Assembly: GCA_000004695.1 (NCBI GenBank)
Contig: CM000153.2
Coordinates: 448,001 to 512,000, forward strand
Length of the DNA: 64,000 nucleotides
Direction: 5' to 3'
Origin: Dictyostelium discoideum
Taxonomy: Eukaryota
In this document: positions 1-64,000 of the stretch, piece after piece
Position numbering within the stretch: the stretch's first letter is position 1
How the letters are laid out: every line of letters begins with the position of its first letter
Notes under the pieces: generated by a model
Database searches by the model: none
What the model was told of the DNA's origin: nothing
Seen by the model: only the letters and a program-made list of their open reading frames with translations
Translations under genes and position numbers: made by a program

Positions 1-523
1 TTTTACCAGTTTGAGTATCAGCAACTACTATTGAAGGTTTTTGAGGTCTCATTTTTAAATATGGTATTCTCAAGAAAATATTTTTGAGTATTGGATATGG
101 ATGAATTAAATCTATAAACCAATTTCTACCACCAAATATACTAATATAAAGTTTTCCTTCTTTGAAATCAACATCAACACCATCTGGATAGCCTGGTAAA
201 TTATCAATGAAAACTTCAGATTTACCTTTATTTGCACCTTTGATCCAGTATCTAAAAACTTTACATCCAGTGGTTTCACCAATGAAAATACTCTCTTCTT
301 TTGGATCAAATGCAACACCATTTGAATATTTAAAACCATCCATTAAAACTTTAGTTTCCTTTGTATTTGGATTATAAGATAATAATTTACCATGACTAAC
401 AGTGGTAACTAATGTATACATTGATGGTATTAAAGTATTCCAATCACCAGTATTATCTAAAATTGGCGCAATACTTGTACTATCTGTAAAATAAATCATA
501 TCATCATTTCCAACAATTACATC
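1..523 (-). CDS. strictosidine synthase-like / APMAP-like protein, exon 2 (3' part of gene runs off the window start)
   Basis: Minus-strand frame reads DVIVGNDDMIYFTDS...GKLLSYNPNTKETKVLMDGFKYSNGVAFDP...NLPGYPDGVD...PYLKMRPQKPSIVVADTQTGK, open to position 1; strong similarity to the APMAP/strictosidine synthase family (IYFTDS, GRPLGI motifs). Acceptor AG at 524-525 (minus). Confidence 0.7.
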
Positions 524-604
524 CTTTTTTTTAAAAAAAAAAATAATAAATATTTAATTAATAATTTTTATTTATATATATAAATTTATTAAAAACACAC
601 TTAC

Positions 605-1138
605 ATTTACAAAATTTAATTTTGAATGAGTTTTATTTGAATTTAAAAATGATGAAGTTAAAATTGAAAGTTGATTAGATTTAATATCAAATTTTAATAA
701 ACCTTTGACGGAATCTGCTATAACTAAATTATCATCATTATCCATTGTTATACCTAAAGGACGACCACAAGTTAAAACGTATTCGGTTTTTGTTGGTAAT
801 GCTTGATCTAATAATTTTCTTGGAACTGGTAAAAAGGGTGCTGATAATGAATGAATATTACCAGTTTTTAAAGCGAAATAAACCTTTTTACCATCTTTTG
901 AAACTGCAATTGATTCTGGTCCTTCAACATCTAATTTAACATATTCGGCATCATTTAGATAAAATTCTGAAACTGTTTTATATTGGTCACTTGCATTAGT
1001 TAAATCAGGTTGGGGTGAATATGATTGTGGTTCTAAATCAATTTGATATCTTAAAAAAAAAATTGAATATGATGGTAATAATGCAATATATGTTAATAAT
1101 ATAAATATAATTATTACTAATATATTATTTTGTGTCAT
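605..1138 (-). CDS. strictosidine synthase-like / APMAP-like protein, exon 1
   Basis: ATG at 1136-1138 (minus) followed by an N-terminal hydrophobic anchor (ILVIIIFILLTYIALL). GTAAGT donor at 599-604 (minus); an alternative GTAAAT donor 6 nt upstream would end the exon at 611. Phase 0 with an 81-nt intron. Confidence 0.65.
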
Positions 1139-1360
1139 TTTTTTTTTTATAATTTTTTATTTATTTATTTGAATATATAAAAAATTAATATTTGTTTAAA
1201 AAAAAAAGAAAAAATAAAAAATAAAAAAAAAATAAAAAAACTGTTGGATTAAAAAAAATTAAAAAAAAAAAATAATTTATATTTAATAATTCATAATTAA
1301 AAAAAAAAAAAAAAAAAAGGATAAAAGAACGAATTGGGTGTTTTTTTTTTTTTTCAAAAA

Positions 1361-1525
1361 ATTATAATTCTTCTTATTATCGTCATAATAATTCCAATTG
1401 GGGTTAATGAATAACAAAATAAAAAATTTCAGATTTCAATATTAAAAAATAATATTAATAAAAAAGAATATTTTTTTTTTAATTCCAATTGGAATTATTA
1501 TGACGATAATAAGAATAATTATAAT
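1361..1525. repeat. 41-bp inverted repeat (arms 1361-1401 and 1485-1525, 1 mismatch) with an 83-bp spacer; the right arm contains the perfect 16-bp palindrome AATTCCAATTGGAATT
   Basis: Reverse complement of 1485-1525 is attataattattcttattatcgtcataataattccaattgg; 1361-1401 is attataattcttcttattatcgtcataataattccaattgg. It lies in the divergent intergenic region between the STR-like gene start (1138) and the ACOX start (1907). Confidence 0.8.
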
Positions 1526-1906
1526 GAAAAGTTCTGTCATAAAGAGTTTTTTAATTTTTTAAAAAGTCTAATTTTTGAACTTCATTGAAAAATAAAAAAA
1601 AAAAAAAAATAAAAAAGTAATTTGTGGTTTAAAATTTATCATTATTTGATTAAATTATTTATTTTTTTTTACTATTTTTTTTTTAATTTAAATTTATAAA
1701 AGGGCAAATCTAGCATCATTTTTAACATCACAAATAATATCTTGATTTTTTTTTGAAATTTCTTTTTTTGAAAATAAAATTTTATTTTTTTATTTTTTTT
1801 TTTATTTTTTTATTTTTTAATTTCATTTTTTTTTTATTTTTTTGTTTTTTTTTTTATTATTAAAAAAATATTCACACATTATTTTTTAATTTATTTTATT
1901 TTTAAA

Positions 1907-1939
1907 ATGGATAAAGCAACATTAAGAAGAATAGATAAT
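1907..1939 (+). CDS. acyl-CoA oxidase, exon 1 (MDKATLRRIDN)
   Basis: ATG at 1907 with a GTAAAT donor at 1940 and an AAAAAG acceptor ending at 2067. Joining it extends the ACOX N-terminus in frame; LRR..D matches animal ACOX1 (MNPDLRRERD). Without this exon the downstream ORF has no Met before the conserved ILDG motif. Confidence 0.55.
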
Positions 1940-1994
1940 GTAAATATATAATAATGAATAAATAAAAATAAATAAAAAAATATTAATTTAATTT

Positions 1995-2037
<43 letters not shown>

Positions 2038-2067
2038 TATTATTATTATTTAAATAATAATAAAAAG

Positions 2068-4098
2068 ACATTAAAACATTTAACAAAAGTATCAGATATT
2101 GAAAGTTTACATAAATCAACATTAAAAGATGAAATACCAAATGTAAAATTATTAAGATCAATATTAGATGGTGAATTTCATTTTGATCGTGATAGATTAA
2201 GAGAATTATTTCAAAGTTCAAATACATTTAATGAAAGATTTTTAATGGAACCATTATCAACTGATGAACATCGTGAACAAACGCTACAAGCATGTTTAGA
2301 GATTATTCAATTACAATTGGTCCAATTGAATGATATGGAAAAGAATCCAAAGAAATTTCTATCATGGTTTGAATCGATATCAATGTGTGATCCATCAGTA
2401 TCATTGAAATTTGCAGTTCAATATAATTTATGGGGTGGTACAATTCTATTCTTGGGTACAAAGAAACATCATGATAAATATCTTTCAGATATTGCCACTG
2501 GTAAATTACTTGGTGTTTTCGGTCTAACAGAATTAGGTCATGGTAGTAATGTAAATGGTTTAGAAACAACTGCAACCTATGATAGAAATACTCAAGAGTT
2601 TATTATAAATTCACCAACTTGGGAATCTCAAAAATATTGGCCTGGTAATATTAGTAAACATGGTAAAATGGCAACTATTTTTGCACGTTTATTAATAAAT
2701 GATAATGATATTGGTAGTGGTAGTGGTAGTGGTGATAGTGGTATTAAAAAAGATATGGGTATACATGCATTTGTTGTACAAATTAGAAGTGAATCAACAA
2801 GTAATAATAAATATGGTGAATTATTACCAGGTGTAACAGTTAGGGATATAAGTTTAAAGAATTGTTATAATGGTATTGATAATGGTGGTTTATCATTCAA
2901 TAATGTTAGAATTCCAAGAGAGAATATGTTGGATAGATTTAGTAGAGTTGACGCTAATGGTAAATATCATTGTGATCTTCCAAGTAATCGTCATTTCGCA
3001 ATGACTATGAGTGTATTTTTCATTGGTAGATTATGTTTATCATTAAATGCGCTATCATTTATGAAATCAGGTTTATCAATTGCCATTGGTTATTCAATCA
3101 ATCGTCACCAATTTAGTACAACTACCAAGTCAAGACAAGAGATACCAATATTAGTCTATAGTACAACCCAATTACGTTTAATACCATACATTGCAAGAGC
3201 ATATGCATTGGATTTAGCTCATAAAATGATTGCTGATCTATTGGGTAATTCAACGATTTCTAAAGAAGTGATTCATAGTTATAGTAGTGGTTTTAAGGCG
3301 ATTACAAGTTGGACATCGGTAGAATCATTACAATTGGCACGTGAGGTTTTAGGTGGTCAAGGTCTTAGATTATGTAATCGTATACCAATGTTATTGAATC
3401 ATGCTGATTTGATTACCACTGGTGAGGGTGATAATACAGTACTTTGTCAGCAGGTTACCAAATTCCTATTGGCCAAATATCATGCAACCATTAAATCAGC
3501 AGAACCTTCCAATTTCAAAGGTGAACTATCCTATATCAATCATCTCACTTCTCAACCACCAACCACCTCTTTATTGGGTGGAAATGGAGGTACTGATAAT
3601 TCATCGGTAGAGTTGAATTCAATAGCTTTCCATCAATGGTTATTGGAGAAGAGAGAATACATTTTAATTAAAACTTTACATTCTCGTCTCTATGGTAGAA
3701 TGGATGATGAACTAATTGAACCAAATACAGAACGTTGGTTCTCCAATTGGAATCAATCATTACCACTTTGTAAAATGATCACCAAAGCAAATGTTGATCG
3801 TTTAACTCAATCTTTCTTTTTACATAAAATCAATCAGCTAGCTTCCACTTTTGGTTCAACCGATACAAATACAATCACAATGTTAAAGAATCTTTGTCGT
3901 TTAGATACTTTATTTCAAATTCAAAAGGATTTAGGTTTCTTTATTAATAATGGTCTTTTAATTGGTGAAAGTAAATGGATTCAACTTCAAGATGAAATCA
4001 CTCATTTATCACGTGATATCTCACCACATTCCCATTTATTAACTGAAGCATTTGCTATACCAAATAAATTTAATCCACTTCAAAATTCAATTGAATAA
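2068..4098 (+). CDS. peroxisomal acyl-CoA oxidase (ACOX family), exon 2
   Basis: 677 codons with ILDGEFHFDRDRLRELF, GLTELGHGSNVNGLETTATYD, WWPGN-like and LGGQG-type motifs; ends NSIE-stop with no SKL-type PTS1. Contains a (GS)n insertion (DIGSGSGSGDSG). Confidence 0.9.
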   Translation, partial: TLKHLTKVSDIESLHKSTLKDEIPNVKLLRSILDGEFHFDRDRLRELFQSSNTFNERFLMEPLSTDEHREQTLQACLEIIQLQLVQLNDMEKNPKKFLSWFESISMCDPSVSLKFAVQYNLWGGTILFLGTKKHHDKYLSDIATGKLLGVFGLTELGHGSNVNGLETTATYDRNTQEFIINSPTWESQKYWPGNISKHGKMATIFARLLINDNDIGSGSGSGDSGIKKDMGIHAFVVQIRSESTSNNKYGELLPGVTVRDISLKNCYNGIDNGGLSFNNVRIPRENMLDRFSRVDANGKYHCDLPSNRHFAMTMSVFFIGRLCLSLNALSFMKSGLSIAIGYSINRHQFSTTTKSRQEIPILVYSTTQLRLIPYIARAYALDLAHKMIADLLGNSTISKEVIHSYSSGFKAITSWTSVESLQLAREVLGGQGLRLCNRIPMLLNHADLITTGEGDNTVLCQQVTKFLLAKYHATIKSAEPSNFKGELSYINHLTSQPPTTSLLGGNGGTDNSSVELNSIAFHQWLLEKREYILIKTLHSRLYGRMDDELIEPNTERWFSNWNQSLPLCKMITKANVDRLTQSFFLHKINQLASTFGSTDTNTITMLKNLCRLDTLFQIQKDLGFFINNGLLIGESKWIQLQDEITHLSRDISPHSHLLTEAFAIPNKFNPLQNSIE

Positions 4099-4145
4099 AT
4101 TATAAAAAATAATTAAAAAATAAATTAAAAAATAATTATAATATA

Positions 4146-4270
4146 AATTGTCAAAAAATTGATAATTATTAATTTTCAATATTTTTTAATTTTTATTATT
4201 TTCTAATTTTTGACAATTTTTATTAATTTCCAGTTTTAGAAAATTTTTATTAAAAAATTGTCAAATATTT
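4146..4270. promoter_or_regulatory. cluster of three AAATTGTCAAA(A/T)A motifs (two direct, one inverted) plus a duplicated CAATTAAATAAAAATAAATAAATAAAAAAAA block (4272-4374)
   Basis: aaattgtcaaaaaatt at 4146-4161; aatttttgacaatttt at 4205-4220 (reverse-complement copy); aaaaaattgtcaaatatt at 4253-4270. Lies between the ACOX stop and the BTB gene. Confidence 0.25.
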
Positions 4271-4467
4271 ACAATTAAATAAAAATAAATAAATAAAAAA
4301 AAATTAATAATATTGGAAATTAATAAAAATTGCCAAGAATTTAAAATTAAATAAAAATAAATAAATAAAAAAAATTTTAAATTTTAAAAATTAATATTGG
4401 TAAAAAAAAAAAAAAAAAAAACAATAAAAAAATAAAATAATAAAAATAATAAAAATAATAAATATAA

Positions 4468-4502
<35 letters not shown>

Positions 4503-4685
4503 TAATAAATATAAAATGTTTGAAAAAATGAATCAGGGAAGTGGGAGATTTTAATTATATTAATGATTATGTGGAAAAACGAAAAATAGTTTTTGAGAAA
4601 AAAAAAAAAAATAAAATAAAAAAATAAAATTAAATAAAAAAAATATTTTTCAAAAAAAAACAATTCAAAAAAAAAAAAAAAAACT

Positions 4686-4773
4686 AAATCAAAAGGCGAT
4701 TGAAAGGTTGATAAAAAAAAAACACAAAAAAACACAAAAAAAAAACAATTGTGGTGTGTTGTGTGTTGTGTTT
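4686..4773 (+). promoter_or_regulatory. CA-rich block (acacaaaaaaacacaaaaaa) followed by a G/T-rich G-box-like block (gtggtgtgttgtgtgttgtgttt), about 320 bp upstream of the BTB gene ATG
   Basis: Resembles Dictyostelium C/A-rich elements and G-box (GBF) sites; the call rests on sequence pattern only. Confidence 0.25.
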
Positions 4774-5095
4774 AAAGTATTTTTATTGTATAAATAAATT
4801 ATTTAAAAATAACAAAAATAACAACAACAAACAAAAAAAAAAACAATTCTTCACACACCCTATATTTATTTTTTTTTTTTTTTTTTTTTTAATTATTATT
4901 TTTTATTTTATTTTATTTTATTTTTTATTTTTTATTTTTTTAAATTAAAATTTAATTTGTTTGTTTTTATTTTTTATTTTTTATTTTTTATTTTTTATTT
5001 TTTATTTTTTATTTTTTATTTTTTTATACAAAAACAAAATTGTAATAATAAATAATAATAAATAATAAATAATTTTATAAAAATTAAATTAATAA

Positions 5096-7261
<2,166 letters not shown>

Positions 7262-7359
7262 GTATGTATTTTTTGTTTTTGTTTGTTTTTTTATATATAA
7301 AATAAAATAAAATAAAATAAAATATAGTTTATTAATTTATTTATTTATTTTTATTAAAG

Positions 7360-7785
7360 ATAACATCATCAAGTATTGACAAAGGAAATTTATATGATAT
7401 TGTTGAATTAACACCAAATGCATTTTGGACAAAAGATGTACCAGCTAGTTGGGTAATGATTGATTTGGGACCAAATAGAACGGTGGTACCAATGTATTAT
7501 ACTATTAGACATGGTTTATCGTATAAATCGGATTCTTTAAGAACTTGGGATTTCCAAGGTTCAACCAATGGCGAACAATGGACTGTCTTGAAAAGGCATA
7601 CAAATGATCCATCACTAAATTATAAATATGCAACTCATTCTTGGCCTGTAACAGGTTGTGAAACTGCTTTTCGTTATTTTAGAATCTTACAAACTGGAAA
7701 GAATTCAAATAATAGAAACTTTTTAGTAATTGGTGGACTTGAAATTTATGGTGAACTTTGTGAAACAAATCCAAATCCTAATTAA
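7360..7785 (+). CDS. BTB protein exon 2: F5/8 type C (discoidin) domain
   Basis: Acceptor TTAAAG at 7354-7359, phase 0. Translates ITSSSIDKGNLYDIVELTPNAFWTKDVPASWVMIDLGPNRTVVPMYYTIRHG...LRTWDFQGSTNGEQWTVL...FRYFRILQTGKNSNNRNFLVIGGLEIYGEL, a typical discoidin-domain signature. Stop at 7783-7785. Confidence 0.8.
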   Translation: MTSSSIDKGNLYDIVELTPNAFWTKDVPASWVMIDLGPNRTVVPMYYTIRHGLSYKSDSLRTWDFQGSTNGEQWTVLKRHTNDPSLNYKYATHSWPVTGCETAFRYFRILQTGKNSNNRNFLVIGGLEIYGELCETNPNPN

Positions 7786-8146
7786 AAAAATAAAAATAAA
7801 AATAAAAAAAAAAAAAAAAGGTAATAATTAATATGAATTCATATAAAATAAATAAATAAATAAATACATTTAAATGGAAATGGGTTAAGATAAAAAAAAA
7901 ATAATAACTGAATTCCAGAAAATATTTTTTTTTTTTTTCTTTTTGAAGTTCGAGACTGGGGTGGAGTATTTTTCGTATAAAAAAAAAAAGCTGTGAGAAA
8001 AATTTGAAAAAAAAAAAAATTAAAAAATAATAAAAAAAAAAAAAAAAAAAATTGAAATTTTTTTTTTTTTTTTTATTTTTTTTTTTTATTTTTTTTTTTT
8101 TTATTTTTTGTGATTTCATTCATTATTACAACAACTCCATACAAAA

Positions 8147-8176
8147 ATGTTAGCTCGTTTCTCAAGAACTGCAATT
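8147..8176 (+). CDS. ATP synthase OSCP subunit, exon 1 (mitochondrial presequence MLARFSRTAI)
   Basis: ATG at 8147 with a GTAAGT donor at 8177. Splicing to 8664 gives MLARFSRTAIKSGRYFSTSAKN, a classic matrix-targeting presequence (compare the RCFSTS box in animal OSCP). Confidence 0.55.
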
Positions 8177-8478
8177 GTAAGTTTGTAACAAAAACAAACA
8201 AATGAAGAGATTGGGAGGGGGTTTATATGATATATATTATGGATTTAGGTTTTAGGTGAAAAAAAAAAAAAAAAATTCAACCAAACATATTTTATTATAT
8301 TTTATTTCAACTAAATAAAAATAATAAAAAAGAACAGAAAACAATTCAATAAAAAGAAAAGAACAACAATTTCGATTTTGCAACTGATCAATTAAAATAA
8401 AAATAAAAAAATAAAAATAAAAAAAAATAATAATTAACACTTGGTGTGTTGGTGATCATCTACTTTTTTTTTAGTGGG

Positions 8479-8526
<48 letters not shown>

Positions 8527-8634
8527 CCTTTTTCAAGTCAACGTCAAGAAAATAATCAGACACATAAACATATATCCCCCTTTCTCTCTTTTTTTCATTT
8601 TTTATTTTATTATCAATACTAATTTTTAATATGG

Positions 8635-8663
<29 letters not shown>

Positions 8664-8665
<2 letters not shown>

Positions 8666-9105
8666 AAGTGGTAGATATTTCTCCACCTCAGCAAAGAACA
8701 CTGCACCAGTTTCAGAGGCTGAAGAAATTGAAATTTTAAAAGCTGTCGAAGCACCACAATTCAAAGATGCAGTCAAGAAAACAAGACAACAATACCAAGA
8801 TATGATTTCCAAATTAACAAATGATGAAAGTGGTAAATCAATCACTCAATCAACTGGTCTCAGACCAACCATCAACATTAGCACTCCATCAGGTAAAATT
8901 GCTCACGCCCTTTTTGATGCTGCTTCATCCATGAGATCAGTTGGTATTGTTGCAAAGGAACTCACTCAAGTTAAAACTATCATTGATAAAACTCCAGGTC
9001 TCAAAACCGCTTTAGAAGGTGATATTGATAACTCTGAAAAAACTGTCATGCTCGAATTATTACAAGGTTCTGTCACTTTATCACCAGTTTCTGGCTTTTT
9101 CTTAT
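8664..9105 (+). CDS. ATP synthase OSCP (ATP5O/Atp5-like) subunit, exon 2
   Basis: TTTTAG acceptor at 8658-8663. GKIAHALFDAASS aligns with OSCP GRYATALYSAASK. Ends phase 1 at a GTATGT donor at 9106. Confidence 0.75.
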
Positions 9106-9222
9106 GTATGTTTAATTAATATTATTAATTAATAATCATAATAATATAATCATAATAATATTTAAATGAGAATACTAATGTTTTTTTTTTTTTTTTTTTT
9201 TTTTTATTATTTATTATTTTAG

Positions 9223-9641
9223 ACTACATGACTTATGAAAATAACTTTAAATTAATTAACCCAGCTTTAACTGATTTCAAACGTTTAGTTGGTTCATTAG
9301 ATACTGAAATGTCAATCAAATTAACTGTTGCTCATCAATACAGTGAAGCAGAGAAAAAAGATTTGGAAACCAATGTCAAATCTTTCTTCCCACCAGAGAC
9401 TCAATTCAAATTCAGTTATAATGTCGACCCAGAGATCCAAAAAGGTTACATTATTGAATCACCATTCATCAATCATGATGCTTCATACTCAACTGCCGTC
9501 AAAAAAGTTAAGGCTCAAGAACAATCAGTCCTTGCTGAATTCTTAAATGATATTAAAAATGGTATCAAAAATCAAACTGCCGTTTGGGAAACTAAAGAAT
9601 TTAGAGATAAATACTTAACTCTTGATGAATCAAAGAATTAA
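9223..9641 (+). CDS. ATP synthase OSCP subunit, exon 3
   Basis: TTTTAG acceptor at 9217-9222. LTVAHQYSEAEKKDLETNVKSFF...FKFSYNVDPEIQKGYIIESP matches the OSCP C-terminal domain (VTSA.PL...LK.FL...LKLE.K.DP.I.GG.IV.IG). Stop at 9639-9641. Confidence 0.8.
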
Positions 9642-9655
9642 ATTAAATCAAATTA

Positions 9656-9691
<36 letters not shown>

Positions 9692-10536
9692 TAATATCGC
9701 CTATTTTCCTCTAACTTTAAAATCTCAAAAAAAAAAAAAAAAAAGTAATATATAATATAAATAATTTTTTTTCCTGAAAAAAAAAAAAAAAAAAAAAATT
9801 CCATCATTAATTTAATTAGTAATAATTGTATTTCATTCATTGATTAAAAAAAAAAAAAAAAAAAATATAAATAAAAATAATAATAAAAAAAAAAAAAAAA
9901 AAAAAAAAAACTATCCAATCCTTTTTTTTGGGACCAGTAAACCAGAAATTTTTTTTGTTTTTTTATTTTTGTTTTTTTATTTTGTTTTTTTTATTTTTAT
10001 TTTTTTTTTTTTATTTTTTTTTTTTTTTCTTTATTATATATATTTTTCCCTTTCTTTTTTATTTTCATAATAATATATTATTTATTATTATTATTATTAT
10101 TTTGGGGTAAAAAAAAAAAAAAAAAAAGAAATATTAAAAAAACAAAATAATTTTTATAATTTTTTTTTTTTATTTTTTTATTTTTTTTTTAGTCGACACC
10201 ACCCACAAATATTCAGATATTTAAATGTTGTAATACAATAAAGTATAATAATATAGACATAATTCAATTTTTTATTTTAATTTTTTTATAAAAAAAAAAA
10301 CAAAAATAAAACAATAGTATTTTTAAACAAATAATAATAAGCCAAAAAAAAAAAAATAAAAAAATAAAAAAATAAAAAATAAACAAAAAAAAAAAACAAT
10401 TAAAAAAAAAAACAGTTTCATATTAAATTTTTAAACAAAAAAAAAAAAAAATAGATAAATTAAAAAAAACAAAAAAATAAAAAAATAAAAAAATAAATTA
10501 ATAAAAAATATTATTAAACAAAAAAAAAAAATTAAA

Positions 10537-14904
<4,368 letters not shown>

Positions 14905-14915
14905 TTTCCCATAAA

Positions 14916-14950
<35 letters not shown>

Positions 14951-15264
14951 AGATCTAATTTTCTGTTTTTATTTTTAAAAAGAACAAAACAAAAATTTTA
15001 TTTTTATTTGAAGTTCAAAATGTCATATCCATTTATAGTTTTTTTTTTTTTTTATTATTTTTTTTATTTCTTATAGATTTGTTAAAAAAGGAAATTATTA
15101 ATTTTTTATTTTTATTATTTTTTTTTTTAATTATTATAAATATAAAATAAAATTTTTAGTAGTTTTTTTTTTACTTTTTATTTTTATATATTTTTTTTTT
15201 TTTTTTTTTTAATTATTTATTTTATTACTTCTTTAAAAAATAGAAAAATAAAATAAAATAAAAA

Positions 15265-16749
15265 ATGAATAATAGAAATATTAAATTTGTTTTTTTATTA
15301 TTACTTTTACTTATGTTTTTTGTGATTTTCAATTCACCAATATCAAGAAATATTAATAATAAATATAAATTTAAAGAAGAAATTATAGAAGATGATAATA
15401 ATAATAATAATAAAAATGAAGATAATAAAATAAATAATAATGATAATGAAAATAATAATAATAATAAAAAAGATAATTTTATTAAAAAGAATTTTTTTGG
15501 TAATAATTATATAATAAATAAACAAGGTAAAAAAATTAAAATTTCAGATGAAAAAGTATTAAAAGAATATCCATTTCCATTGATTGATTTGAAAACTCGT
15601 TATAATACTTATTTCTTTGAACCAATGACATCAATGTATAAGAAATTTCCAGATGTTGGTAAAAGAGTTCATTATTGTAAAGATTTGAATAATCCAAATG
15701 GTGATAATGTTACAGTTACCTTTCAATCAATGTATCCATCACATGAACCAACTTTACAAATTTATTTCAATCATTATTTCGATTTCCCACCTGAGGAGAT
15801 ACCATCATCACCTCCATCATCAACAATTCCAAGAGTTTTACATTCATTAGAACCACCCTATCAAAGATTTTGTACTATTTATGAACATTGTTCAAATAAA
15901 TTCAATTGGTCAATCTCTTATGAACGTACTGCAGATATACGTACTGGTCATTGTGATGATGAAGAAATTTTTCAAATTTTACCTTGGGAATTGGATACGT
16001 TTGTAATGGAGAATAAAACAAAATTTGCAAGAGAATTTAATAATAGAAATAAAAATTTAGAAATTAATAATATCAATAGCAACAGTAGTAGTAATGTGCA
16101 ACAACAACAACAACATCTTGATCATCATCCATTGGCAAGTTGGTTTTGTTCAAAATGTAATATTCATTTAATTAGTAATAGATTCGAATATGTTAGAGAA
16201 ATGATGAAGTATATTAATATTGATTCCTATGGTAGTTGTTTAAATAATGTCAAGCAAACTGAAAAAACTGGAAGATTTGCAAGTGATGCAATGGATGTTA
16301 AACAATCTTTTATTAGTAATTATAAATTTTATTTAGCATTTGAAAGTTGTAATTGTTTAGATTATACAACAGAAAAGGCATTACATGCATTAAAGGTTGG
16401 TACAGTACCAGTGGTTATGGCTCATCCCCAAACTTTAAAATACTTACCAGAGGGTTCATTCATTTACACTGGCGATTTCAACTCTGTAAAGGATTTAACA
16501 AACTATTTAAAATATTTGGATACAAACACTGAAGAATATTTAAAATATTTCAATTGGCGTTTCAATCAATCAATCATTGAAAAATGGAGAACTATTAATG
16601 ATTATCCTTTTAGACCAAATAGTAGAAATTGGGTTTGTCCATTATTTCATCATTATCAAAATTGGAAAAATGGTAAAATTCATTCTCAAACTTTGCATTC
16701 AACTCCATACAATGATTTATGTTTACCACCAAATATAATTAAAATTTAA
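15265..16749 (+). CDS. alpha-1,3-fucosyltransferase (glycosyltransferase family 10), type II membrane protein
   Basis: ATG at 15265; N-terminal TM segment FVFLLLLLLMFFVIF; the GT10 signature YKFYLAFESCNCLDYTTEK (consensus FYLAFENS..DYVTEK). Confidence 0.85.
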   Translation: MNNRNIKFVFLLLLLLMFFVIFNSPISRNINNKYKFKEEIIEDDNNNNNKNEDNKINNNDNENNNNNKKDNFIKKNFFGNNYIINKQGKKIKISDEKVLKEYPFPLIDLKTRYNTYFFEPMTSMYKKFPDVGKRVHYCKDLNNPNGDNVTVTFQSMYPSHEPTLQIYFNHYFDFPPEEIPSSPPSSTIPRVLHSLEPPYQRFCTIYEHCSNKFNWSISYERTADIRTGHCDDEEIFQILPWELDTFVMENKTKFAREFNNRNKNLEINNINSNSSSNVQQQQQHLDHHPLASWFCSKCNIHLISNRFEYVREMMKYINIDSYGSCLNNVKQTEKTGRFASDAMDVKQSFISNYKFYLAFESCNCLDYTTEKALHALKVGTVPVVMAHPQTLKYLPEGSFIYTGDFNSVKDLTNYLKYLDTNTEEYLKYFNWRFNQSIIEKWRTINDYPFRPNSRNWVCPLFHHYQNWKNGKIHSQTLHSTPYNDLCLPPNIIKI

Positions 16750-17143
16750 AAAAAAATATAATAAAAATAAAATAAAAAGAAAATATTTTGGTTAATTATT
16801 TTTTTGGATGGATGAATGGTGGTTTGGGAATTAAAAATGATAATTTTCATATAAAATTTTTTTTTTTGTGGGTGATTTTTTTTTTTTTTTTTTGGTGTTT
16901 TTTATTTGAAAAATCTCATTTTGACCATATTTTTTGTGGTTAAACCAAAAGATATTAATTTTTTTTTTTTTTTTTTAATTATTATTTTTTTTTTTTTTAA
17001 AGGATTGGTGTTTGTTTTTTTTTTTTTTTTTTTTTTTTTGTTTGTTGTTTTTAATAAGAAAAAATAGGTAAAATATTAAAAAAAAAAAAAAAAAAAAAAA
17101 TTAAATATATAATAATATTTAAATAAAATAAAATAAAATTATA

Positions 17144-19321
17144 ATGAATGAAAATGAAGATTTATTTTTAAATATTTGGAGAAATAATATTTTAAGAGAG
17201 AAAATTTTAAAATTTATTGATTTATTTAGAATTAATAATTTTAAATCATTTAAAGAAATAAATGATTTATTATCATTTGAATATAGAGAATTTATAATTG
17301 AATTAGAATATTGTGGTAAAAAAGAATTATCAATTGGAGATATACCATCAAATGTTGAAACATTAATATTAACAAGAAATGAATTATCAAATGTACCTGT
17401 TGAGATATTACCTAGTTCAATTAAAAAAATAGTATTTCCAATGAATAATAATGGGTCATCATTTTCAACACCATTTACAAAATTTAATAAATGTTCAAAG
17501 AATTTATCAAATTTACAATGTGTTGAAAATGTGAATTTATTTATAATAAATCAAAGAGAAGAGTTTATACTAATTCCAAAGAGTTTAACATCAATTTCAT
17601 TTTGTAAGAAATCATTATTTAATGAAATGTTAACACCTGGAATATTTGCAAATAAGTCTATTAAATATTTAAATCTTGGTGATAATTGGGATAATGGTGG
17701 TAAACTATTAGAGAATGGAGTTTTTGAGTATGGTTTATTGGAGTTGTCAATCCCGGGCTACTCAAATGCATTATTGCCTGGTGTGATTCCAAAGAGTGTA
17801 ACATCACTTTCGATTGCTCAATCTGCAAAAAATGAAATTAAAGAAGACTCAATCCCAAATTCAGTTACTAAACTTTATTTGACACCAATTGATGTAGAAC
17901 GAAAGAAAGCACCAACAGTTCGATGTATTGGTATTTCTAGTATAAAAAGTAAACTTTCATTTTCAAATGAAAAAAAATCGTTATTACCAAGTTCTGTAAA
18001 AAGATTAATAATAAAACCAAATATGGTAGCATTTAATTTACCACAAACTTTATTACCAATGACTTTAACTGATTTAACATTACATTCATATGAAAATGAA
18101 GGTTTAATAATTAAAAAAGGAATGTTACCAAATTGTTTAAAATCTTTAAAAGTTGCAACTGATTATAAATTCATTGAATATGATTCATTACCATCTGGTT
18201 TAAAATATTTAAAATATCGTGTATCAATTCCTGATCATACAAAATATCCAAATTGTGATATTGTTCATGGATTTTTCCCACAATCTTTGTCTCATCTTTG
18301 CTTAAATATGAGTTTTACAAGTGTTAGTGCTGGTTTGTTCTCCCCAAATCAAAGAAATTCATTCTCCATTGATAAGAGAACATGTTTAGAAACATTAGAA
18401 TTTGGTGAAGATTTTAATTGCAATATATTTTGTGAAAAAATAATTCCACATGGTGTAACAACTCTTTCATTTGGGTTCAACTATGATCAACCAATTAAAC
18501 CAGGTGTTCTTCCAAATACAATTACAAATTTAAAATTAGGTGGTAGATTTAATCATAGATTACTACCTGGTAGTATTCCAGATAGTGTTGTTAATCTTCA
18601 ATTTGGTTATTACTATAATAAATCAATTGAACCTGGTGTTTTACCAAACTCTTTAAAATCAATTAATTTAGGTAATTGTTTTGATCAATACCTATTTGTT
18701 GGTTCAATTCCAATGGGAACTGAAAAATTAATTATTTCACCATGTTTTAATCAACCAATTGATAGAGTTGGTATATTTCCATCATCTTTAACTTATTTAA
18801 GTTTTAATGTTAAAGATTATCATCATCCAGTTTATATTTCAGTTGATTATAATAATCAATATGATGATGAAAATAATCAAATTAATGAAAATTTAAAATC
18901 AATAATTAAAAATAATAATATTGATAAATTAAATTTAAATGAAAATAATATAGAAGAACAACAACAGCAAGAACAACAATATGATCAAAATGATCAATAC
19001 TATGAATATAATGAAAATTATAACGAAAATAATGAATATTATAATGAAAATAATGAAAATAATGAAAATTATAATGAAAATAATGAAAATTATAATGAAA
19101 ATAATGAAAATTATGAATATTATGATAATCAAGATTATCAATATTATGATGAAGATAATAAAGATTATCAAGAATATCAAGAATATGAAGAATATCAAGA
19201 ATATCAAAATAAAAAAGAAGAAATTTGTAATATTGTATTTGAATGTATATTCCCATCATCAATTAAAAAATTAGAACTATCAAGTGTTGTTAAAAGTTTA
19301 ATTGAAAAAAACAAATATTAA
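17144..19321 (+). CDS. FNIP-repeat protein (Dictyostelium-type FNIP leucine-rich repeats); C-terminal acidic NENYNENNE repeats
   Basis: Repeated units such as IPxxVTxLxFGxxFNQPIxPGVLPNSLKSL (for example GFNYDQPIKPGVLPNTITNLKLGGRFNHRLLPGSIPDSVVNLQFGYYYNKSIEPGVLPNSLKSINLGNCFDQ). A 21-27-nt periodic repeat at 18960-19210. Confidence 0.85.
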   Translation: MNENEDLFLNIWRNNILREKILKFIDLFRINNFKSFKEINDLLSFEYREFIIELEYCGKKELSIGDIPSNVETLILTRNELSNVPVEILPSSIKKIVFPMNNNGSSFSTPFTKFNKCSKNLSNLQCVENVNLFIINQREEFILIPKSLTSISFCKKSLFNEMLTPGIFANKSIKYLNLGDNWDNGGKLLENGVFEYGLLELSIPGYSNALLPGVIPKSVTSLSIAQSAKNEIKEDSIPNSVTKLYLTPIDVERKKAPTVRCIGISSIKSKLSFSNEKKSLLPSSVKRLIIKPNMVAFNLPQTLLPMTLTDLTLHSYENEGLIIKKGMLPNCLKSLKVATDYKFIEYDSLPSGLKYLKYRVSIPDHTKYPNCDIVHGFFPQSLSHLCLNMSFTSVSAGLFSPNQRNSFSIDKRTCLETLEFGEDFNCNIFCEKIIPHGVTTLSFGFNYDQPIKPGVLPNTITNLKLGGRFNHRLLPGSIPDSVVNLQFGYYYNKSIEPGVLPNSLKSINLGNCFDQYLFVGSIPMGTEKLIISPCFNQPIDRVGIFPSSLTYLSFNVKDYHHPVYISVDYNNQYDDENNQINENLKSIIKNNNIDKLNLNENNIEEQQQQEQQYDQNDQYYEYNENYNENNEYYNENNENNENYNENNENYNENNENYEYYDNQDYQYYDEDNKDYQEYQEYEEYQEYQNKKEEICNIVFECIFPSSIKKLELSSVVKSLIEKNKY

Positions 19322-19525
19322 AAAAATTTTATATTTATAAAATAATTTAAAATAATAATAAAAATAATAATTAACTTTCTTTTATTTTATTTTATTTTTA
19401 TTTATTTTATTTTATTTTATTTTATTTTATTTTATTTTATTTTATTTAATAATATAATTATTTTTTATAATTATTATTATTTTATTATTTTATTATTTTA
19501 TTTTTTTTTAAAATTTATTATTGTT

Positions 19526-20617
19526 TTATAATACATTATTTTTTAAATCTGGAAAAACTTTACCAATTTTATTTAATAAATATTGACCATAAGAACCTTT
19601 AAAACTATGAATATTAAAATGATCCCATCTACTTGAAGAGTCATCTTTATTTTCAATTTGTTCAATTCCTTCAATTTCAGTTGGATAAGAATTAAAATTT
19701 GGATCGAAAAATAATGGAAAAGAGATTCTATCTCTACCTGAACGATTTAATTCTACTCTATGAGGAGTTGATCTATATAATCCACCAGTCATACGATCTA
19801 ACATATCACCAATATTACAAACAAATGTACCTTTAATTGGTGGTGCTGATATCCAACCATTTTTACTATGAACTTGTAATCCACCAACATCATCTTGATA
19901 TAAAATTGTTAAAACACCATAATCTGTATGTTCACCAACACCCCATTCAACTTTATCATTGTCATCACTACTTTCACCAGTGGTTTTATTATCATCACCA
20001 CTTGATATTATTGATGGATAATTAAAAATACGATATAAAATCAATGGATCCTTGGTATATCTTGATGAAAAGTAATCTGCTGATAAATTTAAACTAATTG
20101 CAATTAATTCCATTAAAGAATGACCCAATTTTGTAACTTTATCAATATAGGTGAGGATAGTATCTTTGAAACCAACGATATCATATTCAATCTCTTCTTC
20201 TAATGTTGGAAACAAATTTAAACCATGTAATGGAGTTTGTGCAATAACCAATGGATGATCATCATTCAATTCAGTTCCCAAGTATAATCCCTCTTTCCAA
20301 TCTTTTAAACCTGATGTTAACTCACCACCAACTACAAAATAACCTCTCCATGCTTTTTGTGCTAATTCCATACGATATTTCATTTTTATTGATTGATCTA
20401 AAGAGAAAAACTTTTTTGATAATCTTTCTAATCTATCAATTAATTCTTGATCAATACCATGTCCTTTAATATAAAAAAATCCAAAATTTTTACATGCATT
20501 TTCAATCTCTTTTGATATTAATTTCTTTTTTAATTCTTCTTCTTTATCATTTCCATATGATTCAATATCAATTATTGGTAATTGTTCAATTGTTATATTT
20601 TCAATTTTACTTGTCAT
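19526..20617 (-). CDS. 2-oxoglutarate/Fe(II)-dependent oxygenase (isopenicillin-N-synthase-like)
   Basis: ATG at 20615-20617 (minus); HTDYGVLTILYQDDVGGLQV (HxD...), STPHRV (distal His), RISFPLFF (RxS). Confidence 0.85.
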   Translation of the reverse strand: MTSKIENITIEQLPIIDIESYGNDKEEELKKKLISKEIENACKNFGFFYIKGHGIDQELIDRLERLSKKFFSLDQSIKMKYRMELAQKAWRGYFVVGGELTSGLKDWKEGLYLGTELNDDHPLVIAQTPLHGLNLFPTLEEEIEYDIVGFKDTILTYIDKVTKLGHSLMELIAISLNLSADYFSSRYTKDPLILYRIFNYPSIISSGDDNKTTGESSDDNDKVEWGVGEHTDYGVLTILYQDDVGGLQVHSKNGWISAPPIKGTFVCNIGDMLDRMTGGLYRSTPHRVELNRSGRDRISFPLFFDPNFNSYPTEIEGIEQIENKDDSSSRWDHFNIHSFKGSYGQYLLNKIGKVFPDLKNNVL

Positions 20618-21000
20618 TTTATTATTATAATATATTTATTTTGATTTATAAAAAAAAAAAAAATTAAAAAAAAAAAAAAATAAAAAAAAAAAATAAAAAA
20701 AAAATATCTTTTTTTTTTTTCGTCTTGTAAAAACAATCACTTACCCACCAAAAAAATCAAAATCAAAAAGAATGTTCTTTGATATCCCATTCCAAAGTTA
20801 TGAAAAAAAAAAAACAAATTTTATTGTTTATATTAAAATTAATTTTAGTAATAACTTTATTTATTTTTAATTATTTATTTTTTTAAAAAAAATTTCTATA
20901 ATAAATAATTAAATAAAATCTTAATTATTTAACTTTTGAGAAAAAAAAAAAAAATAAAAAAAATAAAAAATAATAATAAATAATAAAATTAAATTCTTTC

Positions 21001-21054
21001 TTAAATCGGTTTTATTCCACTAACTTTTCTTAAATATTCATAAAGAATGAATGT
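21001..21054 (-). CDS. mitochondrial substrate carrier (SLC25 family), exon 3 (TFILYEYLRKVSGIKPI-stop)
   Basis: The upstream ORF reads through a GTAAGT donor at 21176-21181 (minus) into a poly-Tyr artefact. An ATTATTAG acceptor at 21055-21056 followed by FILYEYLRK fits the canonical carrier C-terminus (F..YE..K). Confidence 0.6.
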   Translation of the reverse strand, partial: TFILYEYLRKVSGIKPI

Positions 21055-21117
21055 CTAATAATATATTGAAAAAAAAAAAAAAATTAAAAATTAATATTTA
21101 TTTTTTTTTAATTTAGA

Positions 21118-21170
<53 letters not shown>

Positions 21171-21181
21171 TAAAAACTTAC

Positions 21182-21960
21182 AACTATAGTATGTGGTCCA
21201 ATTCGAAACCAATTTGGTAAAAAACCTTTATAAAGGCCAGAAATTCCTTCACTTTGAAAAGTTTTTTTAAAACAATCATATGATGATTTATAAATTAAAC
21301 CAACACCATTAGAATCAAAAGGTTGATTCATTATTCTAGTTTTAACTAAATCAACTGGTGAGGTGGTGATTGAAGCGATTAAACCTGCGAAAATTGAAGA
21401 TACAATATGAACTTGCAATCCATCGACTTGAATAATACCATGATCTAGAATCATATGTTTAATATGATCATAGGATGGTATTTGAGATGCTGTTAATAAT
21501 GCTGCACGTTGGGTAGTTGGTCCAACACCTTTCCATAGACCTTTAATACCTTCCTTTGCAATGATTTCTTTAAATGCTGATGAAATTGAATCGTATTTAA
21601 CACCTTTAGAACTTGCTTGCATTCTCACTTTAATTAAATCAGTTGGTGATGTAATACATGCTCCAAGGGCGCCTGATAAAGCACCAGATGTGACTTTTGA
21701 TAAAAGGTTGGTTTTACCATTTGAATCTATAAAATAATTCTTTATAACATCATATCCACCCATTCTTAATGTTGAATAAGTTGCCTCTCTAAGTAATGAT
21801 GGTGTTAATCCTTTATACATTGCTGAAATACCTTCATTTTTAATTATTTTTATAGTTCCATTAACTAATCCTAAACTTTTACTATCAATACCTTCTCCAT
21901 GAATTTGAAATCTAGTTTTTAATACATCAACAGGGTTAGAAACCACTGCTGCTCCCATAC
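21182..21960 (-). CDS. mitochondrial substrate carrier (SLC25 family), exon 2
   Basis: Three carrier signatures: PVDVLKTRFQ, PTDLIKVRMQ and PVDLVKTRIMNQ. Confidence 0.9.
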
Positions 21961-22041
21961 CTATATATAATGAAAAATTAAAAATGAAAATAGTTAGTAA
22001 TAACTATTTAAACTATTAATTTTTTAATTCTAAATATTTAC

Positions 22042-22093
22042 ATGATAATCCCCCAAATAAAAATTTAATTCCAATTGATTCTTGGCTGGTCAT
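22042..22093 (-). CDS. mitochondrial substrate carrier, exon 1 (MTSQESIGIKFLFGGLS-)
   Basis: ATG at 22091-22093 (minus) with a GTAAAT donor at 22036-22041 (minus) and a TATATAG acceptor before 21960. The spliced product KFLFGGLSCMGAAVVSNPVDVLKTRFQ restores the conserved first helix (F.GG..G...........P.D..K.R.Q). The downstream ORF alone starts only 8 aa before the first PxD motif. Confidence 0.7.
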
Positions 22094-22713
22094 TTTCTTT
22101 TTTTTTTTTTTTTTTTTTTTTTTATGATTTTTTTTTTACCCACAAATTCTGTCTAAAAAAAAAAAGATTGAATTTTTTCTTTATGTTTAAGTTTTTTTTT
22201 TTTTTTTTTTTTTTTTTAATTGATTAAAAAAATTCTAATTAAACATAAACATTCTCTTTTGTGATTGTGTTTTATGCAAAAAAAAAAAATAAAAAAAAAA
22301 AAATAAAAAAAAAAATATAAAAAAAAATTAAAAAAAAATTAAAAAATTAAAAAAAATTAAAAAAACACAATTGAAATTTACACACAAAAAAAATATCTAA
22401 AAAAATGTTTTGGATCTTTTGAAAAAAAAAAAATAAAAAAAAAATTAAATAAATAAAAAACTACATTATATATATGTTTATATGTACAAACTATTACAAA
22501 AATAATCCTTCGTTTTTTATTAAAAAATTTTCCAACTCTTCAAAAACTCTATAATTGGAATTATTAAATATGTAATATAAAAATATATATATGTATATAT
22601 AAATTAGTATTTATTTTTATATATATATTTTTTTTTTGGTAACAAAAAAAAAATTAAAGATAGAAAAAAATTACAAAAATTGAAAATTACAAAAAAAAAA
22701 ATATATGAAATAA

Positions 22714-23075
22714 TTACTTTTTCTTTTTATCAATTACATCAATATTTTCTTTTATTGATTCTAAATATATTGGATCAGGATCATCTTGATATTCCAATGC
22801 CAAATCTATATTGGATTGTTCTAATTTCTCTATGAATACTTTTAAATCTGATATGTTGAATTTAATCATTTCATCATCCGAACTAAAATGTGGTTTAATA
22901 TTTTCAATCTCATTTTTTTTATTCTTTATATACTCATCATCATCATCTGAAATATCATCAAATGGCTGCTTTGTTTTATTTATAGTTGTAATTGAAATTG
23001 CTGAATTAATCTCTCTTGTCGTTGTATTATCTTCATCATTATATATTATATCTGATGTATTAGTAGTAGTAGTAA

Positions 23076-23145
<70 letters not shown>

Positions 23146-23337
23146 TGATGTTGTTTTGGTTGAGATTGAACCTAATGAATTCAATGTTTGATTAAATATA
23201 AGCGAATCCTGTTCTAATTGTTCTTTTGTTGGTTTAACACTATGTTTATCATATTTTTCAAAATTCATTTCTTCATTATCAGATTCATTTCGTTCTTGAC
23301 CAAATTCATTTATTTCTTCATTGTCATAATTCTCCAT
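22714..23337 (-). CDS. hypothetical acidic low-complexity protein (207 aa, poly-N tract)
   Basis: ATG-initiated ORF with typical Dictyostelium codon usage and poly-N; no recognisable domain. Confidence 0.4.
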
Positions 23338-24325
23338 TTTTTTTTTTTTTAAATTAAATAAAAAATAAAAAAATAAAAATAAAAAAAAAATAATAAAAAA
23401 AAAATGGAGTTGTGAAAAAAAAAAAAAAAAAAAAAATTTAAAAAAAAATAAAAAAAAATAAAAAAATTAAAAAGGAAAAAAAAATTCATAAAGTCTTGTT
23501 ATTACTTTATTTCACTTTATTTTATTTTATTTTTTTTATTCCTAAAATAAATGGAGAAATAAAAAATAATATGAATTGAATTTAGAAAATAAACAGTTTA
23601 TTTTATTTTTTTTAGTTTTCTATTTTTGATATTTTTTACTTTCATACACCAAAAATAATAAAAATTCAATAACCCAGATCTTATTTAACAAATAAATTAT
23701 TCATAGAATTTAATTTCCAATGTAATTCTGGTCTATCTATCAAATTTTTTGAAATCAATTACACCCTATTTTGGACTCTCTGATCTTTTATAAAATTATC
23801 AAAAGACCAAAAAAATAAAAAATAAGTATTTCAAATAAATTTTTAAATAAACCTAAATCATCTATTTTTAGAAAAAAAAAAAAAAAAATAAAAATAAAAA
23901 TAAAAAGGGGTTTGGTTTTAATAAAAAAAAAAAAAAAAAGAATTTCAGAATAAAAATAAAAAATCAGTGATGAGGGTAAATAACAATCCAAATATACAAA
24001 TAGTTTGTATTTGTAATTTAAACATTACCTAAAAAAGTTTTTTTTTTTTTTTTTTTTTTTTATTTTTAAATTAAATTTTAAATTTCTTTTTTTTTAAATT
24101 TTTTTTTTTTATTTTTATTTTTTTTTTTTTTTTTTAATTTTTTTTTTATTTTTTTTCAATTTTTTTTTTTTTTTTTTCATTTGTTTCACTTCAAACATTA
24201 AAAGTAATATTAAATAATATCTTATAAATTATTATCTAAGCATTATATTTATAATCACTTTTAATTTCTTTTTTTTTTTTTTCTCTCTCTTATAAAACTT
24301 TACTACAAATCAAAAATATTTACTG

Positions 24326-24403
24326 ATGTTAAGAAACACATCAAGAGTACTCATGTCTCACTTTGCAAGAGCTAACATCCCAACACCGGTTAACCAACCA
24401 ATG
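24326..24403 (+). CDS. delta-1-pyrroline-5-carboxylate dehydrogenase (ALDH4A1-like), exon 1 (mitochondrial presequence)
   Basis: MLRNTSRVLMSHFARANIPTPVNQPM followed by a GTATGT donor at 24404. The exon 1 to exon 2 junction NQPM|LNYEVGS aligns with human ALDH4A1 NEPV|LAFTQGS. Confidence 0.7.
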
Positions 24404-25000
24404 GTATGTAAAAAAAAAAAAAAAAAAAACTAAAAAAATAAATACATTTATTATCACCATCACTATTATTTTATTTTAAAACCCACACAAAAATCAGAAA
24501 TAAAAAAATAAAAAGATAAAAAATAAAAAATAAAAAATAAAATTTTAAACAAAATAATATAAAAAACAAATAGCAAAAAAAAAAAAAAATAAATAAATAA
24601 AAAAAAACAATATTATTTTTAAAACTAAAACAAGATAAAAAAAAAAAAAAAAAAAACATTGGGCAAAAAAAAAAAATAATTAAATAATAAAGAACACACT
24701 TTGGCACTGAAAAATTAAATTGTGATATTTTCAATTTCATTTTTTAGATTTTTTTTTTTTTTTTTGGATTTTTTTTTTTTACACAAACTTTGAAATAAAA
24801 AATTTTCATATGTAAAATTTGTGTAGCAAAACATGACCAAAAAAAAAAAGTAAAAAATAAAAAAAATGAAAAAAAATTTTTTGCTCGTTTTTTTTTTTTT
24901 TTTGTCTGAACAAATTTTTTTTTTTTTTTTTTAATATAAATATTTATTAATCATTTTTATTATTCTCCAACAAAACAAAATGAAATAACAACAATAATAG

Positions 25001-25337
25001 TTAAATTATGAAGTTGGTTCAACACATAGAAAATTATTAAAAGAAGCATGTGCTAAATTTAGAAACACAACAATCGATATTCCATGTGTTGTTGGTGGTA
25101 AAGAAATTCGTACTGGTGATGTTCAAAAGCAATTAATTTGCTCTGATCATAATAAAGTATTGGCCACCTTCCATCAAGCCAATGCCGAATTACTCAAATT
25201 AGCCGTTGAAAATTCCATGGAATCTAAAGCCCAATGGGAATCATTACCATTTGAAGCAAGAAGTGCAGTTTTCCTTAAAGCTGCAGATTTGTTAAATACC
25301 AAGTACCGTTATGATGTCTTAGCTTCTACTATGCTTG
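25001..25337 (+). CDS. P5C dehydrogenase exon 2
   Basis: AATAG acceptor at 24999-25000. IDIPCVVGGKEIRTGD matches P5CDH EIPCVVGDEEV. Phase-1 GTAAAT donor at 25338. Confidence 0.85.
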
Positions 25338-25424
25338 GTAAATATTATTTTCTAATTTTATAATTTTTTTTATATAATAAAATAAAGTTGCTAATAAATT
25401 TTTTTTTTTTAAAATAAATTATAG

Positions 25425-26380
25425 GTCAAGGTAAAACTGTTTGGCAAGCAGAAATTGATGCAGCAGCAGAAGGTATTGATTTCCTCCGTTTCAATGTTAA
25501 ATACGCTCAAGAAATTTACCAACAACAACCACCAGCCAATTCTGCAGGCTGTTGGAACATTTTAACCTATCAACCATTAGAGGGTTATGTTGTAGCAATC
25601 TCACCATTTAATTTCACAGCAATTGGTTTGAATTTAAGTTCAGCCCCAGCTTTAATGGGTAATGTTGTCCTTTGGAAGCCTGCTTCAACTGCTGTCTTAT
25701 CAAATTGGATCGTTTACAAAGCCCTCCTCGAAGCTGGTTTACCAGCAGGTGTCATTCAATTCCTTCCAGGTAGTGGTCGTTTAGTTGGTGAACATCTTTT
25801 CAACAATAGAAACTTCTCTGGTCTCCATTTCACAGGTTCAACTGGTGTTTTCAATGATATCTATAAAAAGACTGCCGATAATTTAGTTGCTGGTGTTTAC
25901 AAAGGTTATCCAAGAATCGTTGGTGAAACTGGTGGTAAAGATTTCCATTTCCTCCATAACAGTGGTGATGTTGAAAACTTTGTAAATAATACACTCCGTG
26001 GTGCCTTTGAATATCAAGGTCAAAAATGTTCAGCTTGTTCACGTGCTTACATTCCACAATCTTTATGGCCCCAAATTAAAGATAGATTAGTTACTGGTGT
26101 TAAATCAATGAAAATGGGTCAATCTGATGATTTCTCTTCATTCGTTTCAGCTGTCATCGATAAAAACTCTTTCAACAATATTCAATCATACATTGAACAC
26201 GCTAAAGCTTCACCAGATGCTGAAATCATTGTCGGTGGTAAATGTGATAGCTCTGTTGGTTGGTTTGTTGAACCAACTATCATCCTTGCCAAAGATCCAC
26301 ATTACAAATCAATGGAAGAAGAAATTTTCGGTCCAGTCTTAACCATTTATGTTTATGAAGATTCTAAATTTGAAGAAACA
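25425..26380 (+). CDS. P5C dehydrogenase exon 3
   Basis: ATAG acceptor at 25423-25424. GQGKTVWQAEIDAAAEGIDFLRFN, ISPFNFTAIGLNL, GNVVLWKPASTAVLS, IVGETGGKDFHF and EYQGQKCSACSRAYIP (catalytic Cys) are all strongly conserved ALDH4A1 blocks. GTAAGT donor at 26381. Confidence 0.9.
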
Positions 26381-26619
26381 GTAAGTTTTATAATTCTATT
26401 ATTTTGTTTGTTTTTTTTTTTTAAAAAAAAAAAGTTTTAATGATGATACCAAAGAAGAGCCGTATTAAAAACTTTGATTAAAACCTCTTTTTCGAAATCA
26501 ATTTTTAATTGATATCTTTCCTGATTTCTTTTTTTTTTTTTTAAAAAAAAACTTTTTTATATTTTTTATAAAAAATAAAATTAATACTAATAATATTTTG
26601 TTAAATTTGAATATTATAG

Positions 26620-26925
<306 letters not shown>

Positions 26926-27139
26926 ATAATTTTGAACTAAATAAATACAAAATAATTTATTTTTATATACCACAATTTTTTATAAATTTTTTTTTTATTA
27001 TAATTATTATTTAATTACTATTTTTTAAATTATTAGTATTATATATTTATCCTTAAGTTTATATTGTCGACGAAATTTACACATCAGAATACATATAACT
27101 ATATATAAATATATATATATATAAATTTCATAATATATG

Positions 27140-27656
27140 ACAGATATTAATGTGTAATTTTATATTTTTTTTTTTTTTTTTTTATAATTAAATAAAAATA
27201 ATAAAAAGGGATTTTTTTTTTAACAGAATTCATAAAGTCCCTCAAATAAATTAATTTCTAAAATGTTATTCAGTATGTATTATTTAAATAAATAATAATA
27301 AATGAAATAAATAAAGAGAATTAAAAAAAAAATTTAAAAAAAAAAAAAAAAAAAATTATTTAGAATCATTAAAATCAATCAAGTATTAGCTCAGTCCAAA
27401 AGAATCAAATTTCTTCAATTTCAGTAGGAACCACCCAATATTTACAATAGAGATAGGAATTCAAGTTCCAAAATCAGTTGATGTGACTTATGGAATTCAA
27501 CCTGTAAAAAATATTGAATTGTCAGGTCTATAAATCTTCAAAAATTTATGATTTCACCAATAATTCATATTAATACTCAGGGAATATATACAAACATTTA
27601 ATATATATTAAATAAATATTTAATAAAATTCATTTTGAAATTTTAAAAAAATTAAA
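27140..27656 (+). repeat. dispersed repeat family R, copy A (long form without the upstream arm); unclassified
   Basis: Shares the conserved core AAAAAGGGATTTTTTTTTT(A)ACAGAATTCATAAAGTCCCTCAAATAAATTAATTTCTAAAATGTTATTCAGTATGTATTA and the downstream TTATTTAGAATCATTA(A/C)AATCAAT...GCTCAGTCCAAAAGAATCA...TTCTTCAATTTCAGTAGGAAC block with 28620-29345 and 42583-43160. Confidence 0.75.
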
Positions 27657-27829
27657 TGTTATTGATTGATTTGAAGTAACATGTCAATCATCATTTTCAA
27701 ATGAATTACCATATGAATTACCATATCGATCAAAAAATATAATTTAAATTCAAATGACATTGTTAGTTGTATTGGTGAGGGTTTTAGAAATAGTAATGAA
27801 ATAAGTATGATCATTTGAAATCAGTCAAT

Positions 27830-28090
27830 AACATTTGGTGATGAAGTTAATATATAACCATTAGTTTTTAATAAACCACCTTTTAATTTTGGAATACTAT
27901 TTACACTTGATGGAATTGGTGGATATGTAATTTGAAAATTTATTTGACCAATAATCACAACAACCTATTTGAGCATTTAATTTTCATGAGAGTTGATCTG
28001 AATAATTTGAAAATCTACAGAAATAATATCATTTGGATCAATAAAATTATTATCAATTTTAACAGAAACAAAAATCGGTCACCATTCAAA
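27830..28090 (-). pseudogene. tgr-like receptor gene fragment (matches 39895-40160 of the intact + gene, about 85% identity); pseudogene remnant
   Basis: Reverse complement reads ...GTTTCTGTTAAAATTGATAATAATTTTATTGATCCAAATGATATTATTTC...GGTTGTTGTGATTATTGGTCAAAT...ACATATCCACCAATTCCA...CCAAAATTAAAAGGTGGTTTATTAA..., with indels and in-frame stops relative to the 39311-41776 gene. Confidence 0.7.
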
Positions 28091-28288
28091 ATAAAAATAA
28101 TAAATTATGATTATAAAAAAAAATATATAGCAGATACAAAATTTTAATTTTTTTATTAATAATGACCTAGGGTTTCACCAAAGAACATCGACTTCTCTTA
28201 TCTCCATAATGGAAAAAAGTTTTATCAGATGATCGATATTCTTTGAATAAAAATAATTATTATAAAAGTAGTAATTATTTAAATAGTA

Positions 28289-28384
<96 letters not shown>

Positions 28385-28619
28385 TAATAATAAATAATTA
28401 TTTTAATAATGATAATAATATTTTAAACAATTGAAATATATGCATTACCTTTTTTTTTTTTAATTTTTTTGAAATTTCATAGGATTTTATTCAAATAAAA
28501 GTAAATAACAAAAACGAATAAAAAAAAAAAATTTAATTCAAAAATATTCAGGGGATAGAAAATAAATAAAAGTAAAAAAAAAAAGATTCGATAAACCCAC
28601 CATCGCCGCATAAAATTAC

Positions 28620-28831
28620 TTTTCACCACCCTTAAAAAATATTGTGCAATTTTTTAAATACATAAATTACCCGTTCATTTTATTATATGAAAAAAAAGGG
28701 GTTTTATATATTTTTTATTTAAAAGATTTAAATATATGATATATACACAACCAACAATAAACAACCAACATACGGCCGATATTATTGTGCCATTTTAAAT
28801 TTTGTTTTTATTTTATTTTCATAATTAAATC

Positions 28832-28874
<43 letters not shown>

Positions 28875-29345
28875 ATATAAAAAGGATTTTTTTTTTTACA
28901 GAATTCAACAAGTTCCTCAATAAATTAAATTCTAAAATGTTATTCAGTATGTATTTTTAATTGAATAAATTAATAAAGAGAACTAACAATTTAAAAAAAA
29001 ATTATTTAGAATCATTACAATCAATCTCAAGGGTCAGCTCAGCCCAAAAGAATCAGATTTCTTCAATTTCAGTAGGAACTAATCAATCAAATAATAATGC
29101 AGCACTTGATGTTAATATTGGAATTCCAGGTTTATTAAATATTGAAATTTCAACCACTCAATAAATTTTCAAAGATTTATGATTTCACTAATAATTCATT
29201 AAAATCCTCATGGAATATATGAAAATTAAATATATATTAAATAAATATTTAATTATATTCATTTTGAATTTTAAAAAAAAAAATTAAAGGTTCAAAATAA
29301 GTTTATTTTGAGAAAAATATGGTGTTTTTTTTTTTAAAAAAATAA
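28620..29345 (+). repeat. dispersed repeat family R, copy B (full-length form of about 0.7 kb)
   Basis: Collinear with 42583-43160 apart from a block of about 250 bp absent from that copy, and with the core of 27140-27656. The ORF at 28961-29164 is not conserved between copies. Confidence 0.8.
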
Positions 29346-29585
29346 TATATTTTAAATTTTAAAGTAATTCGACTTAATTCTAGTTTTAATTATTCATTAT
29401 TATTTTAAATTTTTTTTTTTTTTTTATTATTAAATCACTTTGTTTTTGTTCATTTTTTTATTTTTAAGTATAAATTTTTTTTTTTTTTTTTTTTTAAGGT
29501 TAGGATTAGAAATTAATTTGGGAAAAGGAATTTAAAGAGAATTCTGTTAAATTTAATGAATTGTACTTTTTGTGCTATTCGAGTA

Positions 29586-29631
<46 letters not shown>
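29586..29631. repeat. (TAC)n microsatellite, about 15 copies, non-coding
   Basis: tactactac... run. Confidence 0.9.
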
Positions 29632-29632
<1 letters not shown>

Positions 29633-29761
29633 ATTTGCATGTTTGGTTATTAAATTCAATGTTTCAATAACCAATAGCAACACCAACAACAATAAATAAA
29701 AAAATTATTAAATTATATTTATTTGTTAATTTATTTATTTATTTATTTATTTGAAATGAAT

Positions 29762-30106
29762 AATGTGAATTGTTGAAATTGATAATAATAGATTTTGAAA
29801 TATATTTCTCGTGTCAGAGTATTGATGAGAATCATCAGATTGAGTTAAATATTGGAATACTTTTGATACCACTTTTACCATTGGTTGTAACATTGATAAA
29901 TATCATTTCACCATTTTTAATATTATTAAATGTATTAATCATTGTATCATTAATATACTTTAAATATCACTACTATAATTATTACCACTACCACTACCAA
30001 TACTACCAAGTATTATAACTTTATCAATTAGATAATAGAAATCATTACCAATATTGGTTAAAATACCTCCTTGTTTTAAATAAATTATACTAGTTTGATT
30101 AATTGG
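29762..30106 (-). pseudogene. tgr-like receptor gene 3'-end fragment (matches 41383-41776 of the intact + gene, about 90% identity, including the C-terminal hydrophobic tail codons); pseudogene remnant
   Basis: Reverse complement reads ...CAATTAATCAAACTAGTATAATT...AAAACAAGGAGGTATTTTAACCAATATTGGTAATGATTTCTATTATC...GGTGAAATGATATTTATCAATGTTACAACCAATGGTAAAAGTGGTAT...CAAAATCTATTATTATCAATTT.... Its order and orientation relative to the 27830-28090 fragment are scrambled. Confidence 0.75.
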
Positions 30107-31362
30107 CAGTGATTTATAGATTATACAGAATGTTCAATGGAAAAAAAACATATGTTCTTTACTACAAAATTGATGGTTTTTTGTAACATCTGCTGGTCTG
30201 TTACAGAGTGATTCAATGATTTCTTTATACCATGTTGTTATTGAGGTTGAGTTAATTGGTAGAGATAGAGTGGTGAGGAAGGTGGTGTCATATTATCTAA
30301 TTTGTGGTGTAGTTGTTGCAGTTGTTGTCGTTGTTATTGTTTATTGATTAATAGTTGCTATTGTTCATTATTATCGATATTATTATTATTGTTATTATTA
30401 TTATCTTCTGACATTTTATAAACTGAATTATTTAATCTTATTGAATAAAATTTGTTATTGATTTTAAATTTTGTTTTATTACTGAGATTATTTACTATTA
30501 CTATTTAAATTTTTATTATTATTGACTTTATTATTAATTATTGTTAGTATAATAAATGTTTTGAATATTGTAGATGATGTGAATTCCCCCTTTATTAATA
30601 TTTTACAAAAAATAATAATGGTTATAATTAATAAAATTTATAATAGTATTATTTTTTATTATATTTTTTAAGATTTCTTTTATTTTAATAAAATAATAAA
30701 ATATTTAAATTTTTTAATATATTTTATAATTTTTTTTTTTTTCTATTTTTTTAAAGATAATTAAAGTTACATTTTTATAATAAATCTTTTAAAAATTTAA
30801 ACCAGATTAATGCAATTTATAACATTCTTATGTATTATCTTATTATAATAATTAAAAACGTATTTGGTTTTAAAAATTTCATCATTAAAGTGGCCAAAAA
30901 CTTAATAAAATATTAAAATATAATAATTTATCTTTAATTTTAATAAAAGTTGTAAGAGTTTTTTTTTAAATTAACAAATATTATTTAAAAATAAGATAAT
31001 AATTAAAAAAAAAATCTTTAAAAAATATAAAAAAAAAATAGTGTGCTTCTTCATTTATTCATTTTTTTATTTTTTTTATTTATTTTCACACGAAACCCCA
31101 TTAGTATAAATTTTAAATTAAACAGTTTGGATGTTATTGATTAGCAATCATTAGGTTGGATTTTAGACAACAAATCCAAATGCCTTGAAATTGCGATATC
31201 ATCTTGAAAGCCACCATAAAATTATTATTTTAATTAGAATGTGAAACACGGTTAATATTTTTTTTTTTTTTTTTTTATTTTTAAATTTAAAAAAAGAAAT
31301 CCATATTTTTAATTTTTGAATAATTTATAATTTATTTTTATAATTTTTATTCATATTTTATT

Positions 31363-31623
31363 TTTTACATACTTTTTAACACAACCAATAATATATCCTT
31401 TTTAATGATGGTGGTGAAAATCACTATACCATACAAATATATAAAATTCTTTTGAATATAAAAGGGGTCTTTTTTTTTTTTATAATTTTTTAAATTATTT
31501 TTTTTAATTTTTATTTAAATAAATTATGTATTTTTTAACACAACCACTAATATATCCTTTTTAATTGATGGTGGTGAAAATCACTATATAAATTTATATA
31601 TTTTTTTTTTTTGAATATAAAAG

Positions 31624-31640
<17 letters not shown>
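31363..31640 (+). repeat. direct repeat of a roughly 110-bp unit (31363-31480 and 31530-31640): TTTTTAACACAACCA(A/C)TAATATATCCTTTTTAAT(T)GATGGTGGTGAAAATCACTATA...TTTTGAATATAAAAGGG
   Basis: Two near-identical copies about 170 bp apart in non-coding DNA upstream of the kinase gene. Confidence 0.7.
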
Positions 31641-31658
<18 letters not shown>

Positions 31659-32041
31659 TGGTGTTTGCATAGAGGAGATCTAAGATAGTAGGGGTAATTT
31701 TCAATAGTAATTGATAGTGCGCTCAAAATAATAATGACCTGTTTTCTCTTCTCCCTTTTTTTTTTTACTTGTACATTTTTTTTTTTTTATTTGTTTTTTT
31801 TTTAAATTTATTTTTAAATATATTTAATATTAATTTTCTTTTTTTAATTATAATTTTTTAATTATTTTTTTTTTTTAATTATATTTTTTAACTATTATTA
31901 TTTTAATTATTTTTTTTTTTACATTTAATTTTTCTATTTTTAATTATATTTGTAATTATTATTTTTATTATTTTTCTTTTTTTCTATAAATAAAATATTA
32001 AAATTATTAAAATTTTTAAAACCTTTTTTTAAAACAAAGCC

Positions 32042-32244
32042 ATGACATCTCAAAATTGGAAAAATTGTTTTAATAAAAAAGCAATTGAGGTTATTGAAAT
32101 TCATAGATCTCAGGAAACAATCACTGTTGAAACAGTAAATAATGAAGATAAAATCAAGAATAATATTTCAAAACCCAAAATTAAAGTACATAAAAAACCA
32201 ATAATTAAATCAATTTCAAAGTTAAAATTACAACCAAAATTTTC
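32042..32244 (+). CDS. ankyrin-repeat protein kinase (+ paralog), exon 1
   Basis: ATG at 32042; GTAAGT donor at 32245 (phase 2). A 302-nt AT-rich intron containing an (ATT)n run; TATAAAAG acceptor at 32539-32546. Confidence 0.6.
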
Positions 32245-32364
32245 GTAAGTAAAAACATTTTAAATTCTTTTTTTTTTTTTTTTTTTTTCATGAAAAAAAA
32301 CATTTTAAATTCTTTTTTTTTTTAATTTTTTTTTATTTATTTTTTTTTTATTATTATTACTATA

Positions 32365-32397
<33 letters not shown>

Positions 32398-32401
32398 TTT
32401 A

Positions 32402-32439
<38 letters not shown>

Positions 32440-32496
32440 TTATTATTATTTGTATTATTTTTTAATAAAAAAATAATTTAAAAAATTCTAATATTT

Positions 32497-32543
<47 letters not shown>

Positions 32544-32546
32544 AAG

Positions 32547-33684
32547 GAGATACAATGATATTATTGATTATTCAATTGATTTCAATTGTAATAAAAATTA
32601 TTTCTTAAAACAAGATAAAGTTAGTGGTAATACTTTTATTCATGTTTTTTGTGAAAAAAGAGAATCAAAAATAAATTTAGAATCTGATATTGAAAATTTA
32701 AAATGTTTGGGAAAGGAAACGATTGAAGCAAGGAATAATAATAAGGAAATTGCACTATTTTCAACTTTAAAAAACCAATGCCTTGGTTTAAAAATAATGC
32801 ATGAATTAATTTCAAGAAATGTTATGTTCATTGATGATAATGGTAAAGATGAGTTACTAGTAAAATGTTTAGAAGAGGGTAGAGTTGATATGGTGAAATA
32901 TTTAATTACCGTTGATATTAATTTGATCTCAAAATTAAAGAGAATATGCCAAATTACCCAATTAAGCCTAGAAACACTTCAATTTGTCGAATTAATTAAT
33001 TCAGAATATGAAAAAATCGTAGAAATTGGTTTAAAATCTGCAGGTAGAGAATACATTAAATTGTTTTTCATTCAATTTATTTTGGGTAATTTTTCAAAAG
33101 AATCAATCATCCAAACAATTGATGAATATAAATTACCACCAATTCCAAAAGAAATTGAAGATTTTTTCTTTGTTTATAATTATCAAATGTGTGACTTTGT
33201 TAAATTAACTGAAATCAAACCACGTTACCTCAATGAAATTTCTAAAATAAATATCTATCCAATTGGTCAAGTCTCCATTGAAAGAAGAAATGAACTCGGT
33301 CGTGGTGGTAATGGTACCGTTTATTCAGGTGTATTAAAAGAGATTGATAGTCAAGGTAATGAAATTTCAATACCAGTTGCAATCAAAATACCAACTCAAT
33401 TCTATAAATCAAAATTGGTTGAAGTATATAAAGAGTTGGCTATTCATCAAAAGATTAATGGTATTTGTGGTCCAAAGTTATTTGGATGCGTAAAGTTAAA
33501 TGTTGGATTTGGTATTATAATTGAAAGATTTGATTGTAGTTTACATGACTATATTCAAAATAATAATATCGATTTCGATTTATTTTTTGAATTGGCTCTT
33601 AAAATGGTTATAACAATTAGAAATCTACACAAATGTCATTTAAATGAAATATTCCATCGTGATATTAAACCACACAACTGGTTA
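32547..33684 (+). CDS. ankyrin-repeat protein kinase (+ paralog), exon 2: ankyrin-like repeats plus kinase subdomains I-VIb
   Basis: Ankyrin-like DDNGKDELLVKCLEEGRVDMVKYLI; glycine loop GRGGNGTVYSG; VAIK; HRDIKPHNWL; GTATGT donor at 33685. The ORF-track M at 32707 is a TTG codon, not a real start. Confidence 0.8.
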
Positions 33685-33772
33685 GTATGTATATTATTTT
33701 AATACTTTTTCATTTTTCATTTTAATATTATAATTTAATTTAACTCTTTGTATTTTTATTTATTTATTTTAG

Positions 33773-34423
33773 GTTAAAAAAACTAAAGATGAATTGGTGG
33801 TCGTTTTATCTGATTTTGGTTTATCAAGAGAGAATAGTGAAACAAATGAAAATACTCTTCAGAAATATAGAGGAACATCAGTATTTATTCCACCAGAATT
33901 AAATGATAATATCTTATATAATGAAAAATCAGATATATACTCTTTGGGTGTATCATTTATGATGTTGCTTTATAAAGTTGTTTATGGCAAAATGGAAAAC
34001 CCATTTTATGAATTCAAAATTTCAAAAATGGAATACTTCAAAACAGTTGTTGCTTTAGAGAACTTTTTAGTACCAATTGTACCAACATTTTTACCTGATT
34101 CTTTTAAAGAGTTCTTGTTCTCAACAATGAATAGAATCTATACATGTCGTCCAAATTCTGAAGAATGTGTAGAAAGACTCATAACACTAAAGACTGAATA
34201 TGAAAATGATAAAACCAAATGGCAAGTAAATAGTGCTATTATACAAAAAGAAAAATCATTACTCACTGATTCAATAATTTCACAACAATTGAAATTAATG
34301 AACCAAGTTAAAAAATTTGTTCAAGAAAATGATAAATTCGTTTTTTTGAAGAAAACAAAATTATTTTTTTCAGAATCTGAAATTAAACAATATCTTTTGT
34401 CAATAATAAAATGTCAAGAATGA
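33773..34423 (+). CDS. ankyrin-repeat protein kinase (+ paralog), exon 3: kinase subdomains VII-XI
   Basis: TTTTAG acceptor at 33767-33772. VVVLSDFGLSRE (DFG), GTSVFIPPE (APE-like). Stop at 34421-34423. Confidence 0.8.
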   Translation, partial: VKKTKDELVVVLSDFGLSRENSETNENTLQKYRGTSVFIPPELNDNILYNEKSDIYSLGVSFMMLLYKVVYGKMENPFYEFKISKMEYFKTVVALENFLVPIVPTFLPDSFKEFLFSTMNRIYTCRPNSEECVERLITLKTEYENDKTKWQVNSAIIQKEKSLLTDSIISQQLKLMNQVKKFVQENDKFVFLKKTKLFFSESEIKQYLLSIIKCQE

Positions 34424-34864
34424 AAACTTTAAATAAAATTTTTTAAAAAATAAAGAAAAGAATTAATAATTAGATTATTATTGTTTTAATTTTTTTATTT
34501 TTTTTTTTTTTTTTATAATTAACTGTTATCAAATTCTGGTTTTTCAAAATAAAATAATTCTTTCTTTTTATACAATTGCTTTTAATTCATCTATAAATCT
34601 AATTTGTGATCTAGTTGATTCTAGTTTTAAATAGCTAAATTGGTAATCTAAGAAAGTTGATTCTTTATTTTTTTTTATTTTTTTATTGAACACCAAAGTT
34701 ATATCTTTTTTTTATTTTTTGAGTTTTATCTTTTAACTTTTTTTATTTTTTGAATTTCTTTTTTTTGTAATATTTTATATTGGAATGCTAATAATTATGA
34801 ATTACTTCTTTAAAATATTTTAAAGAAGAGCAATATTTTATTTTATTATTATTATTATATTAAT

Positions 34865-35650
34865 TATTTTTTTTATTATTTGATGAGCAAGCCACATCAT
34901 TGTTATTATTATTACTAATATTATTATTATTGGTTTTATTATTATTTGATGAGCAAGCTACATCATTGTTTTTATTATTACTAATTATTATTATTGATTT
35001 TATTATTATTATTTGATGAGCAAGCAACATCACCGATAGTATTATTGTTGTTATTATTACTACTATTAATATTATTGGTTTTATTATTATTAATTGATGA
35101 ACGAGCTAAATCATTATTGGTTTTATTATTATTTGATGAGCAAGCTACATCATTTTTATTATTATTACTAATATTATTATTATTATTGATTTTATTATTA
35201 TTTGATGAGCAAGCTACATCTTTGTTATTATTATTACTAATATTATTATTATTGATTTTATTATTATTTGACGAGCAAGCTACATCATTGTTTTTATTAT
35301 TACTAATATTATTATTATTGATTTTATTATTATTTGATGAGCAAGCAACATCATTGTTATTATTATTACTAATATTATTATTATTGGTTTTATTATTAAT
35401 TGATGAGCAAGCTACATTATTGTTATTATTATTACTAATATTATTATTATTATAATTGGTTTTATTATTATTTGATGAGCAAGCTACATCATTGTTATTA
35501 TTATTACTAATATTATTATTATTGATTTTATTATTTGATGAAAAAGCAACATCGCCGATAGTATTATTGTTGTTATTATTACTATTAATGATAGTGTTAC
35601 TGTTACTATCACTACTATTATTAATTGATGAACAAGCTAAATCATTGTTG
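34865..35650. repeat. tandem array of about 12 copies of a 66-72-bp unit (TTATTATT...TGATGAGCAAGCTACATCATTGTTATTATTATTACTAATATTATTATTATTGATT); 34984-35650 encodes the cytoplasmic tail repeats, 34865-34980 lies 3' of the stop codon
   Basis: The motif TGATGAGCAAGC (or 1-2-nt variants) recurs at 34881, 34947, 35017, 35097, 35133, 35199, 35269, 35337, 35401, 35473, 35537 and 35627. On the minus strand it encodes (DVACSSNNNK.NNNNISNNNNN)n. Confidence 0.85.
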
Positions 35651-38291
35651 TTATTATTTTTATTTTTGGAATTTCTATTTCTAAGGTTATTATTTTTTGG
35701 AATTCTTAATGGATCTTCAGCCATTATAATATTGTCATACATATCCAAAAAAATCATTCTTTGATTATTATAAACTTCCCTCGTTTGTAAATATTCATCT
35801 CCTTTTGTAGAATGATTGTTTTCTACATTTTCAATTATTCTTTCCCTTTTAATTGACATAAAGAAACGTTCTGGTATTTTAAAGAAAATAATTAAAAAAA
35901 TAAATAATAGTGGTGCAAAAATTATTGTAACTAATGATATTACAATTTTTTTCCAATCTACTCGAGAACTTTCTTCTTGAGATTTGGTGTTATTGTTGAT
36001 ATATATATATTCTTTTTCTGAAATATTTTGGAATATTAAATTATACCTAGAGATATGAACTATTTGATTTGAAGTGACATTAATTTCAAATGTTGAGTTT
36101 ATTCTAGGTAAAAAGAAATTTAGCAATATATCATTTGCAATTGCACAACCTATTTCTGTTGAAAAACTATATGATATTGTGCATCTTTTCTGGCCATCAA
36201 TTATGAGACTTGTTTTTAGTGGATAAAAATTGAAACCGGATAGAGCTAATACCCAATGGTCCTTTTGATAATTGCTTATTGTGCCAACTTTATTTATTGT
36301 TGGTCCATTAAATGTTATATTAAAACTAATTGATTGATCCATTGAATTAATAATGCATTGTTCAACATGAGGACAAAAGTAATCTTCACTTTGACATGTG
36401 GAATCACATGAAAAAGAAGAATGATTTAAATATGTACAACCAAATTTATAATTACCACATTCAAGAGAAACATTTTGTTTTGAATGAAAATTTTCTCCAT
36501 CTATAAACACTATACTACCATTATTATCAAATGGTTTTGAAATTGCACCCTTAATGGTAGGTTTAATGGTTAATTCATATGGATCAGAAATAATACCACA
36601 ACAACAGATTGTAATTAGGTCACTTGTAAAATATGGTTCCTTTTTGGTTGTAATTTCATTGGAACTTATTTTTATTGGAGAAAGTGATTGGTTCGAGAAT
36701 GTAATAAATGTATTATTATAAAAGCCATAATTGTTAAATTCACCAGTACAGATTATGAATTCATCCTTTGTGTAACATGATTCTATAATTGGTTTTTTAT
36801 AATTAAATGTTGATTGGTATGATTTATTTTCAAAATTTATATTGTAACCTTTTTTACCACAACCTGGCACAATGAAAAACGAATAATCTAAATCATTTGA
36901 ATTTTTACCAATGAGTGTTCCCGTTGATTTAAATTCATCACCAAAATCTGAATAGATTGATAGTATCGGATTTTCTTTATTTTCATCATAACTTGAATTA
37001 AAAAATTTAACAATGCAATTTGATCCATTTACCATTGGTTGAGTAACAAACTTAGTTATGAATGATAAGCCAATAAAATAACTGTTTGATTGTTTTTCAT
37101 AAGATTTCACCGATATATTAATATAGGACATTGCTTCTGGAATGGTGAATGACATAACAGTCTCATTATCATTAATTTGAAGGTTTTGTAAACTAATTGG
37201 GATTTTATCATTAAATATAGTTACTGATCCTACTTCACCAAGACATTGGCCATATATTGTCAAGACACCATTGGAAATACTATAAGATGAAATAAGCGTT
37301 GAGTCATAGTTGAAATATATTTTGTTTTGGTTGGTAATACCATCTATGTTTACGGTAACTGGTAAGTTGTTATCTAAAATTCTATGAGCCATATAACAAG
37401 TAATATTATTTGGTGAAAGTGTAATAATTGAACATGGGTAATCTCCTATTTTAACCTCTGCTATAATAATTGAAGAATTCGATGTTAATCTTTCTCCATT
37501 GATATTAATTGTAGCATTTTTGTTTCTTGGAATACTATTAATTGAATTTAATACTGGAGGATATACTAAATCCATTTTATTTGAAGGTACTTTACTTGCA
37601 ATTAATTGAATTGTAAATGAAGTACAAAAGAATTCTGAATATTCAAAAATAAATTCAATATATTCATGATCATTTTTAATAATTTGTTCATTTTTAATTT
37701 TTTGATTGTTGATTAAAATTTCTTTTGGATACATTTCAGTACAGAAATTAGAGCCAATTAGTGTCACAGTTTTTTTATTTATTTCTACTTTTTCTATATA
37801 TGGATTTTGGTATGATGAATTATAAACAAACGAAAGACCAAAAATTTTAAAAAATCCACAACCACTTGGAAAAATCATTAAATATTCAGAACCGTTTTTT
37901 CCATTTGGAGATATCAAAAAATCGATTTTTTCATAATCATTTTGGAAAAGAGCGTTCTGATTTGTTGTTAATAAAAAATATGTAATATTGGATTGAAAAC
38001 TACCTCCTTTAGTTTCTGGTTTTAATTCTGGTTCAAAAATTGGTAAGATATTTGAAAAAATCCCTGGAAACTGTATACCATCTGCTGTTTTTTTTTCAGT
38101 TTGTTCACTTCCGAAAGCATGAAATTTAAAATTGTTATCAGTAGTTAAATTACACATCCTTAAATCACCATCAATATTACAATTGTAGTTGTATTCAAAA
38201 ATATCTACATTTTTTTCTTTGAATATATATTTGGAAATGTAAGATTCATTTACTTGATAAAAAAGTGTAATATATTCTTTATCTATTATAT
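34981..38291 (-). CDS. tgr-like IPT/TIG-repeat transmembrane receptor (- paralog), exon 2: ectodomain, TM and repeat-rich cytoplasmic tail
   Basis: Paralogous to the 39136-41776 gene (ELKPETKGGSFQSNITYFLL versus EFKPKTRGGNTTLSGYYLEL; NPYIEKVEINKKTVTLIGSNF versus EPNIEKIDINQSFLDITGTNF). TM segment IVISLVTIIFAPLLFIFLIIFF, then a tail of about 330 aa built of roughly 24-aa repeats. TTTTTTTTACAG acceptor at 38292-38293 (minus). Confidence 0.85.
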
Positions 38292-38355
38292 CTGTAAAAA
38301 AAATTTAAAATTAATATTTTACTTTTAATATTGATTAATCTAATTAATTACATAC

Positions 38356-38413
38356 TCTCAAGAATTGAATATACTATTGTTATTAATAAAATTATTAACA
38401 AATAATATTTCAT
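38356..38413 (-). CDS. tgr-like receptor (- paralog), exon 1: signal peptide MKYYLLIILLITIVYSILE
   Basis: ATG at 38411-38413 (minus), GTATGT donor at 38350-38355 (minus), phase 1. Same intron phase and position as exon 1 of the + paralog. Confidence 0.65.
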
Positions 38414-38765
38414 TCTTGAATGTTTATCAAATTGTTTAATTAAGTATTGGGTTAATTATTTGCTACTTTTTTATTATTTTTTTGATTTTATTTTATTATT
38501 ATTTTTTTTTGTTTTTTAAAAATTAATACTTTTTTTATTTTATTTAATTTTTTTTTTTTTGTAAATTTAAAAATTAATGGTTTTATGATAATTTTAGATT
38601 AAAAAAATAATAATTATTATAATTTAATTCTTTTTCTTTGTGATTTAACCACAATTTTTTTTTAAAATCATCATTGGGTTGTTATTTTTTTTAATAATAA
38701 TAATTATTTTTATTTTCAAACCCATTTTTATATTTCACTTTTTTTGAATTTTTTTATTTTTAGAA

Positions 38766-38830
38766 AGGGGTACCTATATTTGGACTCATTGAGGGGTTTG
38801 AAATTGATTTACCCCATCCCACACACACTT
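38766..38830. promoter_or_regulatory. G-box / CA-element-like palindromic element in the shared divergent promoter: GGGGTACC...GAGGGGTTTGAAATTGATTTACCCCATCCCACACACAC
   Basis: GGGGT/ACCCC inverted arms followed by CCCACACACAC, the best non-AT motif in the 722-bp region between the two receptor ATGs (38413 and 39136). It resembles GBF-binding G-box/CAE sites of post-aggregative Dictyostelium promoters. Confidence 0.35.
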
Positions 38831-38961
38831 TTCTTTTTTTAATTTTGATTAAAAAAAATATAACTTTTTTAATTTTTAAAAAAAATTATATTATTATTAT
38901 TTTTTTTTTTTTTTATTTTTTTTATTTTTTTTTTTTTTTATATTTATTCTTATAATTATTA

Positions 38962-39075
<114 letters not shown>

Positions 39076-39135
39076 ATTACTATTATTTTTCTCAACAATT
39101 TTATAATTCTTTAAATTAGAAATCAATTATTTTAA

Positions 39136-39211
39136 ATGAAAATAATTTTAATTTCTTTACTTTTTTATTTATTTTCATTTGCTATTTCTTATGATGATGT
39201 CATTCCTTTGG
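39136..39211 (+). CDS. tgr-like IPT/TIG-repeat receptor (+ paralog), exon 1: signal peptide MKIILISLLFYLFSFAISYDDVIPLG
   Basis: ATG at 39136; GTAAAT donor at 39212 (phase 1); 73-nt intron; TTTTTTTAG acceptor at 39276-39284. Confidence 0.7.
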
Positions 39212-39284
39212 GTAAATTGTTTTTATCATTTTTTTCATATCTCTTTTTTTTAATTTATTAATTATTTATTAATTATTTTTTTAG

Positions 39285-41776
39285 GTTATGAAAGTCACAA
39301 TGATTCTCTTGTGATTAGATATCGTGAAAGAGAAAATTATTATACAAATATTTCATTTTTATGGAATGGTAAAAGTCGTTATGATATGAGTTTTAATTGT
39401 GTTTTAAATAATACAATTAGAACTTGTACTTTACCAGTGAAAGAATCTGATCATGCCCAAATGTATTCAGAGAAAATATCTGCATGTACAGAAAATAATG
39501 GTACTTTTAAAAGGTGTGGTTATGATGTTGAGTTATTTTATTTTCCAAGTCCATTTTTAATTTCAGAGTTTAAACCAAAAACACGAGGTGGAAATACAAC
39601 ATTAAGTGGTTATTATTTAGAGTTAAAAGAAAGAATTTATGTTCCATTTGAAAGTCACTATAAAGATGATCAGTTTTATTATGCTGTAGAAGTATATACA
39701 ATTCCAGGTAAGTTTCAATCAAAAACACCAGATAGAATAAATTTAGTTTTAAAAGTTTTTCCAGGTTGTGGATACAGAACAATTATTTGGGAGAATCGTG
39801 AAAGATTAAATTTTACATATCAAGAGCCAAACATTGAAAAAATTGATATTAATCAATCATTTCTTGATATAACTGGTACAAATTTCTACAATCAATCAAT
39901 TTTGGTTTCTGTTAAAATTGATAATAATATTATTGATCCAAATGATATTATTTCAGTTGATTTTGAAATTATTAAATTAAAATTTAATTATTCAGATCCA
40001 TTCTCATCAAAATTGAATGTTCAAGTCGGTTGTTGTGATTATTGGTCAAATCAATTTCAAATTACATATCCACCAATTCCAATAAGTTCAAATAGTATTC
40101 CAAAATTAAAAGGTGGTTTATTAATAATCAATGGTAATAGATTAACTTCATCACCATCATTATCTAATAATATTAATATTTCAGTAACAGTTGGTGATTC
40201 AATTTGTTCAATTGTTTCGTCATCTTCAAATGAAATTAAATGTAATTTACAACCAATATCAAATTCAACATTTAATAATTCATCACCAATTGCTGTATCA
40301 ATAAATGGGGTTGTAAATACAAATACATTATTATTAAATTATGATATTCCATATATTACAACATTCTCTCAAGTAAATGATGAAATTCATATAATTGGTG
40401 GTTGTTTTGGTAATATTAATTCAACTCAAATTCATATCAATGATAAACAAGTTTCTGGCCAAATTAAATCAATTAATAATGATGAAACAATTTTAATATT
40501 AAAAATACAAAATCAAATTTATAATTTCAATCTTTCAATCGAATCAAATTCAATCAAATCAAATGGAATCAATGTAGATGTAAAATTGTATGCAAGTATA
40601 AATGAAATTCCATTGGTTGCTAATAAATTAATTAATTTTACATTATTTTATGTAAATTCAAGTAATATTAATTTAATACCAACAATTAAAATAATTAATG
40701 AAAAATCAAATCAAACAAGTAAATCAATTTCAACCAATGTAAATGAAAGTGTTGTATCATGTTCATTTTTAATTGAAAATAATTGTGGTATTATTAATTA
40801 TGAAATTGAAATTGGTAATCAAATATATCAATCATCATTTTCATATGAATCACCATTGATTAATAAATGTAATTTAAATTCAAATGAAATTGTTACTTGT
40901 ATTTGTAAAGGTTTTGTAAATAAATATAATGAAACAAGTATTTTTATTTCAAATCAATCAATAGCCCTTAGTAAAGAAATTAATAATAGTAGTTATGAAT
41001 CAATATCATTTCAAATGAAAGATGAGTATAATATTCTTGGTGAATTGTATTTAAATGTATGTGGTTTATTATCAAATAAAGTAATTATTAATACATTTCC
41101 AATTTTTAAAAATGTATCGATTCCTAACTTGTTTGGTACAAATGGTGGTAATATCATTATTATTGGTAAATATTTAAATAATAATACAAATATTACAATT
41201 GAATGTAATGGTGAACAAATTATTATAGAAAAAGAATGTAAATTAAAAAATAGTAGTACATCATTAGAATGCAACATTAATTTAAATGGTCCAAATGATA
41301 AAACTTGTAAATTATTATTTAATAATGATAATAGTATAGTATCAACATTTAATTTAATATACAAATCACCATCAATTAATCAAACCAGTATAATTAATTT
41401 AAAACAAGGAGGTATTTTAACAATTATTGGTAATGATTTCTATTATCCAATTGATAAAGTTACAATAATTGGTAATGGTAATGGTAGTGGTAATAGTAGT
41501 AGTTTAAATTGTAATGAAGCAAAGTATATTAATGATACAATTATAACATGTTTTATTCAAGCAACTAATTATACATTTAATAATATTAAAAATGGTGAAA
41601 TGATATTTATCAATGTTTCAACCAATGGTAAAAGTGGTATATCAAAAGTATTCAAATATTTAACTCAATCTGATGATATCCATCAATACTCTGATGCTAG
41701 AAATATCTTTCAAAATCTATTATTATCAATTTTAATCATATTAATCATTTCATTATTATTCATTTCAAATCTTTAA
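39285..41776 (+). CDS. tgr-like IPT/TIG-repeat receptor (+ paralog), exon 2; C-terminal hydrophobic tail (GPI-signal-like or zero-tail TM)
   Basis: 830 codons; repeated IPT-like blocks (NIEKIDINQSFLDITGTNFYNQSILVSVKID..., PKLKGGLLIINGNRLTSSPSLSNNINISV...); ends NLLLSILIILIISLLFISNL-stop. The ORF-track M at 39311 is a GTG codon. Confidence 0.85.
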
Positions 41777-41845
41777 AAAAAAACCATAAATTAATAAATA
41801 AATACATTAATAGTTTAAAAATTTTTTTTTTTTTTATTTATAATT

Positions 41846-41881
<36 letters not shown>

Positions 41882-42582
41882 GTATTTGGAAATTCGATTA
41901 ATCCACTTAATAGATTGTTCGTTATTTATTTTTATCATTCGTTGTATTTTCGGATAGTGACCAGGTGGATGAATGGCAAAAAAGCACGACAATAAACAGA
42001 AATTTATAACTCTTTAATGATCATTTTCAAAACTATCAGATGCCCAGACTACAGCTTTTATTCTCGTGATTAATCAACAAAGTTATCAATACATTCTTTA
42101 ATTTCATCAATAAGTGATTTGGAAAACTTAATTTGTTTTCTTTTTTGGTTTACTCATATCTTTTTAATTTGATTATTTTGATTAATTTATGGTGAATTTG
42201 TCAATAATTTTGTTTATTATTGTTTCTGTTGCACCTAAGAACAAAAGTACAATTTATTGTGGGTAGTGATGATGATATTGTTGCAAATTAAATTTAGCAT
42301 AAAAAATATTAAATAATTTTTTCTCTAATACTTTCTTTTAAATTATTATTATTATCATTATTTATTGTTGTGGGGAATTTTTACAGCAAAATACACTATG
42401 TATAGGTAGTGAAAAAATTCATTAAAAATTTTTTTTTTTTTAATATTAAAAACTATTAATTTAACCAAAACAATAAAAAACTATTTATAAACAGTTATCC
42501 AATTGTTTTAAGATTAAATAACAATTTACTTTCAAATTTGCGCCAAAATTTTTTTTAACACTTTAATGATGAAATTTTTACA

Positions 42583-42973
42583 TCCAACCACCCTCAAAAA
42601 ATATTGTATAATTATGATTTTTTTTTTTTAAATAGGAAAATTACCCATTCATTTTATTATGTGAGAAAAAGGGGTTTATTTTTTATTTTATTTAAAAGAT
42701 TTAAATATATGATATATACACATCCAACAATCAACAACCAGCAATATATATATAAATGGCAGATATTATCGTGCCAGTTTTTTAATTGTTTTTATTTTGT
42801 TTTCATAATTGAAGCATTAAAAAAAAAAAAAAAAAAAAATATATTTACAAAAAGGGATTTTTTTTTTTTTTCAGAATTCATTAGGTTCCTCAAATAAATT
42901 AATTTCTAAAATGTTATTCAGTATGTATTATTAAAATAAATAAATAATAAATGAACTATATAAACTAATAAAC

Positions 42974-43013
<40 letters not shown>

Positions 43014-43160
43014 ATTTAGAATCATTACAATCAATCTCAAGGGTTAGCTCAGTCCAAAAGAATCACATTTTGAAATTTTAAAAAAAAAAATTAAAGAGTT
43101 TGAAATAAGTTTATTTTGAGAAAAATGTGGTGTTTTTTTTTTAAAAAAAATATATTATTA
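42583..43160 (+). repeat. dispersed repeat family R, copy C (short form, lacks a block of about 250 bp), about 0.8 kb downstream of the + receptor gene
   Basis: CAACCACCCTCAAAAAATATTGT...GATTTAAATATATGATATATACACA...AAAAAGGGATTTTTTTTTTTTTCAGAATTCATTAGGTTCCTCAAATAAATTAATTTCTAAAATGTTATTCAGTATGTATTA...TTATTTAGAATCATTACAATCAATCTCAAGGGTTAGCTCAGTCCAAAAGAATCAC...AAGTTTATTTTGAGAAAAATGTGGTG. Confidence 0.8.
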
Positions 43161-43930
43161 TCTAATATTTTAAATTTTCAAGGAATTTTATTTAATTCTA
43201 TTTTTAATTATTCATTATTATTTAAAATAATTTTTAAAACAAAAACAAATAGAATTATATTTAATTCTATTTTTAATTATTATTATTATTTTTTTATTTT
43301 TATTTTTTTATTTTTATTTTTTTTATTTTTATTTTTTTATTTTTTTTTGGTTATCATATTATTCAAACCACTAAAAGTTCTTTCAATATCAATAGTTGAT
43401 TGTGACAATCAAACAGATCTTTTGAAGTTCACAATTCTTTAGGTAAAAAGCCTTTTTTTTTTTTTTTTTTTTCTTTCTTTGACCAATTCATTAATTACAA
43501 TTTTATTATTTGATTTATTTAATTTTTAATACTTATATATTTGAAATTGGATATTAAAAAAAAAAAAAAAAAAAAAAAGTAAAATTTAAACGTTTGAACA
43601 GAAAATAAATTAAGATCAAAATTAATAAATTAAAGTAAAAGTTTTTTTTTTTTTTTTATGAATAATTATTTTTAATTATTGGTATGAAATTACAATAGCA
43701 ATAATTAACTTAATTATTAATTGTTTAAAGATTTTATTTATTATTTAAAATAATTTATTAAAAGTTTTATTCTTTGTTTATCGATTAAAAGATATATTGT
43801 TGTTGCTTAATTAATTATTTGTGAAAATTTTAAGTTGATTGTGTGGTAGTATTGATAAATTGTATAATGAAATATTAATATTTTAATATTGGTGATTATT
43901 TATTGATCTGTAACAATAGGTGGAAATTCT

Positions 43931-44584
43931 TTATCTATCTTCATTAAAAGATTTGCATTTAATGAAATAACTTGAATAATCAAAACTTTCCAATTCTTGG
44001 ACATAATTATCGTGAGGATTTTGATTTAAATCAAAGTCTCGAATGTAATCCAACACATCAGATTTTATATAGTGATATTGATTTATCATTTGTTCATTGA
44101 GTAACGAGTAATCTTCATGTACTGATATTTCAGTATCCCATTTGGTTCTATCTGATTCATATTCCTCTTTACATTTTTGGATTTCTTCAATGCACTCTTT
44201 AATTGATGGTCTTCTTTCAGGCATTTTGCTCATCATTAAAAATAGCAATCTTTTTAATCGTGATGGTAAGTTGGGAGGGATAGTTGGAATTAAACCAGTA
44301 TTCTGAATAATGTTCAGGTTTTCGGGTTCATCTGCAATTTGGTATTCATGGTAAGGATGGACAAACTTGCCATATACGAGTTTGTAGGCCAATTGATACA
44401 AAGAAATACCAACAGAAAAGATATCAGATTGAGAAGAAAATAAAAATCCTTTATAGCACTCTGGTGCAATGTGTAGATTAGTTCCTCTTATTTGCTGTAA
44501 TGTACAACCGTTAGATTCAGTGTTCGATCTTGATAATCCAAAATCAGAAATAAATACTGTATGGTTTCCATCTATTGTCTTTAT
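43931..44584 (-). CDS. ankyrin-repeat protein kinase (- paralog), exon 3: kinase subdomains VII-XI
   Basis: TTTTATAG acceptor at 44585-44592 (minus). IKTIDGNHTVFISDFGLSRSN..., GTNLHIAPE. Stop at 43931-43933. Confidence 0.8.
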   Translation of the reverse strand: MKTIDGNHTVFISDFGLSRSNTESNGCTLQQIRGTNLHIAPECYKGFLFSSQSDIFSVGISLYQLAYKLVYGKFVHPYHEYQIADEPENLNIIQNTGLIPTIPPNLPSRLKRLLFLMMSKMPERRPSIKECIEEIQKCKEEYESDRTKWDTEISVHEDYSLLNEQMINQYHYIKSDVLDYIRDFDLNQNPHDNYVQELESFDYSSYFIKCKSFNEDR

Positions 44585-44698
44585 CTATAAAATCATATTT
44601 TAAAAATTAACAAACAAATAAATAAATAAAAAAAGAATTAATATCACAAATAAATAATATTGAAAAAAAAAAAAAAAAAAAAAAAATTTTTAACATAC

Positions 44699-45797
44699 CA
44701 ACCAATTTTCTAATTTAATATCTCTATGATATACATTTATTTCTGCTTCTGGATAGTGGTTATGAACCTGAGAAACAGAATTTACCATCTGTGTCGATAA
44801 AATGAAGAAAAGATCTAAATTAATTTGGTTACAGGATATGAAGTTTTTTAAATCCATATCGCATTTTTCGATGATAATAGAGAGTCCAAATTTTAATTTT
44901 GAAACACCAATTAATTTCAAAATATTTTCACCTTGCAATGATTGATGAACTGATACTTCTTTATAAATACGTTCAAAACTATCGTCATCATAATTTTTGA
45001 ATGATTTTATTGCGACTGGCGTTATAGTATTTTGAAGATTGATATATGTGGCTTTATGAACCGTACTGAAACCACCTTCACCAATAATTGAAAAATCTGA
45101 TAGTTGACTTTTATCAATTATTCCAACCTTTTCAATGGATTCTATTTCATTTTTTTTTAAATTGTATTTTGTTTTATAATCATCCATTTTGAATATGAAT
45201 TTGTTGACTGCTTTTTCAATTTCAGTAGGAACTGGTGCATTGGCAACTTTAAATAATAACTTTAATTTTTCTTGACTATAAATTAATTCTGTTAATAAAG
45301 CAATATTTGTTTTAATTAATTTACCATTAACACTATCTGGAATAGTACTAAAGTATGCCATCGAAAAATAAATATCATCAAAAATATCTTGAATATCTTG
45401 ATCAGTATTTTTACAATTTTGGCATATTTCAAAATGATCAAATCCAAAAGAAATTAATAGTTTTAATATCGGTATGTTTTTAAGATTTATGCACTTGCAT
45501 AGAATTGAGTGACCATGTTTATTTGTTTTCTTTGCCATCTCTATATTAATTAAACCATTACAAACCATTTCACACACCAACTGAAGTCCATTCACTTTAT
45601 TTTCAATGGCATAATAAAGAGAACTATTTTCATTTTCATCACTACATGATATTACTCCAATTTTAGAAAACTCACATAGGAATTGCTTAACATCTGGACC
45701 AGAATAAGTCAAGCAGAAATGGTGAAAGATTTTATAACAATCATTTATAGAATCTGTAAATAATTCTGGGAATTGGTTGTGAATTATTTGTATGTTT
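44699..45797 (-). CDS. ankyrin-repeat protein kinase (- paralog), exon 2
   Basis: Glycine loop GEGGFSTVHKATY; VAIKSF; HRDIKLENWL; GTATGT donor at 44693-44698 (minus), the same position as in the + paralog. The frame stays open upstream of the TTG the ORF track used as a start, with no in-frame ATG, so an upstream exon is required. Proposed acceptor TTACAG at 45798-45799 (minus), phase 2. Confidence 0.8.
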
Positions 45798-45893
45798 CTG
45801 TAATCTTGAAAAAGGTCTACGTGAATATTTCTTTTTTTTAAAATTTTTTTTTTTTTTGGAAAATATTTAATGAATAAATAATAAAATTAACAA

Positions 45894-45896
<3 letters not shown>

Positions 45897-45958
<62 letters not shown>
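45897..45958. repeat. 62-nt homopolymer (poly-A on +, poly-T on the gene strand) inside the proposed kinase intron 1
   Basis: A perfect run of A at 45897-45958. Confidence 0.9.
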
Positions 45959-45961
<3 letters not shown>

Positions 45962-45963
45962 AC

Positions 45964-47564
<1,601 letters not shown>

Positions 47565-47908
47565 CTTTTAGTGATACGTAAAAAATTATTATTATAATTA
47601 ATTTTTTTTATTTTAAGAAATCTTTATATTTAATTTGTATTTATTTGTGTTTTTTATTTTTTTTTTTTATTTAATCTAATCTTTATGTATATTTTTTTTT
47701 TAATGTTTTTTTTTTTATTGGTATTTTTATTTTTATTTTTTTTTTTTGTTTTTATTCAATTTATTTTCTAAATTTATTATTTATTTATTTAAATTTATTT
47801 ATTTTTCAATTAATCCCAAACACCCAAACATGTCCTCATAAAAAAAAAAAAAATAAATAAAACAAAAGGAATTCTAGAAAAAAATAAAAAAAAAATAAAT
47901 TAAAAAAT

Positions 47909-48420
47909 ACACAATCACTACATTATTGTTATTTTGCACTTCGACACACTTGCACAATTTCTTAAAAAAAAAAACTAAAATTAAAAAAAAAAAACAAATA
48001 ATTAATTGCACTACTCAACCATATCATAGTGCAATTTTATTAAATTTTTTTTAAAAAAAAAAAAAGGTGAATAGAAAAAAAAAAAATACATCAAATTGGA
48101 AATGGAAAAAAAAAGAAATATAAAAATTAACACAAATACCACTACATTATATTTTTTTTTTTTTCTTACATCAACACACTTGAAAAATTATTTTTAAAAA
48201 AATGAATAAATAAAACACAACCACTATGATATAATTATGTGGGCGTAGATTTTGAGTGTATATATATAAAAATATAAAAAAAAAATTAAAAATTAAAAAA
48301 AAAATAAATGCACACATTAAATACGAAAACGGAAAAAAAAAAAAAATCACACAATCACCACTCTATTTTTGCACTTCACACACTTTTTAAAAATACACAA
48401 CCACCACCACAATATATAAT
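47909..48420. promoter_or_regulatory. three copies, about 215 bp apart, of a CA-rich motif (ACACAATCAC(C)ACT...TTTGCACTTC(G)ACACACTT) in a bidirectional promoter region
   Basis: Copies at 47909-47960, 48130-48183 and 48346-48420, between the - kinase start (47564) and the BBE-like gene start (49204). Confidence 0.3.
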
Positions 48421-49203
48421 TATAAAGTAAAAAAAAAAAAAGAATAAATTTATTTTTGTTTGTTTATTATAATTATTATTATTATTATTTTTATTTTTAT
48501 TATTATTATTATTTTTTTATTTTTTTATTTTTTTTTTTGTTTTTATTTATTTTTCAAACACCCAGATTATCTATAAATGGATAAAACCAATAATTGTATT
48601 TGTGTTATGTTGACAAAACTGCAGTACCTACCCCAAACCAAAAAAAAAAAAAAAAAAAAAAAAAAAATTCTCACATAGTTCAACATAACACTCTGCAAAT
48701 CTTGAGAAGTATATAAAAAAATAAAATAAAAATAAAAATAGTGGTTGTTCAATGTGATATGACGATGGTGGACAATTAAAAAAAAAAAAAAATTAAAAAA
48801 AAAATTAAAAAAAAAAAAAGTTTTTTTTTTTGAATATTTTTTGTTTTCCATTTTATGGTTTTGTTTTGCGAAATTCAGCTTTTTTAAAAAATGTTTTATA
48901 AAAACAATCAATGACAATAAATATTAATTTAAATAAATAATCTCACCCAACACTTTAAATAATATTTTTTTTTTTTTTTTTTTTTTAAATAAATTTTTTC
49001 ACAGGTTCAAATTTTTTTTTGTTTTTTTTTTTTTTCAATAAATTTTTTTAATCATTATTTCAAAAATGTGATTCTTTTTTTTTTTATTAAAATCTCAATG
49101 AAACGACATATAAAAAAATTGATATATTTTTTTTTTTTTTTTTTTTTTTTAATTTTTTAAGATTTTTTTTTTATTTTGATGTAAATAACTTTTTTATCAA
49201 AAA

Positions 49204-50607
49204 ATGGAAGAAATAAAAAATGATTACACTTTTGTAGATGAATCAGATAAAAAAGATCAAAAAATAAATTTTAAAAACTTTAGAAAAAGAATTCAAGGTC
49301 AAACATTTATGAAAGATGATTTGGAATATGATAAGATTTGTAATGAAAGGTGGGATCTTAATTCAACGAATTCTCCAATAATTATTGTAAAAGCAATTAA
49401 TGAAAATGATGTTGAAGAAACTATTAAATTTGTTAGAGATAATAAAAAATTAAAATTAGTTATTAAGAATACAGGTCATAATAATATATCAGCAATTGAT
49501 GGCTGTGATGGTGTATCGTTAGATATTAGTTTAATGAAATCAATATCAGTTGACCAACAAAACCAAACTGTTACAGTTGGTGGTGGTTGCACATTTCATG
49601 ATATTGACCAAGTTACATCTCAATATGGTTTGGCAACTCCGTTAGGTCAAATTTCATCAGTTGGAGTTGGTGGATATAGCACAGGTGGTGGAATAGGTCA
49701 TTTAACAAAATTATATGGTTTATCAAGTGATAATTTATTAGAATGTAAAATTATTACATCAAATGGAGAATCAAAAGTTTGTAATAAACATACAAATTCA
49801 GATTTATTTTGGGTAGTTAGAGGTGCAGGTGGATTTATAGGTGTTATAGTTTCATTTACATTCAAATGTTACCTAATTTCAAATGTAGTTGTTGGATCAT
49901 TTGTTTATAATATTGATGAAACAAATAATAATGCAAAGAATGCATTGGTTGAAGTTGGTAAAAGACATTTAAATTCAACAGATCCATTAGTTTATGTTAT
50001 TAATATTAATGCTGGTTCACCTAACAATGTTTTAATAAAAGTTTTATATTTTTTAGATATTAATACTCCAAATTCATCAATGATTGGTGAATCATTAATT
50101 CAAGATTTCCAAAATTTGACAAAACCAACAACATCTTCAATTTCAATTATTTCATATACAAAATTGCAATGGGAATTTGATGGAATAATTTTACCAGGTA
50201 AATATTATCAAGAGGGACCATTATTAAAATCAACAATTACTTCTGAAGTTGCTGATTTACTTTTACAAGCAATATCAAATCGTAATCAACAAACATTTTC
50301 CTCAATTATCATTACTGAACTTGGAGGTATGGCTAACAAAGTTCATCAAAATGAAAGTGCATTCCCAATTAGAGATTCAACATTTAATATTTTCATCTCC
50401 TCTATAATCTTTACACCATCCTTAGAACAACCTCTAAAAGATTGGACAAAAAATACAATTCATCTCTTAAAGGATCATATTTCTGGTGAATACATTAATA
50501 CAAGTTATTCAACAGATATGAAATTAATTTTCAAAGAAAACTTTGAAAGATTAAAAAAATTAAAAAATCAGTATGATCCAAATAATATATTCCGTTCATT
50601 AAATTAA
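49204..50607 (+). CDS. FAD-linked oxidoreductase, berberine-bridge-enzyme-like (PCMH-type FAD-binding domain)
   Basis: ATG at 49204. IIIVKAINENDVEETIKFVRDNKKLKLVIKNTGHN (FAD-binding), GGGCTFHDID, GGYSTGGGIGHLTKLYGLSSDNLL, LFWVVRGAGGFIGVI, C-terminal ...YDPNNIFRSLN (BBE-like). Confidence 0.85.
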   Translation: MEEIKNDYTFVDESDKKDQKINFKNFRKRIQGQTFMKDDLEYDKICNERWDLNSTNSPIIIVKAINENDVEETIKFVRDNKKLKLVIKNTGHNNISAIDGCDGVSLDISLMKSISVDQQNQTVTVGGGCTFHDIDQVTSQYGLATPLGQISSVGVGGYSTGGGIGHLTKLYGLSSDNLLECKIITSNGESKVCNKHTNSDLFWVVRGAGGFIGVIVSFTFKCYLISNVVVGSFVYNIDETNNNAKNALVEVGKRHLNSTDPLVYVININAGSPNNVLIKVLYFLDINTPNSSMIGESLIQDFQNLTKPTTSSISIISYTKLQWEFDGIILPGKYYQEGPLLKSTITSEVADLLLQAISNRNQQTFSSIIITELGGMANKVHQNESAFPIRDSTFNIFISSIIFTPSLEQPLKDWTKNTIHLLKDHISGEYINTSYSTDMKLIFKENFERLKKLKNQYDPNNIFRSLN

Positions 50608-50764
50608 AAATAAATAAATAAATAAATAAAAATAATAATAATTAATTTTTAAAAAATAATAAAGTTGTGATAAAAAAAAAAAAAAAAAAAAATATTATTA
50701 TTATAGTTATAATTAATTTTTTGAAAATTTTATTTATTAAATAATTTTTTAATACATTAAAAAA

Positions 50765-52435
50765 TTAAAGTACAAAAATAATTAAATTAATAACTAGAAT
50801 TGAAATAAAGAGCCAACCAATGGATAGTTTATTTGAAGAACTATTTTCATCCTTTTTAACTACCTTTGGTTCAACAAAATATTGAGCTTCACATGCTGAT
50901 AATTTAGTTTCATTACTACAACGTTCTGGTGTTCTTGGAATTGAAAGGTTTGGAGCTTCAACATCTGATAGGTTAATGGATGCAAAGTATTCTTCAGTAA
51001 GTGTACAATTCAATGTTGAATTTACTAAAGAGTATGCCTCGGAAAGAACTGGGGTATCTAAAAACAATTGAGTCATATTATTAATTAATAACATTAATTG
51101 ATCAATTTTGTTTTGAGTATCTTCACTAATTTTTACACTTGAATCATTCCAAAATTTAAACAATTCTATTCTAATTTGAACTGTATCTAATTTATTAATT
51201 TCAGAAGTAATATTAATAAATTGTTTTCTAGTTTCTTTGAAAAGTGTATAATTATGTTTTTCATTTAAAATAAATTCAAATCTCTTTGCAAATGGATATG
51301 ATCTTTGTTGTCTTGGATAACGTGTTTGAATTGATACACTTGATTTAAATTCACAATGGTATGGATCAATATCTTCAATTTCTTCAGTAAAACATTGACA
51401 GCCCTGTTCAACTGAAGAGGTCACAGCATTGTGAAGTTTCCAGAAAAAGGCGGCAATTGAACGTTTATCATCAGCTCTTACAGTTGAAAGTTTTGCAATT
51501 AAGTCACCACCTGTTCCTCCCATTAATAAATGTTCGATTGGGAAGAAACGAACTGCCTCACTAGAGTAACTATCACGGGCATATCTATCGTTTACTAATA
51601 CTTTTGAAATCATATGTTCTCTACAGAATGGACATGCATGATTTAATGGGAAATAGACCATGAAATTTTTAAACTTTTCAGTTAAACTTGTATAAACAGT
51701 TGTAGTACTATTACCACTACTTTCACATGACGAATCTGAAACTCTTTGAGCAATAATATGGAAAACGGCCCACAATGAACGACCAAGGTATGTTGGGAAG
51801 CCAACTCTCATTTGCTGAGTTTTTGTATAATCACCACCAGTATATTTATCAAGGAATGGAATATATAGACCAGCATCAAAATCTAATCTTCTATTAATGT
51901 TTTCTCTTTGCTTATAAATACTTGTCATATAAGTACCAATCATATACCAAATATCTTGTTTCATTTTATCATTATCAAAGTTTTCTAAAAGATCATCAGA
52001 TACAAATTCGTGGTCCTCTATTTTACTGCCATTAAAGCCACATGAGAAAGCATTCAAAGCGGTTGGTAAAAATACGGAATCCCACCAAGTTGCATTCACT
52101 GGATATGGATCAGGTTGAGCCAATTGATTTACAAATAAACTTCTTAAAGTTGCAACATTTGAATTACATTCAGGATCGAATTGAAGAGCAACATATAGAT
52201 CCAAATAGTTGATTACCATTCCTCTATATTCATTCCATTGGTATGGTCTTCCGCCTTTGATTTTATCATCTTCACACCATTCTCTATCTTTTTGAGCATT
52301 TCTATAGGCAGCAGCTGTAAGAAATTGAAAAGATGCTTTTTGAATCTCTTGTTTTTTTGAAATATCACCAGTATGGAATCCAAAAATTAATTCTACAAAT
52401 AAAATTGTTATAAATATAAATATTAATCTATTCAT
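50765..52435 (-). CDS. secreted/GPI-anchored protein with an Erv/ALR-type FAD sulfhydryl-oxidase-like domain
   Basis: ATG at 52433-52435 (minus). Signal peptide MNRLIFIFITILFVELIFG; Erv-like core YLGRSLWAVFHIIAQR...FMVYFPLNHACPFCREHM...FFWKLHNAV (compare ERV family LGR..W..LH..A...P......F....YPC..C..H and WLC.LHN.VN); C-terminal SSSNKLSIGWLFISILVINLIIFVL looks like a GPI signal. Confidence 0.5.
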   Translation of the reverse strand: MNRLIFIFITILFVELIFGFHTGDISKKQEIQKASFQFLTAAAYRNAQKDREWCEDDKIKGGRPYQWNEYRGMVINYLDLYVALQFDPECNSNVATLRSLFVNQLAQPDPYPVNATWWDSVFLPTALNAFSCGFNGSKIEDHEFVSDDLLENFDNDKMKQDIWYMIGTYMTSIYKQRENINRRLDFDAGLYIPFLDKYTGGDYTKTQQMRVGFPTYLGRSLWAVFHIIAQRVSDSSCESSGNSTTTVYTSLTEKFKNFMVYFPLNHACPFCREHMISKVLVNDRYARDSYSSEAVRFFPIEHLLMGGTGGDLIAKLSTVRADDKRSIAAFFWKLHNAVTSSVEQGCQCFTEEIEDIDPYHCEFKSSVSIQTRYPRQQRSYPFAKRFEFILNEKHNYTLFKETRKQFINITSEINKLDTVQIRIELFKFWNDSSVKISEDTQNKIDQLMLLINNMTQLFLDTPVLSEAYSLVNSTLNCTLTEEYFASINLSDVEAPNLSIPRTPERCSNETKLSACEAQYFVEPKVVKKDENSSSNKLSIGWLFISILVINLIIFVL

Positions 52436-52578
52436 TTTTTATATTTAATAATACTAACAATAAAAAAAAAAAAAAACAAAAAAAAAAAAAACAATTTAAA
52501 GTTTTTTTTAATGATGTTTTAAATAAATTATAATTTAAAAGTTATACCCTACCCCACCCACACACACAATCAAAAAGT

Positions 52579-52621
<43 letters not shown>

Positions 52622-53208
52622 ATATAATTTTATAAAAATAAAAAACCATTGTGGGTGTTATTTTTGCTGTCTTTGATTGAAAATTGATTTATACCACCAT
52701 TCAAATAAAAAAAAAAATTAGAACCTCAATGATTTATAAGAAAAAAAAAAAAAGACAGAAATAATAAAAATAATATTTAAAATAAAAATTAGAAAAAATA
52801 AATAATGTAAATTACCAACCACATCAAAAAAAAAAAATAATGTGGCAGATTTTTGAAATGAATTCATTCAACCTTTACTATTTTTTAAATACAGGAATAT
52901 TAAAAAAAAAAAAAAAAAAAAAAAATATATAATATAATAATCGCAAATCAGTTTTTTTTTTTTTAACCACTTCTAAAAATCCATTTTTAAATTAAACAAT
53001 CAAAAAAAAAAATCACAATCTTAAGATTTATTTTTTGTTTTTTTTTTGAATGAAAAAAAATCATTAAAACAGTTAAATTATCACTTTTTGAATTTATAAA
53101 TCGTTTGGTATGTTTATTATATTTTTATAGACTCATTAAAGTTGATAAAATAAAAAATTTTAATCATAGACCATTAAAGATTTAGAGGTAATTAATTTTA
53201 TAAAAAAT

Positions 53209-53240
<32 letters not shown>

Positions 53241-53257
53241 TTATTATTATTTATTTA

Positions 53258-56200
53258 TTAATTTAATCTTTCCATTTTAATTTTACCTAATTTCTTATTT
53301 TTAATTGTTTTTGATTTTAATTGTTTTTTAGAACAAATTGTGATACCACCTTTTTTATATTTTCTTACAACTAAAATGATGGTTAGAGAGATCAAAGCAA
53401 TAACAAAAATTACAACACCAGCTATGATTGCAGAGATTTGAGCTTTAGTGAGACCAAAGTTTGTACAAGTTGGATTAAGTTTTGAAGAAGCTGTGTTTAC
53501 TTCTAAAACCATAGTGAAATCTGGATCCAATTCTGCTTTTGTAGAGTAGTAGGGTACATTGATACCAATCAAAGAGTAACTTCTATAGGGTATATCGGTT
53601 GTTATTGGAGAGAGGAAAGAGTTTGTAGTTTTTGTTATTTTACTATTGATGAGTTGTCTTTTTAAGAAACGAGCATATAAAGCTTGACCATTGACTTGAA
53701 GTTTTAAATATTCCGAGCCTGTACTATCATCACCATACTCTTTACAAGAACAAACATCACTATGACTCGATGATTCAATAGAAGCTTCCATAATTAATTG
53801 TAGATAAGATTGATCATTCTTGAAGGAATATTTCGATAGACGGAAAGAGTATTTCAAAGAGGATGGATTCACTTTATAGGAGAGATCAGCAAAGGCTACA
53901 TTGAGGTCATTAATCTCCGATTGATCATAAAAACGTAAAGATGCTGTTAAATTTGTCAAGAAACCATTATCAGTAGCAAAGGTGGTTACATAACTAAAAT
54001 GATAGAGAGAGTTTGCATTACTTTTATTTGAGAATTTCCAACTTTTATCATTGAAACGATAAGATTTATAGACTGAACCGGTTTCATCGATTTCATTTAT
54101 ACCCACGACTGATATTAGAGAGGAGATACGATTACTAGTTTCCAATAGAATTGAGGGTTCCAATACATTGATATGGGGTGGATCCAATGCTATTGGAGTG
54201 GAAGTGCAATCGGCACCAGTATAACCTGCATTACATTTACAACCTACATCAGTATCACATTCACCTTTAATAATACCACCACAATCATTTGGACAAACGA
54301 ATGGATCACTATTATTGGTTTCATTTGGTATAAAAGGTGTTACCAAGAATTTATTACTTTCAATTCCATCAACGGTTACCTTTACAAAGAATTTAGAGCT
54401 AGTCGTATTGGTTGGATAAATGGTTAATAGTAAACCAGATTTAAATGTAACCTCTTGTTGAATGTAACCATTACCAAAATCAATTTCCACAAGTATTGAA
54501 TAATCCTCAGAGATTTGTGATTGAAGATTATGACCAAATATAGTTAGGGGAGTATTTGTAACTGGATTATAGGAGGCCTTTGAAATGATTGGTATTGCAC
54601 TATAGGTGGTTTGAATGAATGAAAAGGTTTTATTCAATTGATAAGCTGACCAACCCGCTATATTAAACATATTATCAGATACACCATAAACCGATAACAT
54701 TAAACCATCGGGTATACCAAAACCAAATGGTACCTCAATCTCTACGTAATAATAGGCTGTATGAATTGTTGAATTTGAATTTTGTAAACATTTGAAATCA
54801 TATTTCTCACCTCTTGAATTCTCTAAATAAACGATTGGTATATGATTTGAAGAAATACCAGATTGTGCATCTTCAATTCTGAATGAAACTAGCAATGTTC
54901 TATTCAATGAACCAACATCGATTGAAGTTTTAATTGAAGTTGTGAAACCATAAAGTAGTGGTGGAGTTACATCTAAAATCTTTTCGGTTGGACATTGAAT
55001 TCTAATGGAATATTTCATTTCAATCTCTGTTAAATTTGAACCTAACCAAGAGAATGGATTAATATAATCGGTTAAATCATTTAGTGTGGTACTATATTGT
55101 CCATCCATTCCCAACAATGATAGTGATGAAATTCTATAGGTATGTGATCTGCACCAAACTGAGCTACTCTTTGGAATTGAGAATTTAAATGTTGGAGTGG
55201 TGGGATTTGATAGTTGTTCCTCTGCATTAGCCAATGTGAAAAATGTAGAATAACCAACCAAATCAAATTCACTTGTAAATGTGATATTACCCGATTGGAA
55301 ACCACTTGTATCAAGTATTTGAATCTCCCATGCTATGGTGGTACCATCATCATTTTGATTTGGATACTTTATGCCATTCTCTGGAGTTCTTTTGATTTGT
55401 TTAACAATTGGTGGCATCGTATCATATTTAAGTTGTCTAATTGATTTGAAAACCGCTGCTTTATAACCCAACAATGAAGTCAATGAAGAAGTATCATACA
55501 CTTTACCAGATGAAATGATTTGATATTGAATGGCTTGATTCGATAGATAAGATGGTAAATAGAAATCAACTACATAACCTCTATATTGTGAACTCCATTT
55601 CATTAGTAAATAATTTGATGGTGATTTTAAAAATTTAGATGCTGAATTACTATTATAAAAGAATTGAAAACCAGGTGTAAATGATAAATCATTCAATGAA
55701 GGATTCTTTCCATTTAATGAATTTGAATATTTTAATACTACTGTATAAATATATCCATCACTATTACTTGATTCATCAAGTTTATCATTATTACTATCTT
55801 CATTATCTTCATTATTATTATTATCATCACTATCACTATTATTAATATTACTATTATTATTATTATTATTTGTTCCATTTGAACTTAATATAAAATCAAT
55901 TGCATAAATTGAACCAGGTTCAACTATTGGCCAATTTGTTTGATAAGGTACAATTTTTTGATTACCAACATTATCAATCAATATAATCTCATGATAATTT
56001 GGAAAGTTGAAATAATTTAAATACTTTTCAAAAGAACCATTAAAAACTGTACCTTTAACTAAATCTGAAGAGGTAAAAGTGACTTGACCAACTTTAATAA
56101 TACCAACACCTGATAAATTATCACATGCATCAATGTGTAAGATTGCATTCATATAATCCAATGTTTTAATTGACACTGCTAATAATGATGGTGGTTTTTC

Positions 56201-56748
56201 ATCGACATATCTATATTCATTTGAATATTGACGAATACTACTACTGGTGGTACCATTTCCAGGTATATAAGCCAAACCAGTTAAACTTGAGTCAATAATT
56301 TTAATAGGTTTCGTTAGATTGGATTGCATTGAAATTAATGGTACAGTTTCATCAACCATATATACTATGAATAATGAATCATTATGTGTATAATGTGGTA
56401 ATAATTTTGTAATTGAATGATTGAAATCATTTGGATTGTATGGATTTCTATAAACCATACCATAAGGATATTGATTGATTACAAAATCAAATGGTTGTAA
56501 TTGTACTTTTAACAATTGTCTATGATAATCCAATCTAAAGTTTATCATAAATAATTGTGCTGAACTATTATAAATTTCAGTTTGATAACCAACAGCTTTT
56601 CTTTGAGTAGTGATTTGAGGTAAACGAGAAACATTTTCAATTAAAATTTGTTTTGATCTATAATCTAAAAATTTTGATATTGTTGATGTATAATTTGTTT
56701 GAGTATTACCACCACTATTATCATCATCGCTACTATTACTAATATCAT

Positions 56749-56822
<74 letters not shown>

Positions 56823-58449
56823 TTATTATTATTACTACTGCTACTACTATTATTACTACTACTACTACTACCGTTATTACCACTTGAACTATCTGTTGGT
56901 AAAGTTTCATTTTGAGAACTGTTGTTGCTACTGCTACTGGTGGTGGTATTATTACCACTTGAACTATCTGTTGGTAAAGTTCCATTTTGAGAACTATCAT
57001 TATTAATAGTACTATCAGTGCTATTACTACTGCTACTACTATTACTATGATTAATGCCATCTATTGGTGTTGTTGTTGTTGTTGTTGTTGTATTACCATT
57101 ATCAGTACTATTAGTTATAATTGTACTATTTTCAGTTAATAATAATTTTGTAGATGGTAATGATAATAATGATGGTGGTGGAGCAGATAAAGGTGAAGGA
57201 TTTAAAGTTGTTTGAGGAATAGGTATAGATTCAAAAGAGAAATTAAAAGTATATAATTGTACATCAAACAAATCACTAAGATTATATTGCACATATTTTG
57301 AAGGATTTACATAACCATAATAACAAACTCTATTCTCATCACCATATAGGATATGTAATGTATTTGAATCCACACCATTGTATTTCATTCTTGGTGTTGC
57401 AAAATCATCTCTTAAATAATTGAAACGATTATTATTATTTTTGTTATTATTATCATCAATTGAAGTATCTGTAAGTTCAAATTCAAATTGTGAATATCTT
57501 GTACTATTTGTTAATGACACATTCTTACCATCATAAACCACTGTACCTTGATATGAAGTTAATTTAAATGTGAAATTAGTTGATTGTGATGAAACGAAAG
57601 GATTGATTAAATTAAAATATTGGTTTGGAATATAGGTATTGGATGGATATGAAACTTCCAATGTTATAGTTGGTAATCTTGATCCAAAATAAGTATAATT
57701 TTGATAACTATTACTACTTCCATTAACAACTGTATTTACAACAGATGGTGAAATCAATTTAAATATTACAATAGTTTGAATGGTTGTATAAGCACTACTA
57801 TTACTATTATTATTATTAAATGAAGAAGATTTATAATCTCTATAAGCTACAAACTTTGCATCATTTGATAAGAATTTAAATTTCTTTTCAATTGAGTAAA
57901 TTGGTGAAACTGTCTCTAAAACCATTGAATAATAAGCACCTTGAAGTTCTCTACCTGGTTGATCATATTCAAAACTACTTGATGTAAAAATATTATTTTG
58001 GAAGGAAGAAGAAGAAGAGGAGAAGGAAGAAGAATAAAAAGAAGAAGAAACACCTCTTTGATAAAATGATATAGCATCATATTCATATAATGGGTAATAT
58101 TGTTTATATGGATATAGTACACTAAATCTTGGTGATAGATAAAGTTTTTCAGGTGCAACTGAGCAAACAACCGATGGTATTGATGTTGAAAAATATCTAT
58201 CATTATATTGAACAATCAATAATCCTCCAATTGGTATTCTAGTACCATTTGGAAATGTATCATTACTATTTGGTATCCAATATTTAATAAATAAATTTGG
58301 TTTTGAATTTATATATTCAATTTGAACATTTGTTGAAAAATTTGCTAAATTAAATGTATAACTATCATTTTTTAATATATAATGTATTAAAAATTCACAA
58401 CCACCATTTAATTTTGAACTATTTGAATAAGTTTGATTTAAAATTGTAT
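53258..58449 (-). CDS. large extracellular EGF-like/IPT-like repeat transmembrane protein, exon 2 (1730 codons)
   Basis: EGF-like CPNDCGGIIKGECDTDVGCKCNAGYTGADC; IPT-like blocks; Ser/Thr-rich mucin-like stretches; TM segment IIAGVVIFVIALISLTIILVV followed by a basic tail. The frame is open upstream of the ORF-track TTG start as far as a TTTAATAG acceptor at 58450-58451 (minus). Confidence 0.8.
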
Positions 58450-58544
58450 CTATTAAATAAAATAAAAAAATAAAAAAAATTAATAAATCAATAAATTAAC
58501 ATATTAAATAATAATAATATAATAATAATAATATAAATAATTAC

Positions 58545-59721
58545 AATTAAATGGAAAATTTAAAAGAGGTGGTTCAGTTGAATTTGAAGAATCAGTATTA
58601 TTTATAAATGATGGACAACTTGTAACTTTAATTAAATCGAAATCAGTTCTACCGTTTAAGCATTGTAACTCCATTGAAATTGAATTTGTAAGGTTTCCAC
58701 AACCTTCACTACCAAAAAGATAAACGATTTGATTTTTATTTGATTGACCTTTTGAGTGAATTAATATTGATTTATATTGACATTGCATTGGAAATTCAAA
58801 TTGACATTTTGTATTATTGTTATTATTTTGTTGTAATATTCCTGTTGCTGTTGGAGTTGGGGTTGTTATTGTTGTTGTTTTAGTTGTTGATGATGATGAT
58901 GACGATGATGATGACGATGATGACGATGTGGATGTAGGTATTGATAAACTAATATTTATACATTGATTTATAGGTACATATATAGTTTGGCATAAACATT
59001 TTAAATAAACGCTAAATGTATTATTTTGTGGTGGAACTGTTGGTGTTGGTGTTGTTGTTATATTTGGTGTTAAAATTGGTGTTGTTGTTATATTTGGTGT
59101 TAAAGTTGGTGTATCTGTGGGATTATTACTATTGTCATCTATTTTCGGGCATTCAACTTTAAAATATTGAAAATTAATTGTGTTGTTTTTATTACTATTA
59201 TTTTTATTATTGCCATTGCTACTACTATTATTATTTTTATCATTACTTAAACATTCGAGTGTCTCATTTTTAAAGAAATCTGTACAATTATAATTTGAAA
59301 AACTCCTTATTGTGGTAAAGGTGCCTTGTGCTGTCTCATTATTTATTATGTTACTAAAAGGTATAAAAATGGATATAAATGGACATTCATCATCGCTGCT
59401 ATTATTATTATTACTACTATTATTATTATGCTTGGATATATGGTTATTTATTAAATTTGTACACTGACCCTCTGGAATCGTCATTAATTCCGTATAATTA
59501 CATTTGTTTTGAAAAATAAATTTATATACATTGATTTTATTACCACTACTACTACTACTACTATTAGTTCCATTACTATTACTGCTATTATTATTATTAT
59601 TAATATTATTATTATTACTATCTGTAGATGCTTTAACAAATATTGATGTTGAAAACACAAAAGATAATATTAGAAAAATATAAAATAAAAAGAATCCTCT
59701 TCTTTTATTTAATATTATCAT
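58545..59721 (-). CDS. same large surface protein, exon 1 (signal peptide plus Cys/Thr/Ser-rich N-terminal region)
   Basis: ATG at 59719-59721 (minus). Signal peptide MIILNKRRGFFLFYIFLILSFVFSTSIFVKAS. The ORF would otherwise run into YYYYYIIII; a GTAATT donor at 58539-58544 (minus), phase 1, joins in frame across a 95-nt intron to ...NFPFNYTILNQTYSNSSKLNGGCEF.... Confidence 0.65.
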
Positions 59722-60178
59722 TTTCTATTATTCTCTACCATATATCTATGTTATATATATAATATATATGTATCTCTATTTAAATAATTATATATTGTAT
59801 TTATGTATATTTTTTAATATTGTTATTATTATTATTATTATTATTATTTAATATTAGTTAATAATTTTGTGTATTTTGAATTTTGTATTTTGAATTTTGT
59901 ATTTTTTTTTTTTTTTGTATATAGTTATTTTTATGTATAAAAAGTAAATAAACAATAAATTAATAAATAAATAAATAAATAAATAAATTTGGGTTTTTTT
60001 TTTTTATTATAATTTTCTTTTATTTTAATGTGTGTTGATTATTATTTTAATAATAAATTATTTTTATTTGTTTTTTTTTTTTTGTTTTTTTTTTATGATT
60101 TAAAGTAATATTTGTGTGGGCAGAGGATGTGGTGGATGAGAAAAAAAAAATAAAAAAATAAAAAAATAAAAAAAATAA

Positions 60179-60223
<45 letters not shown>

Positions 60224-60343
60224 TTTTTTTTTTTTTTTTTTTTTTTTTGGCAAAATTCAGATTTTTTGAATCTTATTTACACTTTATTATAAGCGTGATA
60301 TTTTACGTATTAAAATAAATGGGTTATAATTTTTCGCTATTTT

Positions 60344-60377
<34 letters not shown>

Positions 60378-60619
60378 GACAAATTATTTTTGCCGATTAA
60401 ACATTTACCACCTCTTAAAAAAGAATAAGTGGGTGAACTTTCAATTTTTTTATTTTTTTTTATCCAAAATTTTGAAGGCATTGTTTTTATTTTTTTTATT
60501 TTTATTTTTTTTTTTTTTTTTGATTATTATTATTTTCATCTAATCAATTAGTTTTTATTTTTATTTTTTTTATTTATTTTAATTAATTGTAGTCGGTCAA
60601 TCTGGCTTTATTAAATTGA

Positions 60620-61852
60620 TTAATAACCATATCCACCATAAAAACCTTGATGTTGTTGTTGGTGATGTTGTTGTTGTTGTTGTATGTGTTGTTGATGGTG
60701 ATGTTGTTGTTGTTGATGGTGATGTTGTGGTTGAGCTTGTTGTTGCTGATAAATATAACTATTATTTTGAATTACACCATTATTATTTGAAGTTGGTGGT
60801 ACAGAATAAGCAACTCTTTTATTTAGTGGACCATCATTATTACCATTATTAATAATACCATTTGTTGTTGATGATGATGATGACGATGATGATTGTAAAT
60901 TCATATCGGTTAGTGATCTTTTCTTTGATTCTGGTTTACCATCAGGATATAAACTTTCAAATTTATTCTTTAACTCTTTATAACCTTTAATATCATTATC
61001 ATATTGTAAATTAAATTCTAAATAGTCATTCCAAATATTCAATTTTTCATCATCATTTAATTTACAAACTAAAATTTCATTTCCATCCTTTTCTTCATCA
61101 TCTTTTTCTTCATCATCTTTTTCTTTTTCTTTTTCTTCATTATTAGTATTTTCTTTATTTTCTTCTTTATTTTCTTCTTTATTTTCTTTACCATTATTTT
61201 TAATTTTATTTTTATCTAAACATAATGCAATATTATAAACTTTTTTAATTCTTTCAATTTGTTCAATTCTTTTTTCACTACTACCACTGCCACTTATAAT
61301 AAATAATAAATTATTAATTTCAAAATTTATAAAATATAACCATAATAATTTTGAATCTGGATAAAGTGAAATTGATTTCTTTAAAACCTCTCTTGATGTT
61401 TCAAAAACGTCAACAATTTTATCAGCTTCCTCTTCACCTTCTTTTTCACCTTGTAATGATTGTTTATTTGATAATAAAAATGAAATATAATTTATAGATA
61501 AGAAAGGATAAGTCTTGGAATCAGATTGTAAACTTGTTAGAACCTTTTTAAAGAATTGATTTGCTTGTTGAATTGAATGATTTCTACGTTTAAATGAAAC
61601 CAATCTTAAAATCACCTCTAAATGAGTTGGTAATAATGAATGTATATTCTCCAAAATTGAAAATGCCTTTTCAATATTACCCAATGTTGACTCTACGAAT
61701 AATGAATACTCCAAATGAATATCAGCTCTCTTTTTTAAGAATATCTTTGTCGCTCTCTCAAATATTGATTCAATTAATTCATTCTTATTATCTCCAACAT
61801 AACTTTCTTGTAAAAATTTAATATATTTTAACCAAAATTCTGAATAATAACA
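60620..61852 (-). CDS. pre-mRNA processing factor 39 (PRP39-like HAT-repeat protein), exon 4; C-terminal Q/H-rich tail
   Basis: AAAAAAG acceptor at 61853-61854 (minus). CYYSEFWLKYIKFLQESYVGDNKNELIESIFERATKIFLKKRADIHLEYSLFVES... (HAT repeats). Stop at 60620-60622. Confidence 0.8.
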   Translation of the reverse strand, partial: CYYSEFWLKYIKFLQESYVGDNKNELIESIFERATKIFLKKRADIHLEYSLFVESTLGNIEKAFSILENIHSLLPTHLEVILRLVSFKRRNHSIQQANQFFKKVLTSLQSDSKTYPFLSINYISFLLSNKQSLQGEKEGEEEADKIVDVFETSREVLKKSISLYPDSKLLWLYFINFEINNLLFIISGSGSSEKRIEQIERIKKVYNIALCLDKNKIKNNGKENKEENKEENKENTNNEEKEKEKDDEEKDDEEKDGNEILVCKLNDDEKLNIWNDYLEFNLQYDNDIKGYKELKNKFESLYPDGKPESKKRSLTDMNLQSSSSSSSSTTNGIINNGNNDGPLNKRVAYSVPPTSNNNGVIQNNSYIYQQQQAQPQHHHQQQQHHHQQHIQQQQQHHQQQHQGFYGGYGY

Positions 61853-61930
61853 CTTTTTTAAAAAAAATAAAAAATAAATAAATTAATATGATTAATAATA
61901 ATAATAATAAATAAATAATAATATACTTAC

Positions 61931-62077
61931 ACATGGTACTAAACATCTTTCAAAAAGTTTAATAACTTCCTCTTGAGTTACAGATGGATCAGATTCCATA
62001 TAATTGAAATATGATCTCCATACTGATAATGTCATTTCATCAATTGGTTGAATATGAAAGAAGAATCTTTTATTTAC
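61931..62077 (-). CDS. PRP39-like, exon 3
   Basis: TATCTAG acceptor; VNKRFFFHIQPIDEMTLSVWRSYFNYMESDPSVTQEEVIKLFERCLVPC; GTAAGT donor at 61925-61930 (minus). Confidence 0.7.
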
Positions 62078-62170
62078 CTAGATAATATTTTTTTAAAAAT
62101 AAAATCAAAAATTAGTTTGTGTTGTGTTTATTATTATTATTATTATTTTTTTTTTTTTTTTAAAACTTAC

Positions 62171-62507
62171 AATTGATTCAAAATTTGATCTTTTTGAAAT
62201 TTTTTCTAAAGTTTCATGATACCATTTCTCTCTATTTTGTAAGACCATTTGTTTAGTTTCAGCATCATAACCAGTGTATTCTTTTCTTTCTTCTTCTGTT
62301 AACATATCATTAATTTTAATTCTATCGATATTATCTTTAAATTTTTCATTAAAAATTTGTAAATTCTCTAATGGTGTCTTTAAAATACTATTAAATATTG
62401 ATGCTAATTCATTATTCTCTTGTCCCATTTCAAATTCAATATATTTTTCCCAAAATTTACCACTTTGATAATCTGTACCAATAATATTAATGCCTCTTTT
62501 AAATACA
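62171..62507 (-). CDS. PRP39-like, exon 2
   Basis: TATATAG acceptor at 62508-62509 (minus); VFKRGINIIGTDYQSGKFWEKYIEFEM...REKWYHETLEKISKRSNFESI; GTAAGT donor at 62165-62170 (minus). Confidence 0.75.
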
Positions 62508-62589
62508 CTATATATAAAATAAAGCAAATTAAATCATTATTAGTTACTTTTATTTTATTATTTTTTAAAAAAAAAAAATATATATTTAC

Positions 62590-62972
62590 CTTCTAATTTC
62601 ATCAACTGGATAAGATTTATCAATTAAATGAGTACAATAATTTAACCAAATATCAACACTATGTGGAATTGATGATACTGCTTTTTCAAATATTTCAATT
62701 GATTGAGTTGTATTATTATGAGCATACTCATGATCTGCAAATCTTTTCCAATATAAAAAACATAATGGAAATTCATTTAAAAATTCACTATACACTTTTC
62801 TAATCTTTTCAATATCATTAGTTTTCTCTATTACACCAATTAAAAATGTCCATTGATTAAATGCCAATGGATTAGTTTGAACAATTTTCCAAAGTTTATC
62901 TTCTTCACTTAAATTTTGTGGTGAAGTTGTTGGTGTTGATGTTGTTGGTGGAGTTGTTGTTACTTCAGTCAT
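62590..62972 (-). CDS. PRP39-like, exon 1
   Basis: ATG at 62970-62972 (minus); LWKIVQTNPLAFNQWTFLIGVIEK...YSEFLNEFPLCFLYWKRFADHEY (the YWKRFAD HAT signature of PRP39); GTAAAT donor at 62584-62589 (minus), phase 2. Confidence 0.85.
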
Positions 62973-63241
62973 ATTTTTTATTTTATTTTATTTTCTTTTG
63001 TTTTTAAATTTTATTATATAGTAGTATTATTAATTAAATATTATATATATATACATATATTTATGAACACAACAAACTTGGTGAAATAAAAAAAAAATGA
63101 AAAAAAAAAAAATGAAAAAAAATAAAAAAGTGAAAAAAATAAAAAAAAAAAAAAAATAAAAATAAAAATAAAAAAATAAAAAAATAAAAATAAATTTTCC
63201 AAAAATTTCCTAGTTCAGAAAAAAAAAAAAAAGATTTTATT

Positions 63242-64000
63242 TTATTCTGATAATTTATTTAAATCATTTTTAGTTAAAATACCAGTATCTAAAATGATTG
63301 AAGTTACTAAAGTCATTGGAGTAACATCGAATGCTGGATTAAAAGTTTTTGAATTTTTTGGAGCCCAACGAACTTGGCCAAAGGCACCACTTGCACCTTG
63401 AACTTCAGTTTGAGAACGTTCTTCAATTGGGATATCTTTACCAGTTAGACATTTGATATCAACAGTTGACATTGGAGCCACACAATGGAATGGGATGTTA
63501 TGGTGATTTGCCAACACTGCGACACTGTATGTACCGATTTTATTGGCAAAGTCGCCATTGGCAGCGATACGGTCGGCGCCAACCAACACCCTTTGGATTT
63601 TACCATCACGCATTAAGCATGCAGCCATGTTGTCGCAGATTAGTGTGTATGGAATGCCCTCTCTCTCCAACTCGTATGTAGTCAAACGGCCGCCTTGGAG
63701 CAATGGACGGGTTTCGTCGACATAGACATGGATGTTCTTGCCCTGCTTGTGGGCCTCCCTGATGACGCCCAATGCAGTGCCTGCGCCCACTGTGGCGACA
63801 CTGCCGGTGTTGCAGTGAGTGAGAATGGACTCGCCTGGTTGGATCAAGGATGCCCCGAATTTCGACATCTTGTCACACATGTCCACTTCGTTTCTAATGA
63901 TACGCATTGCAATCTCGCCGAATCTGGTGGCAGAGTAATCACGATTTTCAACATTACCCTCCTTCAATTGCATCATCTCATCAATTGCAAACATTAAATT
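63242..64000 (-). CDS. S-methyl-5-thioribose-1-phosphate isomerase (MtnA / eIF2B-related family); 3' two-thirds only, N-terminus beyond the window end
   Basis: ILTHCNTGSVATVGAGTALGVIREAH, VYVDETRPLLQGGRLTTYEL, VGADRIAANGDFANKIGTY, NPAFDVTP; stop at 63242-63244. The frame is open to position 64000. Confidence 0.85.
   Translation of the reverse strand, partial: NLMFAIDEMMQLKEGNVENRDYSATRFGEIAMRIIRNEVDMCDKMSKFGASLIQPGESILTHCNTGSVATVGAGTALGVIREAHKQGKNIHVYVDETRPLLQGGRLTTYELEREGIPYTLICDNMAACLMRDGKIQRVLVGADRIAANGDFANKIGTYSVAVLANHHNIPFHCVAPMSTVDIKCLTGKDIPIEERSQTEVQGASGAFGQVRWAPKNSKTFNPAFDVTPMTLVTSIILDTGILTKNDLNKLSE

Follow-up and report, generated by a model that had tools for sequence, protein, structure and literature searches.

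The window analysed here is a 64-kb stretch of chromosome 4 of Dictyostelium discoideum, AX4 lineage. Its interval from 27.1 to 30.2 kb, which is flanked by the genes for a 1-pyrroline-5-carboxylate dehydrogenase and a kinase, contains broken pieces of a gene that is also present intact nearby. Where did these pieces come from, and do they serve the intact gene? A sequence-only reading had described two scrambled fragments of that gene, each beside a copy of a dispersed repeat (R), and had proposed rearrangement or gene conversion around the locus, with the fragments as a possible store of donor sequence for a polymorphic gene. We consider it very probable that relics of an old TgrI-subfamily paralogue lie here interleaved with two R copies (R1 and R2) as debris of birth-and-death evolution, and that the interval forms a gene graveyard within the tgrI cluster of chromosome 4. 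Every tgrI gene of that cluster has a second tgr gene as its head-to-head partner.

The living tgr genes and the three relics

The intact gene (39136-41776, plus strand) is composed of exon 1 (39136-39211), an intron (39212-39284) and exon 2 (39285-41776). Its 855-aa product, compared as a translation, is exactly identical to the AX4 protein EAL65808 / XP_639151 / Q54R96 and 92% identical to TgrI3 (Tiger protein I3, Q54RE1). Pfam reveals PF24612 (Ig_TgrO1, 1.4e-26, in two stretches) and PF01833 (TIG, 1.2e-5); read by eye, the translation is hydrophobic at both ends, with MKIILISLLFYLFSFAIS at the N-terminus and LLLSILIILIISLLFISNL at the C-terminus. Judged by its sequence, the gene belongs to the TgrI subfamily of the Tgr (Tiger) family. 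Its head-to-head partner is a dissimilar tgr gene on the minus strand (34981-38330), which starts about 0.8 kb from the tgrI ATG, is 27% identical to the tgrI protein over 842 aa (tblastn, E 7e-55), has a long and repetitive cytoplasmic tail, and has a gene call of 1122 aa in L001, the sister assembly. Such head-to-head pairs duplicate into clusters holding both genes and pseudogenes, and partial tgr fragments are frequent in the AHIO subfamilies (PMC12745789; bioRxiv 10.1101/2025.10.22.684067). Farther to the left, the window also carries a single-exon 2OG-oxygenase gene at 19526-20617.

The region 26.5-31 kb was compared with 38.5-44 kb by blastn, and the whole 64-kb window was compared with itself. 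We recognize three tgrI relics in the interval, not two. The two fragments originally described, here F2 and F3, are homologous to tgrI as claimed; the set was incomplete, a third relic on the plus strand (F1) having been overlooked.

F1 (27678-27852, plus strand) represents codons ~555-592 of the living tgrI; its match to 40822-40985 has 74% identity over 178 columns (blastn, E 1e-29). Translated, it is 58% identical to the intact tgrI protein and 70% identical to P0015-type paralogues (tblastn), and it is spoiled by stop codons and a 12-bp tandem duplication. F2 (27836-28075, minus strand) corresponds to codons ~231-318; it matches 40156-39899 with 83.8% identity over 259 columns (blastn, E 5e-80), and carries a 19-bp deletion, a 1-bp insertion and an in-frame TGA. 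F1 and F2 adjoin in inverted orientation and overlap by at most 17 bp. F3 (29688-30134, minus strand) corresponds to codons ~713-855 together with ~60 bp of 3′ UTR and matches 41838-41344 with 79.2% identity over 495 columns (blastn, E 1e-124). This match spans the codons of the C-terminal hydrophobic tail, as had been noticed before. The transmembrane tail in F3 is, however, broken by a 10-bp deletion, one of several 1-, 2- and 10-bp indels that shift the frame, and a 24-bp deletion and a stop codon add to the damage. The stops and indels reported earlier for both fragments are thus confirmed.

With gaps excluded, F2 and F3 each reach ~90% identity to the intact gene when aligned pairwise, and 90.8% (F2) and 85.6% (F3) in a multiple alignment, roughly the 85% and 90% first estimated. 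Chance similarity of AT-rich DNA does not account for these matches: against 200 dinucleotide-preserving shuffles of the intact gene, the bit scores of F1, F2 and F3 (121, 288 and 436) are 3 to 10 times the best shuffled scores (36.5, 39 and 44, respectively). None of the three represents as much as 20% of the gene, and they do not overlap in gene coordinates. The order and orientation of the fragments agree with the earlier description, and the relics are not collinear with the gene. The debris was also searched for remnants of the partner tgr gene and of the flanking kinases; none turned up, the sole hit being a cross-match to F2. The relics are most likely without present function.

Between F2 and F3 lies an (AAT)n microsatellite (28246-28420; period 3, 46 copies by Tandem Repeats Finder). 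It is 86-90% identical, in minus orientation, to 38935-39109 (blastn), although a simple-repeat match in low-complexity sequence proves little. The tract may be a leftover of the (ATT)n found just upstream of living tgrI genes (38935-39109), and its orientation agrees with a promoter remnant of a minus-strand tgrI, but the low complexity makes this weak evidence.

A mosaic of this kind could in principle be a mis-assembly of AT-rich repetitive sequence, and the debris region, with ~20% G+C, long homopolymers and microsatellites, is of the sort in which such errors would be feared. The same lineage has nevertheless been assembled independently from long reads (GCA_054883475.1; L001), and that assembly is 100% identical over 29185-30400, that is, over F3 and the 3′ part of R2, and across the 22.6 kb compared it differs from the window only in homopolymer lengths. 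The relics are, moreover, diverged (74-84%, blastn) and so are not collapsed identical copies. We regard an assembly artefact as a negligible prospect.

Relationship of the relics to living paralogues

The relics were set against nine living tgrI genes from two strains, namely the neighbour, tgrI3 (~114 kb away) and seven genes from another strain. With gaps excluded they are 81-92% identical to these genes and equidistant from them, whereas the living paralogues are 90-98% identical to one another. Blastn gives the same picture: F3, F2 and F1 are 79, 84 and 74% identical to the neighbour and likewise to the tgrI3 locus, while the neighbour and the tgrI3 locus share 93.5%. Because the relics are equidistant from nine paralogues that are mutually closer, they were evidently not copied from the gene at 39.1-41.8 kb, and the earlier derivation from the neighbour falls, even though the homology to tgrI stands. 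At sites where the paralogues all agree, the relics differ by 20, 13 and 29 private substitutions (62 in total). Only one of 15 rare alleles of the neighbour is found in them, and sites diagnostic of the two paralogue subgroups are mixed (F3, four B and three A; F1, five B and two A; F2, two A).

These comparisons bear directly on the proposal that the relics are silent cassettes which feed the living tgrI by gene conversion and so generate polymorphism. The idea is not without merit, as a living paralogue lies within 10 kb, the family is known for recombination, and a similar role has been proposed in print for partial tgrB/C duplicates at the tgrBC locus (PMC12745789). In addition, the longest stretches that relics share exactly with the intact gene, 35 and 47 nt, are longer than column shuffling would predict (P = 0.016 and 0.0005, respectively). 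They probably reflect a conservation that varies from one part of the gene to another, since the stretch of 47 nt codes for the NTFNNIKNGEMIFINV motif common to the whole family.

Against the proposal, the relics are no nearer to the neighbour than to the eight other paralogues, and the single rare allele shared with it is set against the 62 private substitutions. Tracts specific to the living neighbour were not found in the relics across the two strains, as judged by equidistance, rare alleles and diagnostic sites, nor did the nine paralogues yield any signal of gene conversion. A donor cassette would be expected to cover a variable part of its target; the segments covered here (codons 231-318, 555-592 and 713-855) are instead 90-98% alike among the sampled living paralogues, and the relics would therefore add little diversity. 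Furthermore, TgrI proteins have no known receptor or allorecognition function (PMC12745789). Rare conversion events may still occur; as an account of the interval, a donor reservoir appears highly unlikely, and that part of the sequence-only reading is not sustained.

Chicken pseudo-V genes, trypanosome VSG pseudogenes and Neisseria pilS resemble the present case in being non-functional partial copies near an expressed paralogue. Unlike those silent donor cassettes, the debris consists of only three short pieces, taken from conserved parts of the gene and sharing no conversion tracts with the living copy.

The R copies

R copies do stand beside the fragments, as first described. R1 (27190-27660, approximate limits, plus strand) is a broken two-exon copy with a putative ATG at 27263 and exon 2 from 27364, and is truncated at the 5′ end relative to R2. 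Its spliced translation, MLFKSLKSIKY*, stops after 11 codons, and a frame shift follows. R1 is 75% identical to R2 over 480 columns and 84.6% identical to R3 over 240 columns (blastn). R2 (28625-29417, plus strand), which includes ~310 bp of upstream sequence, is the most complete copy. R3 (42587-43235, plus strand), a pseudogene copy, begins 811 bp past the stop codon of the intact tgrI and is the third copy that had been placed 0.8 kb downstream of that gene. It has lost ~215 bp, which removes the second half of exon 2 and the 3′ UTR and breaks the translation; on both sides of this deletion it is 75-85% identical to R2 (blastn).

The designation of R as an anonymous dispersed repeat has to be given up. 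In R2 an ATG, a GT..AG intron at the family position and a stop codon delimit exon 1 (28937-28946), an intron (28947-29009) and exon 2 (29010-29164, stop codon included), all on the plus strand, and the 54-codon reading frame is intact. Its spliced translation, MLFKSLQSISRVSSAQKNQISSISVGTNQSNNNAALDVNIGIPGLLNIEISTTQ*, is 69-81% identical to DDB_G0283465, DDB_G0283503 and DDB_G0283517 (57 aa). The exon-intron structure, with the intron after the tenth coding base, is that of the DDB_G0283465 locus (L003), and homology to that locus is confined to the transcription unit. DDB_G0283465 and DDB_G0283503 are reported as expressed and are included in Table 3 of PMC3640940, within a group of 57-59 aa prestalk-specific small proteins repressed by Mef2A (PMC3640940); DDB_G0283517 is a sequence homologue absent from that table. 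R2 shares with the 57-59 aa family the N-terminal motif MLFKSLQSI...QKNQISS...QSNNNAAL. From these likenesses we take R to represent diverged copies of a two-exon gene of this family of prestalk-specific proteins.

R2 itself is perhaps an unannotated 54-codon member. It resembles DDB_G0283465 and DDB_G0283503 in its two exons, in the position of the intron after ATGTTATTCA and in its promoter and 3′ UTR; it differs in being 54 aa long and in ending with DVNIGIPGLLNIEISTTQ in place of the hydrophobic AAALVVIPGLLTAAAVAHI, and its companions R1 and R3 are broken. Scores against Pfam PF05710 ("Coiled"), which we take to be the Dictyostelium hssA/2C/7E small-protein family, are 19.0 bits for R2, 17.1 for DDB_G0283503 and 15.5 for DDB_G0283465, all below the gathering threshold of 21.4. 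The 57-59 aa group is described as having no significant similarity to hssA (PMC3640940). An old 94-aa protein model, P0037, splices an exon of R1 to an exon of R2 across the tgrI relics and is not to be trusted.

With gaps excluded, R1, R2 and R3 are mutually 82-86% identical, and 61-70% identical to the DDB_G0283465 locus, and they evidently form a local subfamily. In the self-comparison, these are the only dispersed repeats of the window. R3 is at least as near to R1 and to R2 as these two are to one another.

Might R nonetheless be a mobile or recombinogenic element, with ectopic recombination between its copies driving the instability of the tgr cluster? All three copies in the window lie within 0.8 kb of tgrI sequence, and the flanks of this tgr unit vary between strains. 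What R contains, however, is the structure of a small cellular gene with annotated homologues, two of them reported as expressed; the 54-codon gene is its only coherent reading frame. In the alignments of R copies with one another and with the DDB_G0283465 locus, no sign of terminal repeats or other transposon structure was seen. No tgr gene lies within 10 kb of the DDB_G0283465 locus, and R does not adjoin tgrI at the tgrI3 locus or at three loci of strain ACTFIR, except as a relic orthologous to R3. The boundaries of the younger duplication unit described below (31017 and 41866) likewise do not fall at R. We had entertained a transposon and dropped it once the spliced reading frame and the annotated homologues emerged; a mobile or recombinogenic R now has very little to recommend it. 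The window has no tRNA genes and therefore no sign of tRNA-gene-targeted retroelements, and an Rfam scan of 26-44 kb returned nothing at gathering thresholds.

Origin of the interval

A younger segmental-duplication unit links this locus to tgrI3: its left end (31017-31882, plus strand) matches 6820-7656 of the tgrI3 locus (L002) at 91.3%, and 36472-41866 matches 7661-12723 at 93.5%. No homology to the tgrI3 locus was found left of 31017, a boundary 0.9 kb to the right of F3, and the unit ends ~90 bp past the tgrI stop codon. Membership of R in this younger unit was considered and ruled out, since the tgrI3 locus carries no R.

For the debris, we propose that tgr units arose by segmental duplication at the locus and then suffered deletions, small inversions and point decay; this would be the "death" side of birth-and-death evolution. 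That part of the earlier proposal which invoked rearrangement at the locus agrees with this scheme of local duplication and rearrangement; the part which invoked gene conversion does not.

The apparent scrambling could be resolved if two tandem units, each made up of R on the plus strand and tgrI on the minus strand, had once occupied the interval. Unit A (R1 with F1/F2) would have retained a middle piece of tgrI, and unit B (R2 with F3) only the 3′ end. An inversion of the block corresponding to 40157-40985 of the gene inside unit A would give an exact account of the F1(+)/F2(-) junction. R and tgrI would then have duplicated together at about the same time, which fits because their levels of identity are similar (82-86% among the R copies, 81-92% between relics and living genes). 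There are also points on the other side. At the living locus R and tgrI are both on the plus strand with R downstream, whereas in the debris they are convergent (R plus, F2 and F3 minus); co-duplication as a fixed unit would therefore need an extra, untraced inversion. Moreover, since R3 is related at least as closely to R1 and R2 as these are to one another, the R tree lends no specific support to a tandem origin of these two. For this detail of two tandem units we put the chances for and against as evenly balanced.

The alternative is a single tgrI pseudogene, split by inversions, transpositions and deletions, with R arriving separately and with no pair of tandem units at any time. One copy would suffice for the three relics, as they do not overlap in gene coordinates; the F1/F2 junction is that of an inversion within one copy, and R1 and R2 are not mutual closest relatives. 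This history would, however, require F3 to cross R2 and R to duplicate separately, and more events than a single tandem duplication with deletions. Furthermore, R lies in both cases on the same side of the minus-strand relics and in the same orientation. We hold one scrambled copy to be a tenable but somewhat less than even possibility.

In strain ACTFIR the position orthologous to R3 (L005, 14912-15054) holds an exon-2 relic of R that is 92% identical to R2, and the flanks of the intact tgr unit differ between AX4 and ACTFIR. Reconstruction of a simple inversion of ~100 kb between these strains (loci L001-L006) did not succeed, because L006 lies where one inversion would not place it. It is also conceivable that the edge of the tgrI cluster is a long-lived recombination hotspot marked by the relics and the R copies beside them, with R copies as homology anchors for repeated inversion and duplication of tgr units and with relics still occasionally recombined back into living tgrI genes in natural populations. 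We find this highly improbable. The ACTFIR flank differences and the R relic at the orthologous position are compatible with such a hotspot and do not demonstrate it.

Birth and death of tgr units as the source of the debris is congruent with what is known of the family. The clusters, the pseudogenes, the partial fragments and the donor idea were all published in 2025 (PMC12745789; bioRxiv 10.1101/2025.10.22.684067), and the interval is a further example of those dynamics, seen here in the TgrI group on chromosome 4. The annotated D. discoideum tgr pseudogenes and fragments (tgrB_ps, tgrC_ps1, tgrC2-C5; 26 pseudogenes in AX4) belong to the same gene family as the relics. They are alike in that head-to-head units have been duplicated into clusters with non-tgr genes between them (PMC12745789; bioRxiv 10.1101/2025.10.22.684067), and in their decay through stops, frameshifts, truncations and local rearrangement. 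They differ in that F1-F3 fall in the TgrI (AHIO) group on chromosome 4 and not at the tgrBC allorecognition locus. In length, too, F1-F3 (175-450 bp) fall far short of the named pseudogenes, and their decay has gone further. MHC, KIR and olfactory receptor clusters also hold living genes together with pseudogene fragments of various ages, left by repeated segmental duplication and deletion; the organism and the protein fold differ. By itself the debris matters little. It could, however, act as a neutral clock for the tgrI duplications, provided that the interval can be aligned in other strains.

The living tgr pair and the tgrI relics

The intact gene at 39136-41776 on the plus strand (exon 1, 39136-39211, 76 bp; a 73-bp intron; exon 2, 39285-41776) lies in a window with a G+C content of approximately 20%. 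Its 855-aa product is identical to AX4 EAL65808 (XP_639151; Q54R96), exhibits 92% identity to Tiger protein I3 (TgrI3; Q54RE1), and contains a TgrO1-like Ig domain and a TIG domain (Pfam). Since this tgrI gene is located head-to-head with a dissimilar tgr partner (34981-38330, minus strand; 27% identical) possessing a long repetitive cytoplasmic tail, the locus is a typical paired tgr unit of chromosome 4. The same-lineage long-read assembly GCA_054883475.1 matches 29185-51806, differing in homopolymer lengths only. The tail of the partner gene (34834-35714) is made of diverged tandem repeats that encode units like NNNNDVACSSNNNKTNN and are 74-84% identical to one another. Protein-kinase genes are found on either side of the pair (32040-34423, plus; 43931-47550, minus); these are distant paralogues, with 27% identity over 330 aa.

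Comparison of 26.5-31 kb with 38.5-44 kb using blastn, tblastn with the intact protein, and self-comparison of the whole window all recovered the two pseudogene fragments described in the sequence-only reading, together with a third (F1). F1 (27678-27852, plus) matches the intact gene at 40822-40985 (74%; codons ~555-592), F2 (27836-28075, minus) at 40156-39899 (84%; codons 231-318), and F3 (29688-30134, minus) at 41838-41344 (79%; codons 713-855 plus ~60 bp of 3′ UTR), these being blastn identities with gaps counted. The bit scores of 121, 288 and 436, respectively, compare with a maximum of 36-44 for 200 dinucleotide-preserving shuffles of the gene, which rules out AT-rich background, the one explanation that the earlier reading had set against its own.

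Judged by their sequences, all three relics are dead. In F1 there are stop codons, and 12 bp are duplicated in tandem; F2 has lost 19 bp, gained 1 bp and acquired an in-frame TGA; F3 shows several frameshifts and a stop codon, is missing 24 bp at one point, and has its transmembrane tail disrupted by a deletion of 10 bp. The stops and indels first noticed in F2 and F3 are thus borne out, as is the lack of collinearity: the order F1(+), F2(-), F3(-) agrees with the gene on neither strand.

Source and age of the relics

The neighbouring intact gene had been proposed as the source of the fragments. The tgrI3 locus, which is located ~114 kb away in the opposite orientation and is 93.5% identical to window 36472-41866, matches F3, F2 and F1 exactly as well as the neighbour does (79, 84 and 74%). 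When the paralogue set was enlarged by seven tgrI genes of strain ACTFIR (loci L004-L006), identity to every living tgrI sampled was, with gaps excluded, 81-85% for F1, 90-92% for F2 and 84-87% for F3; the living genes are 90-98% identical among themselves. Positions at which all living paralogues agree and a relic differs number 20 + 13 + 29, and only one of 15 rare alleles of the neighbour is found in a relic. Sites that separate the living subgroups, A and B, by fixed differences are mixed in the relics (F3, 4 B + 3 A; F1, 5 B + 2 A; F2, 2 A), and several protein-level residues, such as NSNE, VTT and DDSHQ, are typical of the other subgroup. On these grounds, we reject the relics as copies of the neighbouring gene. 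The equidistance, private substitutions and mixed subgroup sites and residues indicate instead that they descend from a lineage which split off near or before the separation of the living subgroups, and has since undergone its own decay. The longest exact runs shared with the intact gene (35 and 47 nt) fall in family-wide conserved motifs and most likely reflect uneven constraint while the gene was still functional rather than conversion.

According to published work, duplication of head-to-head tgr pairs has produced clusters in which genes and pseudogenes are interspersed with non-tgr genes; the AHIO, BEJ and CDK subfamilies are rich in partial fragments, with duplication almost transposon-fast; recombination of partial duplicates back into expressed genes is proposed for tgrBC; and TgrA, TgrH, TgrI and TgrO are without known function (PMC12745789; bioRxiv 10.1101/2025.10.22.684067). 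F1-F3 are an instance of this cluster pattern. Local rearrangement was the right general frame for the debris, but there is no evidence for a role as donor sequence, the relics having many private substitutions and almost none of the neighbour's rare alleles; these are ordinary birth-and-death leftovers of a known, fast-evolving gene family.

Repeat R as a small prestalk-family gene

Besides the tgrI relics, the only dispersed repeats revealed by self-comparison of the 64 kb are the three copies of repeat R, all on the plus strand: R1 (~27190-27660) and R2 (28625-29417) beside the relics, and R3 (42587-43235) downstream of the intact gene, as originally described. Each carries ATGTTATTCA, then GTATGT...TTTAG, then an exon. 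Splicing of R2 at GTATGT...TTTAG gives an uninterrupted 54-codon ORF, MLFKSLQSISRVSSAQKNQISSISVGTNQSNNNAALDVNIGIPGLLNIEISTTQ; R1 reads through 11 codons before a stop, beyond which the frame shifts, and R3 is missing ~215 bp, among them the latter half of exon 2. The R2 protein matches AX4 proteins of 57 aa (DDB_G0283465, DDB_G0283503 and DDB_G0283517, chromosome 4) and 59 aa (DDB_G0281189, DDB_G0281191 and DDB_G0281195), with 66-81% identity across these homologues in the protein search; Pfam PF05710 matches fall below threshold. DDB_G0283465 and DDB_G0283503 are classed as "small proteins (57-59 aa), prestalk specific" and the three 59-aa homologues as hssA-related prestalk genes, and in mef2A mutants all five show strong de-repression (PMC3640940, Table 3). 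The intron position is the same in R and at the DDB_G0283465 locus, where DNA similarity to R is limited to the promoter, two exons and 3′ UTR. The spliced ORF, annotated homologues and shared intron position show R to be a small two-exon gene; its multiple copies near the relics stand, and its description as a generic repeat is rejected. Since the copies are 82-86% identical among themselves and only 61-70% to DDB_G0283465, they form a local subfamily.

The R2 ORF (28937-29164) has a divergent C-terminus within the small prestalk-protein family, and R2 may be a real gene that is unannotated or mis-modelled. An old 94-aa model in a public collection (P0037; 27263-29164), which is almost certainly an artefact of annotation, has an R1 exon, IGIQVPKSVDVTYGIQPVKNIELS, spliced to R2 across the tgrI relics, such that its "intron" would include F1 and F2. 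In ACTFIR, an open exon-2 relic (L005 14912-15054; 92% nucleotide identity) encodes nearly the same C-terminus as R2. Approximately 200 bp upstream, in sequence replacing its exon 1 and promoter, is a ~105-bp near-perfect hairpin (L005 14601-14705; GGGGCTATTTGGGTT...AACCCAAATAGCCCC), possibly a foldback or MITE-like element of small size.

Possible history and strain differences

Two rounds of duplication probably shaped the window. The younger produced a unit (31017-31882 plus 36472-41866) that recurs at the tgrI3 locus with 91-93.5% identity; that locus has lost the kinase gene as well as the partner's 3′ half (31882-36472 deleted relative to the window and ACTFIR). The tgrI3 partner gene is cut to 449 aa in the AX4 lineage (L002 7658-9248). 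The debris is found just outside this unit, 0.9 kb left of the boundary at 31017, and would be the older.

R1 and R2 share one orientation, and each has minus-strand relics on its right; the simplest explanation would thus be two tandem units, each of R (plus strand) and tgrI (minus strand). Unit B would have retained the 3′ end of the gene alone (F3), starting 270 bp from R2. Unit A would have lost both the 3′ and 5′ ends and had gene block 40157-40985 inverted, which would bring the end of F1 (gene 40985, plus) immediately next to where F2 starts (gene 40156, minus); the observed F1/F2 junction fits such an inversion. The (AAT)n tract at 28246-28420, a simple repeat and hence a weak indication, may be left over from the (ATT)n tract that precedes living tgrI genes. 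A single scrambled tgrI copy is a serious alternative to this two-unit history, which is weakened by R and tgrI being convergent in the debris but in tandem at the living locus, by R lying outside the younger unit, and by R1 and R2 not being each other's closest relatives.

ACTFIR (GCA_054859385.1; L004, L005) differs in having three additional tgrI copies, the majority accompanied by a copy or fragment of the partner gene, and a duplicated kinase fragment, inserted behind the orthologue of the gene at window 43.9-47.6 kb; the AX4 lineage shows no such copy-number variation of the cluster. The orthologous unit in L005 (kinase, partner tgr and tgrI) is bordered on its left as in the AX4 tgrI3 locus (725- and 457-aa genes) and on its right as at the window locus. 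In the AX4-lineage contig these two loci are ~114 kb apart and mutually inverted, and the combination of their flanks in L005 shows that the strains differ by a large structural rearrangement, one breakpoint of which is at the tgr-unit edge (31017). One inversion alone did not fit all loci. The right end of the window (63443-64000) is syntenic with ACTFIR L006, which runs on into another tgrI-type cluster, of three genes (the P0009 group); gene P0015 of AX4 is probably located just past that end of the window.

What the first reader, a model, noticed from the sequence alone, without database searches (positions are those of the whole stretch)
34981..41776. Head-to-head pair of paralogous signal-peptide / IPT-TIG-like receptor genes sharing a 722-bp promoter: a tgrB1/tgrC1-type candidate allorecognition locus
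What the sequence shows: two large genes (1122 aa on the minus strand, 855 aa on the plus strand) are transcribed divergently from ATGs at 38413 and 39136. Both have the same two-exon layout. Exon 1 is a 19-25-aa signal peptide and ends in phase 1. A short 64-73-nt intron follows at the identical position. Their ectodomains are clearly paralogous (KP.T.GG, NIEK..IN....L.G.NF, Y.C.I and several collinear blocks).

The two differ at the C-terminus. The minus gene has a TM helix and a cytoplasmic tail of about 330 aa. The plus gene ends directly in a hydrophobic GPI-signal-like segment.

Established knowledge: the Dictyostelium tgrB1/tgrC1 (lagB/lagC) genes are adjacent and divergently transcribed from a shared promoter. 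They encode IPT/TIG-repeat membrane proteins, one with a signalling tail. They are extremely polymorphic and mediate kin recognition.

Inference: this is such a receptor-ligand pair or a close family member.
Basis: partly seen in the sequence, partly recalled or inferred. Interest (0 to 1): 0.85.

Follow-up and report, generated by a model that had tools for sequence, protein, structure and literature searches.

The report
Known Dictyostelium tgr gene pair
The two divergently transcribed genes are real, but both are already annotated in the Dictyostelium discoideum reference genome as members of the "Tiger" (tgr) surface-protein family. They are relatives of the kin-recognition genes tgrB1/tgrC1, not those genes themselves.

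Summary
These are letter-for-letter identical to D. discoideum AX4 RefSeq proteins XP_639150.1 (Q54R97) and XP_639151.1 (Q54R96). The two proteins are paralogs, 27% identical over 842 aa (E 1e-56).

The plus protein has Pfam Ig_TgrO1 and IPT/TIG domains and is 92% identical to Swiss-Prot Tiger protein I3. The minus protein models as a string of beta-sandwich domains that resemble plexin and MET ectodomains.

The locus is therefore a tgr-family head-to-head pair, a layout already published as typical of this family. It is not the tgrB1/tgrC1 locus, which lies on chromosome 3. It belongs to the TgrA/H/I/O group, whose function is unknown and whose expression is reported as low.

Counterparts in wild strains differ by 7-15% in protein sequence. 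Gene-wide dN/dS is 0.4-0.56, which does not show diversifying selection.

Minor new points:
- The pair is flanked by mirror-image paralogous kinase genes.
- A 76-nt promoter core is conserved among duplicated copies.
- The tailed partner decays more often than the plus-type gene.

Verdict: already known, low interest.

The parts
34981..38291 (-). Exon 2 of the minus gene (XP_639150.1/Q54R97, 1122 aa). It encodes the ectodomain, the TM segment and the cytoplasmic tail, and includes the stop codon.
   Evidence: ORF listing. The spliced model translates to 1122 aa and matches XP_639150.1 exactly.
38292..38355 (-). Intron of the minus gene, 64 nt, GTATGT...ACAG, phase 1.
   Evidence: Sequence reading and splice reconstruction.
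38356..38413 (-). Exon 1 of the minus gene. It encodes a 19-aa hydrophobic signal sequence plus 1 nt.
35881..35949 (-). Predicted transmembrane helix of the minus protein (residues about 801-823). About 299 aa of cytoplasmic tail follow.
   Evidence: Kyte-Doolittle scan, maximum 3.04. The AlphaFold2 model has a helix at 799-822.
34843..35553 (-). Tandem repeat of 66 nt, 10.9 copies. It encodes the 22-aa Asn-rich repeat (...NNNNISNNNNNDVACSSNNNK...) of the cytoplasmic tail and runs past the stop codon into the 3' flank.
   Evidence: Tandem Repeats Finder, score 763, and the translation. The wild-strain counterpart is about 120 aa shorter.
38414..39135 (.). Shared 722-bp intergenic region between the two start codons, presumed to be a bidirectional promoter.
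38757..38832 (.). Conserved promoter core, the only G+C-containing island in the intergenic region. It carries a GBF-type CA/GT run at 38819-38827.
   Evidence: It is 97% identical over 68 nt in the tgrI3 promoter and 90-91% in wild-strain copies. The surrounding intergenic DNA is 78% identical. Heptamer scan.
38885..39087 (.). (ATT)n microsatellite of about 69 copies. It ends 49 nt upstream of the plus-gene ATG.
   Evidence: Tandem Repeats Finder.
39136..39211 (+). Exon 1 of the plus gene. It encodes a 25-aa signal sequence plus 1 nt.
   Evidence: The AX2-214 automatic annotation uses a different first exon without a signal peptide.
39212..39284 (+). Intron of the plus gene, 73 nt, GTAAAT...TTAG, phase 1.
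39285..41776 (+). Exon 2 of the plus gene (XP_639151.1/Q54R96, 855 aa), a member of the TgrI subfamily.
   Evidence: Exact identity to P0036. 92% identical to Tiger protein I3.
39560..39820 (+). Ig_TgrO1 domain (PF24612) of the plus protein, residues 118-204. It overlaps the most variable stretch of the gene.
   Evidence: Pfam, 92.9 bits against a cut-off of 27.9. Sliding-window pN is 0.13-0.15 at residues about 114-175.
40082..40327 (+). IPT/TIG domain (PF01833) of the plus protein, residues 292-373.
   Evidence: Pfam, 25.6 bits against a cut-off of 20.9.
41714..41773 (+). C-terminal hydrophobic segment of the plus protein (residues about 836-855). It is GPI-signal-like, with no cytoplasmic residues after it.
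   Evidence: Hydropathy maximum 2.86. The ending HQYS[DA]ARNIFQNL.LSILII.IISLLF is conserved in TgrI-like proteins of four species.
32042..34423 (+). Context: flanking protein kinase gene A, convergent with the minus gene.
   Evidence: Called as a 663-aa Pkinase gene in the AX2-214 annotation. ORFs.
43931..47564 (-). Context: flanking protein kinase gene B (1128 aa), convergent with the plus gene and a paralog of kinase A.
   Evidence: BLASTP of A against B gives 24% identity, E 8e-34, with an intron at the same place after HRDIK..NWLV.

Best explanation
The region holds two intact genes of the Dictyostelium discoideum Tiger (tgr) family, both already annotated in the reference genome, on the 5.45-Mb chromosome record.

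- The plus gene is a TgrI-subfamily member (XP_639151.1).
- The minus gene is its divergently transcribed, distantly paralogous partner with a TM helix and a long tail (XP_639150.1). It is probably what dictyBase calls a tgrH-type gene, but I could not verify that name.

What is shown: both genes encode secreted-pathway, heavily N-glycosylatable proteins whose ectodomains are strings of IPT/TIG-type Ig-like domains. One is anchored by a TM helix followed by a roughly 299-aa tail that is mostly an Asn-rich repeat. The other is anchored by a C-terminal hydrophobic, GPI-signal-like end.

What is inferred, by analogy with TgrB1 (receptor) and TgrC1 (ligand):
- The two are co-transcribed from the 722-bp shared promoter, through its conserved 76-nt core, during development.
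- Both are displayed on the cell surface.
- They bind each other in trans between neighbouring cells. The tail-less plus protein acts as ligand and the tailed minus protein relays the signal.

I put the identity at 0.95 or higher and the inferred ligand-receptor mechanism at about 0.35.
For: Identity and family:
- The spliced products match the AX4 proteins exactly.
- The window is identical apart from six homopolymer-length indels to AX2-214 contig CM142510.1, where a 1122-aa and an 837-aa gene are called at the same place.
- The plus protein has Pfam Ig_TgrO1 and TIG domains and is 92% identical to Tiger protein I3.
- Minus and plus are paralogous at E 1e-56.
- Close relatives of the minus protein carry recorded PF01833 hits.
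- The AlphaFold2 model of the minus ectodomain is all-beta with pLDDT 70-90 over residues about 180-600. Its top Foldseek matches include plexin A1/A4 ectodomains, plexin IPT3-IPT6 and MET.
- A profile search finds 1436 relatives.

Evidence that the genes are functional:
- Both frames are intact.
- dN/dS is 0.40-0.56, below 1.
- The order kinase A, then minus gene, then plus gene is kept in D. citrinum, with the juxtamembrane tail region alignable to residue 878.
- The promoter core is conserved above its background.
- The C-terminal anchor signal is conserved in four species.

Literature:
- Head-to-head pairing is typical of tgr genes.
- TgrB1 and TgrC1 act as receptor and ligand, and TgrB1 has a cytoplasmic domain.
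Against: - No expression or splicing data could be examined here.
- The literature reports low expression of tgrA/H/I/O genes during clonal development and calls their function unknown.
- The partnership is not obligatory. Across seven loci I counted about 16 plus-type copies but only 4 full-length minus-type copies.
- The paralogous tgrI3 gene sits next to a broken partner whose longest ORF is 194 aa.
- Most of the 'signalling tail' is a low-complexity Asn-rich repeat, of a kind common in Dictyostelium proteins.
- The minus protein itself has no Pfam hit above threshold.
- The single GBF-type site is not statistically remarkable. The window has 44 such heptamers against 31 +/- 5 expected.
Confidence: 0.6

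Rival explanations
1. The pair is a redundant product of birth-and-death evolution in the tgr family. It is intact in the lab strain, but weakly expressed or not expressed, and on its way to pseudogenisation with no current role.
For: - Published description: 26 of 64 AX4 tgr loci are pseudogenes, the A/H/I/O genes duplicate about as fast as transposons, and they are lowly expressed.
- Decayed copies lie next door, at window 27741-28078 and 29807-30133.
- The tgrI3 locus and the wild-strain loci hold broken partners.
- dN/dS of 0.4-0.56 is high for a constrained gene.
Against: - Frames of 1122 and 855 codons with correct splice sites remain open in 20% G+C DNA.
- dN/dS is clearly below 1.
- The arrangement and the anchor signals are conserved in D. 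citrinum.
- The promoter core is conserved above background.
Confidence: 0.3
2. The two proteins work independently of each other, for example as homophilic adhesins or as receptors for something other than the neighbour gene's product. The head-to-head layout would then be only a relic of an ancient inverted duplication of a tgr-plus-kinase unit.
For: - The locus is a mirror image: kinase> <tgr | tgr> <kinase. The tgr pair and the kinase pair are about equally diverged, at 27% and 24% identity.
- Plus-type genes often occur in tandem with no partner (L004, L005, L007).
Against: - The divergent pairing is retained in D. discoideum, D. cf. discoideum and D. citrinum.
- It has been copied as a unit, together with the promoter core.
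- The best-studied pair with this layout, tgrB1/tgrC1, is a ligand-receptor pair.
Confidence: 0.25
3. This is the tgrB1/tgrC1 allorecognition locus itself, or a direct duplicate of it.
For: Only the shared architecture: a divergent pair of IPT/TIG proteins, one of them tailed.
Against: - The proteins are XP_639150.1 and XP_639151.1 on the 5.45-Mb record.
- The nearest named relative is TgrI3, at 92%.
- The tgrBC locus is on chromosome 3, flanked by wacA, chdB and DDB_G0280717.
- The published tree separates the A/H/I/O clade from B/E/J and C/D/K.
Confidence: 0.02

Closest known systems
Tiger protein I3 (TgrI3, UniProt Q54RE1) and its locus, about 116 kb away on the same chromosome
   Same: - The plus protein is 92% identical, with the same length class, the same Pfam domains and the same C-terminal anchor signal.
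- The locus is a segmental copy, 93.5% identical in DNA over window 36472-38353 and 38978-41866. Its promoter core is 97% identical.
   Different: - At the tgrI3 locus the divergent partner is truncated and broken. Its longest ORF is 194 aa and it is called as a 449-aa gene.
- The kinase gene and the 3' half of the partner are deleted there.
- In the window both genes are intact.
tgrB1/tgrC1 allorecognition (greenbeard) pair of D. discoideum
   Same: - Same family of signal-peptide, IPT/TIG-repeat, membrane-anchored glycoproteins.
- Divergent transcription from one short shared promoter.
- The two partners are only distantly similar to each other.
- One partner has a cytoplasmic domain.
- The receptor-type partner decays more often than the ligand-type partner. 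Published for tgrB against tgrC and seen here for minus-type against plus-type copies.
   Different: - Different chromosome and different clade: A/H/I/O rather than B/E/J and C/D/K.
- TgrC1 is described as a transmembrane protein, whereas the plus protein here ends in a GPI-like signal.
- The tail here is much longer and mostly an Asn-rich repeat.
- No evidence of binding, of strong developmental expression or of dN/dS above 1.
Other head-to-head tgr pairs (for example tgrD1/tgrE1) described in bioRxiv 10.1101/2025.10.22.684067
   Same: 'Many tgr genes are paired', the genes within a pair are weakly similar, and pairs are duplicated into clusters with non-tgr genes in between. That is exactly what is seen here.
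   Different: tgrD1 and tgrE1 have reported knock-out phenotypes, with arrest at the mound stage (PMC3188802). No phenotype is reported for this pair.
Plexin and MET ectodomains (metazoan IPT/TIG arrays)
   Same: Fold-level resemblance of the modelled minus ectodomain to chains of IPT/Ig-like domains.
   Different: - Sequence identity is about 10%.
- TM-scores are low, because multi-domain strings do not superpose.
- There is no sema or PSI domain and no kinase or GAP domain in the tail.

Membership tests
[quoted passage not shown] | Significant sequence similarity to named Tgr proteins | tested here: met
   - The plus protein is 92% identical to Swiss-Prot Tiger protein I3.
- The minus protein aligns with the plus protein over 842 aa at E 1e-56.
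- The minus protein hits D. firmibasis 'TgrO1-like immunoglobulin-like domain' proteins at E 5e-55.
[quoted passage not shown] | IPT/TIG or Ig E-set repeat ectodomain, plus protein | tested here: met
   PF24612 Ig_TgrO1 at 92.9 bits (cut-off 27.9) and PF01833 TIG at 25.6 bits (cut-off 20.9).
[quoted passage not shown] | IPT/TIG or Ig E-set repeat ectodomain, minus protein | tested here: met
   - There is no Pfam hit above threshold; the best is TIG_SUH at E 0.034.
- The AlphaFold2 model is all-beta (pLDDT 70-90 over about 180-600) and matches plexin IPT arrays and MET.
- Close relatives carry PF01833 hits.
- The protein is collinear with the plus protein.
[quoted passage not shown] | N-terminal signal sequence and C-terminal membrane anchor | tested here: met
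   Hydropathy shows N-terminal hydrophobic segments in both proteins, an internal TM at 801-823 in the minus protein, and a terminal hydrophobic run at 836-855 in the plus protein. No dedicated signal-peptide predictor was available.
tgrB1/tgrC1 allorecognition pair | Location in the tgrBC locus on AX4 chromosome 3, between wacA, chdB and DDB_G0280717 | tested here: not met
   - Exact matches XP_639150.1 and XP_639151.1 lie on the 5,450,249-bp AX4 record, and at 5.05 Mb of a 5.58-Mb AX2-214 contig.
- The neighbours are two kinase genes and a BBE/FAD oxidase gene.
- The position of the tgrBC locus is taken from PMC12745789.
tgrB1/tgrC1 allorecognition pair | Membership of the TgrB/E/J and TgrC/D/K clades | tested here: not met
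   The nearest named relative is TgrI3, and the published tree places TgrI in the separate A/H/I/O group. I could not obtain TgrB1 or TgrC1 sequences to build my own tree.
tgrB1/tgrC1 allorecognition pair | [quoted passage not shown] | tested here: met
   The ATGs are at 38413 (minus) and 39136 (plus), with 722 bp between them.
tgrB1/tgrC1 allorecognition pair | Extreme polymorphism among wild strains under diversifying selection | tested here: inconclusive
   - The best counterparts in wild D. discoideum are only 85-91% identical in protein, with dS 0.10-0.16. One paper quotes about 0.3% nucleotide divergence between closely related strains.
- Orthology is uncertain because copies turn over.
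- Gene-wide dN/dS is 0.40-0.56, and only a few 60-codon windows reach about 1.
tgrB1/tgrC1 allorecognition pair | Joint strong expression at about 9 h of development | not testable with these tools
   No transcript data were available. [quoted passage not shown]
tgrB1/tgrC1 allorecognition pair | Allotype-specific heterophilic binding that controls sorting | not testable with these tools
   This needs binding and mixing experiments.
GPI-anchored surface protein (plus protein only) | N-terminal signal, C-terminal hydrophobic run with no cytoplasmic residues, and small residues at a plausible omega site 6-10 residues upstream | tested here: met
   - The sequence ends ...HQYSDA-RNIFQN-LLLSILIILIISLLFISNL.
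- The same ending is found in TgrI-like proteins of D. discoideum, D. cf. discoideum, D. citrinum and D. firmibasis.
- This was judged by inspection. No GPI predictor was available.
GPI-anchored surface protein (plus protein only) | Release by PI-PLC, or direct detection of the anchor | not testable with these tools
   This is an experimental test.

The most novel reading that the evidence does not exclude
The TgrI-type/tailed-partner pair, together with its two mirror-image flanking kinase genes, could be a second recognition or adhesion module that works independently of tgrB1/tgrC1. The GPI-anchored plus protein would be the ligand, the tailed minus protein the receptor, and a dedicated neighbouring kinase would act on the tail. 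It might operate in a setting where it has not been assayed, such as chimeric development, the sexual (macrocyst) cycle or contact with other species.
Probability: 0.1. Interest if true: 0.55.

Novelty: already known. Interest (0 to 1): 0.15.

Why it matters
As it stands it matters little. Both genes, their exact exon structures, their family and the head-to-head habit of that family are already in public databases and recent papers.

The residual value is as a pointer. The TgrA/H/I/O branch is large and fast-evolving, and its function is unstudied. This locus is one of the few places where both partners are intact in the lab strain.

It also comes with a conserved promoter core and two linked paralogous kinases that could be tested. 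If the pair proved to be a working ligand-receptor system, self-recognition in social amoebae would rest on more than one locus.

Tried and rejected
1. The word-indexed protein search with the minus ectodomain missed the exact AX4 entry. That protein is filed in a 90% cluster under a 236-aa low-complexity representative. An exact look-up solved this.

2. A profile search with a 10-sequence alignment returned no named TgrB1 or TgrC1. The exhaustive HMMER search found 1436 relatives but carries no names. Naming ten full-length hits gave only 'hypothetical' or 'IPT/TIG domain' labels. I therefore could not build my own tree against TgrB1/TgrC1, and I rely on the published phylogeny.

3. An exact-product look-up of P0036 and P0015 found no contig on record. 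The AX2-214 product P0001 worked instead.

4. Literature searches for tgrH/tgrI gene names, UniProt ids or RefSeq ids found nothing relevant. A PMC id I guessed from memory for Benabentos 2009 was wrong. No supplementary tables of the PNAS paper are held. The dictyBase names of the two genes therefore remain unverified.

5. The idea that the kinase flanks are a universal partner of tgrH/I pairs is rejected as a rule. The tgrI3 locus and its wild-strain counterpart have an alcohol dehydrogenase gene instead.

6. A GBF-site reading of the promoter is kept only as a weak inference. The motif count in the window (44) is barely above the shuffled expectation of 31 +/- 5.

7. A fuzzy-regex promoter search timed out and was replaced by blastn.

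8. There are no tRNA genes in the window.

Full report
**1. What is in the sequence**

The window is about 20% G+C throughout. The mechanical ORF list shows a 1058-codon frame on the minus strand (34981..38157) and an 821-codon frame on the plus strand (39311..41776).

This gave the following models.
- Minus gene: exon 1 at 38356-38413, intron at 38292-38355 (64 nt, GTATGT...ACAG), exon 2 at 34981-38291. Product 1122 aa.
- Plus gene: exon 1 at 39136-39211, intron at 39212-39284 (73 nt, GTAAAT...TTAG), exon 2 at 39285-41776. Product 855 aa.
- Both introns are phase 1 and sit directly after the hydrophobic leader.
- The two start codons are 722 bp apart.

**2. Paralogy and topology**

BLASTP of the two products gives 27% identity over 842 aligned positions, E 1e-56. 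The alignment is collinear from just behind the leader to the membrane anchor.

A hydropathy scan shows the following.
- Each protein has a hydrophobic N-terminus.
- The minus protein has a single internal TM at about 801-823, followed by about 299 residues.
- The plus protein has a terminal hydrophobic run at about 836-855 with nothing after it.
- There are 33 N-glycosylation sequons in the plus protein and 39 in the minus protein.

The plus-type ending HQYS[D/A]ARNIFQNL.LSILII.IISLLF is conserved in relatives from four species, and these always terminate there. With small residues (S-D-A) upstream, this fits a GPI-attachment signal. No predictor or experiment was available to settle that.

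Most of the minus tail is a 22-aa Asn-rich repeat, encoded by a 66-nt tandem repeat of 10.9 copies at 34843-35553.

**3. Identity**

The 1122-aa product is an exact match to XP_639150.1 / EAL65802.1 / UniProt Q54R97. The 855-aa product is an exact match to XP_639151.1 / EAL65808.1 / Q54R96. Both are 'IPT/TIG domain-containing protein [Dictyostelium discoideum AX4]' on a 5,450,249-bp record.

The first homology search missed the minus protein only because it is clustered under a 236-aa low-complexity representative.

The window matches contig CM142510.1 of assembly GCA_054883475.1 with no mismatches and six homopolymer-length indels, none of them inside the pair. That annotation independently calls a 1122-aa gene for the minus strand. 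For the plus strand it calls an 837-aa gene that differs only in its first exon and lacks a signal peptide. The 5' exon of the plus gene is therefore the least secure part of the models.

**4. Family**

The evidence that this is a tgr-family pair is as follows.
- The plus protein has Pfam Ig_TgrO1 (92.9 bits) and IPT/TIG (25.6 bits), both above their cut-offs.
- Its nearest named relative is Swiss-Prot Tiger protein I3, 92% identical.
- The minus protein has no Pfam hit above threshold. Close relatives of it do carry PF01833 hits.
- An AlphaFold2 model of the minus protein is all-beta, with pLDDT 70-90 over residues about 180-600.
- The best Foldseek matches for that model include plexin A1/A4 ectodomains, plexin IPT3-IPT6 and MET, alongside generic Ig-domain strings such as titin and DSCAM. 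TM-scores are low, as expected for flexible multi-domain chains.
- A profile built from both proteins and relatives finds 1436 proteins at E <= 1e-3 among 1.84 billion representatives.

**5. What the literature already says**

[quoted passage not shown] - TgrA/H/I/O form a numerous group that inserts at new genomic sites. Its function is 'unknown' and its expression during clonal development is relatively low (PMC12745789).
[quoted passage not shown] The genes of a pair are often weakly similar, and pairs are duplicated into clusters with non-tgr genes in between (bioRxiv 10.1101/2025.10.22.684067).
- The tgrB1/tgrC1 locus is on chromosome 3, between wacA, chdB and DDB_G0280717.

**6. Comparison with other copies**

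| Locus | Source | What is there |
|---|---|---|
| L002 | tgrI3 locus, about 116 kb away on the same chromosome | A segmental copy, 93.5% identical in DNA over window 36472-38353 and 38978-41866. The partner is broken (longest ORF 194 aa). The kinase gene and the partner's 3' half are deleted. |
| L003 | Wild D. discoideum strain, syntenic by the left-hand kinase | A minus-type gene (87% protein identity, about 120 aa shorter). A plus-type gene (90%) follows, then two further plus-type copies (one broken, one cut by the locus end) and one broken minus-type copy. |
| L004 | Second wild strain, counterpart of the tgrI3 locus | Three tandem plus-type genes and no partner. |
| L005 | D. cf. discoideum | One minus-type gene (70%) and three plus-type genes (83%). 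|
| L007 | D. citrinum | The order kinase A, then minus-type (50-58%), then plus-type (72%) is kept, followed by two more plus-type genes. |
| L006 | D. firmibasis | Only a stub of the partner remains. |

Two patterns follow.
- The pairing is old and is copied as a unit.
- The tailed partner evolves faster and is lost more often. The same pattern is reported for tgrB relative to tgrC.

**7. Selection**

Nei-Gojobori estimates against these copies give dS of 0.07-0.16 and dN/dS of 0.40-0.56 for the plus gene. For the minus gene dN/dS is 0.49, or 0.43 for the ectodomain alone.

A sliding window over nine plus-type copies shows the highest non-synonymous divergence (pN 0.13-0.15) at residues about 114-175, inside the Ig_TgrO1 domain. 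A few windows have pN/pS near 1.

The divergence is far above the roughly 0.3% quoted between closely related strains. However, orthology is uncertain in a family with this much turnover, and nothing here demonstrates omega above 1. The polymorphism criterion is therefore inconclusive.

**8. Promoter**

The intergenic region is almost pure A+T, with an (ATT)69 microsatellite at 38885-39087. The exception is a core at 38757-38832.

This 76-nt core is 97% identical in the tgrI3 promoter and 90-91% identical in wild-strain copies. The rest of the intergenic DNA is 78% identical.

[quoted passage not shown] GBF is needed for lagC/tgrC1 expression. One such site is not statistically notable, since the window has 44 against 31 +/- 5 expected. 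GBF control is therefore only a suggestion.

**9. Surroundings**

The pair is bracketed by two convergent protein-kinase genes, at 32042-34423 (+) and 43931-47564 (-). They are paralogs, 24% identical at E 8e-34, with an intron at the same place after HRDIK..NWLV.

The locus is thus a mirror image: kinase> <tgr | tgr> <kinase. Both gene pairs are about equally diverged, which suggests an old inverted duplication of a two-gene unit. The kinase association is not universal, because it is absent at the tgrI3 locus.

Decayed plus-type fragments lie at 27741-28078 and 29807-30133.

**10. Verdict**

The family and architecture are right. The allorecognition role is not shown, and the locus is not tgrB1/tgrC1.
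- The most likely function, by analogy, is a co-expressed surface ligand (plus, GPI-like) and receptor (minus, tailed) pair for cell-cell contact. I rate that at about 0.35.
- The main alternatives are a redundant, decaying duplicate (0.3) or two independently acting adhesins (0.25).
- Novelty: already known. Interest: low.

Noticed in passing
window 32042-34423 (+) and 43931-47564 (-): The two genes flanking the tgr pair are paralogous protein kinases, 24% identical at E 8e-34, with an intron at the same position after HRDIK..NWLV. Each is convergent with its tgr neighbour. The four genes therefore form a mirror-image unit that looks like an old inverted duplication. The order kinase A, minus gene, plus gene is kept in D. 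citrinum (L007).
   Followed up: partly
window 27741-28078 and 29807-30133, minus strand: There are short tblastn matches to the plus protein here, 45-75% identical over 24-121 aa. They look like relics of a decayed TgrI-type gene upstream of kinase A.
   Followed up: no
L002 6820-12723 compared with window 31017-31882 and 36472-41866: The tgrI3 locus is a segmental duplicate of this locus, 91-93.5% identical in DNA. An internal deletion has removed the kinase gene and the 3' half of the tailed partner.
   Followed up: partly
window 38757-38832: This 76-nt promoter core is conserved at 90-97% among duplicated tgrH/I-type intergenic regions, against 78% for the surrounding AT-rich DNA. It carries a GBF-type CACACAC run at 38819-38827. 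It was not detected in the D. citrinum or D. firmibasis loci at the threshold used.
   Followed up: partly
window 38885-39087: An (ATT)n microsatellite of about 69 units ends 49 nt upstream of the plus-gene start codon. It is identical in length in the AX2-214 assembly.
   Followed up: no
window 34843-35553, minus strand: A 66-nt tandem repeat of 10.9 copies encodes a 22-aa Asn-rich repeat with a DVACSS core in the cytoplasmic tail, and it continues past the stop codon. The counterpart in a wild strain (L003) is about 120 aa shorter, so the copy number varies.
   Followed up: partly
L001 10001-12580 (= window about 39190-41776): The automatic annotation of AX2-214 gives the plus gene a different first exon (MSFLWVNC...) with no signal peptide, and a product of 837 aa. 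The AX4 model has 855 aa and a signal peptide.
   Followed up: yes
window 39547-39730 (plus protein residues about 114-175): This is the most variable stretch among nine plus-type copies, with pN 0.13-0.15, roughly three times the gene average, and pN/pS about 0.83. It lies in the Ig_TgrO1 domain.
   Followed up: partly
window 31626, 32501, 42819, 42978, 45897, 50672: The only differences between the window and the AX2-214 assembly over 22.6 kb are six homopolymer-length indels of 2-21 nt. All of them lie outside the tgr pair.
   Followed up: yes

Follow-up and report, generated by a model that had tools for sequence, protein, structure and literature searches.

To our knowledge, the tgr family includes the only characterized allorecognition (greenbeard) system of social amoebae. 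Its described pair comprises the receptor TgrB1, which has a signaling cytoplasmic domain, and the ligand TgrC1 (PMC12142906, PMC12745789). The locus analyzed here, tgrH1, a little-studied cell-surface receptor gene, and its partner tgrI1 belong to the same family and share with that pair the signal peptide, the IPT/TIG ectodomain, the single transmembrane (TM) segment, a head-to-head arrangement over a short common promoter, and the combination of one long tail with one that is almost absent; as in the tgrB1/tgrC1 case, tgrH1 alleles are strongly divergent between strains (87% amino acid identity, dS 0.135). They differ from it in belonging to the H/I subfamily of the fast-duplicating AHIO group and in occupying another locus, which we take to be on chromosome 4, with the tgrBC locus elsewhere, and, unlike TgrB1, TgrH1 has a tail without detectable similarity beyond the H subfamily and a very low expression. 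No DVACSS-type repeat array of the kind that makes up most of this tail is described for TgrB1 in the literature searched.

Coding minisatellites, or VNTRs, are familiar from other surface proteins, including the yeast FLO/ALS adhesins and the mucins. The tgrH1 array resembles them in its in-frame units of tens of base pairs, in its strain-variable copy number, in its likely origin by slippage or unequal recombination, and in the occasional truncating frameshift, but its repeats lie in the cytoplasmic tail rather than in an exposed ectodomain, and what they multiply is a Cys/Ser hexapeptide between Asn-rich stretches, not a glycosylated stalk rich in Ser/Thr. Repeated short motifs are also found in the ITAMs of CD3 zeta, the EPIYA segments of CagA, and the heptads of the RNA polymerase II CTD; the likeness, by analogy only, consists in a regularly spaced short motif, a probably disordered region, and a copy number that varies among alleles or species, but DVACSS, a candidate motif, is unrelated to these in sequence. 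Closer to home, the array shares its AAT-run spacers, its Asn content, and its length changes in multiples of AAT with the Asn/Gln-rich coding repeats of Dictyostelium (PMC9234386, PMC7466956), from whose trinucleotide tracts it differs by a 66-bp higher-order unit with a nonrepetitive 18-bp core. The length changes between units can be ascribed to a genome-wide slippage bias: the indel/slippage rate of D. discoideum is high, and 3n indels are numerous, coding sequence included (PMC7466956). The tgrH1 array is a fairly ordinary coding minisatellite, of a kind already known.

The window, the whole 64-kb stretch of DNA that was analyzed, spans AX4 genes DDB_G0283289 to DDB_G0283305, and the array forms the 3′ end of an annotated gene, probably tgrH1 (Table 1). 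Our two-exon model reproduces exactly the annotated D. discoideum AX4 protein of 1122 aa, which NCBI and UniProt call “IPT/TIG domain-containing protein.” Gene names were assigned indirectly, by a rule that converts EAL into DDB_G numbers, checked on five neighboring genes, by which EAL65802 becomes DDB_G0283323 (tgrH1), with DDB_G0283335 as tgrI1; the assignment agrees with their published exonic lengths of 3366 nt (1122 codons) and 2568 nt (855 codons plus stop), respectively (bioRxiv 10.1101/2025.10.22.684067, Table S3). The signal peptide was judged by eye from the sequence. A Pfam search with the ectodomain alone finds PF01833 (TIG) in two stretches (E = 3.2e-11), and one with the full-length protein gave no match, probably because of the Asn-rich tail. 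Together with a single TM helix on the C-terminal side (pLDDT 81-92 in AlphaFold2) and a head-to-head partner, these are the features of the Tgr family, and the minus-strand receptor with a repeat tail that had been proposed from the letters alone is a type I membrane protein of that family. Because the repeats follow the TM segment and a K/R-rich stretch, they are cytoplasmic. A literature search for tgrH1, tgrI1, their DDB_G numbers, and their UniProt accessions returned no paper on the gene, and word-index searches with the whole protein and the ectodomain found, among the matches listed, not the AX4 protein itself but partial models belonging to other strains. The one expression figure found (strain QS33, 9 h: 1 read; bioRxiv 10.1101/2025.10.22.684067) suggests that tgrH1 may be nearly silent.

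Table 1. Features of the tgrH1/tgrI1 locus, in window coordinates
Feature	Position	Strand	Details
tgrH1 exon 1	38356..38413	-	ATG 38413-38411; signal peptide MKYYLLIILLITIVYSILE; spliced product = XP_639150.1/Q54R97
tgrH1 intron	38292..38355	-	64 nt, GTATGT...ACAG; splice confirmed by exact protein match
tgrH1 exon 2 (ectodomain, TM, cytoplasmic tail, present stop)	34981..38291	-	ORF, Pfam, exact protein match
TM segment IVISLVTIIFAPLLFIFLIIFF, residues 802-823	35881..35946	-	hydrophobic 22-mer, then KIPERFFMSIKRER; AlphaFold2 helix
Juxtamembrane cytoplasmic segment	35644..35880	-	unique, 79 residues, H subfamily only (phmmer)
Translated array, units 1-10	34984..35643	-	220 residues, 48% Asn, 8 Cys
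Unit 1	35643-35554	-	90 bp, type A
Unit 2	35553-35491	-	63 bp; reads DVAFSS
Unit 3	35490-35419	-	72 bp
Unit 4	35418-35353	-	66 bp
Unit 5	35352-35287	-	66 bp
Unit 6	35286-35221	-	66 bp
Unit 7	35220-35152	-	69 bp
Unit 8	35151-35113	-	39 bp, truncated unit
Unit 9	35112-35032	-	81 bp, type A; reads DLARSS
Unit 10	35031-34965	-	67 bp, holds TAG stop; sole unit length not divisible by 3
Unit 11	34964-34899	-	66 bp
Unit 12	34898-34860	-	39 bp including TAA
2-bp (AT) deletion site and resulting TAG	34981..34986	-	stop 34983-34981; unit 10 aligned with units 5 and 7
Array remainder beyond the stop	34860..34980	-	end of unit 10, units 11-12, ancestral TAA (34862-34860)
Shared divergent promoter region	38414..39135		722 bp; long (AAT)n tract at ~38960-39100
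tgrI1, head-to-head partner	39136..41776	+	intron 39212-39284; 855 aa; model = XP_639151.1/Q54R96 exactly

Twelve head-to-tail units, every one opening with the 18-bp core GATGTWGCTTGCTCATCA that encodes DVACSS, occupy the minus strand from 35643 to 34860. At three or fewer mismatches, the core has 12 matches, all of them on the minus strand and within the array, where 0.08 would be expected by chance. Tandem Repeats Finder reports a single array (34843-35553, period 66, 10.9 copies, 79% matches, score 763) that is the highest-scoring tandem repeat of the window and the only one to combine a score of at least 300 with a period above 3; base autocorrelation over 34854-35643 likewise peaks at an offset of 66 (0.655, against a maximum of 0.509 in 300 codon-shuffles), so that the periodicity on which the sequence-only reading had staked its case is evident by both methods. 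The roughly 12 copies of that reading correspond to the 12 cores, but its unit length of 66-72 bp gives way to a range of 39-90 bp, and its picture of near-identical repeats throughout must be replaced by one of two unit types, A (DLA[C/R]SS...TIG, 81-90 bp; units 1 and 9) and B (63-72 bp), together with the truncated unit 8. The cysteines number not 9-10 but eight in the translated repeats (unit 2 and unit 9 being the exceptions), Cys being encoded by 10 of the 12 DNA cores, and a tail said to consist almost entirely of repeats does so for 220 of its 299 cytoplasmic residues (74%), the remaining 79 being unique. All the marks of a minisatellite are present: head-to-tail units of ~10-100 bp beyond chance, a frame that is kept, and a copy number that varies among strains. 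The spacers between cores are runs of AAT codons. The ORFs that can be read across the array on the plus strand (34994-35455 and 35456-35764) were rejected as mechanical by-products of these runs, and a structured RNA is unlikely, given that an Rfam search of 34300-35700 produced no match at E ≤ 1. No fold is predicted with confidence for the tail, which is probably disordered: a single-sequence AlphaFold2 model has a mean pLDDT of 50 (30-60 across the array), and the β-strand stacking that it places over the B units is of low confidence and offers no basis for a fold.

The suspicion that tail length varies among strains was well founded. At the syntenic gene, 12 cores are present in AX4 and an AX4-like assembly, four in the wild strain ACTFIR, and one in a cryptic sister species (three lineages). 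The ACTFIR gene with four in-frame units (gene 2) has a homologous 3′ flank and an I-type partner and is 87% identical to AX4 in amino acids and 96% in nucleotides upstream of the array; the tail of the cryptic species ends, with its one unit, in NNDVVCSSNN before the stop. Two H-type paralogues, ACTFIR gene 1 and one in ACTFIW, carry two units each, followed by poly-N, and the ACTFIW locus reached is a different paralogue rather than the orthologue. In other strains the H/I pair has been duplicated or rearranged, so that orthology is not a strict 1:1 relation, and their Nanopore assemblies differ from one another at single bases within the repeat (L002 versus L005), making reading frames in these strains less certain than copy numbers. 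The expansion is young: the B units of AX4 are 92-97% identical to one another while the AX4 and ACTFIR alleles stand at dS = 0.135.

We consider it likely that the tgrH1 tail is a coding minisatellite that was expanded by slippage or exchange, was cut by a 2-bp deletion, and combines a constrained DVACSS motif with a near-neutral drift in copy number. To judge from its relatives, the ancestral H-type tail would have carried one D-[VLI]-A-C-S-S a short way ahead of the stop, after the unique juxtamembrane segment and a linker rich in Asn. Unit anatomy and allele comparison suggest a subsequent series of duplications of this motif together with an AAT-rich spacer, likely through slippage during replication or through unequal exchange at AAT tracts. 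The first product was plausibly a 4-unit array of A, B(GTT), B, and a terminal B(GTG), and the AX4 lineage would have reached its 12 cores by copying the A+B dimer as a higher-order unit and by a burst of B units of 66 bp. After the expansion came the 2-bp deletion in unit 10, which created the TAG and took away 40 codons. DVACSS would most likely be a constrained short linear motif for docking or modification, with copy number and spacer length drifting almost neutrally. The array leaves the general picture unchanged, as the D. discoideum genome abounds in coding repeats and slippage indels; what it adds is that a conserved hexapeptide marks H-type tails, that its copy number is a strain-variable VNTR, and that the allele of the laboratory lineage is truncated. 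DVACSS provides a handle for mutagenesis and interaction screens and the array a cheap strain marker, and short-read variant calls and gene models at this array can be expected to be unreliable.

Over 21 cores, the residues are D in 20, V/L/I in 21, A in 20, C in 19, S in 21, and S in 20, and exact DVACSS occurs twice in the ACTFIW paralogue; because it is kept where the surrounding tail, juxtamembrane segment included, is only ~41% identical, it is probably a short functional motif. Within AX4 the constraint is only mild: compared with the consensus, the cores have 11 variant codons, six synonymous and five nonsynonymous, including C->F and C->R. The Cys and Ser residues are candidate palmitoylation or phosphorylation sites. 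When the juxtamembrane segment and unit 1 (115 aa together) were compared by phmmer with a library of 1.84 billion representative proteins, the matches at E ≤ 0.001 were two H-type proteins, P0008 and P0002, and no others; homology to the TgrB1 tail was not detected, assuming that TgrB1 is in the library. The motif, which the sequence-only reading had suggested looking for in other tgr tails, is present in H-subfamily genes but was not found outside that subfamily. A CaaX box was rejected, as the last Cys lies 13 residues from the AX4 end (CSSNNNNKINNNN before the stop), not four; the distance is 9 in the ancestral frame and 5 in the cryptic species. The D. firmibasis C-terminus, DGNVASSSSL, may hold the same motif, although in a Ser-rich context 4/6 matching residues are too few to build on; as a possible counterpart with Ser for Cys, NVASSS would count weakly against an essential Cys.

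A stronger functional claim, that of an adaptive multivalent tail, would by analogy with the TgrB1/TgrC1 pair make DVACSS a docking, signaling, or acylation motif whose copies (1-12) are under selection because they adjust the output or the clustering of TgrI1-engaged TgrH1. We regard this as unlikely. The constancy of the motif in paralogues and in the sister species within an otherwise diverging tail, the divergent pairing of a long-tailed with a near-tailless partner as in tgrB1/tgrC1, and the purifying selection on the ectodomain (dN/dS 0.25-0.35 in the first 1350 nt of the comparison) all fit it, as does the fact that the length is divisible by 3 in nine of the ten translated units, the exception being the 67-bp unit 10 that makes the stop. 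Such lengths are no proof of selection on the frame, however, because AAT slippage itself yields 3n changes, and the idea has to contend with a very low published expression, with functions of TgrAHIO that the literature states to be unknown, with the tolerance of C->F, C->R, and the loss of two units, with plain poly-N in the equivalent space of paralogues, with a dN/dS of ~1.1 (small counts) between alleles in the TM and juxtamembrane segments, and with the lack of homology to any characterized signaling tail in the phmmer search. Bolder still, and correspondingly more doubtful, would be the proposal that DVACSS is a TgrH-specific signaling or acylation motif, TgrH1/TgrI1 a second receptor-ligand recognition pair, and the minisatellite an evolvable 1-12-copy dial that gives each strain its own level of signaling or membrane clustering.

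At the opposite extreme, tgrH1 could be a decaying gene of a birth-and-death family, its array a junk expansion and the 2-bp deletion the first disabling event. H-type neighbors are indeed pseudogenes, an AX4-lineage copy 108 kb away being frameshifted and tailless and ACTFIR gene 1 being split into three ORFs, and pseudogenes in large numbers and a low expression are described for the family. Yet an uninterrupted frame of 1122 codons in DNA of ~20% GC is far from chance, the ectodomain has a dN/dS of 0.39 relative to the wild allele, and the deletion took only 40 of 1162 codons and left a motif near the new end, which together render decay an improbable account of the gene.

The sequence-only reading had placed the stop inside the array, with two further units beyond it, and had attributed the present C-terminus to a nonsense or frameshift change; all of this is borne out, the TAG lying in unit 10, two cores following it, and the change being a frameshift. 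Unit 10 has zero mismatches to unit 5, from which it differs by an extra in-frame AAT and by the loss of AT that turns AAT-ATT-AGT into AAT-TAG, and it is this 2-bp deletion that truncates the protein. In the +1 frame past the TAG, 40 repeat-type codons remain open (SNNKNNDVACSSNNNKTNNNNISNNNNNDVACSSNNKKNN), closing with DVACSSNNKKNN at the TAA; the terminal AATAATTAA and the 3′ flank can be aligned with ACTFIR and the cryptic species, whose orthologues stop at the same TAA. The codons lost carry two motifs, and because a DVACSS still stands 10 residues short of the new C-terminus, the protein has been shortened, not rebuilt. An independent long-read de novo assembly, GCA_054883475.1, which we infer to be AX2-214, assembled from Nanopore and Illumina reads (PMC12745789), is 100% identical over 4001 bp that include the array and the 67-bp unit, and its annotation gives an identical 1122-aa product (KAM9943428.1); the chromosome measures 5,576,411 bp in that assembly and 5,450,249 bp in AX4. 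The lesion is therefore real in the laboratory lineage, and the notion that the stop reflects a mistake in sequencing or assembly and that the true AX4 protein runs through 12 units to the TAA, which could appeal to the error-prone AAT/AT-rich microsatellite context and to the single-base differences between two ACTFIR assemblies of the region, is at odds with this identity and can be given very little credence. The idea that a 24-nt “intron,” GTAATAATAAAAACAATGATGTAG, removes the stop was rejected, the length being far below that of Dictyostelium introns and the frame not being sensibly restored.

The partner gene tgrI1 encodes a protein with a C-terminal TM segment and almost no tail, in which Pfam finds Ig_TgrO1 (E = 1.4e-26) and TIG. 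Head-to-head pairing is typical of many tgr clusters, although not universal, and the H/I pairing recurs in four other genomes. The cluster of a neighboring kinase consists of AX4 and AX4-like sequences only.

Twelve head-to-tail units (u1 to u12) encoding DVACSS-type repeats make up the 3' end of tgrH1, an IPT/TIG surface-protein gene. Tandem Repeats Finder assigns this array a period of 66, 10.9 copies, 79% matches and a score of 763, which makes it the top-scoring tandem repeat in the 64-kb window (GC ~20%) and the sole one with a period >3 at a score >=300. Its base autocorrelation peaks at 0.655 at offset 66, as compared with a maximum of 0.509 across 300 codon-shuffles, bearing out the periodicity noted in a sequence-only reading. 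We set unit boundaries by anchoring on the 18-bp core, GATGTWGCTTGCTCATCA, which occurs 12 times with <=3 mismatches, every time on the minus strand within the array (0.08 expected from shuffles). The resulting lengths are 90, 63, 72, 66, 66, 66, 69, 39, 81, 67, 66 and 39 bp for u1 to u12, the last including TAA; the earlier estimate of about 12 copies of 66-72 bp thus holds for the number but not for the length, which ranges from 39 to 90 bp over two unit types. Type A units (u1, u9) read DLA[C/R]SS...NNNNNNTIG over 81-90 bp and type B units DVACSSNNNK[I/T]NNNNISNNNNN over 63-72 bp, with 92-97% identity among the B units u4, u5, u6 and u11 and with u8 a truncated B unit fused to u9. Two A+B(GTT) dimers, u1+u2 and u9+u10, indicate a higher-order duplication.

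From its base composition and exact matches to known proteins, the window maps to D. discoideum AX4, between DDB_G0283289/91 and DDB_G0283303/05. Our two-exon tgrH1 model yields 1122 aa identical to XP_639150.1 / EAL65802.1 / Q54R97 ("IPT/TIG domain-containing protein"), and that of its divergent neighbor tgrI1 yields 855 aa identical to XP_639151.1 / EAL65808.1 / Q54R96. The relation of EAL accession to DDB_G number is linear, holds for five neighboring genes, and gives DDB_G0283323 and DDB_G0283335, listed as tgrH1 (3366 nt exonic) and tgrI1 (2568 nt) in Table S3 of bioRxiv 10.1101/2025.10.22.684067; from this relation and the matching lengths (1122 codons; 855 codons plus stop) we infer the two gene names with good support. 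The TgrH1 ectodomain contains a TIG domain (E=3.2e-11), and residues 802-823 form the transmembrane (TM) segment, a helix in the AlphaFold2 model (pLDDT 81-92). The 299 residues that follow begin KIPERFFMSIKRER and are therefore cytoplasmic by the positive-inside rule. Translated repeats account for 220 of these 299 residues, so the tail is less completely repetitive than first supposed; they are 48% Asn and hold 8 Cys, not 9-10. With a pLDDT of 30-60 for the array in a single-sequence AlphaFold2 model, the tail has no confident predicted fold and may well be disordered. A Pfam search of the tail gave no match. The promoter shared by tgrH1 and tgrI1 contains a near-pure (AAT)n/(ATT)n microsatellite, whose length could differ among strains and could influence expression of both genes.

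Features of the window and of the contigs compared with it
Feature	Location	Strand	Remarks
tgrH1	ATG 38413; stop 34983-34981	-	64-nt intron 38355-38292
tgrI1, divergent	ATG 39136 to 41776		intron 39212-39284
Shared divergent promoter	38414-39135		722 bp; microsatellite ~38960-39100, ~45-50 copies
Repeat array	35643-34860	-	12 units
TAA of +1 frame	34862-34860	-	
Conserved stretch	about 34600-34650	-	~40 bp, AATTTAGCTATTTAAAACTAGAATCAACTAGATCACAA
Protein-kinase gene	32042-34423	+	
Protein-kinase gene	43931-45712	-	
534-aa ORF	45960-47564	-	TAT/AAT arrays 46061-46444, 47006-47393
ORF with CAA (poly-Gln) array	5096-7300		array 6359-6890, ~175 copies
ACTFIR, L005 (GCA_054859385.1)	1-16711		tandem H/I duplication
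ACTFIR gene 2 tail, L005	16021-16320		4 units
ACTFIR second tail copy, L002	2227-2520		4 units
ACTFIW, L006 (GCA_054859355.1)	182-6623		intact H/I pair, 912-aa ORF
AX4 lineage, L004 (GCA_054883475.1)	6001-7591		second H-type gene
Cryptic species paralogue P0002, L008	5195-5270		H-type tail

The present C-terminus was created by a frameshift within the array, one of the two origins envisaged earlier. The sole unit whose length is not divisible by three is u10; all of its aligned bases equal those of u5, and the only differences are one additional AAT, in frame, and a 2-bp (AT) gap, which changes AAT AAT AAT ATT AGT to AAT AAT AAT TAG T. As the sequence-only reading had proposed, the array runs on for two units past this stop: u11 and u12 lie in the +1 frame, which stays open for 40 codons, SNNKNNDVACSSNNNKTNNNNISNNNNNDVACSSNNKKNN, up to TAA. 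Both the terminal AATAATTAA and the 3' flanking DNA can be aligned to syntenic genes, those of a cryptic sister species and a wild D. discoideum strain, identifying this TAA as the ancestral stop. Although beyond the stop, u11 is 97% identical to u4, so the lesion is young. It does not stem from a reference error: GCA_054883475.1, an assembly made independently and at chromosome level, matches the window across the gene and array with 100% identity (4001 bp), and its annotation has the same 1122-aa product (KAM9943428.1). This assembly probably belongs to PRJNA1300491, a project in which lab strain AX2-214 was among those assembled de novo, from Nanopore plus Illumina data (PMC12745789), and because its proteins equal those of AX4 in every case checked, we infer that it is AX2-214; if so, the u10 deletion would be older than the AX2/AX3-AX4 split and hence present in NC4. 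The truncation removes 40 residues but leaves the last DVACSS 10 residues from the C-terminus, as compared with 6 in the ancestral frame, and a mild effect is expected.

Tail length varies among strains, as had been suggested. At the syntenic gene we found 12 units (10 translated) in AX4 and the AX4-like assembly, 4 in frame in gene 2 of wild strain ACTFIR, and 1 (...NNNNNDVVCSSNN*) in the cryptic species, confirming a variable-number tandem repeat (VNTR). Gene 2 of ACTFIR is paired with an I-type gene, is followed by a homologous 3' flank and, in the 745 codons compared upstream of its repeats, is 87% aa / 96% nt identical to AX4; its units (DLACSS, DVACSS, DVACSP, DVACSS; spacings 84, 108 and 63 bp) are colinear with AX4 units 9-12, namely A, B with a GTT codon, B, and terminal B with a GTG codon. 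The cryptic species gene has the convergent kinase neighbor and 3' flank element seen in AX4. The AX4 and ACTFIR alleles differ by a dS of 0.135 and the AX4 B units by 3-8%, so the AX4 expansion largely postdates the divergence of the two alleles. On a 6.2-kb contig of the same ACTFIR assembly, a second, near-identical copy of the gene 2 tail has frame-breaking single-base differences within AAT and A runs, reflecting either noise in the assembly or a duplicate that it failed to resolve; frames in the other strains' Nanopore assemblies are thus less secure than copy numbers.

We posit that the AAT tracts on either side of the core gave rise to the array, by slippage or by unequal exchange between them. 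This scenario is supported by B-unit length differences that are all AAT multiples, the junction of u8 with a type A unit, the duplicated A+B dimer, and D. discoideum mutation accumulation, in which the indel rate is ~2x the substitution rate and many indels are 3n even in coding DNA (PMC7466956). We likewise ascribe the 2-bp deletion to slippage, in the AT dinucleotide of AATATTAG. The order of events is a reconstruction, and copy number is plausibly neutral.

Related genes differ in number and state. ACTFIR carries a tandem duplication ordered I, H gene 1, I, H gene 2, with a further partial I gene, at a site where AX4 has a single pair; gene 1, frameshift-split into three ORFs, has 2 units (DIACSS and DVACSS) followed by ~30 Asn. 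The H/I pair of wild strain ACTFIW is of a different lineage without an AX4 counterpart and has 2 DVACSS units, 54 bp apart, followed by a long Asn run. The pair sits immediately upstream of the orthologue of DDB_G0283303, where AX4 has no tgr gene, revealing a presence/absence polymorphism. The second H-type gene of the AX4 lineage, ~108 kb away and 76% identical, is a frameshifted pseudogene with 0 units that has lost TM and tail, and its partner is an intact 852-aa I-type gene. A cryptic species paralogue stops at ...NNNDV*, right at the motif start, and runs directly into the reverse complement of a neighboring gene's poly-Gln tract; the motif appears to have been split in two by a rearrangement.

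In a set of 21 cores, drawn from the cryptic species and from AX4, ACTFIR and ACTFIW, residue counts along the hexapeptide are D(20)-V/L/I(21)-A(20)-C(19)-S(21)-S(20), and DVACSS is exact in both copies of the ACTFIW paralogue, whose TM and juxtamembrane region is ~41% identical to that of AX4. This pattern fits a constrained, putatively functional short linear motif within a freely drifting Asn-rich linker. Strong selection on the whole array is argued against by the 11 AX4 codons that depart from the consensus (5 of them non-synonymous, among these C->F in u2 and C->R in u9, and 6 synonymous), the tolerated two-unit loss, the plain poly-N that occupies the array's space in paralogues, and a TM and juxtamembrane dN/dS of ~1.1 (5 synonymous, 24 non-synonymous changes); the ectodomain value is 0.39, with 0.25-0.35 across the first 1350 nt compared. 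A putative D. firmibasis counterpart ends ...DGNVASSSSL*, a match too weak for reliance; if real, it would argue against an indispensable cysteine. DVACSS, which the sequence-only reading proposed to look for in other tgr tails, does recur in H-type genes but was not detected beyond them: a phmmer search of 1.84 billion representative proteins with a 115-aa juxtamembrane and unit-1 query returned only two matches, both H-type, making the tail subfamily-specific, with no detectable relation to the TgrB1 signaling domain.

Both tgrH1 and its product have existing annotations, and repeats are common in D. discoideum coding sequence; the array is a coding VNTR of a surface-receptor family that is polymorphic, and the modestly new element is the conserved H-tail motif. 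Our literature search found no paper on the tgrH1 tail, array or DVACSS motif. The tgrAHIO subfamilies are numerous, quickly duplicating, lowly expressed and of unknown function (Holland et al., PMC12745789); tgrH1 yielded 1 read at 9 h in QS33, and expression of most tgr genes in AX4 is low or undetectable (Ostrowski-group preprint). That motif copy number tunes signaling by a second recognition pair is improbable.

Two convergent kinase genes, distant paralogues (27% identity over 332 aa, E=4e-25), flank the tgr pair; the three-exon model of one, DDB_G0283301 (663 aa), is exact, and the far-side gene is kinase-like. The cryptic species, too, has a kinase adjoining its H gene. Elsewhere in the window, large repeats are simple trinucleotide tracts within coding sequence, among them several 20-40-residue poly-Asn runs in the 534-aa ORF. 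Between tgrH1 and the kinase, a non-repetitive 3' intergenic stretch without an Rfam match is kept in ACTFIR and the cryptic species, unlike the adjacent AT-rich DNA, and could serve either convergent gene as a 3'-UTR or terminator element.

What the first reader, a model, noticed from the sequence alone, without database searches (positions are those of the whole stretch)
42583..43160. Unclassified dispersed repeat family R (3 copies in the window) with a deeply conserved roughly 80-bp core containing an ATG-TTA-TTC-A|GTATGT mini-exon-like motif
The three copies lie at 27140-27656, 28620-29345 and 42583-43160, all on the + strand. They share the core GGGATTTTTTTTTT.CAGAATTCA...CCTCAAATAAATTAA(T/A)TTCTAAAATGTTATTCAGTATGTATT at near identity, and a second block TTATTTAGAATCATTA.AATCAAT...GCTCAG.CCAAAAGAATCA. 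The intervening sequence is more diverged, and one copy lacks about 250 bp.

No ORF is conserved between copies, so it is not an obvious transposon coding region. The core reads like a promoter/5' leader with a start codon followed at once by a consensus splice donor. It could be a repeated 5' gene segment, a non-coding RNA gene family, or a non-autonomous element.
Basis: seen in the sequence. Interest (0 to 1): 0.55.

Follow-up and report, generated by a model that had tools for sequence, protein, structure and literature searches.

The report
Small stalk gene plus two decayed copies
The three "repeats" are one annotated, stalk-expressed Dictyostelium gene for a 54-residue protein (DDB_G0283295) and two broken duplicates of it, so this is an ordinary small gene family and not a transposon or RNA gene.

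Summary
Three same-strand copies share an exact 26-mer and a second block, where chance expects none.

The "no conserved ORF" reading fails once the GT..AG intron is removed. Copy 2 then reads ATGTTATTCA, a 63-nt intron and a 155-nt second exon. This is exactly the annotated D. discoideum AX4 chromosome 4 protein DDB_G0283295 (54 aa).

Copy 1 has a 2-bp deletion that gives a stop at codon 12, plus further indels. Copy 3 lacks 204 bp and encodes 23 residues. Both are decayed duplicates.

The roughly 80-bp core is the family's TATA box, T-run, CAGAATT start region, about 35-nt leader, 10-nt first-exon ORF and splice donor. The same layout occurs in 13 paralogues elsewhere on chromosome 4, all with intact 57-aa ORFs under purifying selection (pN/pS 0.21).

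Published work calls these "small proteins (57-59 aa), prestalk specific". Published RNA-seq gives DDB_G0283295 about 9,000 TPM in mature stalk.

I found no terminal repeats, target-site duplications, tRNA genes or Rfam hits.

The family resembles hssA/sigN genes (13-nt first-exon ORF) but fails Pfam's threshold for them.

Verdict: already known and ordinary, low interest.

The parts
28616..28873 (+). Upstream (promoter-distal) region of copy 2 (DDB_G0283295). It is shared with copy 3 and ends in a long poly-A tract.
   Evidence: c2 and c3 are 84.5% identical over the alignable columns. The BLASTN homology starts at 28625 / 42587.
28874..28936 (+). Core promoter and 5' leader of copy 2. TATATAAAAAGG (TATA box) is at 28874-28885, the T-run at 28887-28897, and CAGAATTCA (inferred transcription start region) at 28899-28907. 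The leader runs to 28936.
   Evidence: Landmarks were located. The same order (poly-A, TATAAAAAG, T-run, CAGAATT, about 35-nt leader) is seen in 13 paralogues. The TSS position is inferred from the classical Dictyostelium TATA/oligo-dT promoter layout and was not measured.
28937..28946 (+). Exon 1 coding part of DDB_G0283295: ATGTTATTCA. It encodes Met-Leu-Phe plus the first base of Lys (10 nt; the intron is phase 1).
   Evidence: The sequence is identical in all 16 family copies examined.
28947..29009 (+). Intron of DDB_G0283295, 63 nt, GTATGT...TTATTTAG, 87% A+T.
   Evidence: Removing it gives a product identical to XP_639146.2 / Q54RA1.
29010..29164 (+). Exon 2 coding part of DDB_G0283295, including the TAA stop. 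The spliced product is MLFKSLQSISRVSSAQKNQISSISVGTNQSNNNAALDVNIGIPGLLNIEISTTQ (54 aa).
   Evidence: Exact-sequence look-up: hypothetical protein DDB_G0283295, D. discoideum AX4, on a 5,450,249-bp contig. ORF end as.
29165..29417 (+). 3' UTR and downstream region of copy 2. AATAAA occurs at 29160 and 29240. The region is shared with c1 up to about 29292 and with c3 from 29260 to 29417.
27140..27660 (+). Copy 1, a decayed paralogue (pseudogene). The TATA-like element is at 27197-27210 and CAGAATTCA at 27224-27232. Exon 1 is 27263-27272, the intron 27273-27363 (91 nt), and the exon-2 remnant starts at 27364. A 2-bp deletion puts TAG at 27387-27389, which is codon 12. Further 10-bp insertions and a 3-bp deletion follow.
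   Evidence: Spliced translation is MLFKSLKSIKY*. Indels are visible in alignment A1. Later exon-2 similarity lies in other frames.
42583..43235 (+). Copy 3 (the coordinates of the finding), a truncated paralogue. The TATA-like element is at 42842-42856 and CAGAATTCA at 42872-42880. Exon 1 is 42911-42920, the intron 42921-43019 (99 nt), and exon 2 starts at 43020. The deletion junction lies between 43065 and 43066, and the stop is at 43079-43081.
   Evidence: Spliced translation is MLFKSLQSISRVSSVQKNHILKF* (23 aa). It lacks the equivalent of c2 29056-29259, which is 204 bp. Upstream and downstream homology to c2 is shown.
27678..28075 (.). Two scrambled fragments of a tgr (Tiger-family) gene between copies 1 and 2. 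27678-27852 matches 40822-40985 on the + strand (74%). 27836-28075 matches 40156-39899 inverted (84%).
   Evidence: BLASTN and tblastn. These mark the area as a patchwork of local segmental duplication.
29688..30134 (-). Inverted fragment of the 3' end of the tgr gene, 79% identical to 41838-41344. It lies just downstream of copy 2.
   Evidence: tblastn of the Tgr ORF, residues 679-797, gives 45% identity.
39311..41776 (+). TgrO1-like / IPT-TIG gene upstream of copy 3. It is the source, or a paralogue of the source, of the fragments next to copies 1 and 2.
   Evidence: Pfam PF24612 Ig_TgrO1 (1.2e-26) and PF01833 TIG.

Best explanation
The 'repeat family R' is a small protein-coding gene family, not a mobile element. 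Each unit is a complete two-exon gene.

The unit layout runs as follows:
- a poly-A tract;
- a TATA box (TATAAAAAG);
- an oligo-T run;
- a CAGAATT start region;
- a roughly 35-nt leader;
- a 10-nt coding first exon (ATG TTA TTC A);
- a short A/T-rich GT..AG intron in phase 1;
- a roughly 155-165-nt second exon and a 3' UTR.

Copy 2 (28937-29164, spliced) is the annotated D. discoideum AX4 chromosome 4 gene DDB_G0283295. It encodes a 54-residue Ser/Asn/Gln-rich protein. Published RNA-seq shows the gene is prestalk-enriched and extremely abundant in mature stalk cells.

Copies 1 and 3 are local duplicates of the same gene. Both keep the promoter, mini-exon and splice sites but have lost the reading frame. 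c1 has a 2-bp deletion giving a stop at codon 12, plus more indels. c3 has a 204-bp deletion leaving 23 codons.

The duplicates arose by local segmental duplication and rearrangement, which also scattered pieces of the neighbouring tgr gene.

The conserved 80-bp core is the gene's core promoter, 5' UTR, first exon and donor. It looks like an island because the flanks are poly-A/T tracts of variable length.

Shown here:
- identity to the annotated protein;
- family-wide conservation of the layout;
- purifying selection on the ORF in paralogues;
- the disrupting lesions in c1 and c3;
- absence of transposon hallmarks.

Taken from the literature: the expression pattern.

Inferred:
- the exact transcription start;
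- that c1 and c3 are non-functional;
- the duplication mechanism;
- the biochemical role of the peptide. It is unknown, and I take it to be a terminal stalk-cell product, like its prestalk paralogues.
For: - The spliced c2 product is an exact match to EAL65788.2 / XP_639146.2 / Q54RA1, DDB_G0283295.
- Paralogues of 57-65 aa were found by phmmer and hmmsearch. In D. discoideum these are DDB_G0283465/493/503/505/507/509/511/517, 0281189/191/195 and 0281615. One is from Acytostelium subglobosum.
- A paralogue locus (L001) and a 12-gene tandem array (L002, about 870-bp period) carry the identical ATGTTATTCA|GTA(T/A)GT. They have introns of 79-201 nt, intact 57-aa ORFs and the same TATA, T-run, CAGAATT order.
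- Pooled pN/pS among 13 paralogues is 0.21. Variable sites by codon position are 12, 5 and 27.
- The lesions in c1 and c3 are shown.
- Unit ends have no TIR longer than 9 nt and no TSD longer than 4 nt. There are no tRNA genes in the window and no Rfam match at E<=1 in 26500-44000.
- tgr fragments lie beside c1 and c2.
- PMC3640940 Table 3 lists G0283465 and G0283501-519 as 'Small proteins (57-59 aa) (prestalk specific)'.
- PMC6198379 supplementary file 5 gives DDB_G0283295 as prestalk 89.4, prespore 9.5, stalk 9064 TPM, cup 0.08, spore 2.0 and vegetative 7.1.
Against: - Only one of the three window copies has an intact ORF, so within the window alone coding constraint cannot be shown.
- The c2 protein is shorter (54 against 57 aa). 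Its C-terminal third has diverged from the hydrophobic tail of its paralogues.
- The RNA-seq value could include multi-mapped reads from c1 and c3.
- The TSS is not measured.
- I could not read dictyBase to see whether c1 and c3 are already annotated as pseudogenes.
Confidence: 0.93

Rival explanations
1. A non-autonomous transposable element or dispersed repeat (thug/DDT-S/MITE-like) that happens to carry a promoter-like core.
For: There are three similar units of 0.5-0.8 kb, no long unspliced ORF, and one copy with an internal deletion. The window is from a genome known to be rich in such elements (general knowledge).
Against: - There are no terminal inverted repeats or target-site duplications.
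- Unit boundaries are ragged and differ between copies.
- All copies lie within 16 kb and are interleaved with fragments of the neighbouring tgr gene.
- Elsewhere the family is a head-to-tail gene array with intact ORFs under purifying selection.
- Copy 2 is an annotated, expressed gene.
- No tRNA genes are nearby, as TRE elements would have.
Confidence: 0.02
2. A family of non-coding RNA genes, in which the ATG and donor are incidental and the conserved core is the RNA or its upstream control element.
For: Two of the three window copies cannot encode the protein, yet they keep the core at about 90% identity. For the related hssA gene, a review of earlier work reports that frame-shifted constructs still suppress a culmination defect. 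That implies activity at the RNA level (PMC6198379).
Against: - No Rfam family matches, even at E<=1.
- Thirteen paralogues keep an intact 57-codon ORF. Changes are mostly at third positions and pN/pS is 0.21.
- The core is no better conserved than other unique segments of the copies. No constraint specific to c1 or c3 is therefore needed.
Confidence: 0.04
3. A repeated 5' gene segment only: a shared promoter and first-exon cassette attached to different downstream genes.
For: The mini-exon and leader are the most uniform part across all 16 copies. The exon 1 ORF is identical in every copy.
Against: Homology in every copy continues through the intron into exon 2 and the 3' UTR. The downstream exon is the same gene in all copies. 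No case was seen of the cassette joined to an unrelated exon.
Confidence: 0.01

Closest known systems
D. discoideum 'small proteins (57-59 aa), prestalk specific': the DDB_G0283501-0283519 array and DDB_G0283465 on chromosome 4, and DDB_G0281189/191/195 on chromosome 3 (Galardi-Castilla et al. 2013, PMC3640940)
   Same: - N-terminal MLFKSLQSI..., and the QKNQIS, SQSNNNAAL and IPGLL blocks. Identity to the copy 2 protein is 50-63%.
- Identical 10-nt first-exon ORF and phase-1 intron.
- The same TATA, T-run, CAGAATT promoter core.
- Expression in the prestalk/stalk lineage.
   Different: - The window gene encodes 54 aa, not 57-59.
- Its C-terminus (DVNIGIPGLLNIEISTTQ) has lost the hydrophobic AALVVIPGLLTAAAVAHI tail.
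- It peaks in mature stalk (9064 TPM). Array members such as DDB_G0283503 peak in prestalk/slug (prestalk 9590, stalk 227).
- It sits apart from the array, with two decayed copies beside it.
hssA/2C/7E/sigN family (Pfam PF05710 'Coiled'; about 96 genes; Vicente et al. 2008, PMC2257962; Kin et al. 2018, PMC6198379)
   Same: - Very small proteins.
- A two-exon gene with a tiny first-exon ORF and a phase-1 intron right after the M-x-(L/I)-(F/L) start.
- Clustered duplicated genes.
- Prestalk/stalk/cup expression.
- A sub-threshold Pfam match of residues 2-35 to profile positions 3-36 in 8 of 13 members. The one-residue offset equals the 3-nt difference in first-exon length.
- An hssA-type gene read here shows ATGACAATTTT(T)AG|GTAATT.
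   Different: - The first-exon ORF is 10 nt, not 13.
- There is no Gly/Cys-rich C-terminal half, and no Cys at all.
- The PF05710 score of 19.0 bits is below the 21.4 gathering cut-off.
- An exhaustive profile search did not reach hssA/sigN proteins.
- hhalign to one bona fide member gave only 6.6% probability.
- The 2013 paper states that the 57-59-aa group shows no significant similarity to hssA.
Dictyostelium non-autonomous transposons (thug-S/T, DDT-S and similar)
   Same: Sub-kilobase, A/T-rich, multi-copy units without a long unspliced ORF, with internally deleted copies.
   Different: - No TIRs or TSDs were found.
- The copies are local or tandem and not dispersed.
- The unit is a transcribed, spliced protein-coding gene.

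Membership tests
MLFKSL small prestalk/stalk protein family (DDB_G02835xx / 02811xx group) | Conserved protein blocks: MLFKSLxSI, QKNQI, SQSNNNAAL and I(P/H)xxL | tested here: met
   Alignments A2 and A4 show 23 invariant columns among 7 D. discoideum members, including c2. phmmer E-values are 3e-9 to 3e-2, and profile E-values 1e-22 to 1e-29.
MLFKSL small prestalk/stalk protein family (DDB_G02835xx / 02811xx group) | 10-nt first-exon ORF ATGTTATTCA followed by GTA(T/A)GT and a short A/T-rich phase-1 intron | tested here: met
   This is identical in c1, c2, c3, L001 and 12 genes of L002. Introns are 63-201 nt.
MLFKSL small prestalk/stalk protein family (DDB_G02835xx / 02811xx group) | Core promoter order: poly-A, TATAAAAAG, T-run, CAGAATT, about 35-nt leader | tested here: met
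   Right-anchored upstream sequences of 16 copies show it. The TATA box is degenerate in c1 (AATAATAAAAAGGG) and c3 (TATTTACAAAAAGGG).
MLFKSL small prestalk/stalk protein family (DDB_G02835xx / 02811xx group) | 57-59 residues with a hydrophobic C-terminal tail | tested here: not met
   c2 encodes 54 aa ending NIGIPGLLNIEISTTQ. It has a 3-residue gap and a polar tail. c1 and c3 are truncated to 11 and 23 codons.
MLFKSL small prestalk/stalk protein family (DDB_G02835xx / 02811xx group) | Developmental expression in the prestalk/stalk lineage | not testable with these tools
   Published data only. DDB_G0283295 is at prestalk 89 against prespore 9.5, and stalk 9064 TPM (PMC6198379 suppl. 5). Paralogues are called prestalk specific in PMC3640940.
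hssA/2C/7E/sigN family (PF05710) | Match to Pfam PF05710 at or above the gathering score (21.4 bits) | tested here: not met
   The best score is 19.0 bits, E=0.0026, for P0001. Eight of 13 members give sub-threshold hits, and only over the N-terminal 35 residues.
hssA/2C/7E/sigN family (PF05710) | [quoted passage not shown] | tested here: not met
   The first-exon ORF is 10 nt. The phase (1) is the same, and the position is the same once the one-residue offset of the Pfam alignment is taken into account. This is a resemblance, not identity.
hssA/2C/7E/sigN family (PF05710) | Ser/Gly/Cys-rich protein of about 75-95 aa | tested here: not met
   The c2 protein has no Cys and 3 Gly in 54 aa. Compare the bona fide member P0022.
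hssA/2C/7E/sigN family (PF05710) | Detectable homology by profile search | tested here: inconclusive
   An exhaustive hmmsearch with the family profile found only its own members and one Acytostelium protein. hhalign against P0022 gave probability 6.6% over 31 columns.
Transposable element (any class) | Defined termini (TIR or LTR) and target-site duplications | tested here: not met
   The longest end-to-end inverted match is 8-9 nt of A/T-rich sequence. The longest shared flank word is 4 nt.
Transposable element (any class) | Similarity to a curated Dictyostelium TE consensus (DIRS, TRE, DDT, thug, Skipper, DGLT) | not testable with these tools
   No Dictyostelium repeat library is available here. 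Exact identity to an annotated cellular gene makes a match unlikely.
Known non-coding RNA family | Match to an Rfam covariance model | tested here: not met
   There were 0 matches at E<=1 in 26500-44000 on both strands.

The most novel reading that the evidence does not exclude
The two decayed copies (c1, c3) are not inert. They keep the promoter, leader, mini-exon and both splice sites. They could be transcribed in stalk cells as spliced non-coding or micropeptide RNAs that modulate the parent gene or its paralogues. This would echo the reported RNA-level activity of frame-shifted hssA constructs.
Probability: 0.06. Interest if true: 0.4.

Novelty: already known. Interest (0 to 1): 0.12.

Why it matters
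It matters little beyond housekeeping. The finding re-discovers an annotated gene (DDB_G0283295) of a described, functionally uncharacterised family of tiny prestalk/stalk proteins.

Three points are useful:
- Genes with mini first exons of 10-13 nt look like ORF-less repeats to anyone, or any pipeline, reading unspliced sequence. In a newer assembly only 3 of 12 array genes were called, and one of those was a merged model.
- The window holds two decayed copies of the gene. These could confuse read mapping for one of the most abundant stalk transcripts.
- The shared intron phase and position, and the N-terminal motif, link this 10-nt-exon family to the large hssA/sigN family. That supports a common origin which sequence statistics alone do not establish.

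Tried and rejected
- Whole-window repeat finding was swamped by A/T low-complexity families and did not report the three units. I replaced it with pattern searches and BLASTN.
- Exact-protein look-ups for the AX4 loci of P0001, P0010, P0012 and a neighbouring 534-aa ORF found nothing on record. I therefore could not obtain the orthologous locus in a second strain.
- A literature search on '0283295' only hit DOI strings. PMC9117722 supplements do not list the gene.
- The 90% cluster that contains the 54-aa protein has a 448-aa representative with no similarity to it. This is a clustering artefact and I ignored it.
- A single-sequence hhalign to an hssA-type protein was too weak to decide superfamily membership. 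That seed sequence was recalled from memory and served only to retrieve a real PF05710 member.
- The sigma-70 promoter and terminator scanner was not used, because it does not apply to a eukaryote.
- An older 94-aa model (P0007) that splices copy 1 to copy 2 was considered and rejected. It has been superseded by the current 54-aa version, and it requires reading through the decayed copy.

Full report
**1. The observation**

The window is A/T-rich, with 14-31% G+C per 2 kb, and is from Dictyostelium discoideum (see section 2).

All are on the + strand. No match appeared in 100 shuffles, even with three mismatches allowed. The second block occurs three times as well.

BLASTN gives these homology extents:
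- c1: 27190-27660, with weaker homology from about 27140.
- c2: 28625-29417.
- c3: 42587-43235.

No further copies are present in the window, by DNA pattern or by tblastn.

The copy with the internal gap is c3. It lacks the equivalent of c2 29056-29259, which is 204 bp.

Identity by segment:

| Segment | Identity |
|---|---|
| Core (T-run to donor) | 89-92% |
| Proximal exon 2 | 87-94% |
| 3' region | 87-93% |
| c2-c3 upstream region | 84.5% |

The core is therefore not an island of special conservation. It stands out because poly-A and poly-T tracts of variable length flank it.

**2. What it is**

I removed the GT..AG interval that follows the ATG. In c2 this joins ATGTTATTCA (28937-28946) to 29010-29164. 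The product is a 54-residue protein, MLFKSLQSISRVSSAQKNQISSISVGTNQSNNNAALDVNIGIPGLLNIEISTTQ.

An exact-sequence look-up finds this protein as EAL65788.2 / XP_639146.2 / Q54RA1. It is "hypothetical protein DDB_G0283295", Dictyostelium discoideum AX4, on a contig of 5,450,249 bp, which is chromosome 4.

The same operation on the other two copies gives truncated products:
- c1 gives MLFKSLKSIKY*. A 2-bp deletion creates TAG at 27387-27389. Further 10-bp insertions and a 3-bp deletion follow.
- c3 gives MLFKSLQSISRVSSVQKNHILKF*, because of the 204-bp deletion.

So the window holds one intact gene and two decayed duplicates.

**3. The family**

phmmer, a profile search and an exhaustive profile search recover paralogues of 57-65 aa:
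- On chromosome 4: DDB_G0283465, 0283493, 0283503, 0283505/0283511, 0283507, 0283509 and 0283517.
- On chromosome 3: DDB_G0281189, 0281191, 0281195 and 0281615.
- One protein from Acytostelium subglobosum.

The family is therefore older than the genus.

DNA for two paralogous loci was obtained from another D. discoideum assembly, GCA_054883475.1. L001 carries DDB_G0283465. L002 carries a head-to-tail array of 12 genes spaced about 870 bp apart.

All 13 of these genes have the identical ATGTTATTCA followed by GTA(T/A)GT. Their introns are 79-201 nt. All have intact 57-codon ORFs.

Upstream of the ATG they share one order of elements: a poly-A tract, (C)TATAAAAAG, a T-run of 10-20, (A)ACAGAATT, and a roughly 35-nt leader. 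This is the classical Dictyostelium core-promoter layout of a TATA box followed by an oligo-dT stretch ahead of the start site. That statement rests on established knowledge, and the start site itself was not measured here.

Among the 13 paralogues, pooled pN/pS is 0.21. Variable sites fall 12, 5 and 27 at codon positions 1, 2 and 3. The family is therefore under selection as protein-coding sequence.

**4. Expression and literature**

Galardi-Castilla et al. 2013 (PMC3640940) list G0283465 and G0283501-519 as "Small proteins (57-59 aa) (prestalk specific)". They report that these genes are mis-expressed in mef2A- structures. They place G0281189/191/195 among "hssA-related genes".

Kin et al. 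2018 (PMC6198379, supplementary file 5) give these values for DDB_G0283295:
- 0.5-13 over 0-24 h of development;
- prespore 9.5 and prestalk 89.4;
- cup 0.08, spore 2.0, stalk 9064 TPM and vegetative 7.1.

The array gene DDB_G0283503 instead peaks in prestalk cells (9590), with 227 in stalk.

The gene at copy 2 is therefore transcribed, and strongly so, late in stalk cells. The caveat is that reads from c1 and c3 could be mis-assigned to it.

No paper in the library discusses DDB_G0283295 in its main text.

**5. Relation to hssA/sigN**

The hssA/2C/7E/sigN family has about 96 genes. [quoted passage not shown] They are expressed in prestalk, stalk or cup cells (PMC2257962; PMC6198379).

Points of resemblance:
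- The window family has a 10-nt first-exon ORF in the same phase.
- Pfam PF05710, the hssA-type model, aligns residues 2-35 of the window protein to profile positions 3-36. The score is 19.0 bits against a gathering score of 21.4. Eight of 13 members give such sub-threshold hits.
- The one-residue offset is exactly the 3-nt difference in first-exon length. The intron would therefore sit in the homologous codon.
- An hssA-type gene read in D. dimigraforme shows ATGACAATTTT(T)AG|GTAATT followed by exon 2 CCTCAATTTCATCAATAGGT.

Points against membership:
- The exhaustive profile search did not reach hssA/sigN proteins.
- hhalign to that single member gave 6.6% probability.
- The window protein lacks the Gly/Cys-rich half.
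- The 2013 paper states that the 57-59-aa group shows no significant similarity to hssA.

I therefore call it a sister family that works like hssA/sigN genes. I do not call it a demonstrated member.

**6. Rivals**

*Transposon.*
- The unit ends have no inverted repeat longer than 9 nt and no flanking direct repeat longer than 4 nt.
- Boundaries are ragged between copies.
- There are no tRNA genes in the window.
- Elsewhere the family is a tandem gene array.
- Pieces of the neighbouring TgrO1-like gene (39311-41776) lie at 27678-28075 and 29688-30134, in mixed orientations. This points to local segmental duplication and rearrangement, not transposition.

*Non-coding RNA.* There is no Rfam match at E<=1, and the paralogues show clear coding constraint.

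*5' cassette only.* Homology continues through exon 2 and the 3' UTR in every copy.

A residual possibility is that c1 and c3 are transcribed relics with an RNA-level role. It cannot be excluded here. Nothing requires it, because their cores are no better conserved than the rest of the units.

**7. Verdict**

The mini-exon and promoter reading is right. The reading as a dispersed repeat, mobile element or ncRNA is wrong.

The feature is an already annotated, expressed member of a described small-protein gene family, together with two decayed local duplicates. Novelty: already known. Interest: low.

Noticed in passing
window 36199-38259 (-) and 39311-41776 (+); fragments at 27678-28075 and 29688-30134: There are two divergently oriented Tgr (Tiger, IPT/TIG) family genes, 28% identical to each other. 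Scrambled pseudogene fragments of the second one lie interleaved with copies 1 and 2 of the small gene. The region is a patchwork of local duplications.
   Followed up: partly
L002 6543-16300 (GCA_054883475.1, CM142510.1 around 4.87-4.89 Mb): This is a twelve-gene head-to-tail array of the MLFKSL family with a period of about 870 bp. Only three gene calls are recorded there, two of 57 aa and one merged 123-aa model. Pipelines therefore miss or mis-join genes with 10-nt first exons.
   Followed up: partly
window 27263-29164: An older 94-aa model (P0007, MetaClust) splices the first exon and part of exon 2 of decayed copy 1 onto copy 2. The current record (version .2) is the 54-aa protein.
   Followed up: partly
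window 34843-35553: A 66-nt tandem repeat with 10.9 copies and 79% matches. On the minus strand it reads as 22-residue Asn-rich repeats (for example NNISNNNNNDVACSSNNNK), probably within a coding region.
   Followed up: no
L003 6397-6410 (Dictyostelium dimigraforme, JBTAPM010000036.1): An hssA-type (PF05710) gene has ATGACAATTTTTAG before the donor, which is 14 nt where 13 nt are expected (one extra T). The frame is broken and the annotated model uses a spurious upstream exon. This is either a pseudogene or a homopolymer error.
   Followed up: no
protein cluster of P0001: The 90%-identity cluster holding the 54-aa protein has a 448-aa representative from metagenomes. That representative shows no BLASTP similarity to the 54-aa protein. 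This is a clustering artefact in the database.
   Followed up: yes
window 31324-31650 and 29586-29632: There is a local tandem duplication of about 170 bp at 80% identity (31324-31491 / 31479-31650). There is also a perfect (TAC)15 microsatellite in the long A/T-rich intergenic stretch downstream of copy 2.
   Followed up: no
window 25160-26925 (+): Exons of an aldehyde dehydrogenase family gene (Pfam Aldedh, 2e-62), probably delta-1-pyrroline-5-carboxylate dehydrogenase. It ends about 200 bp upstream of decayed copy 1.
   Followed up: no

Follow-up and report, generated by a model that had tools for sequence, protein, structure and literature searches.

A lineage-specific island of silent AT-to-GC changes inside the mtnA gene of Dictyostelium discoideum

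The window analysed here, the whole 64,000-nt stretch of Dictyostelium discoideum AX4 DNA, ends within an intronless gene of 346 codons on the minus strand which encodes S-methyl-5-thioribose-1-phosphate isomerase (methylthioribose-1-phosphate isomerase, mtnA; Table 1). The translation of the 252 codons of mtnA that fall in the window shows 100% identity to the protein that UniRef lists for D. discoideum AX4 as methylthioribose-1-phosphate isomerase. The first-pass annotation of the window had described the gene as MtnA-like, and this identification is borne out: the full 346-residue protein matches the TIGR00512 mtnA equivalog over residues 8–337 with 401.2 bits, well above the cut-off of 279, that is, a full-length match over the curated equivalog cut-off of the MtnA family (PF01008/TIGR00512), whereas models of eIF2B subunits score far under their own cut-offs for the same protein. 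The nearest solved structures in the PDB are likewise those of MtnA (1t9k and 2yvk; E = 5e-84 to 2e-73). In all ten dictyostelid species examined, mtnA is a single exon of 345–352 codons. The 5′ third of the gene, which lies beyond the window, was read from two other D. discoideum assemblies and not from AX4. A literature search found no published work on this gene in Dictyostelium and no relevant papers on the genomes of D. citrinum or D. dimigraforme.

Table 1. Features of the mtnA locus at the end of the window
Feature	Coordinates	Strand	Remarks
mtnA, 3′ 252 codons of 346	63245..64000	−	Translation open down to the stop; gene continues past the window end
mtnA stop codon, TAA	63242..63244	−	
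Final ~38 codons of mtnA, ordinary AT-rich codon usage	63245..63359	−	GC3 0.05–0.15
GC1/GC2-rich segment of mtnA	63360..63445	−	GC3 0.10–0.15; Gly/Ala/Arg/Pro-rich peptide; counted as part of the shifted segment in the first-pass annotation
Silent-site GC island, broad limits (codons ~102–279)	63446..63979	−	49.6% GC; bounded by the outermost clustered derived AT-to-GC third-position changes
GC island, core (codons 133–263)	63494..63886	−	52.7% GC; two-change-point maximum-likelihood scan
A-rich intergenic spacer separating mtnA from the PRP39-like gene	63000..63241		8.5–10% GC; outside the island

The last 500-bp bin of the window (63,501–64,000) is also its most GC-rich one, reaching 49.6% GC compared with 39% in the runner-up bin and a window mean of 22.5%; when the whole segment 63,360–64,000 is considered, GC content is 48.2%, as against 22.0% over 63,242–63,359. 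Thus, the shift to about 50% GC and the AT-rich 3′ end that the first-pass annotation had reported are both real, but the shift was mislocated and misinterpreted. It had been described as an abrupt change starting at position 63360. When GC content is split by codon position, however, GC3 from 63,360 to ~63,480 is still 0.10–0.25, and in the first part of this interval (63,360–63,445) GC1 amounts to 0.55–0.75 and GC2 to 0.5–0.6; the raised GC content of this interval sits in the first two codon positions and hence reflects the encoded amino acids. The silent-site shift begins only at ~63,450–63,494, and rather than being abrupt, it takes the form of a gradual climb of GC3 to 0.55–0.85, with the peak (0.85) at 63,731–63,790, followed by a drop to 0.35 by 63,941–64,000, so that the island has faded by ~63,980. 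In the two other D. discoideum assemblies, the 5′ third of mtnA beyond the window is AT-rich again, with a GC3 of about 0.05–0.3. The feature thus proves to be an island inside the gene, ~0.4–0.5 kb in size, and not a 5′ block, and the outcome that the first pass had named as a refutation, a composition uniform along the gene once its missing 5′ part was seen, is not what is observed.

The limits of the core come from a scan with 2ΔLL = 114; within the core, G/C now occupies 72 of the 103 third positions that were ancestrally A/T, compared with 16 of 175 outside. The highest GC3 over 60 codons of mtnA is 0.73, whereas genuine open reading frames elsewhere in the window never exceed 0.4, the only other frames to do so being alternate frames of low-complexity repeats. 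If the amino acids of the island were encoded as in the top 1000 D. discoideum genes by expression, the expected GC3 would be 0.176 (sd 0.028); the observed 0.56–0.61 lies 13.6–15.5 sd above this value. The list of atypical codons drawn up in the first pass stands in part: in-frame counts over 63,360–64,000 amount to 13 for GGC, 8 for GAG, 7 for GCC, 2 each for CTC and AGG, 1 for CAG, and 0 for ACG.

About eleven orthologous loci, representing two D. discoideum strains, two lineages designated cf. discoideum, D. citrinum, D. dimigraforme, D. firmibasis, D. purpureum, and four more distant dictyostelids, were compared in a codon alignment, and changes were mapped by parsimony. GC3 of the island is 0.19–0.26 in D. 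purpureum, D. firmibasis, and D. dimigraforme, 0.31 in D. citrinum, 0.41 and 0.49 in the two cf. discoideum lineages, and 0.59–0.65 in D. discoideum; GC3 of the first 100 and the last 70 codons is ~0.1 across the compared lineages. The island is lineage-specific and was assembled stepwise. On four successive stem branches leading toward D. discoideum, parsimony places 7, 24, 16, and 15 AT-to-GC changes in the island, compared with 0, 6, 0, and 2 GC-to-AT changes, or 62 versus 8 in total. The G/C site patterns are overwhelmingly nested on the tree and the changes of each branch are spread over the whole island, which argues for stepwise, ongoing accumulation and not for a single imported tract. 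Some incompatible site patterns, of the kind that recombination could leave, do exist among the three D. discoideum sequences, but parallel AT-to-GC change accounts for them equally well.

The same comparison bears on two of the explanations offered in the first-pass annotation, namely, that the segment was acquired horizontally or converted by a GC-richer donor, or that it is an assembly chimera. A foreign origin, be it by horizontal transfer or by conversion of the gene centre by a GC-richer copy (bacterial, paralogous or from another amoeba), would account for a GC content alien to this genome, and the best nucleotide matches of the island in a plasmid collection are indeed bacterial mtnA genes, at 67–71% identity; identity of this order is, however, expected from a conserved enzyme encoded with GC-rich codons. 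At the protein level, the island segment is 97–98% identical to that of D. citrinum, whereas the best non-dictyostelid proteins, among 5.8 billion, reach at most ~71% identity, and all top matches are dictyostelid. Over the 252 window codons, protein identity declines with phylogenetic distance, from 99 and 98% in the two cf. discoideum lineages to 97% in D. citrinum, 95% in D. dimigraforme, 93% in D. firmibasis, and 84% in D. purpureum. The group-4 loci share the same neighbours, a 153-aa gene upstream and the PRP39-like gene downstream of mtnA, and no second close copy was seen in D. discoideum in a protein search. With its single copy, conserved neighbours, and identity that falls with distance, mtnA is a vertically inherited orthologue in the dictyostelids examined, and the G/C changes, nested over four successive branches, are scattered and not tract-like. 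A foreign source is thus barely credible, and the donor form of the gene conversion invoked in the first pass is contradicted by the data; gene conversion in the allelic, GC-biased sense is the explanation that we favour, as discussed below. As for a chimeric assembly or contaminating DNA at the end of the window, a suspicion to which the position of the anomaly at the window edge lends itself, its likelihood is negligible: two independent D. discoideum assemblies, which differ from AX4 at 16–18 of 759 nt (97.6–97.9% identity), carry the island as well, graded versions of it recur in both cf. discoideum assemblies as well as in D. citrinum next to the same neighbouring genes, and the reading frame runs unbroken through both island edges. 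For annotation, the suspicion of contamination or horizontal transfer is hereby lifted for mtnA.

Substitution rates were measured against an ancestor inferred from three outgroups. In the island, 77 of the 129 ancestral A/T third positions (60%) have become G/C, compared with 11 of 149 (7%) over the remainder of the gene (Fisher p = 5.6e-22); the AT-to-GC rate is up ~8-fold, and the implied equilibrium GC3 is 0.72 in the island versus 0.22 elsewhere in mtnA. Third-position divergence of the island is 3–4.5 times that of the rest of mtnA and of the adjacent PRP39-like gene, and the MtnA protein is almost unchanged despite this silent-site turnover. By contrast, GC-to-AT changes affect a proportion of 0.23 of ancestral G/C sites in the island (6 of 26–27) versus 0.26 in the flanks (5 of 18–19), and 4–6 of those in the island appear genuine. 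It should be noted that on the stem branches the ratio of AT-to-GC to GC-to-AT changes in the island (62:8) does not differ significantly from that in the flanks of the same gene (11:3; Fisher p = 0.38), so that the signal resides in how fast AT-to-GC changes accumulate and how they cluster, as well as in the comparison with the neighbouring gene, and not in the ratio alone. In that comparison, the third-position asymmetry relative to D. citrinum is 59:12 in the island versus 24:32 in the comparison set (p = 4e-6), the neighbours being symmetric. The AT-to-GC process continues within D. discoideum: polarised differences among the three D. discoideum sequences are mostly AT-to-GC, and the other two assemblies carry G/C where AX4 has A/T at 9–11 third-position sites, the reverse being the case at 1.

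Codon usage of the top-1000 expressed D. discoideum genes (Table S3 of PMC8321536) served as the reference for the codon pattern of these changes; in this set, GC3 is 0.183, and glycine is encoded by GGT in 83% and by GGC in 4% of cases. In most codon families of the island, ~55–80% of codons have moved to the G/C-ending transition partner. Changes against the reference preference are prominent among them: GGT, which all other dictyostelids, including GC-richer ones, have kept, was replaced by GGC at 14 of 14 ancestral sites, and GTA by GTG at 4 of 5. Other changes are nearly or entirely missing, including NCA to NCG (0 of 18), CGT to CGC (0 of 6), CAA to CAG (1 of 5), and AGA to AGG (1 of 4), and the preferred codons CGT (Arg), CAA (Gln), and CCA (Pro) are retained. 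Where NCG is blocked, A-to-C transversions have been fixed. Outside the blocked families, a per-codon tally gives conversion of ~68% of the ancestral T-ending and ~67% of the ancestral A-ending codons, indicating that the drive is strand-symmetric; the equal fractions of T-to-C and A-to-G changes also speak against RNA editing and transcription-coupled asymmetry. CpG avoidance, considered as a reason for the missing NCG codons, was rejected, with 27 CpG observed versus 33 expected in the island, mostly spanning codon boundaries. The pattern is that of a general GC-ward push filtered by codon-level purifying selection and not of a shift toward translational optimality. Extreme expression-linked codon bias, another of the first-pass suggestions, can be set aside on similar grounds, since highly expressed genes do not reach a GC3 similar to that of the island, and the codon adaptation index (CAI) against the top-1000 set, a check that the first pass had itself proposed, has fallen from 0.65–0.70 in the relatives to 0.33–0.36 in the D. 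discoideum island, as against 0.79–0.84 in the flanks of mtnA.

A broader form of this idea invokes silent-site selection for C- and G-ending codons in the middle of mtnA, through faster or more accurate elongation or through mRNA level or stability, the island being an extreme case of a genome-wide profile. Several observations are in line with it. Codons whose G/C-ending partner is enriched in highly expressed genes were converted more often than the others (61 vs 38%, p = 0.018), and when glycine is left out, the non-enriched class converts at just 16% (6 of 38); the retention of the preferred CGT, CAA, and CCA points in the same direction, and the use of CGT in all group-4 species suggests that mtnA is well expressed. 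Furthermore, codon preference in D. discoideum genes at large rises to ~codon 120 and drops ~50 codons before the stop (PMC8321536, section 12), and the limits of the island, with a rise at ~codon 100–130 and a fall ~70 codons before the stop, resemble this profile. Nevertheless, we consider such selection improbable. Apart from the modest GC3 of the top-1000 genes and the halved CAI, GAC accounts for 12% of Asp codons in the top-1000 genes versus 6 of 10 in the island, GGC for 13–15 of the 16 Gly codons of the island, and the changes of GGT to GGC and GTA to GTG run counter to preference. An 8-fold rise in fixation would require a scaled coefficient of ~8 per silent site, far beyond usual codon selection, and there is no reason why the first 100 and the last 70 codons should be exempt in this lineage alone. 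Nor is there a signal of RNA structure: folding of the island on both strands is no better than that of shuffles (z = 0.33 and 0.64), and an Rfam scan of 63,000–64,000 at E up to 1 returned no match.

The latter null results also weigh on the view that an overlapping functional element, such as a gene on the antisense strand, a structured RNA or a platform for DNA binding, forces GC onto this part of the gene. An antisense frame, open for at least 117 codons at 63,644–63,994, would be the obvious candidate; however, its 134 codons are not exceptional against synonymous shuffles (mean 115, sd 18; p = 0.18), and in the cf. discoideum lineages it is broken up (74–79 codons), rendering an element of this kind very improbable. 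No tRNA gene, which might have served as a retroelement target or a break site, was found in seven orthologous loci. The repeats in 63,000–64,000 are confined to A-rich intergenic ones, and the single, short palindrome lies beyond the core of the island.

With a probability that we put at roughly 55%, mtnA harbours a local, lineage-specific, and still-active AT-to-GC hotspot, the likeliest source of which is GC-biased gene conversion (gBGC) or repair at a recombining or recurrently broken spot. Where the substitutions lie, their polarity and timing, their strand symmetry, and the codon filter are matters of observation; recombination-associated biased repair is the cause that we infer. The drive would have set in after the D. 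discoideum lineage parted from D. dimigraforme and D. citrinum and, being strong, would have fixed A/T-to-G/C changes over ~0.4–0.5 kb in the middle of the gene, both strands alike. Purifying selection on the protein would have let through only silent changes and codon-level selection would have stopped the worst codons (NCG, CGC, CAG, and AGG), the combined outcome of the drive and these filters being the GC3 island. Its source would be GC-biased repair of heteroduplex mismatches, that is, gBGC, at a place within the gene body where recombination or break repair recurs, probably in episodes.

Of the marks that gBGC is expected to leave, three are found in mtnA: AT-to-GC changes form a spatial cluster above the flanks on specific branches; the process acts regardless of, and even against, selection at the sites, although strongly disfavoured codons are still excluded; and GC-conservative third-position changes are not raised (5 in the island versus 11 in the flanks), as befits a fixation bias and not general mutagenesis. 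The fourth mark, suppressed fixation of GC-to-AT changes, is absent. Constant strong gBGC (B ~8, as needed for the 8-fold excess) predicts almost no GC-to-AT change, which leaves a drive that is episodic, one that is moderate and supplemented by extra AT-to-GC mutation, or a process that is purely mutational. Published data on D. discoideum are divided. Chromosome size and GC content correlate at −0.94 (PMC5635611) and GC is higher around lost introns in Dictyostelium (PMC4683709), both of which hint indirectly at gBGC, whereas five tests, including intronic-SNP allele-frequency spectra, revealed no genome-wide sign of it (PMC8321536), and mapped meiotic crossovers lie mostly in AT-rich non-coding DNA (PMC6369745). 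The resemblance of the island limits to the genome-wide codon-preference profile also counts against the conversion hotspot, and a process tied to gene architecture is still conceivable. It is the unsuppressed GC-to-AT change, the genome-wide negative result together with the crossover map, and this resemblance, along with the correlation of conversions with expression-associated preference once glycine is left out, that hold our confidence down. More specifically, the island might be the footprint of a stable intragenic initiation site of Spo11-independent meiotic recombination or of other recurrent break repair in social amoebae, which we regard as a tentative and, on balance, rather doubtful extension.

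A purely mutational origin deserves consideration in this context. A recurrent lesion or hard-to-replicate site in the gene body, handled by error-prone repair that yields mainly A:T-to-G:C transitions, could raise the input of AT-to-GC mutations ~8-fold, with drift fixing them and selection removing bad codons, and no fixation bias would be involved. This is the simplest fit to the rates, given that AT-to-GC change alone is elevated while GC-to-AT and GC-neutral changes are not, and it agrees with the reported lack of genome-wide gBGC. Transitions make up 74 of the 82 AT-to-GC changes of the island within the clade of D. citrinum and D. discoideum, which would also suit a mutational bias; however, the genetic code by itself imposes most of this excess, two-fold sites allowing transitions alone, and the A-to-C transversions fixed where NCG is blocked are at odds with it. 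Third-position diversity among D. discoideum strains, at 0.076–0.088 in the island, is not clearly above the 0.03–0.08 of the neighbouring gene. Moreover, we know of no process that would keep such a mutational bias within 0.4 kb of a single gene over so long a time. On this evidence, we view mutation without fixation bias as unlikely, though a serious contender.

D. discoideum serves as a gBGC-free model in which mutation can be separated from selection in codon usage, its genome being extremely AT-rich, with a mutational equilibrium GC of ~12% (PMC8321536), and frequent recombination takes place in this species without Spo11, its mode of initiation being unknown (PMC6369745). Against this background, a narrow, strong, and growing island in a housekeeping gene means that some local GC-ward force exists in this genome; no published account of a comparable island in Dictyostelium was found in our literature search. 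Were the force linked to recombination, such islands would provide a cheap comparative locator of recombination or repair hotspots; were it mutational, the island would mark an unrecognised site-specific mutagenic process. If the mtnA island indeed represented a Spo11-independent initiation site, GC-biased conversion in D. discoideum would take place at few, very hot, and narrow sites and be missed genome-wide, and scans of new Dictyostelium genomes for silent AT-to-GC clusters would map the unknown initiation sites. In any case, the locus is a natural experiment that pits a GC-ward drive against codon selection, with GGT wholly converted to GGC and with NCG and CGC wholly excluded.

Comparison with known systems places these findings in perspective. 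The expression-linked codon bias of D. discoideum was reportedly described by Sharp and Devine in 1989. The mtnA island shares with this bias, as characterised by de Oliveira et al. in 2021 (PMC8321536), many derived C-ending codons that are enriched in highly expressed genes, the retention of CGT, CAA, and CCA, and a similar mid-gene geometry. It differs in having a GC3 of 0.6 and not 0.18, in a CAI that falls, in the use of GGC and GTG against preference, and in being limited to one lineage. Exons flanking lost introns in Dictyostelium are GC-enriched as well, which has been credited to cDNA-mediated biased gene conversion (PMC4683709). In both cases, GC rises locally within exons and gene conversion is invoked; however, the lost-intron effect is a modest statistical shift and not an island with a GC3 of 0.6, and since mtnA is intronless in ten dictyostelid species, no intron loss accompanies the island.

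Closer in appearance is the mouse Fxy gene, the 3′ part of which moved into the pseudoautosomal region, whereupon its GC3 soared; this is reportedly attributed to very high local recombination. As in mtnA, part of one gene underwent a spectacular recent rise in GC3 while the remainder stayed ancestral. Unlike in mtnA, the cause is known, namely, translocation over the pseudoautosomal boundary, and many amino-acid changes were fixed in Fxy, whereas the synteny of mtnA is unchanged, both of its ends are AT-rich, and its protein is conserved.

The most instructive parallel is with gBGC episodes in mammals. Galtier and Duret, in 2007, reportedly put forward an approach to such episodes via clusters of synonymous AT-to-GC substitutions. 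Departures from the mammalian pattern are evident in mtnA, in which the island grows over at least four successive branches and not one, GC-to-AT change is not suppressed, and there is hardly any amino-acid change. In addition, D. discoideum is not known to have a PRDM9-type hotspot system. It also lacks Spo11 (PMC6369745) and is reported to be without genome-wide gBGC (PMC8321536). The likeness, for its part, extends to a sub-kilobase cluster of silent AT-to-GC changes that is confined to particular branches, evolves at a raised rate, and ignores codon preference. In Murinae, exon- and lineage-specific gBGC episodes appear as clusters of synonymous AT-to-GC changes (bioRxiv 10.1101/2025.01.08.631863), and the mtnA island, 0.4–0.5 kb wide, matches these rodent episodes in width and in its silent clustering. 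Local gBGC-like episodes are thus a known kind of event, to which the mtnA island adds a new case.

Within the mtnA island, the internal rise in GC at silent third codon positions (GC3) of the Dictyostelium discoideum gene, replacement of GGT by GGC is complete (14 of 14), whereas the remaining T-to-C classes are converted to approximately 50-75%. Conversion is thus in excess for glycine. GGC is rare even among highly expressed genes, despite the presence of 18 genes for tRNA-Gly(GCC), which matches this codon perfectly.

Two other regions of the window are of note for their base composition. The second-highest GC content (39%, positions 25,501-26,000) falls within the aldehyde dehydrogenase gene. 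Because GC3 of this gene is just 0.19-0.22, its GC derives from the amino acid composition, making it a useful contrast to mtnA. The second region, a strongly skewed low-complexity stretch within a BTB-domain ORF, yields alternate-frame "ORFs" with GC3 as high as 0.85, and the skew is strong at 6501-7000 (AT skew, +0.65; GC skew, -0.84). The stretch looks like a long trinucleotide repeat of the poly-Gln/Asn type rather than a further GC3 island.

NCBI names the AX4 MtnA protein (P0002) and its orthologs "translation initiation factor eIF-2B alpha subunit." However, P0002 scores well over the cut-off of the MtnA equivalog model and far under those of the eIF2B-subunit models; judged by these scores, the NCBI name appears to be a misnomer.

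AX4 (window positions 59,363-64,000) was aligned with the mtnA loci of two other assemblies labelled D. discoideum (GCA_054859355.1 and GCA_054859385.1) over 4.6-4.8 kb of gene and spacer; the mismatch level was approximately 3-4%, and approximately 100 gaps were opened in addition. This divergence is high for strains of one species, and deeply diverged lineages may be subsumed under the single label. Elsewhere in the window, the TgrO1-like protein and the large protein with DUF7034, DUF7035, and DUF7743 domains resemble the polymorphic cell-surface families of social amoebae.

Coordinates of the features discussed (window positions unless a locus is named)
Feature	Position	Strand	Remarks
Low-complexity stretch	6271-6981	+	inside BTB-domain ORF 5096-7297
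Aldehyde dehydrogenase gene	25001-26437	+	PF00171, E = 7e-76
TgrO1-like protein	39254-41773	+	Ig/TIG domain
Large DUF protein	53261-58495	-
mtnA, Cavenderia fasciculata	3001-4059		locus L009
mtnA, Heterostelium album	3001-4059		locus L010

In the distant dictyostelids H. album and C. fasciculata, which are richer in GC, mtnA displays GC3 of 0.42-0.50 over almost the whole gene, with flanks of 31-32% GC. The most frequent glycine codon is GGT in C. fasciculata (17 of 24), whereas in H. album GGA (12) slightly exceeds GGT (10) and GGC is rare (4). The bias in these species extends over the whole gene and differs in character from the internal island of D. discoideum.
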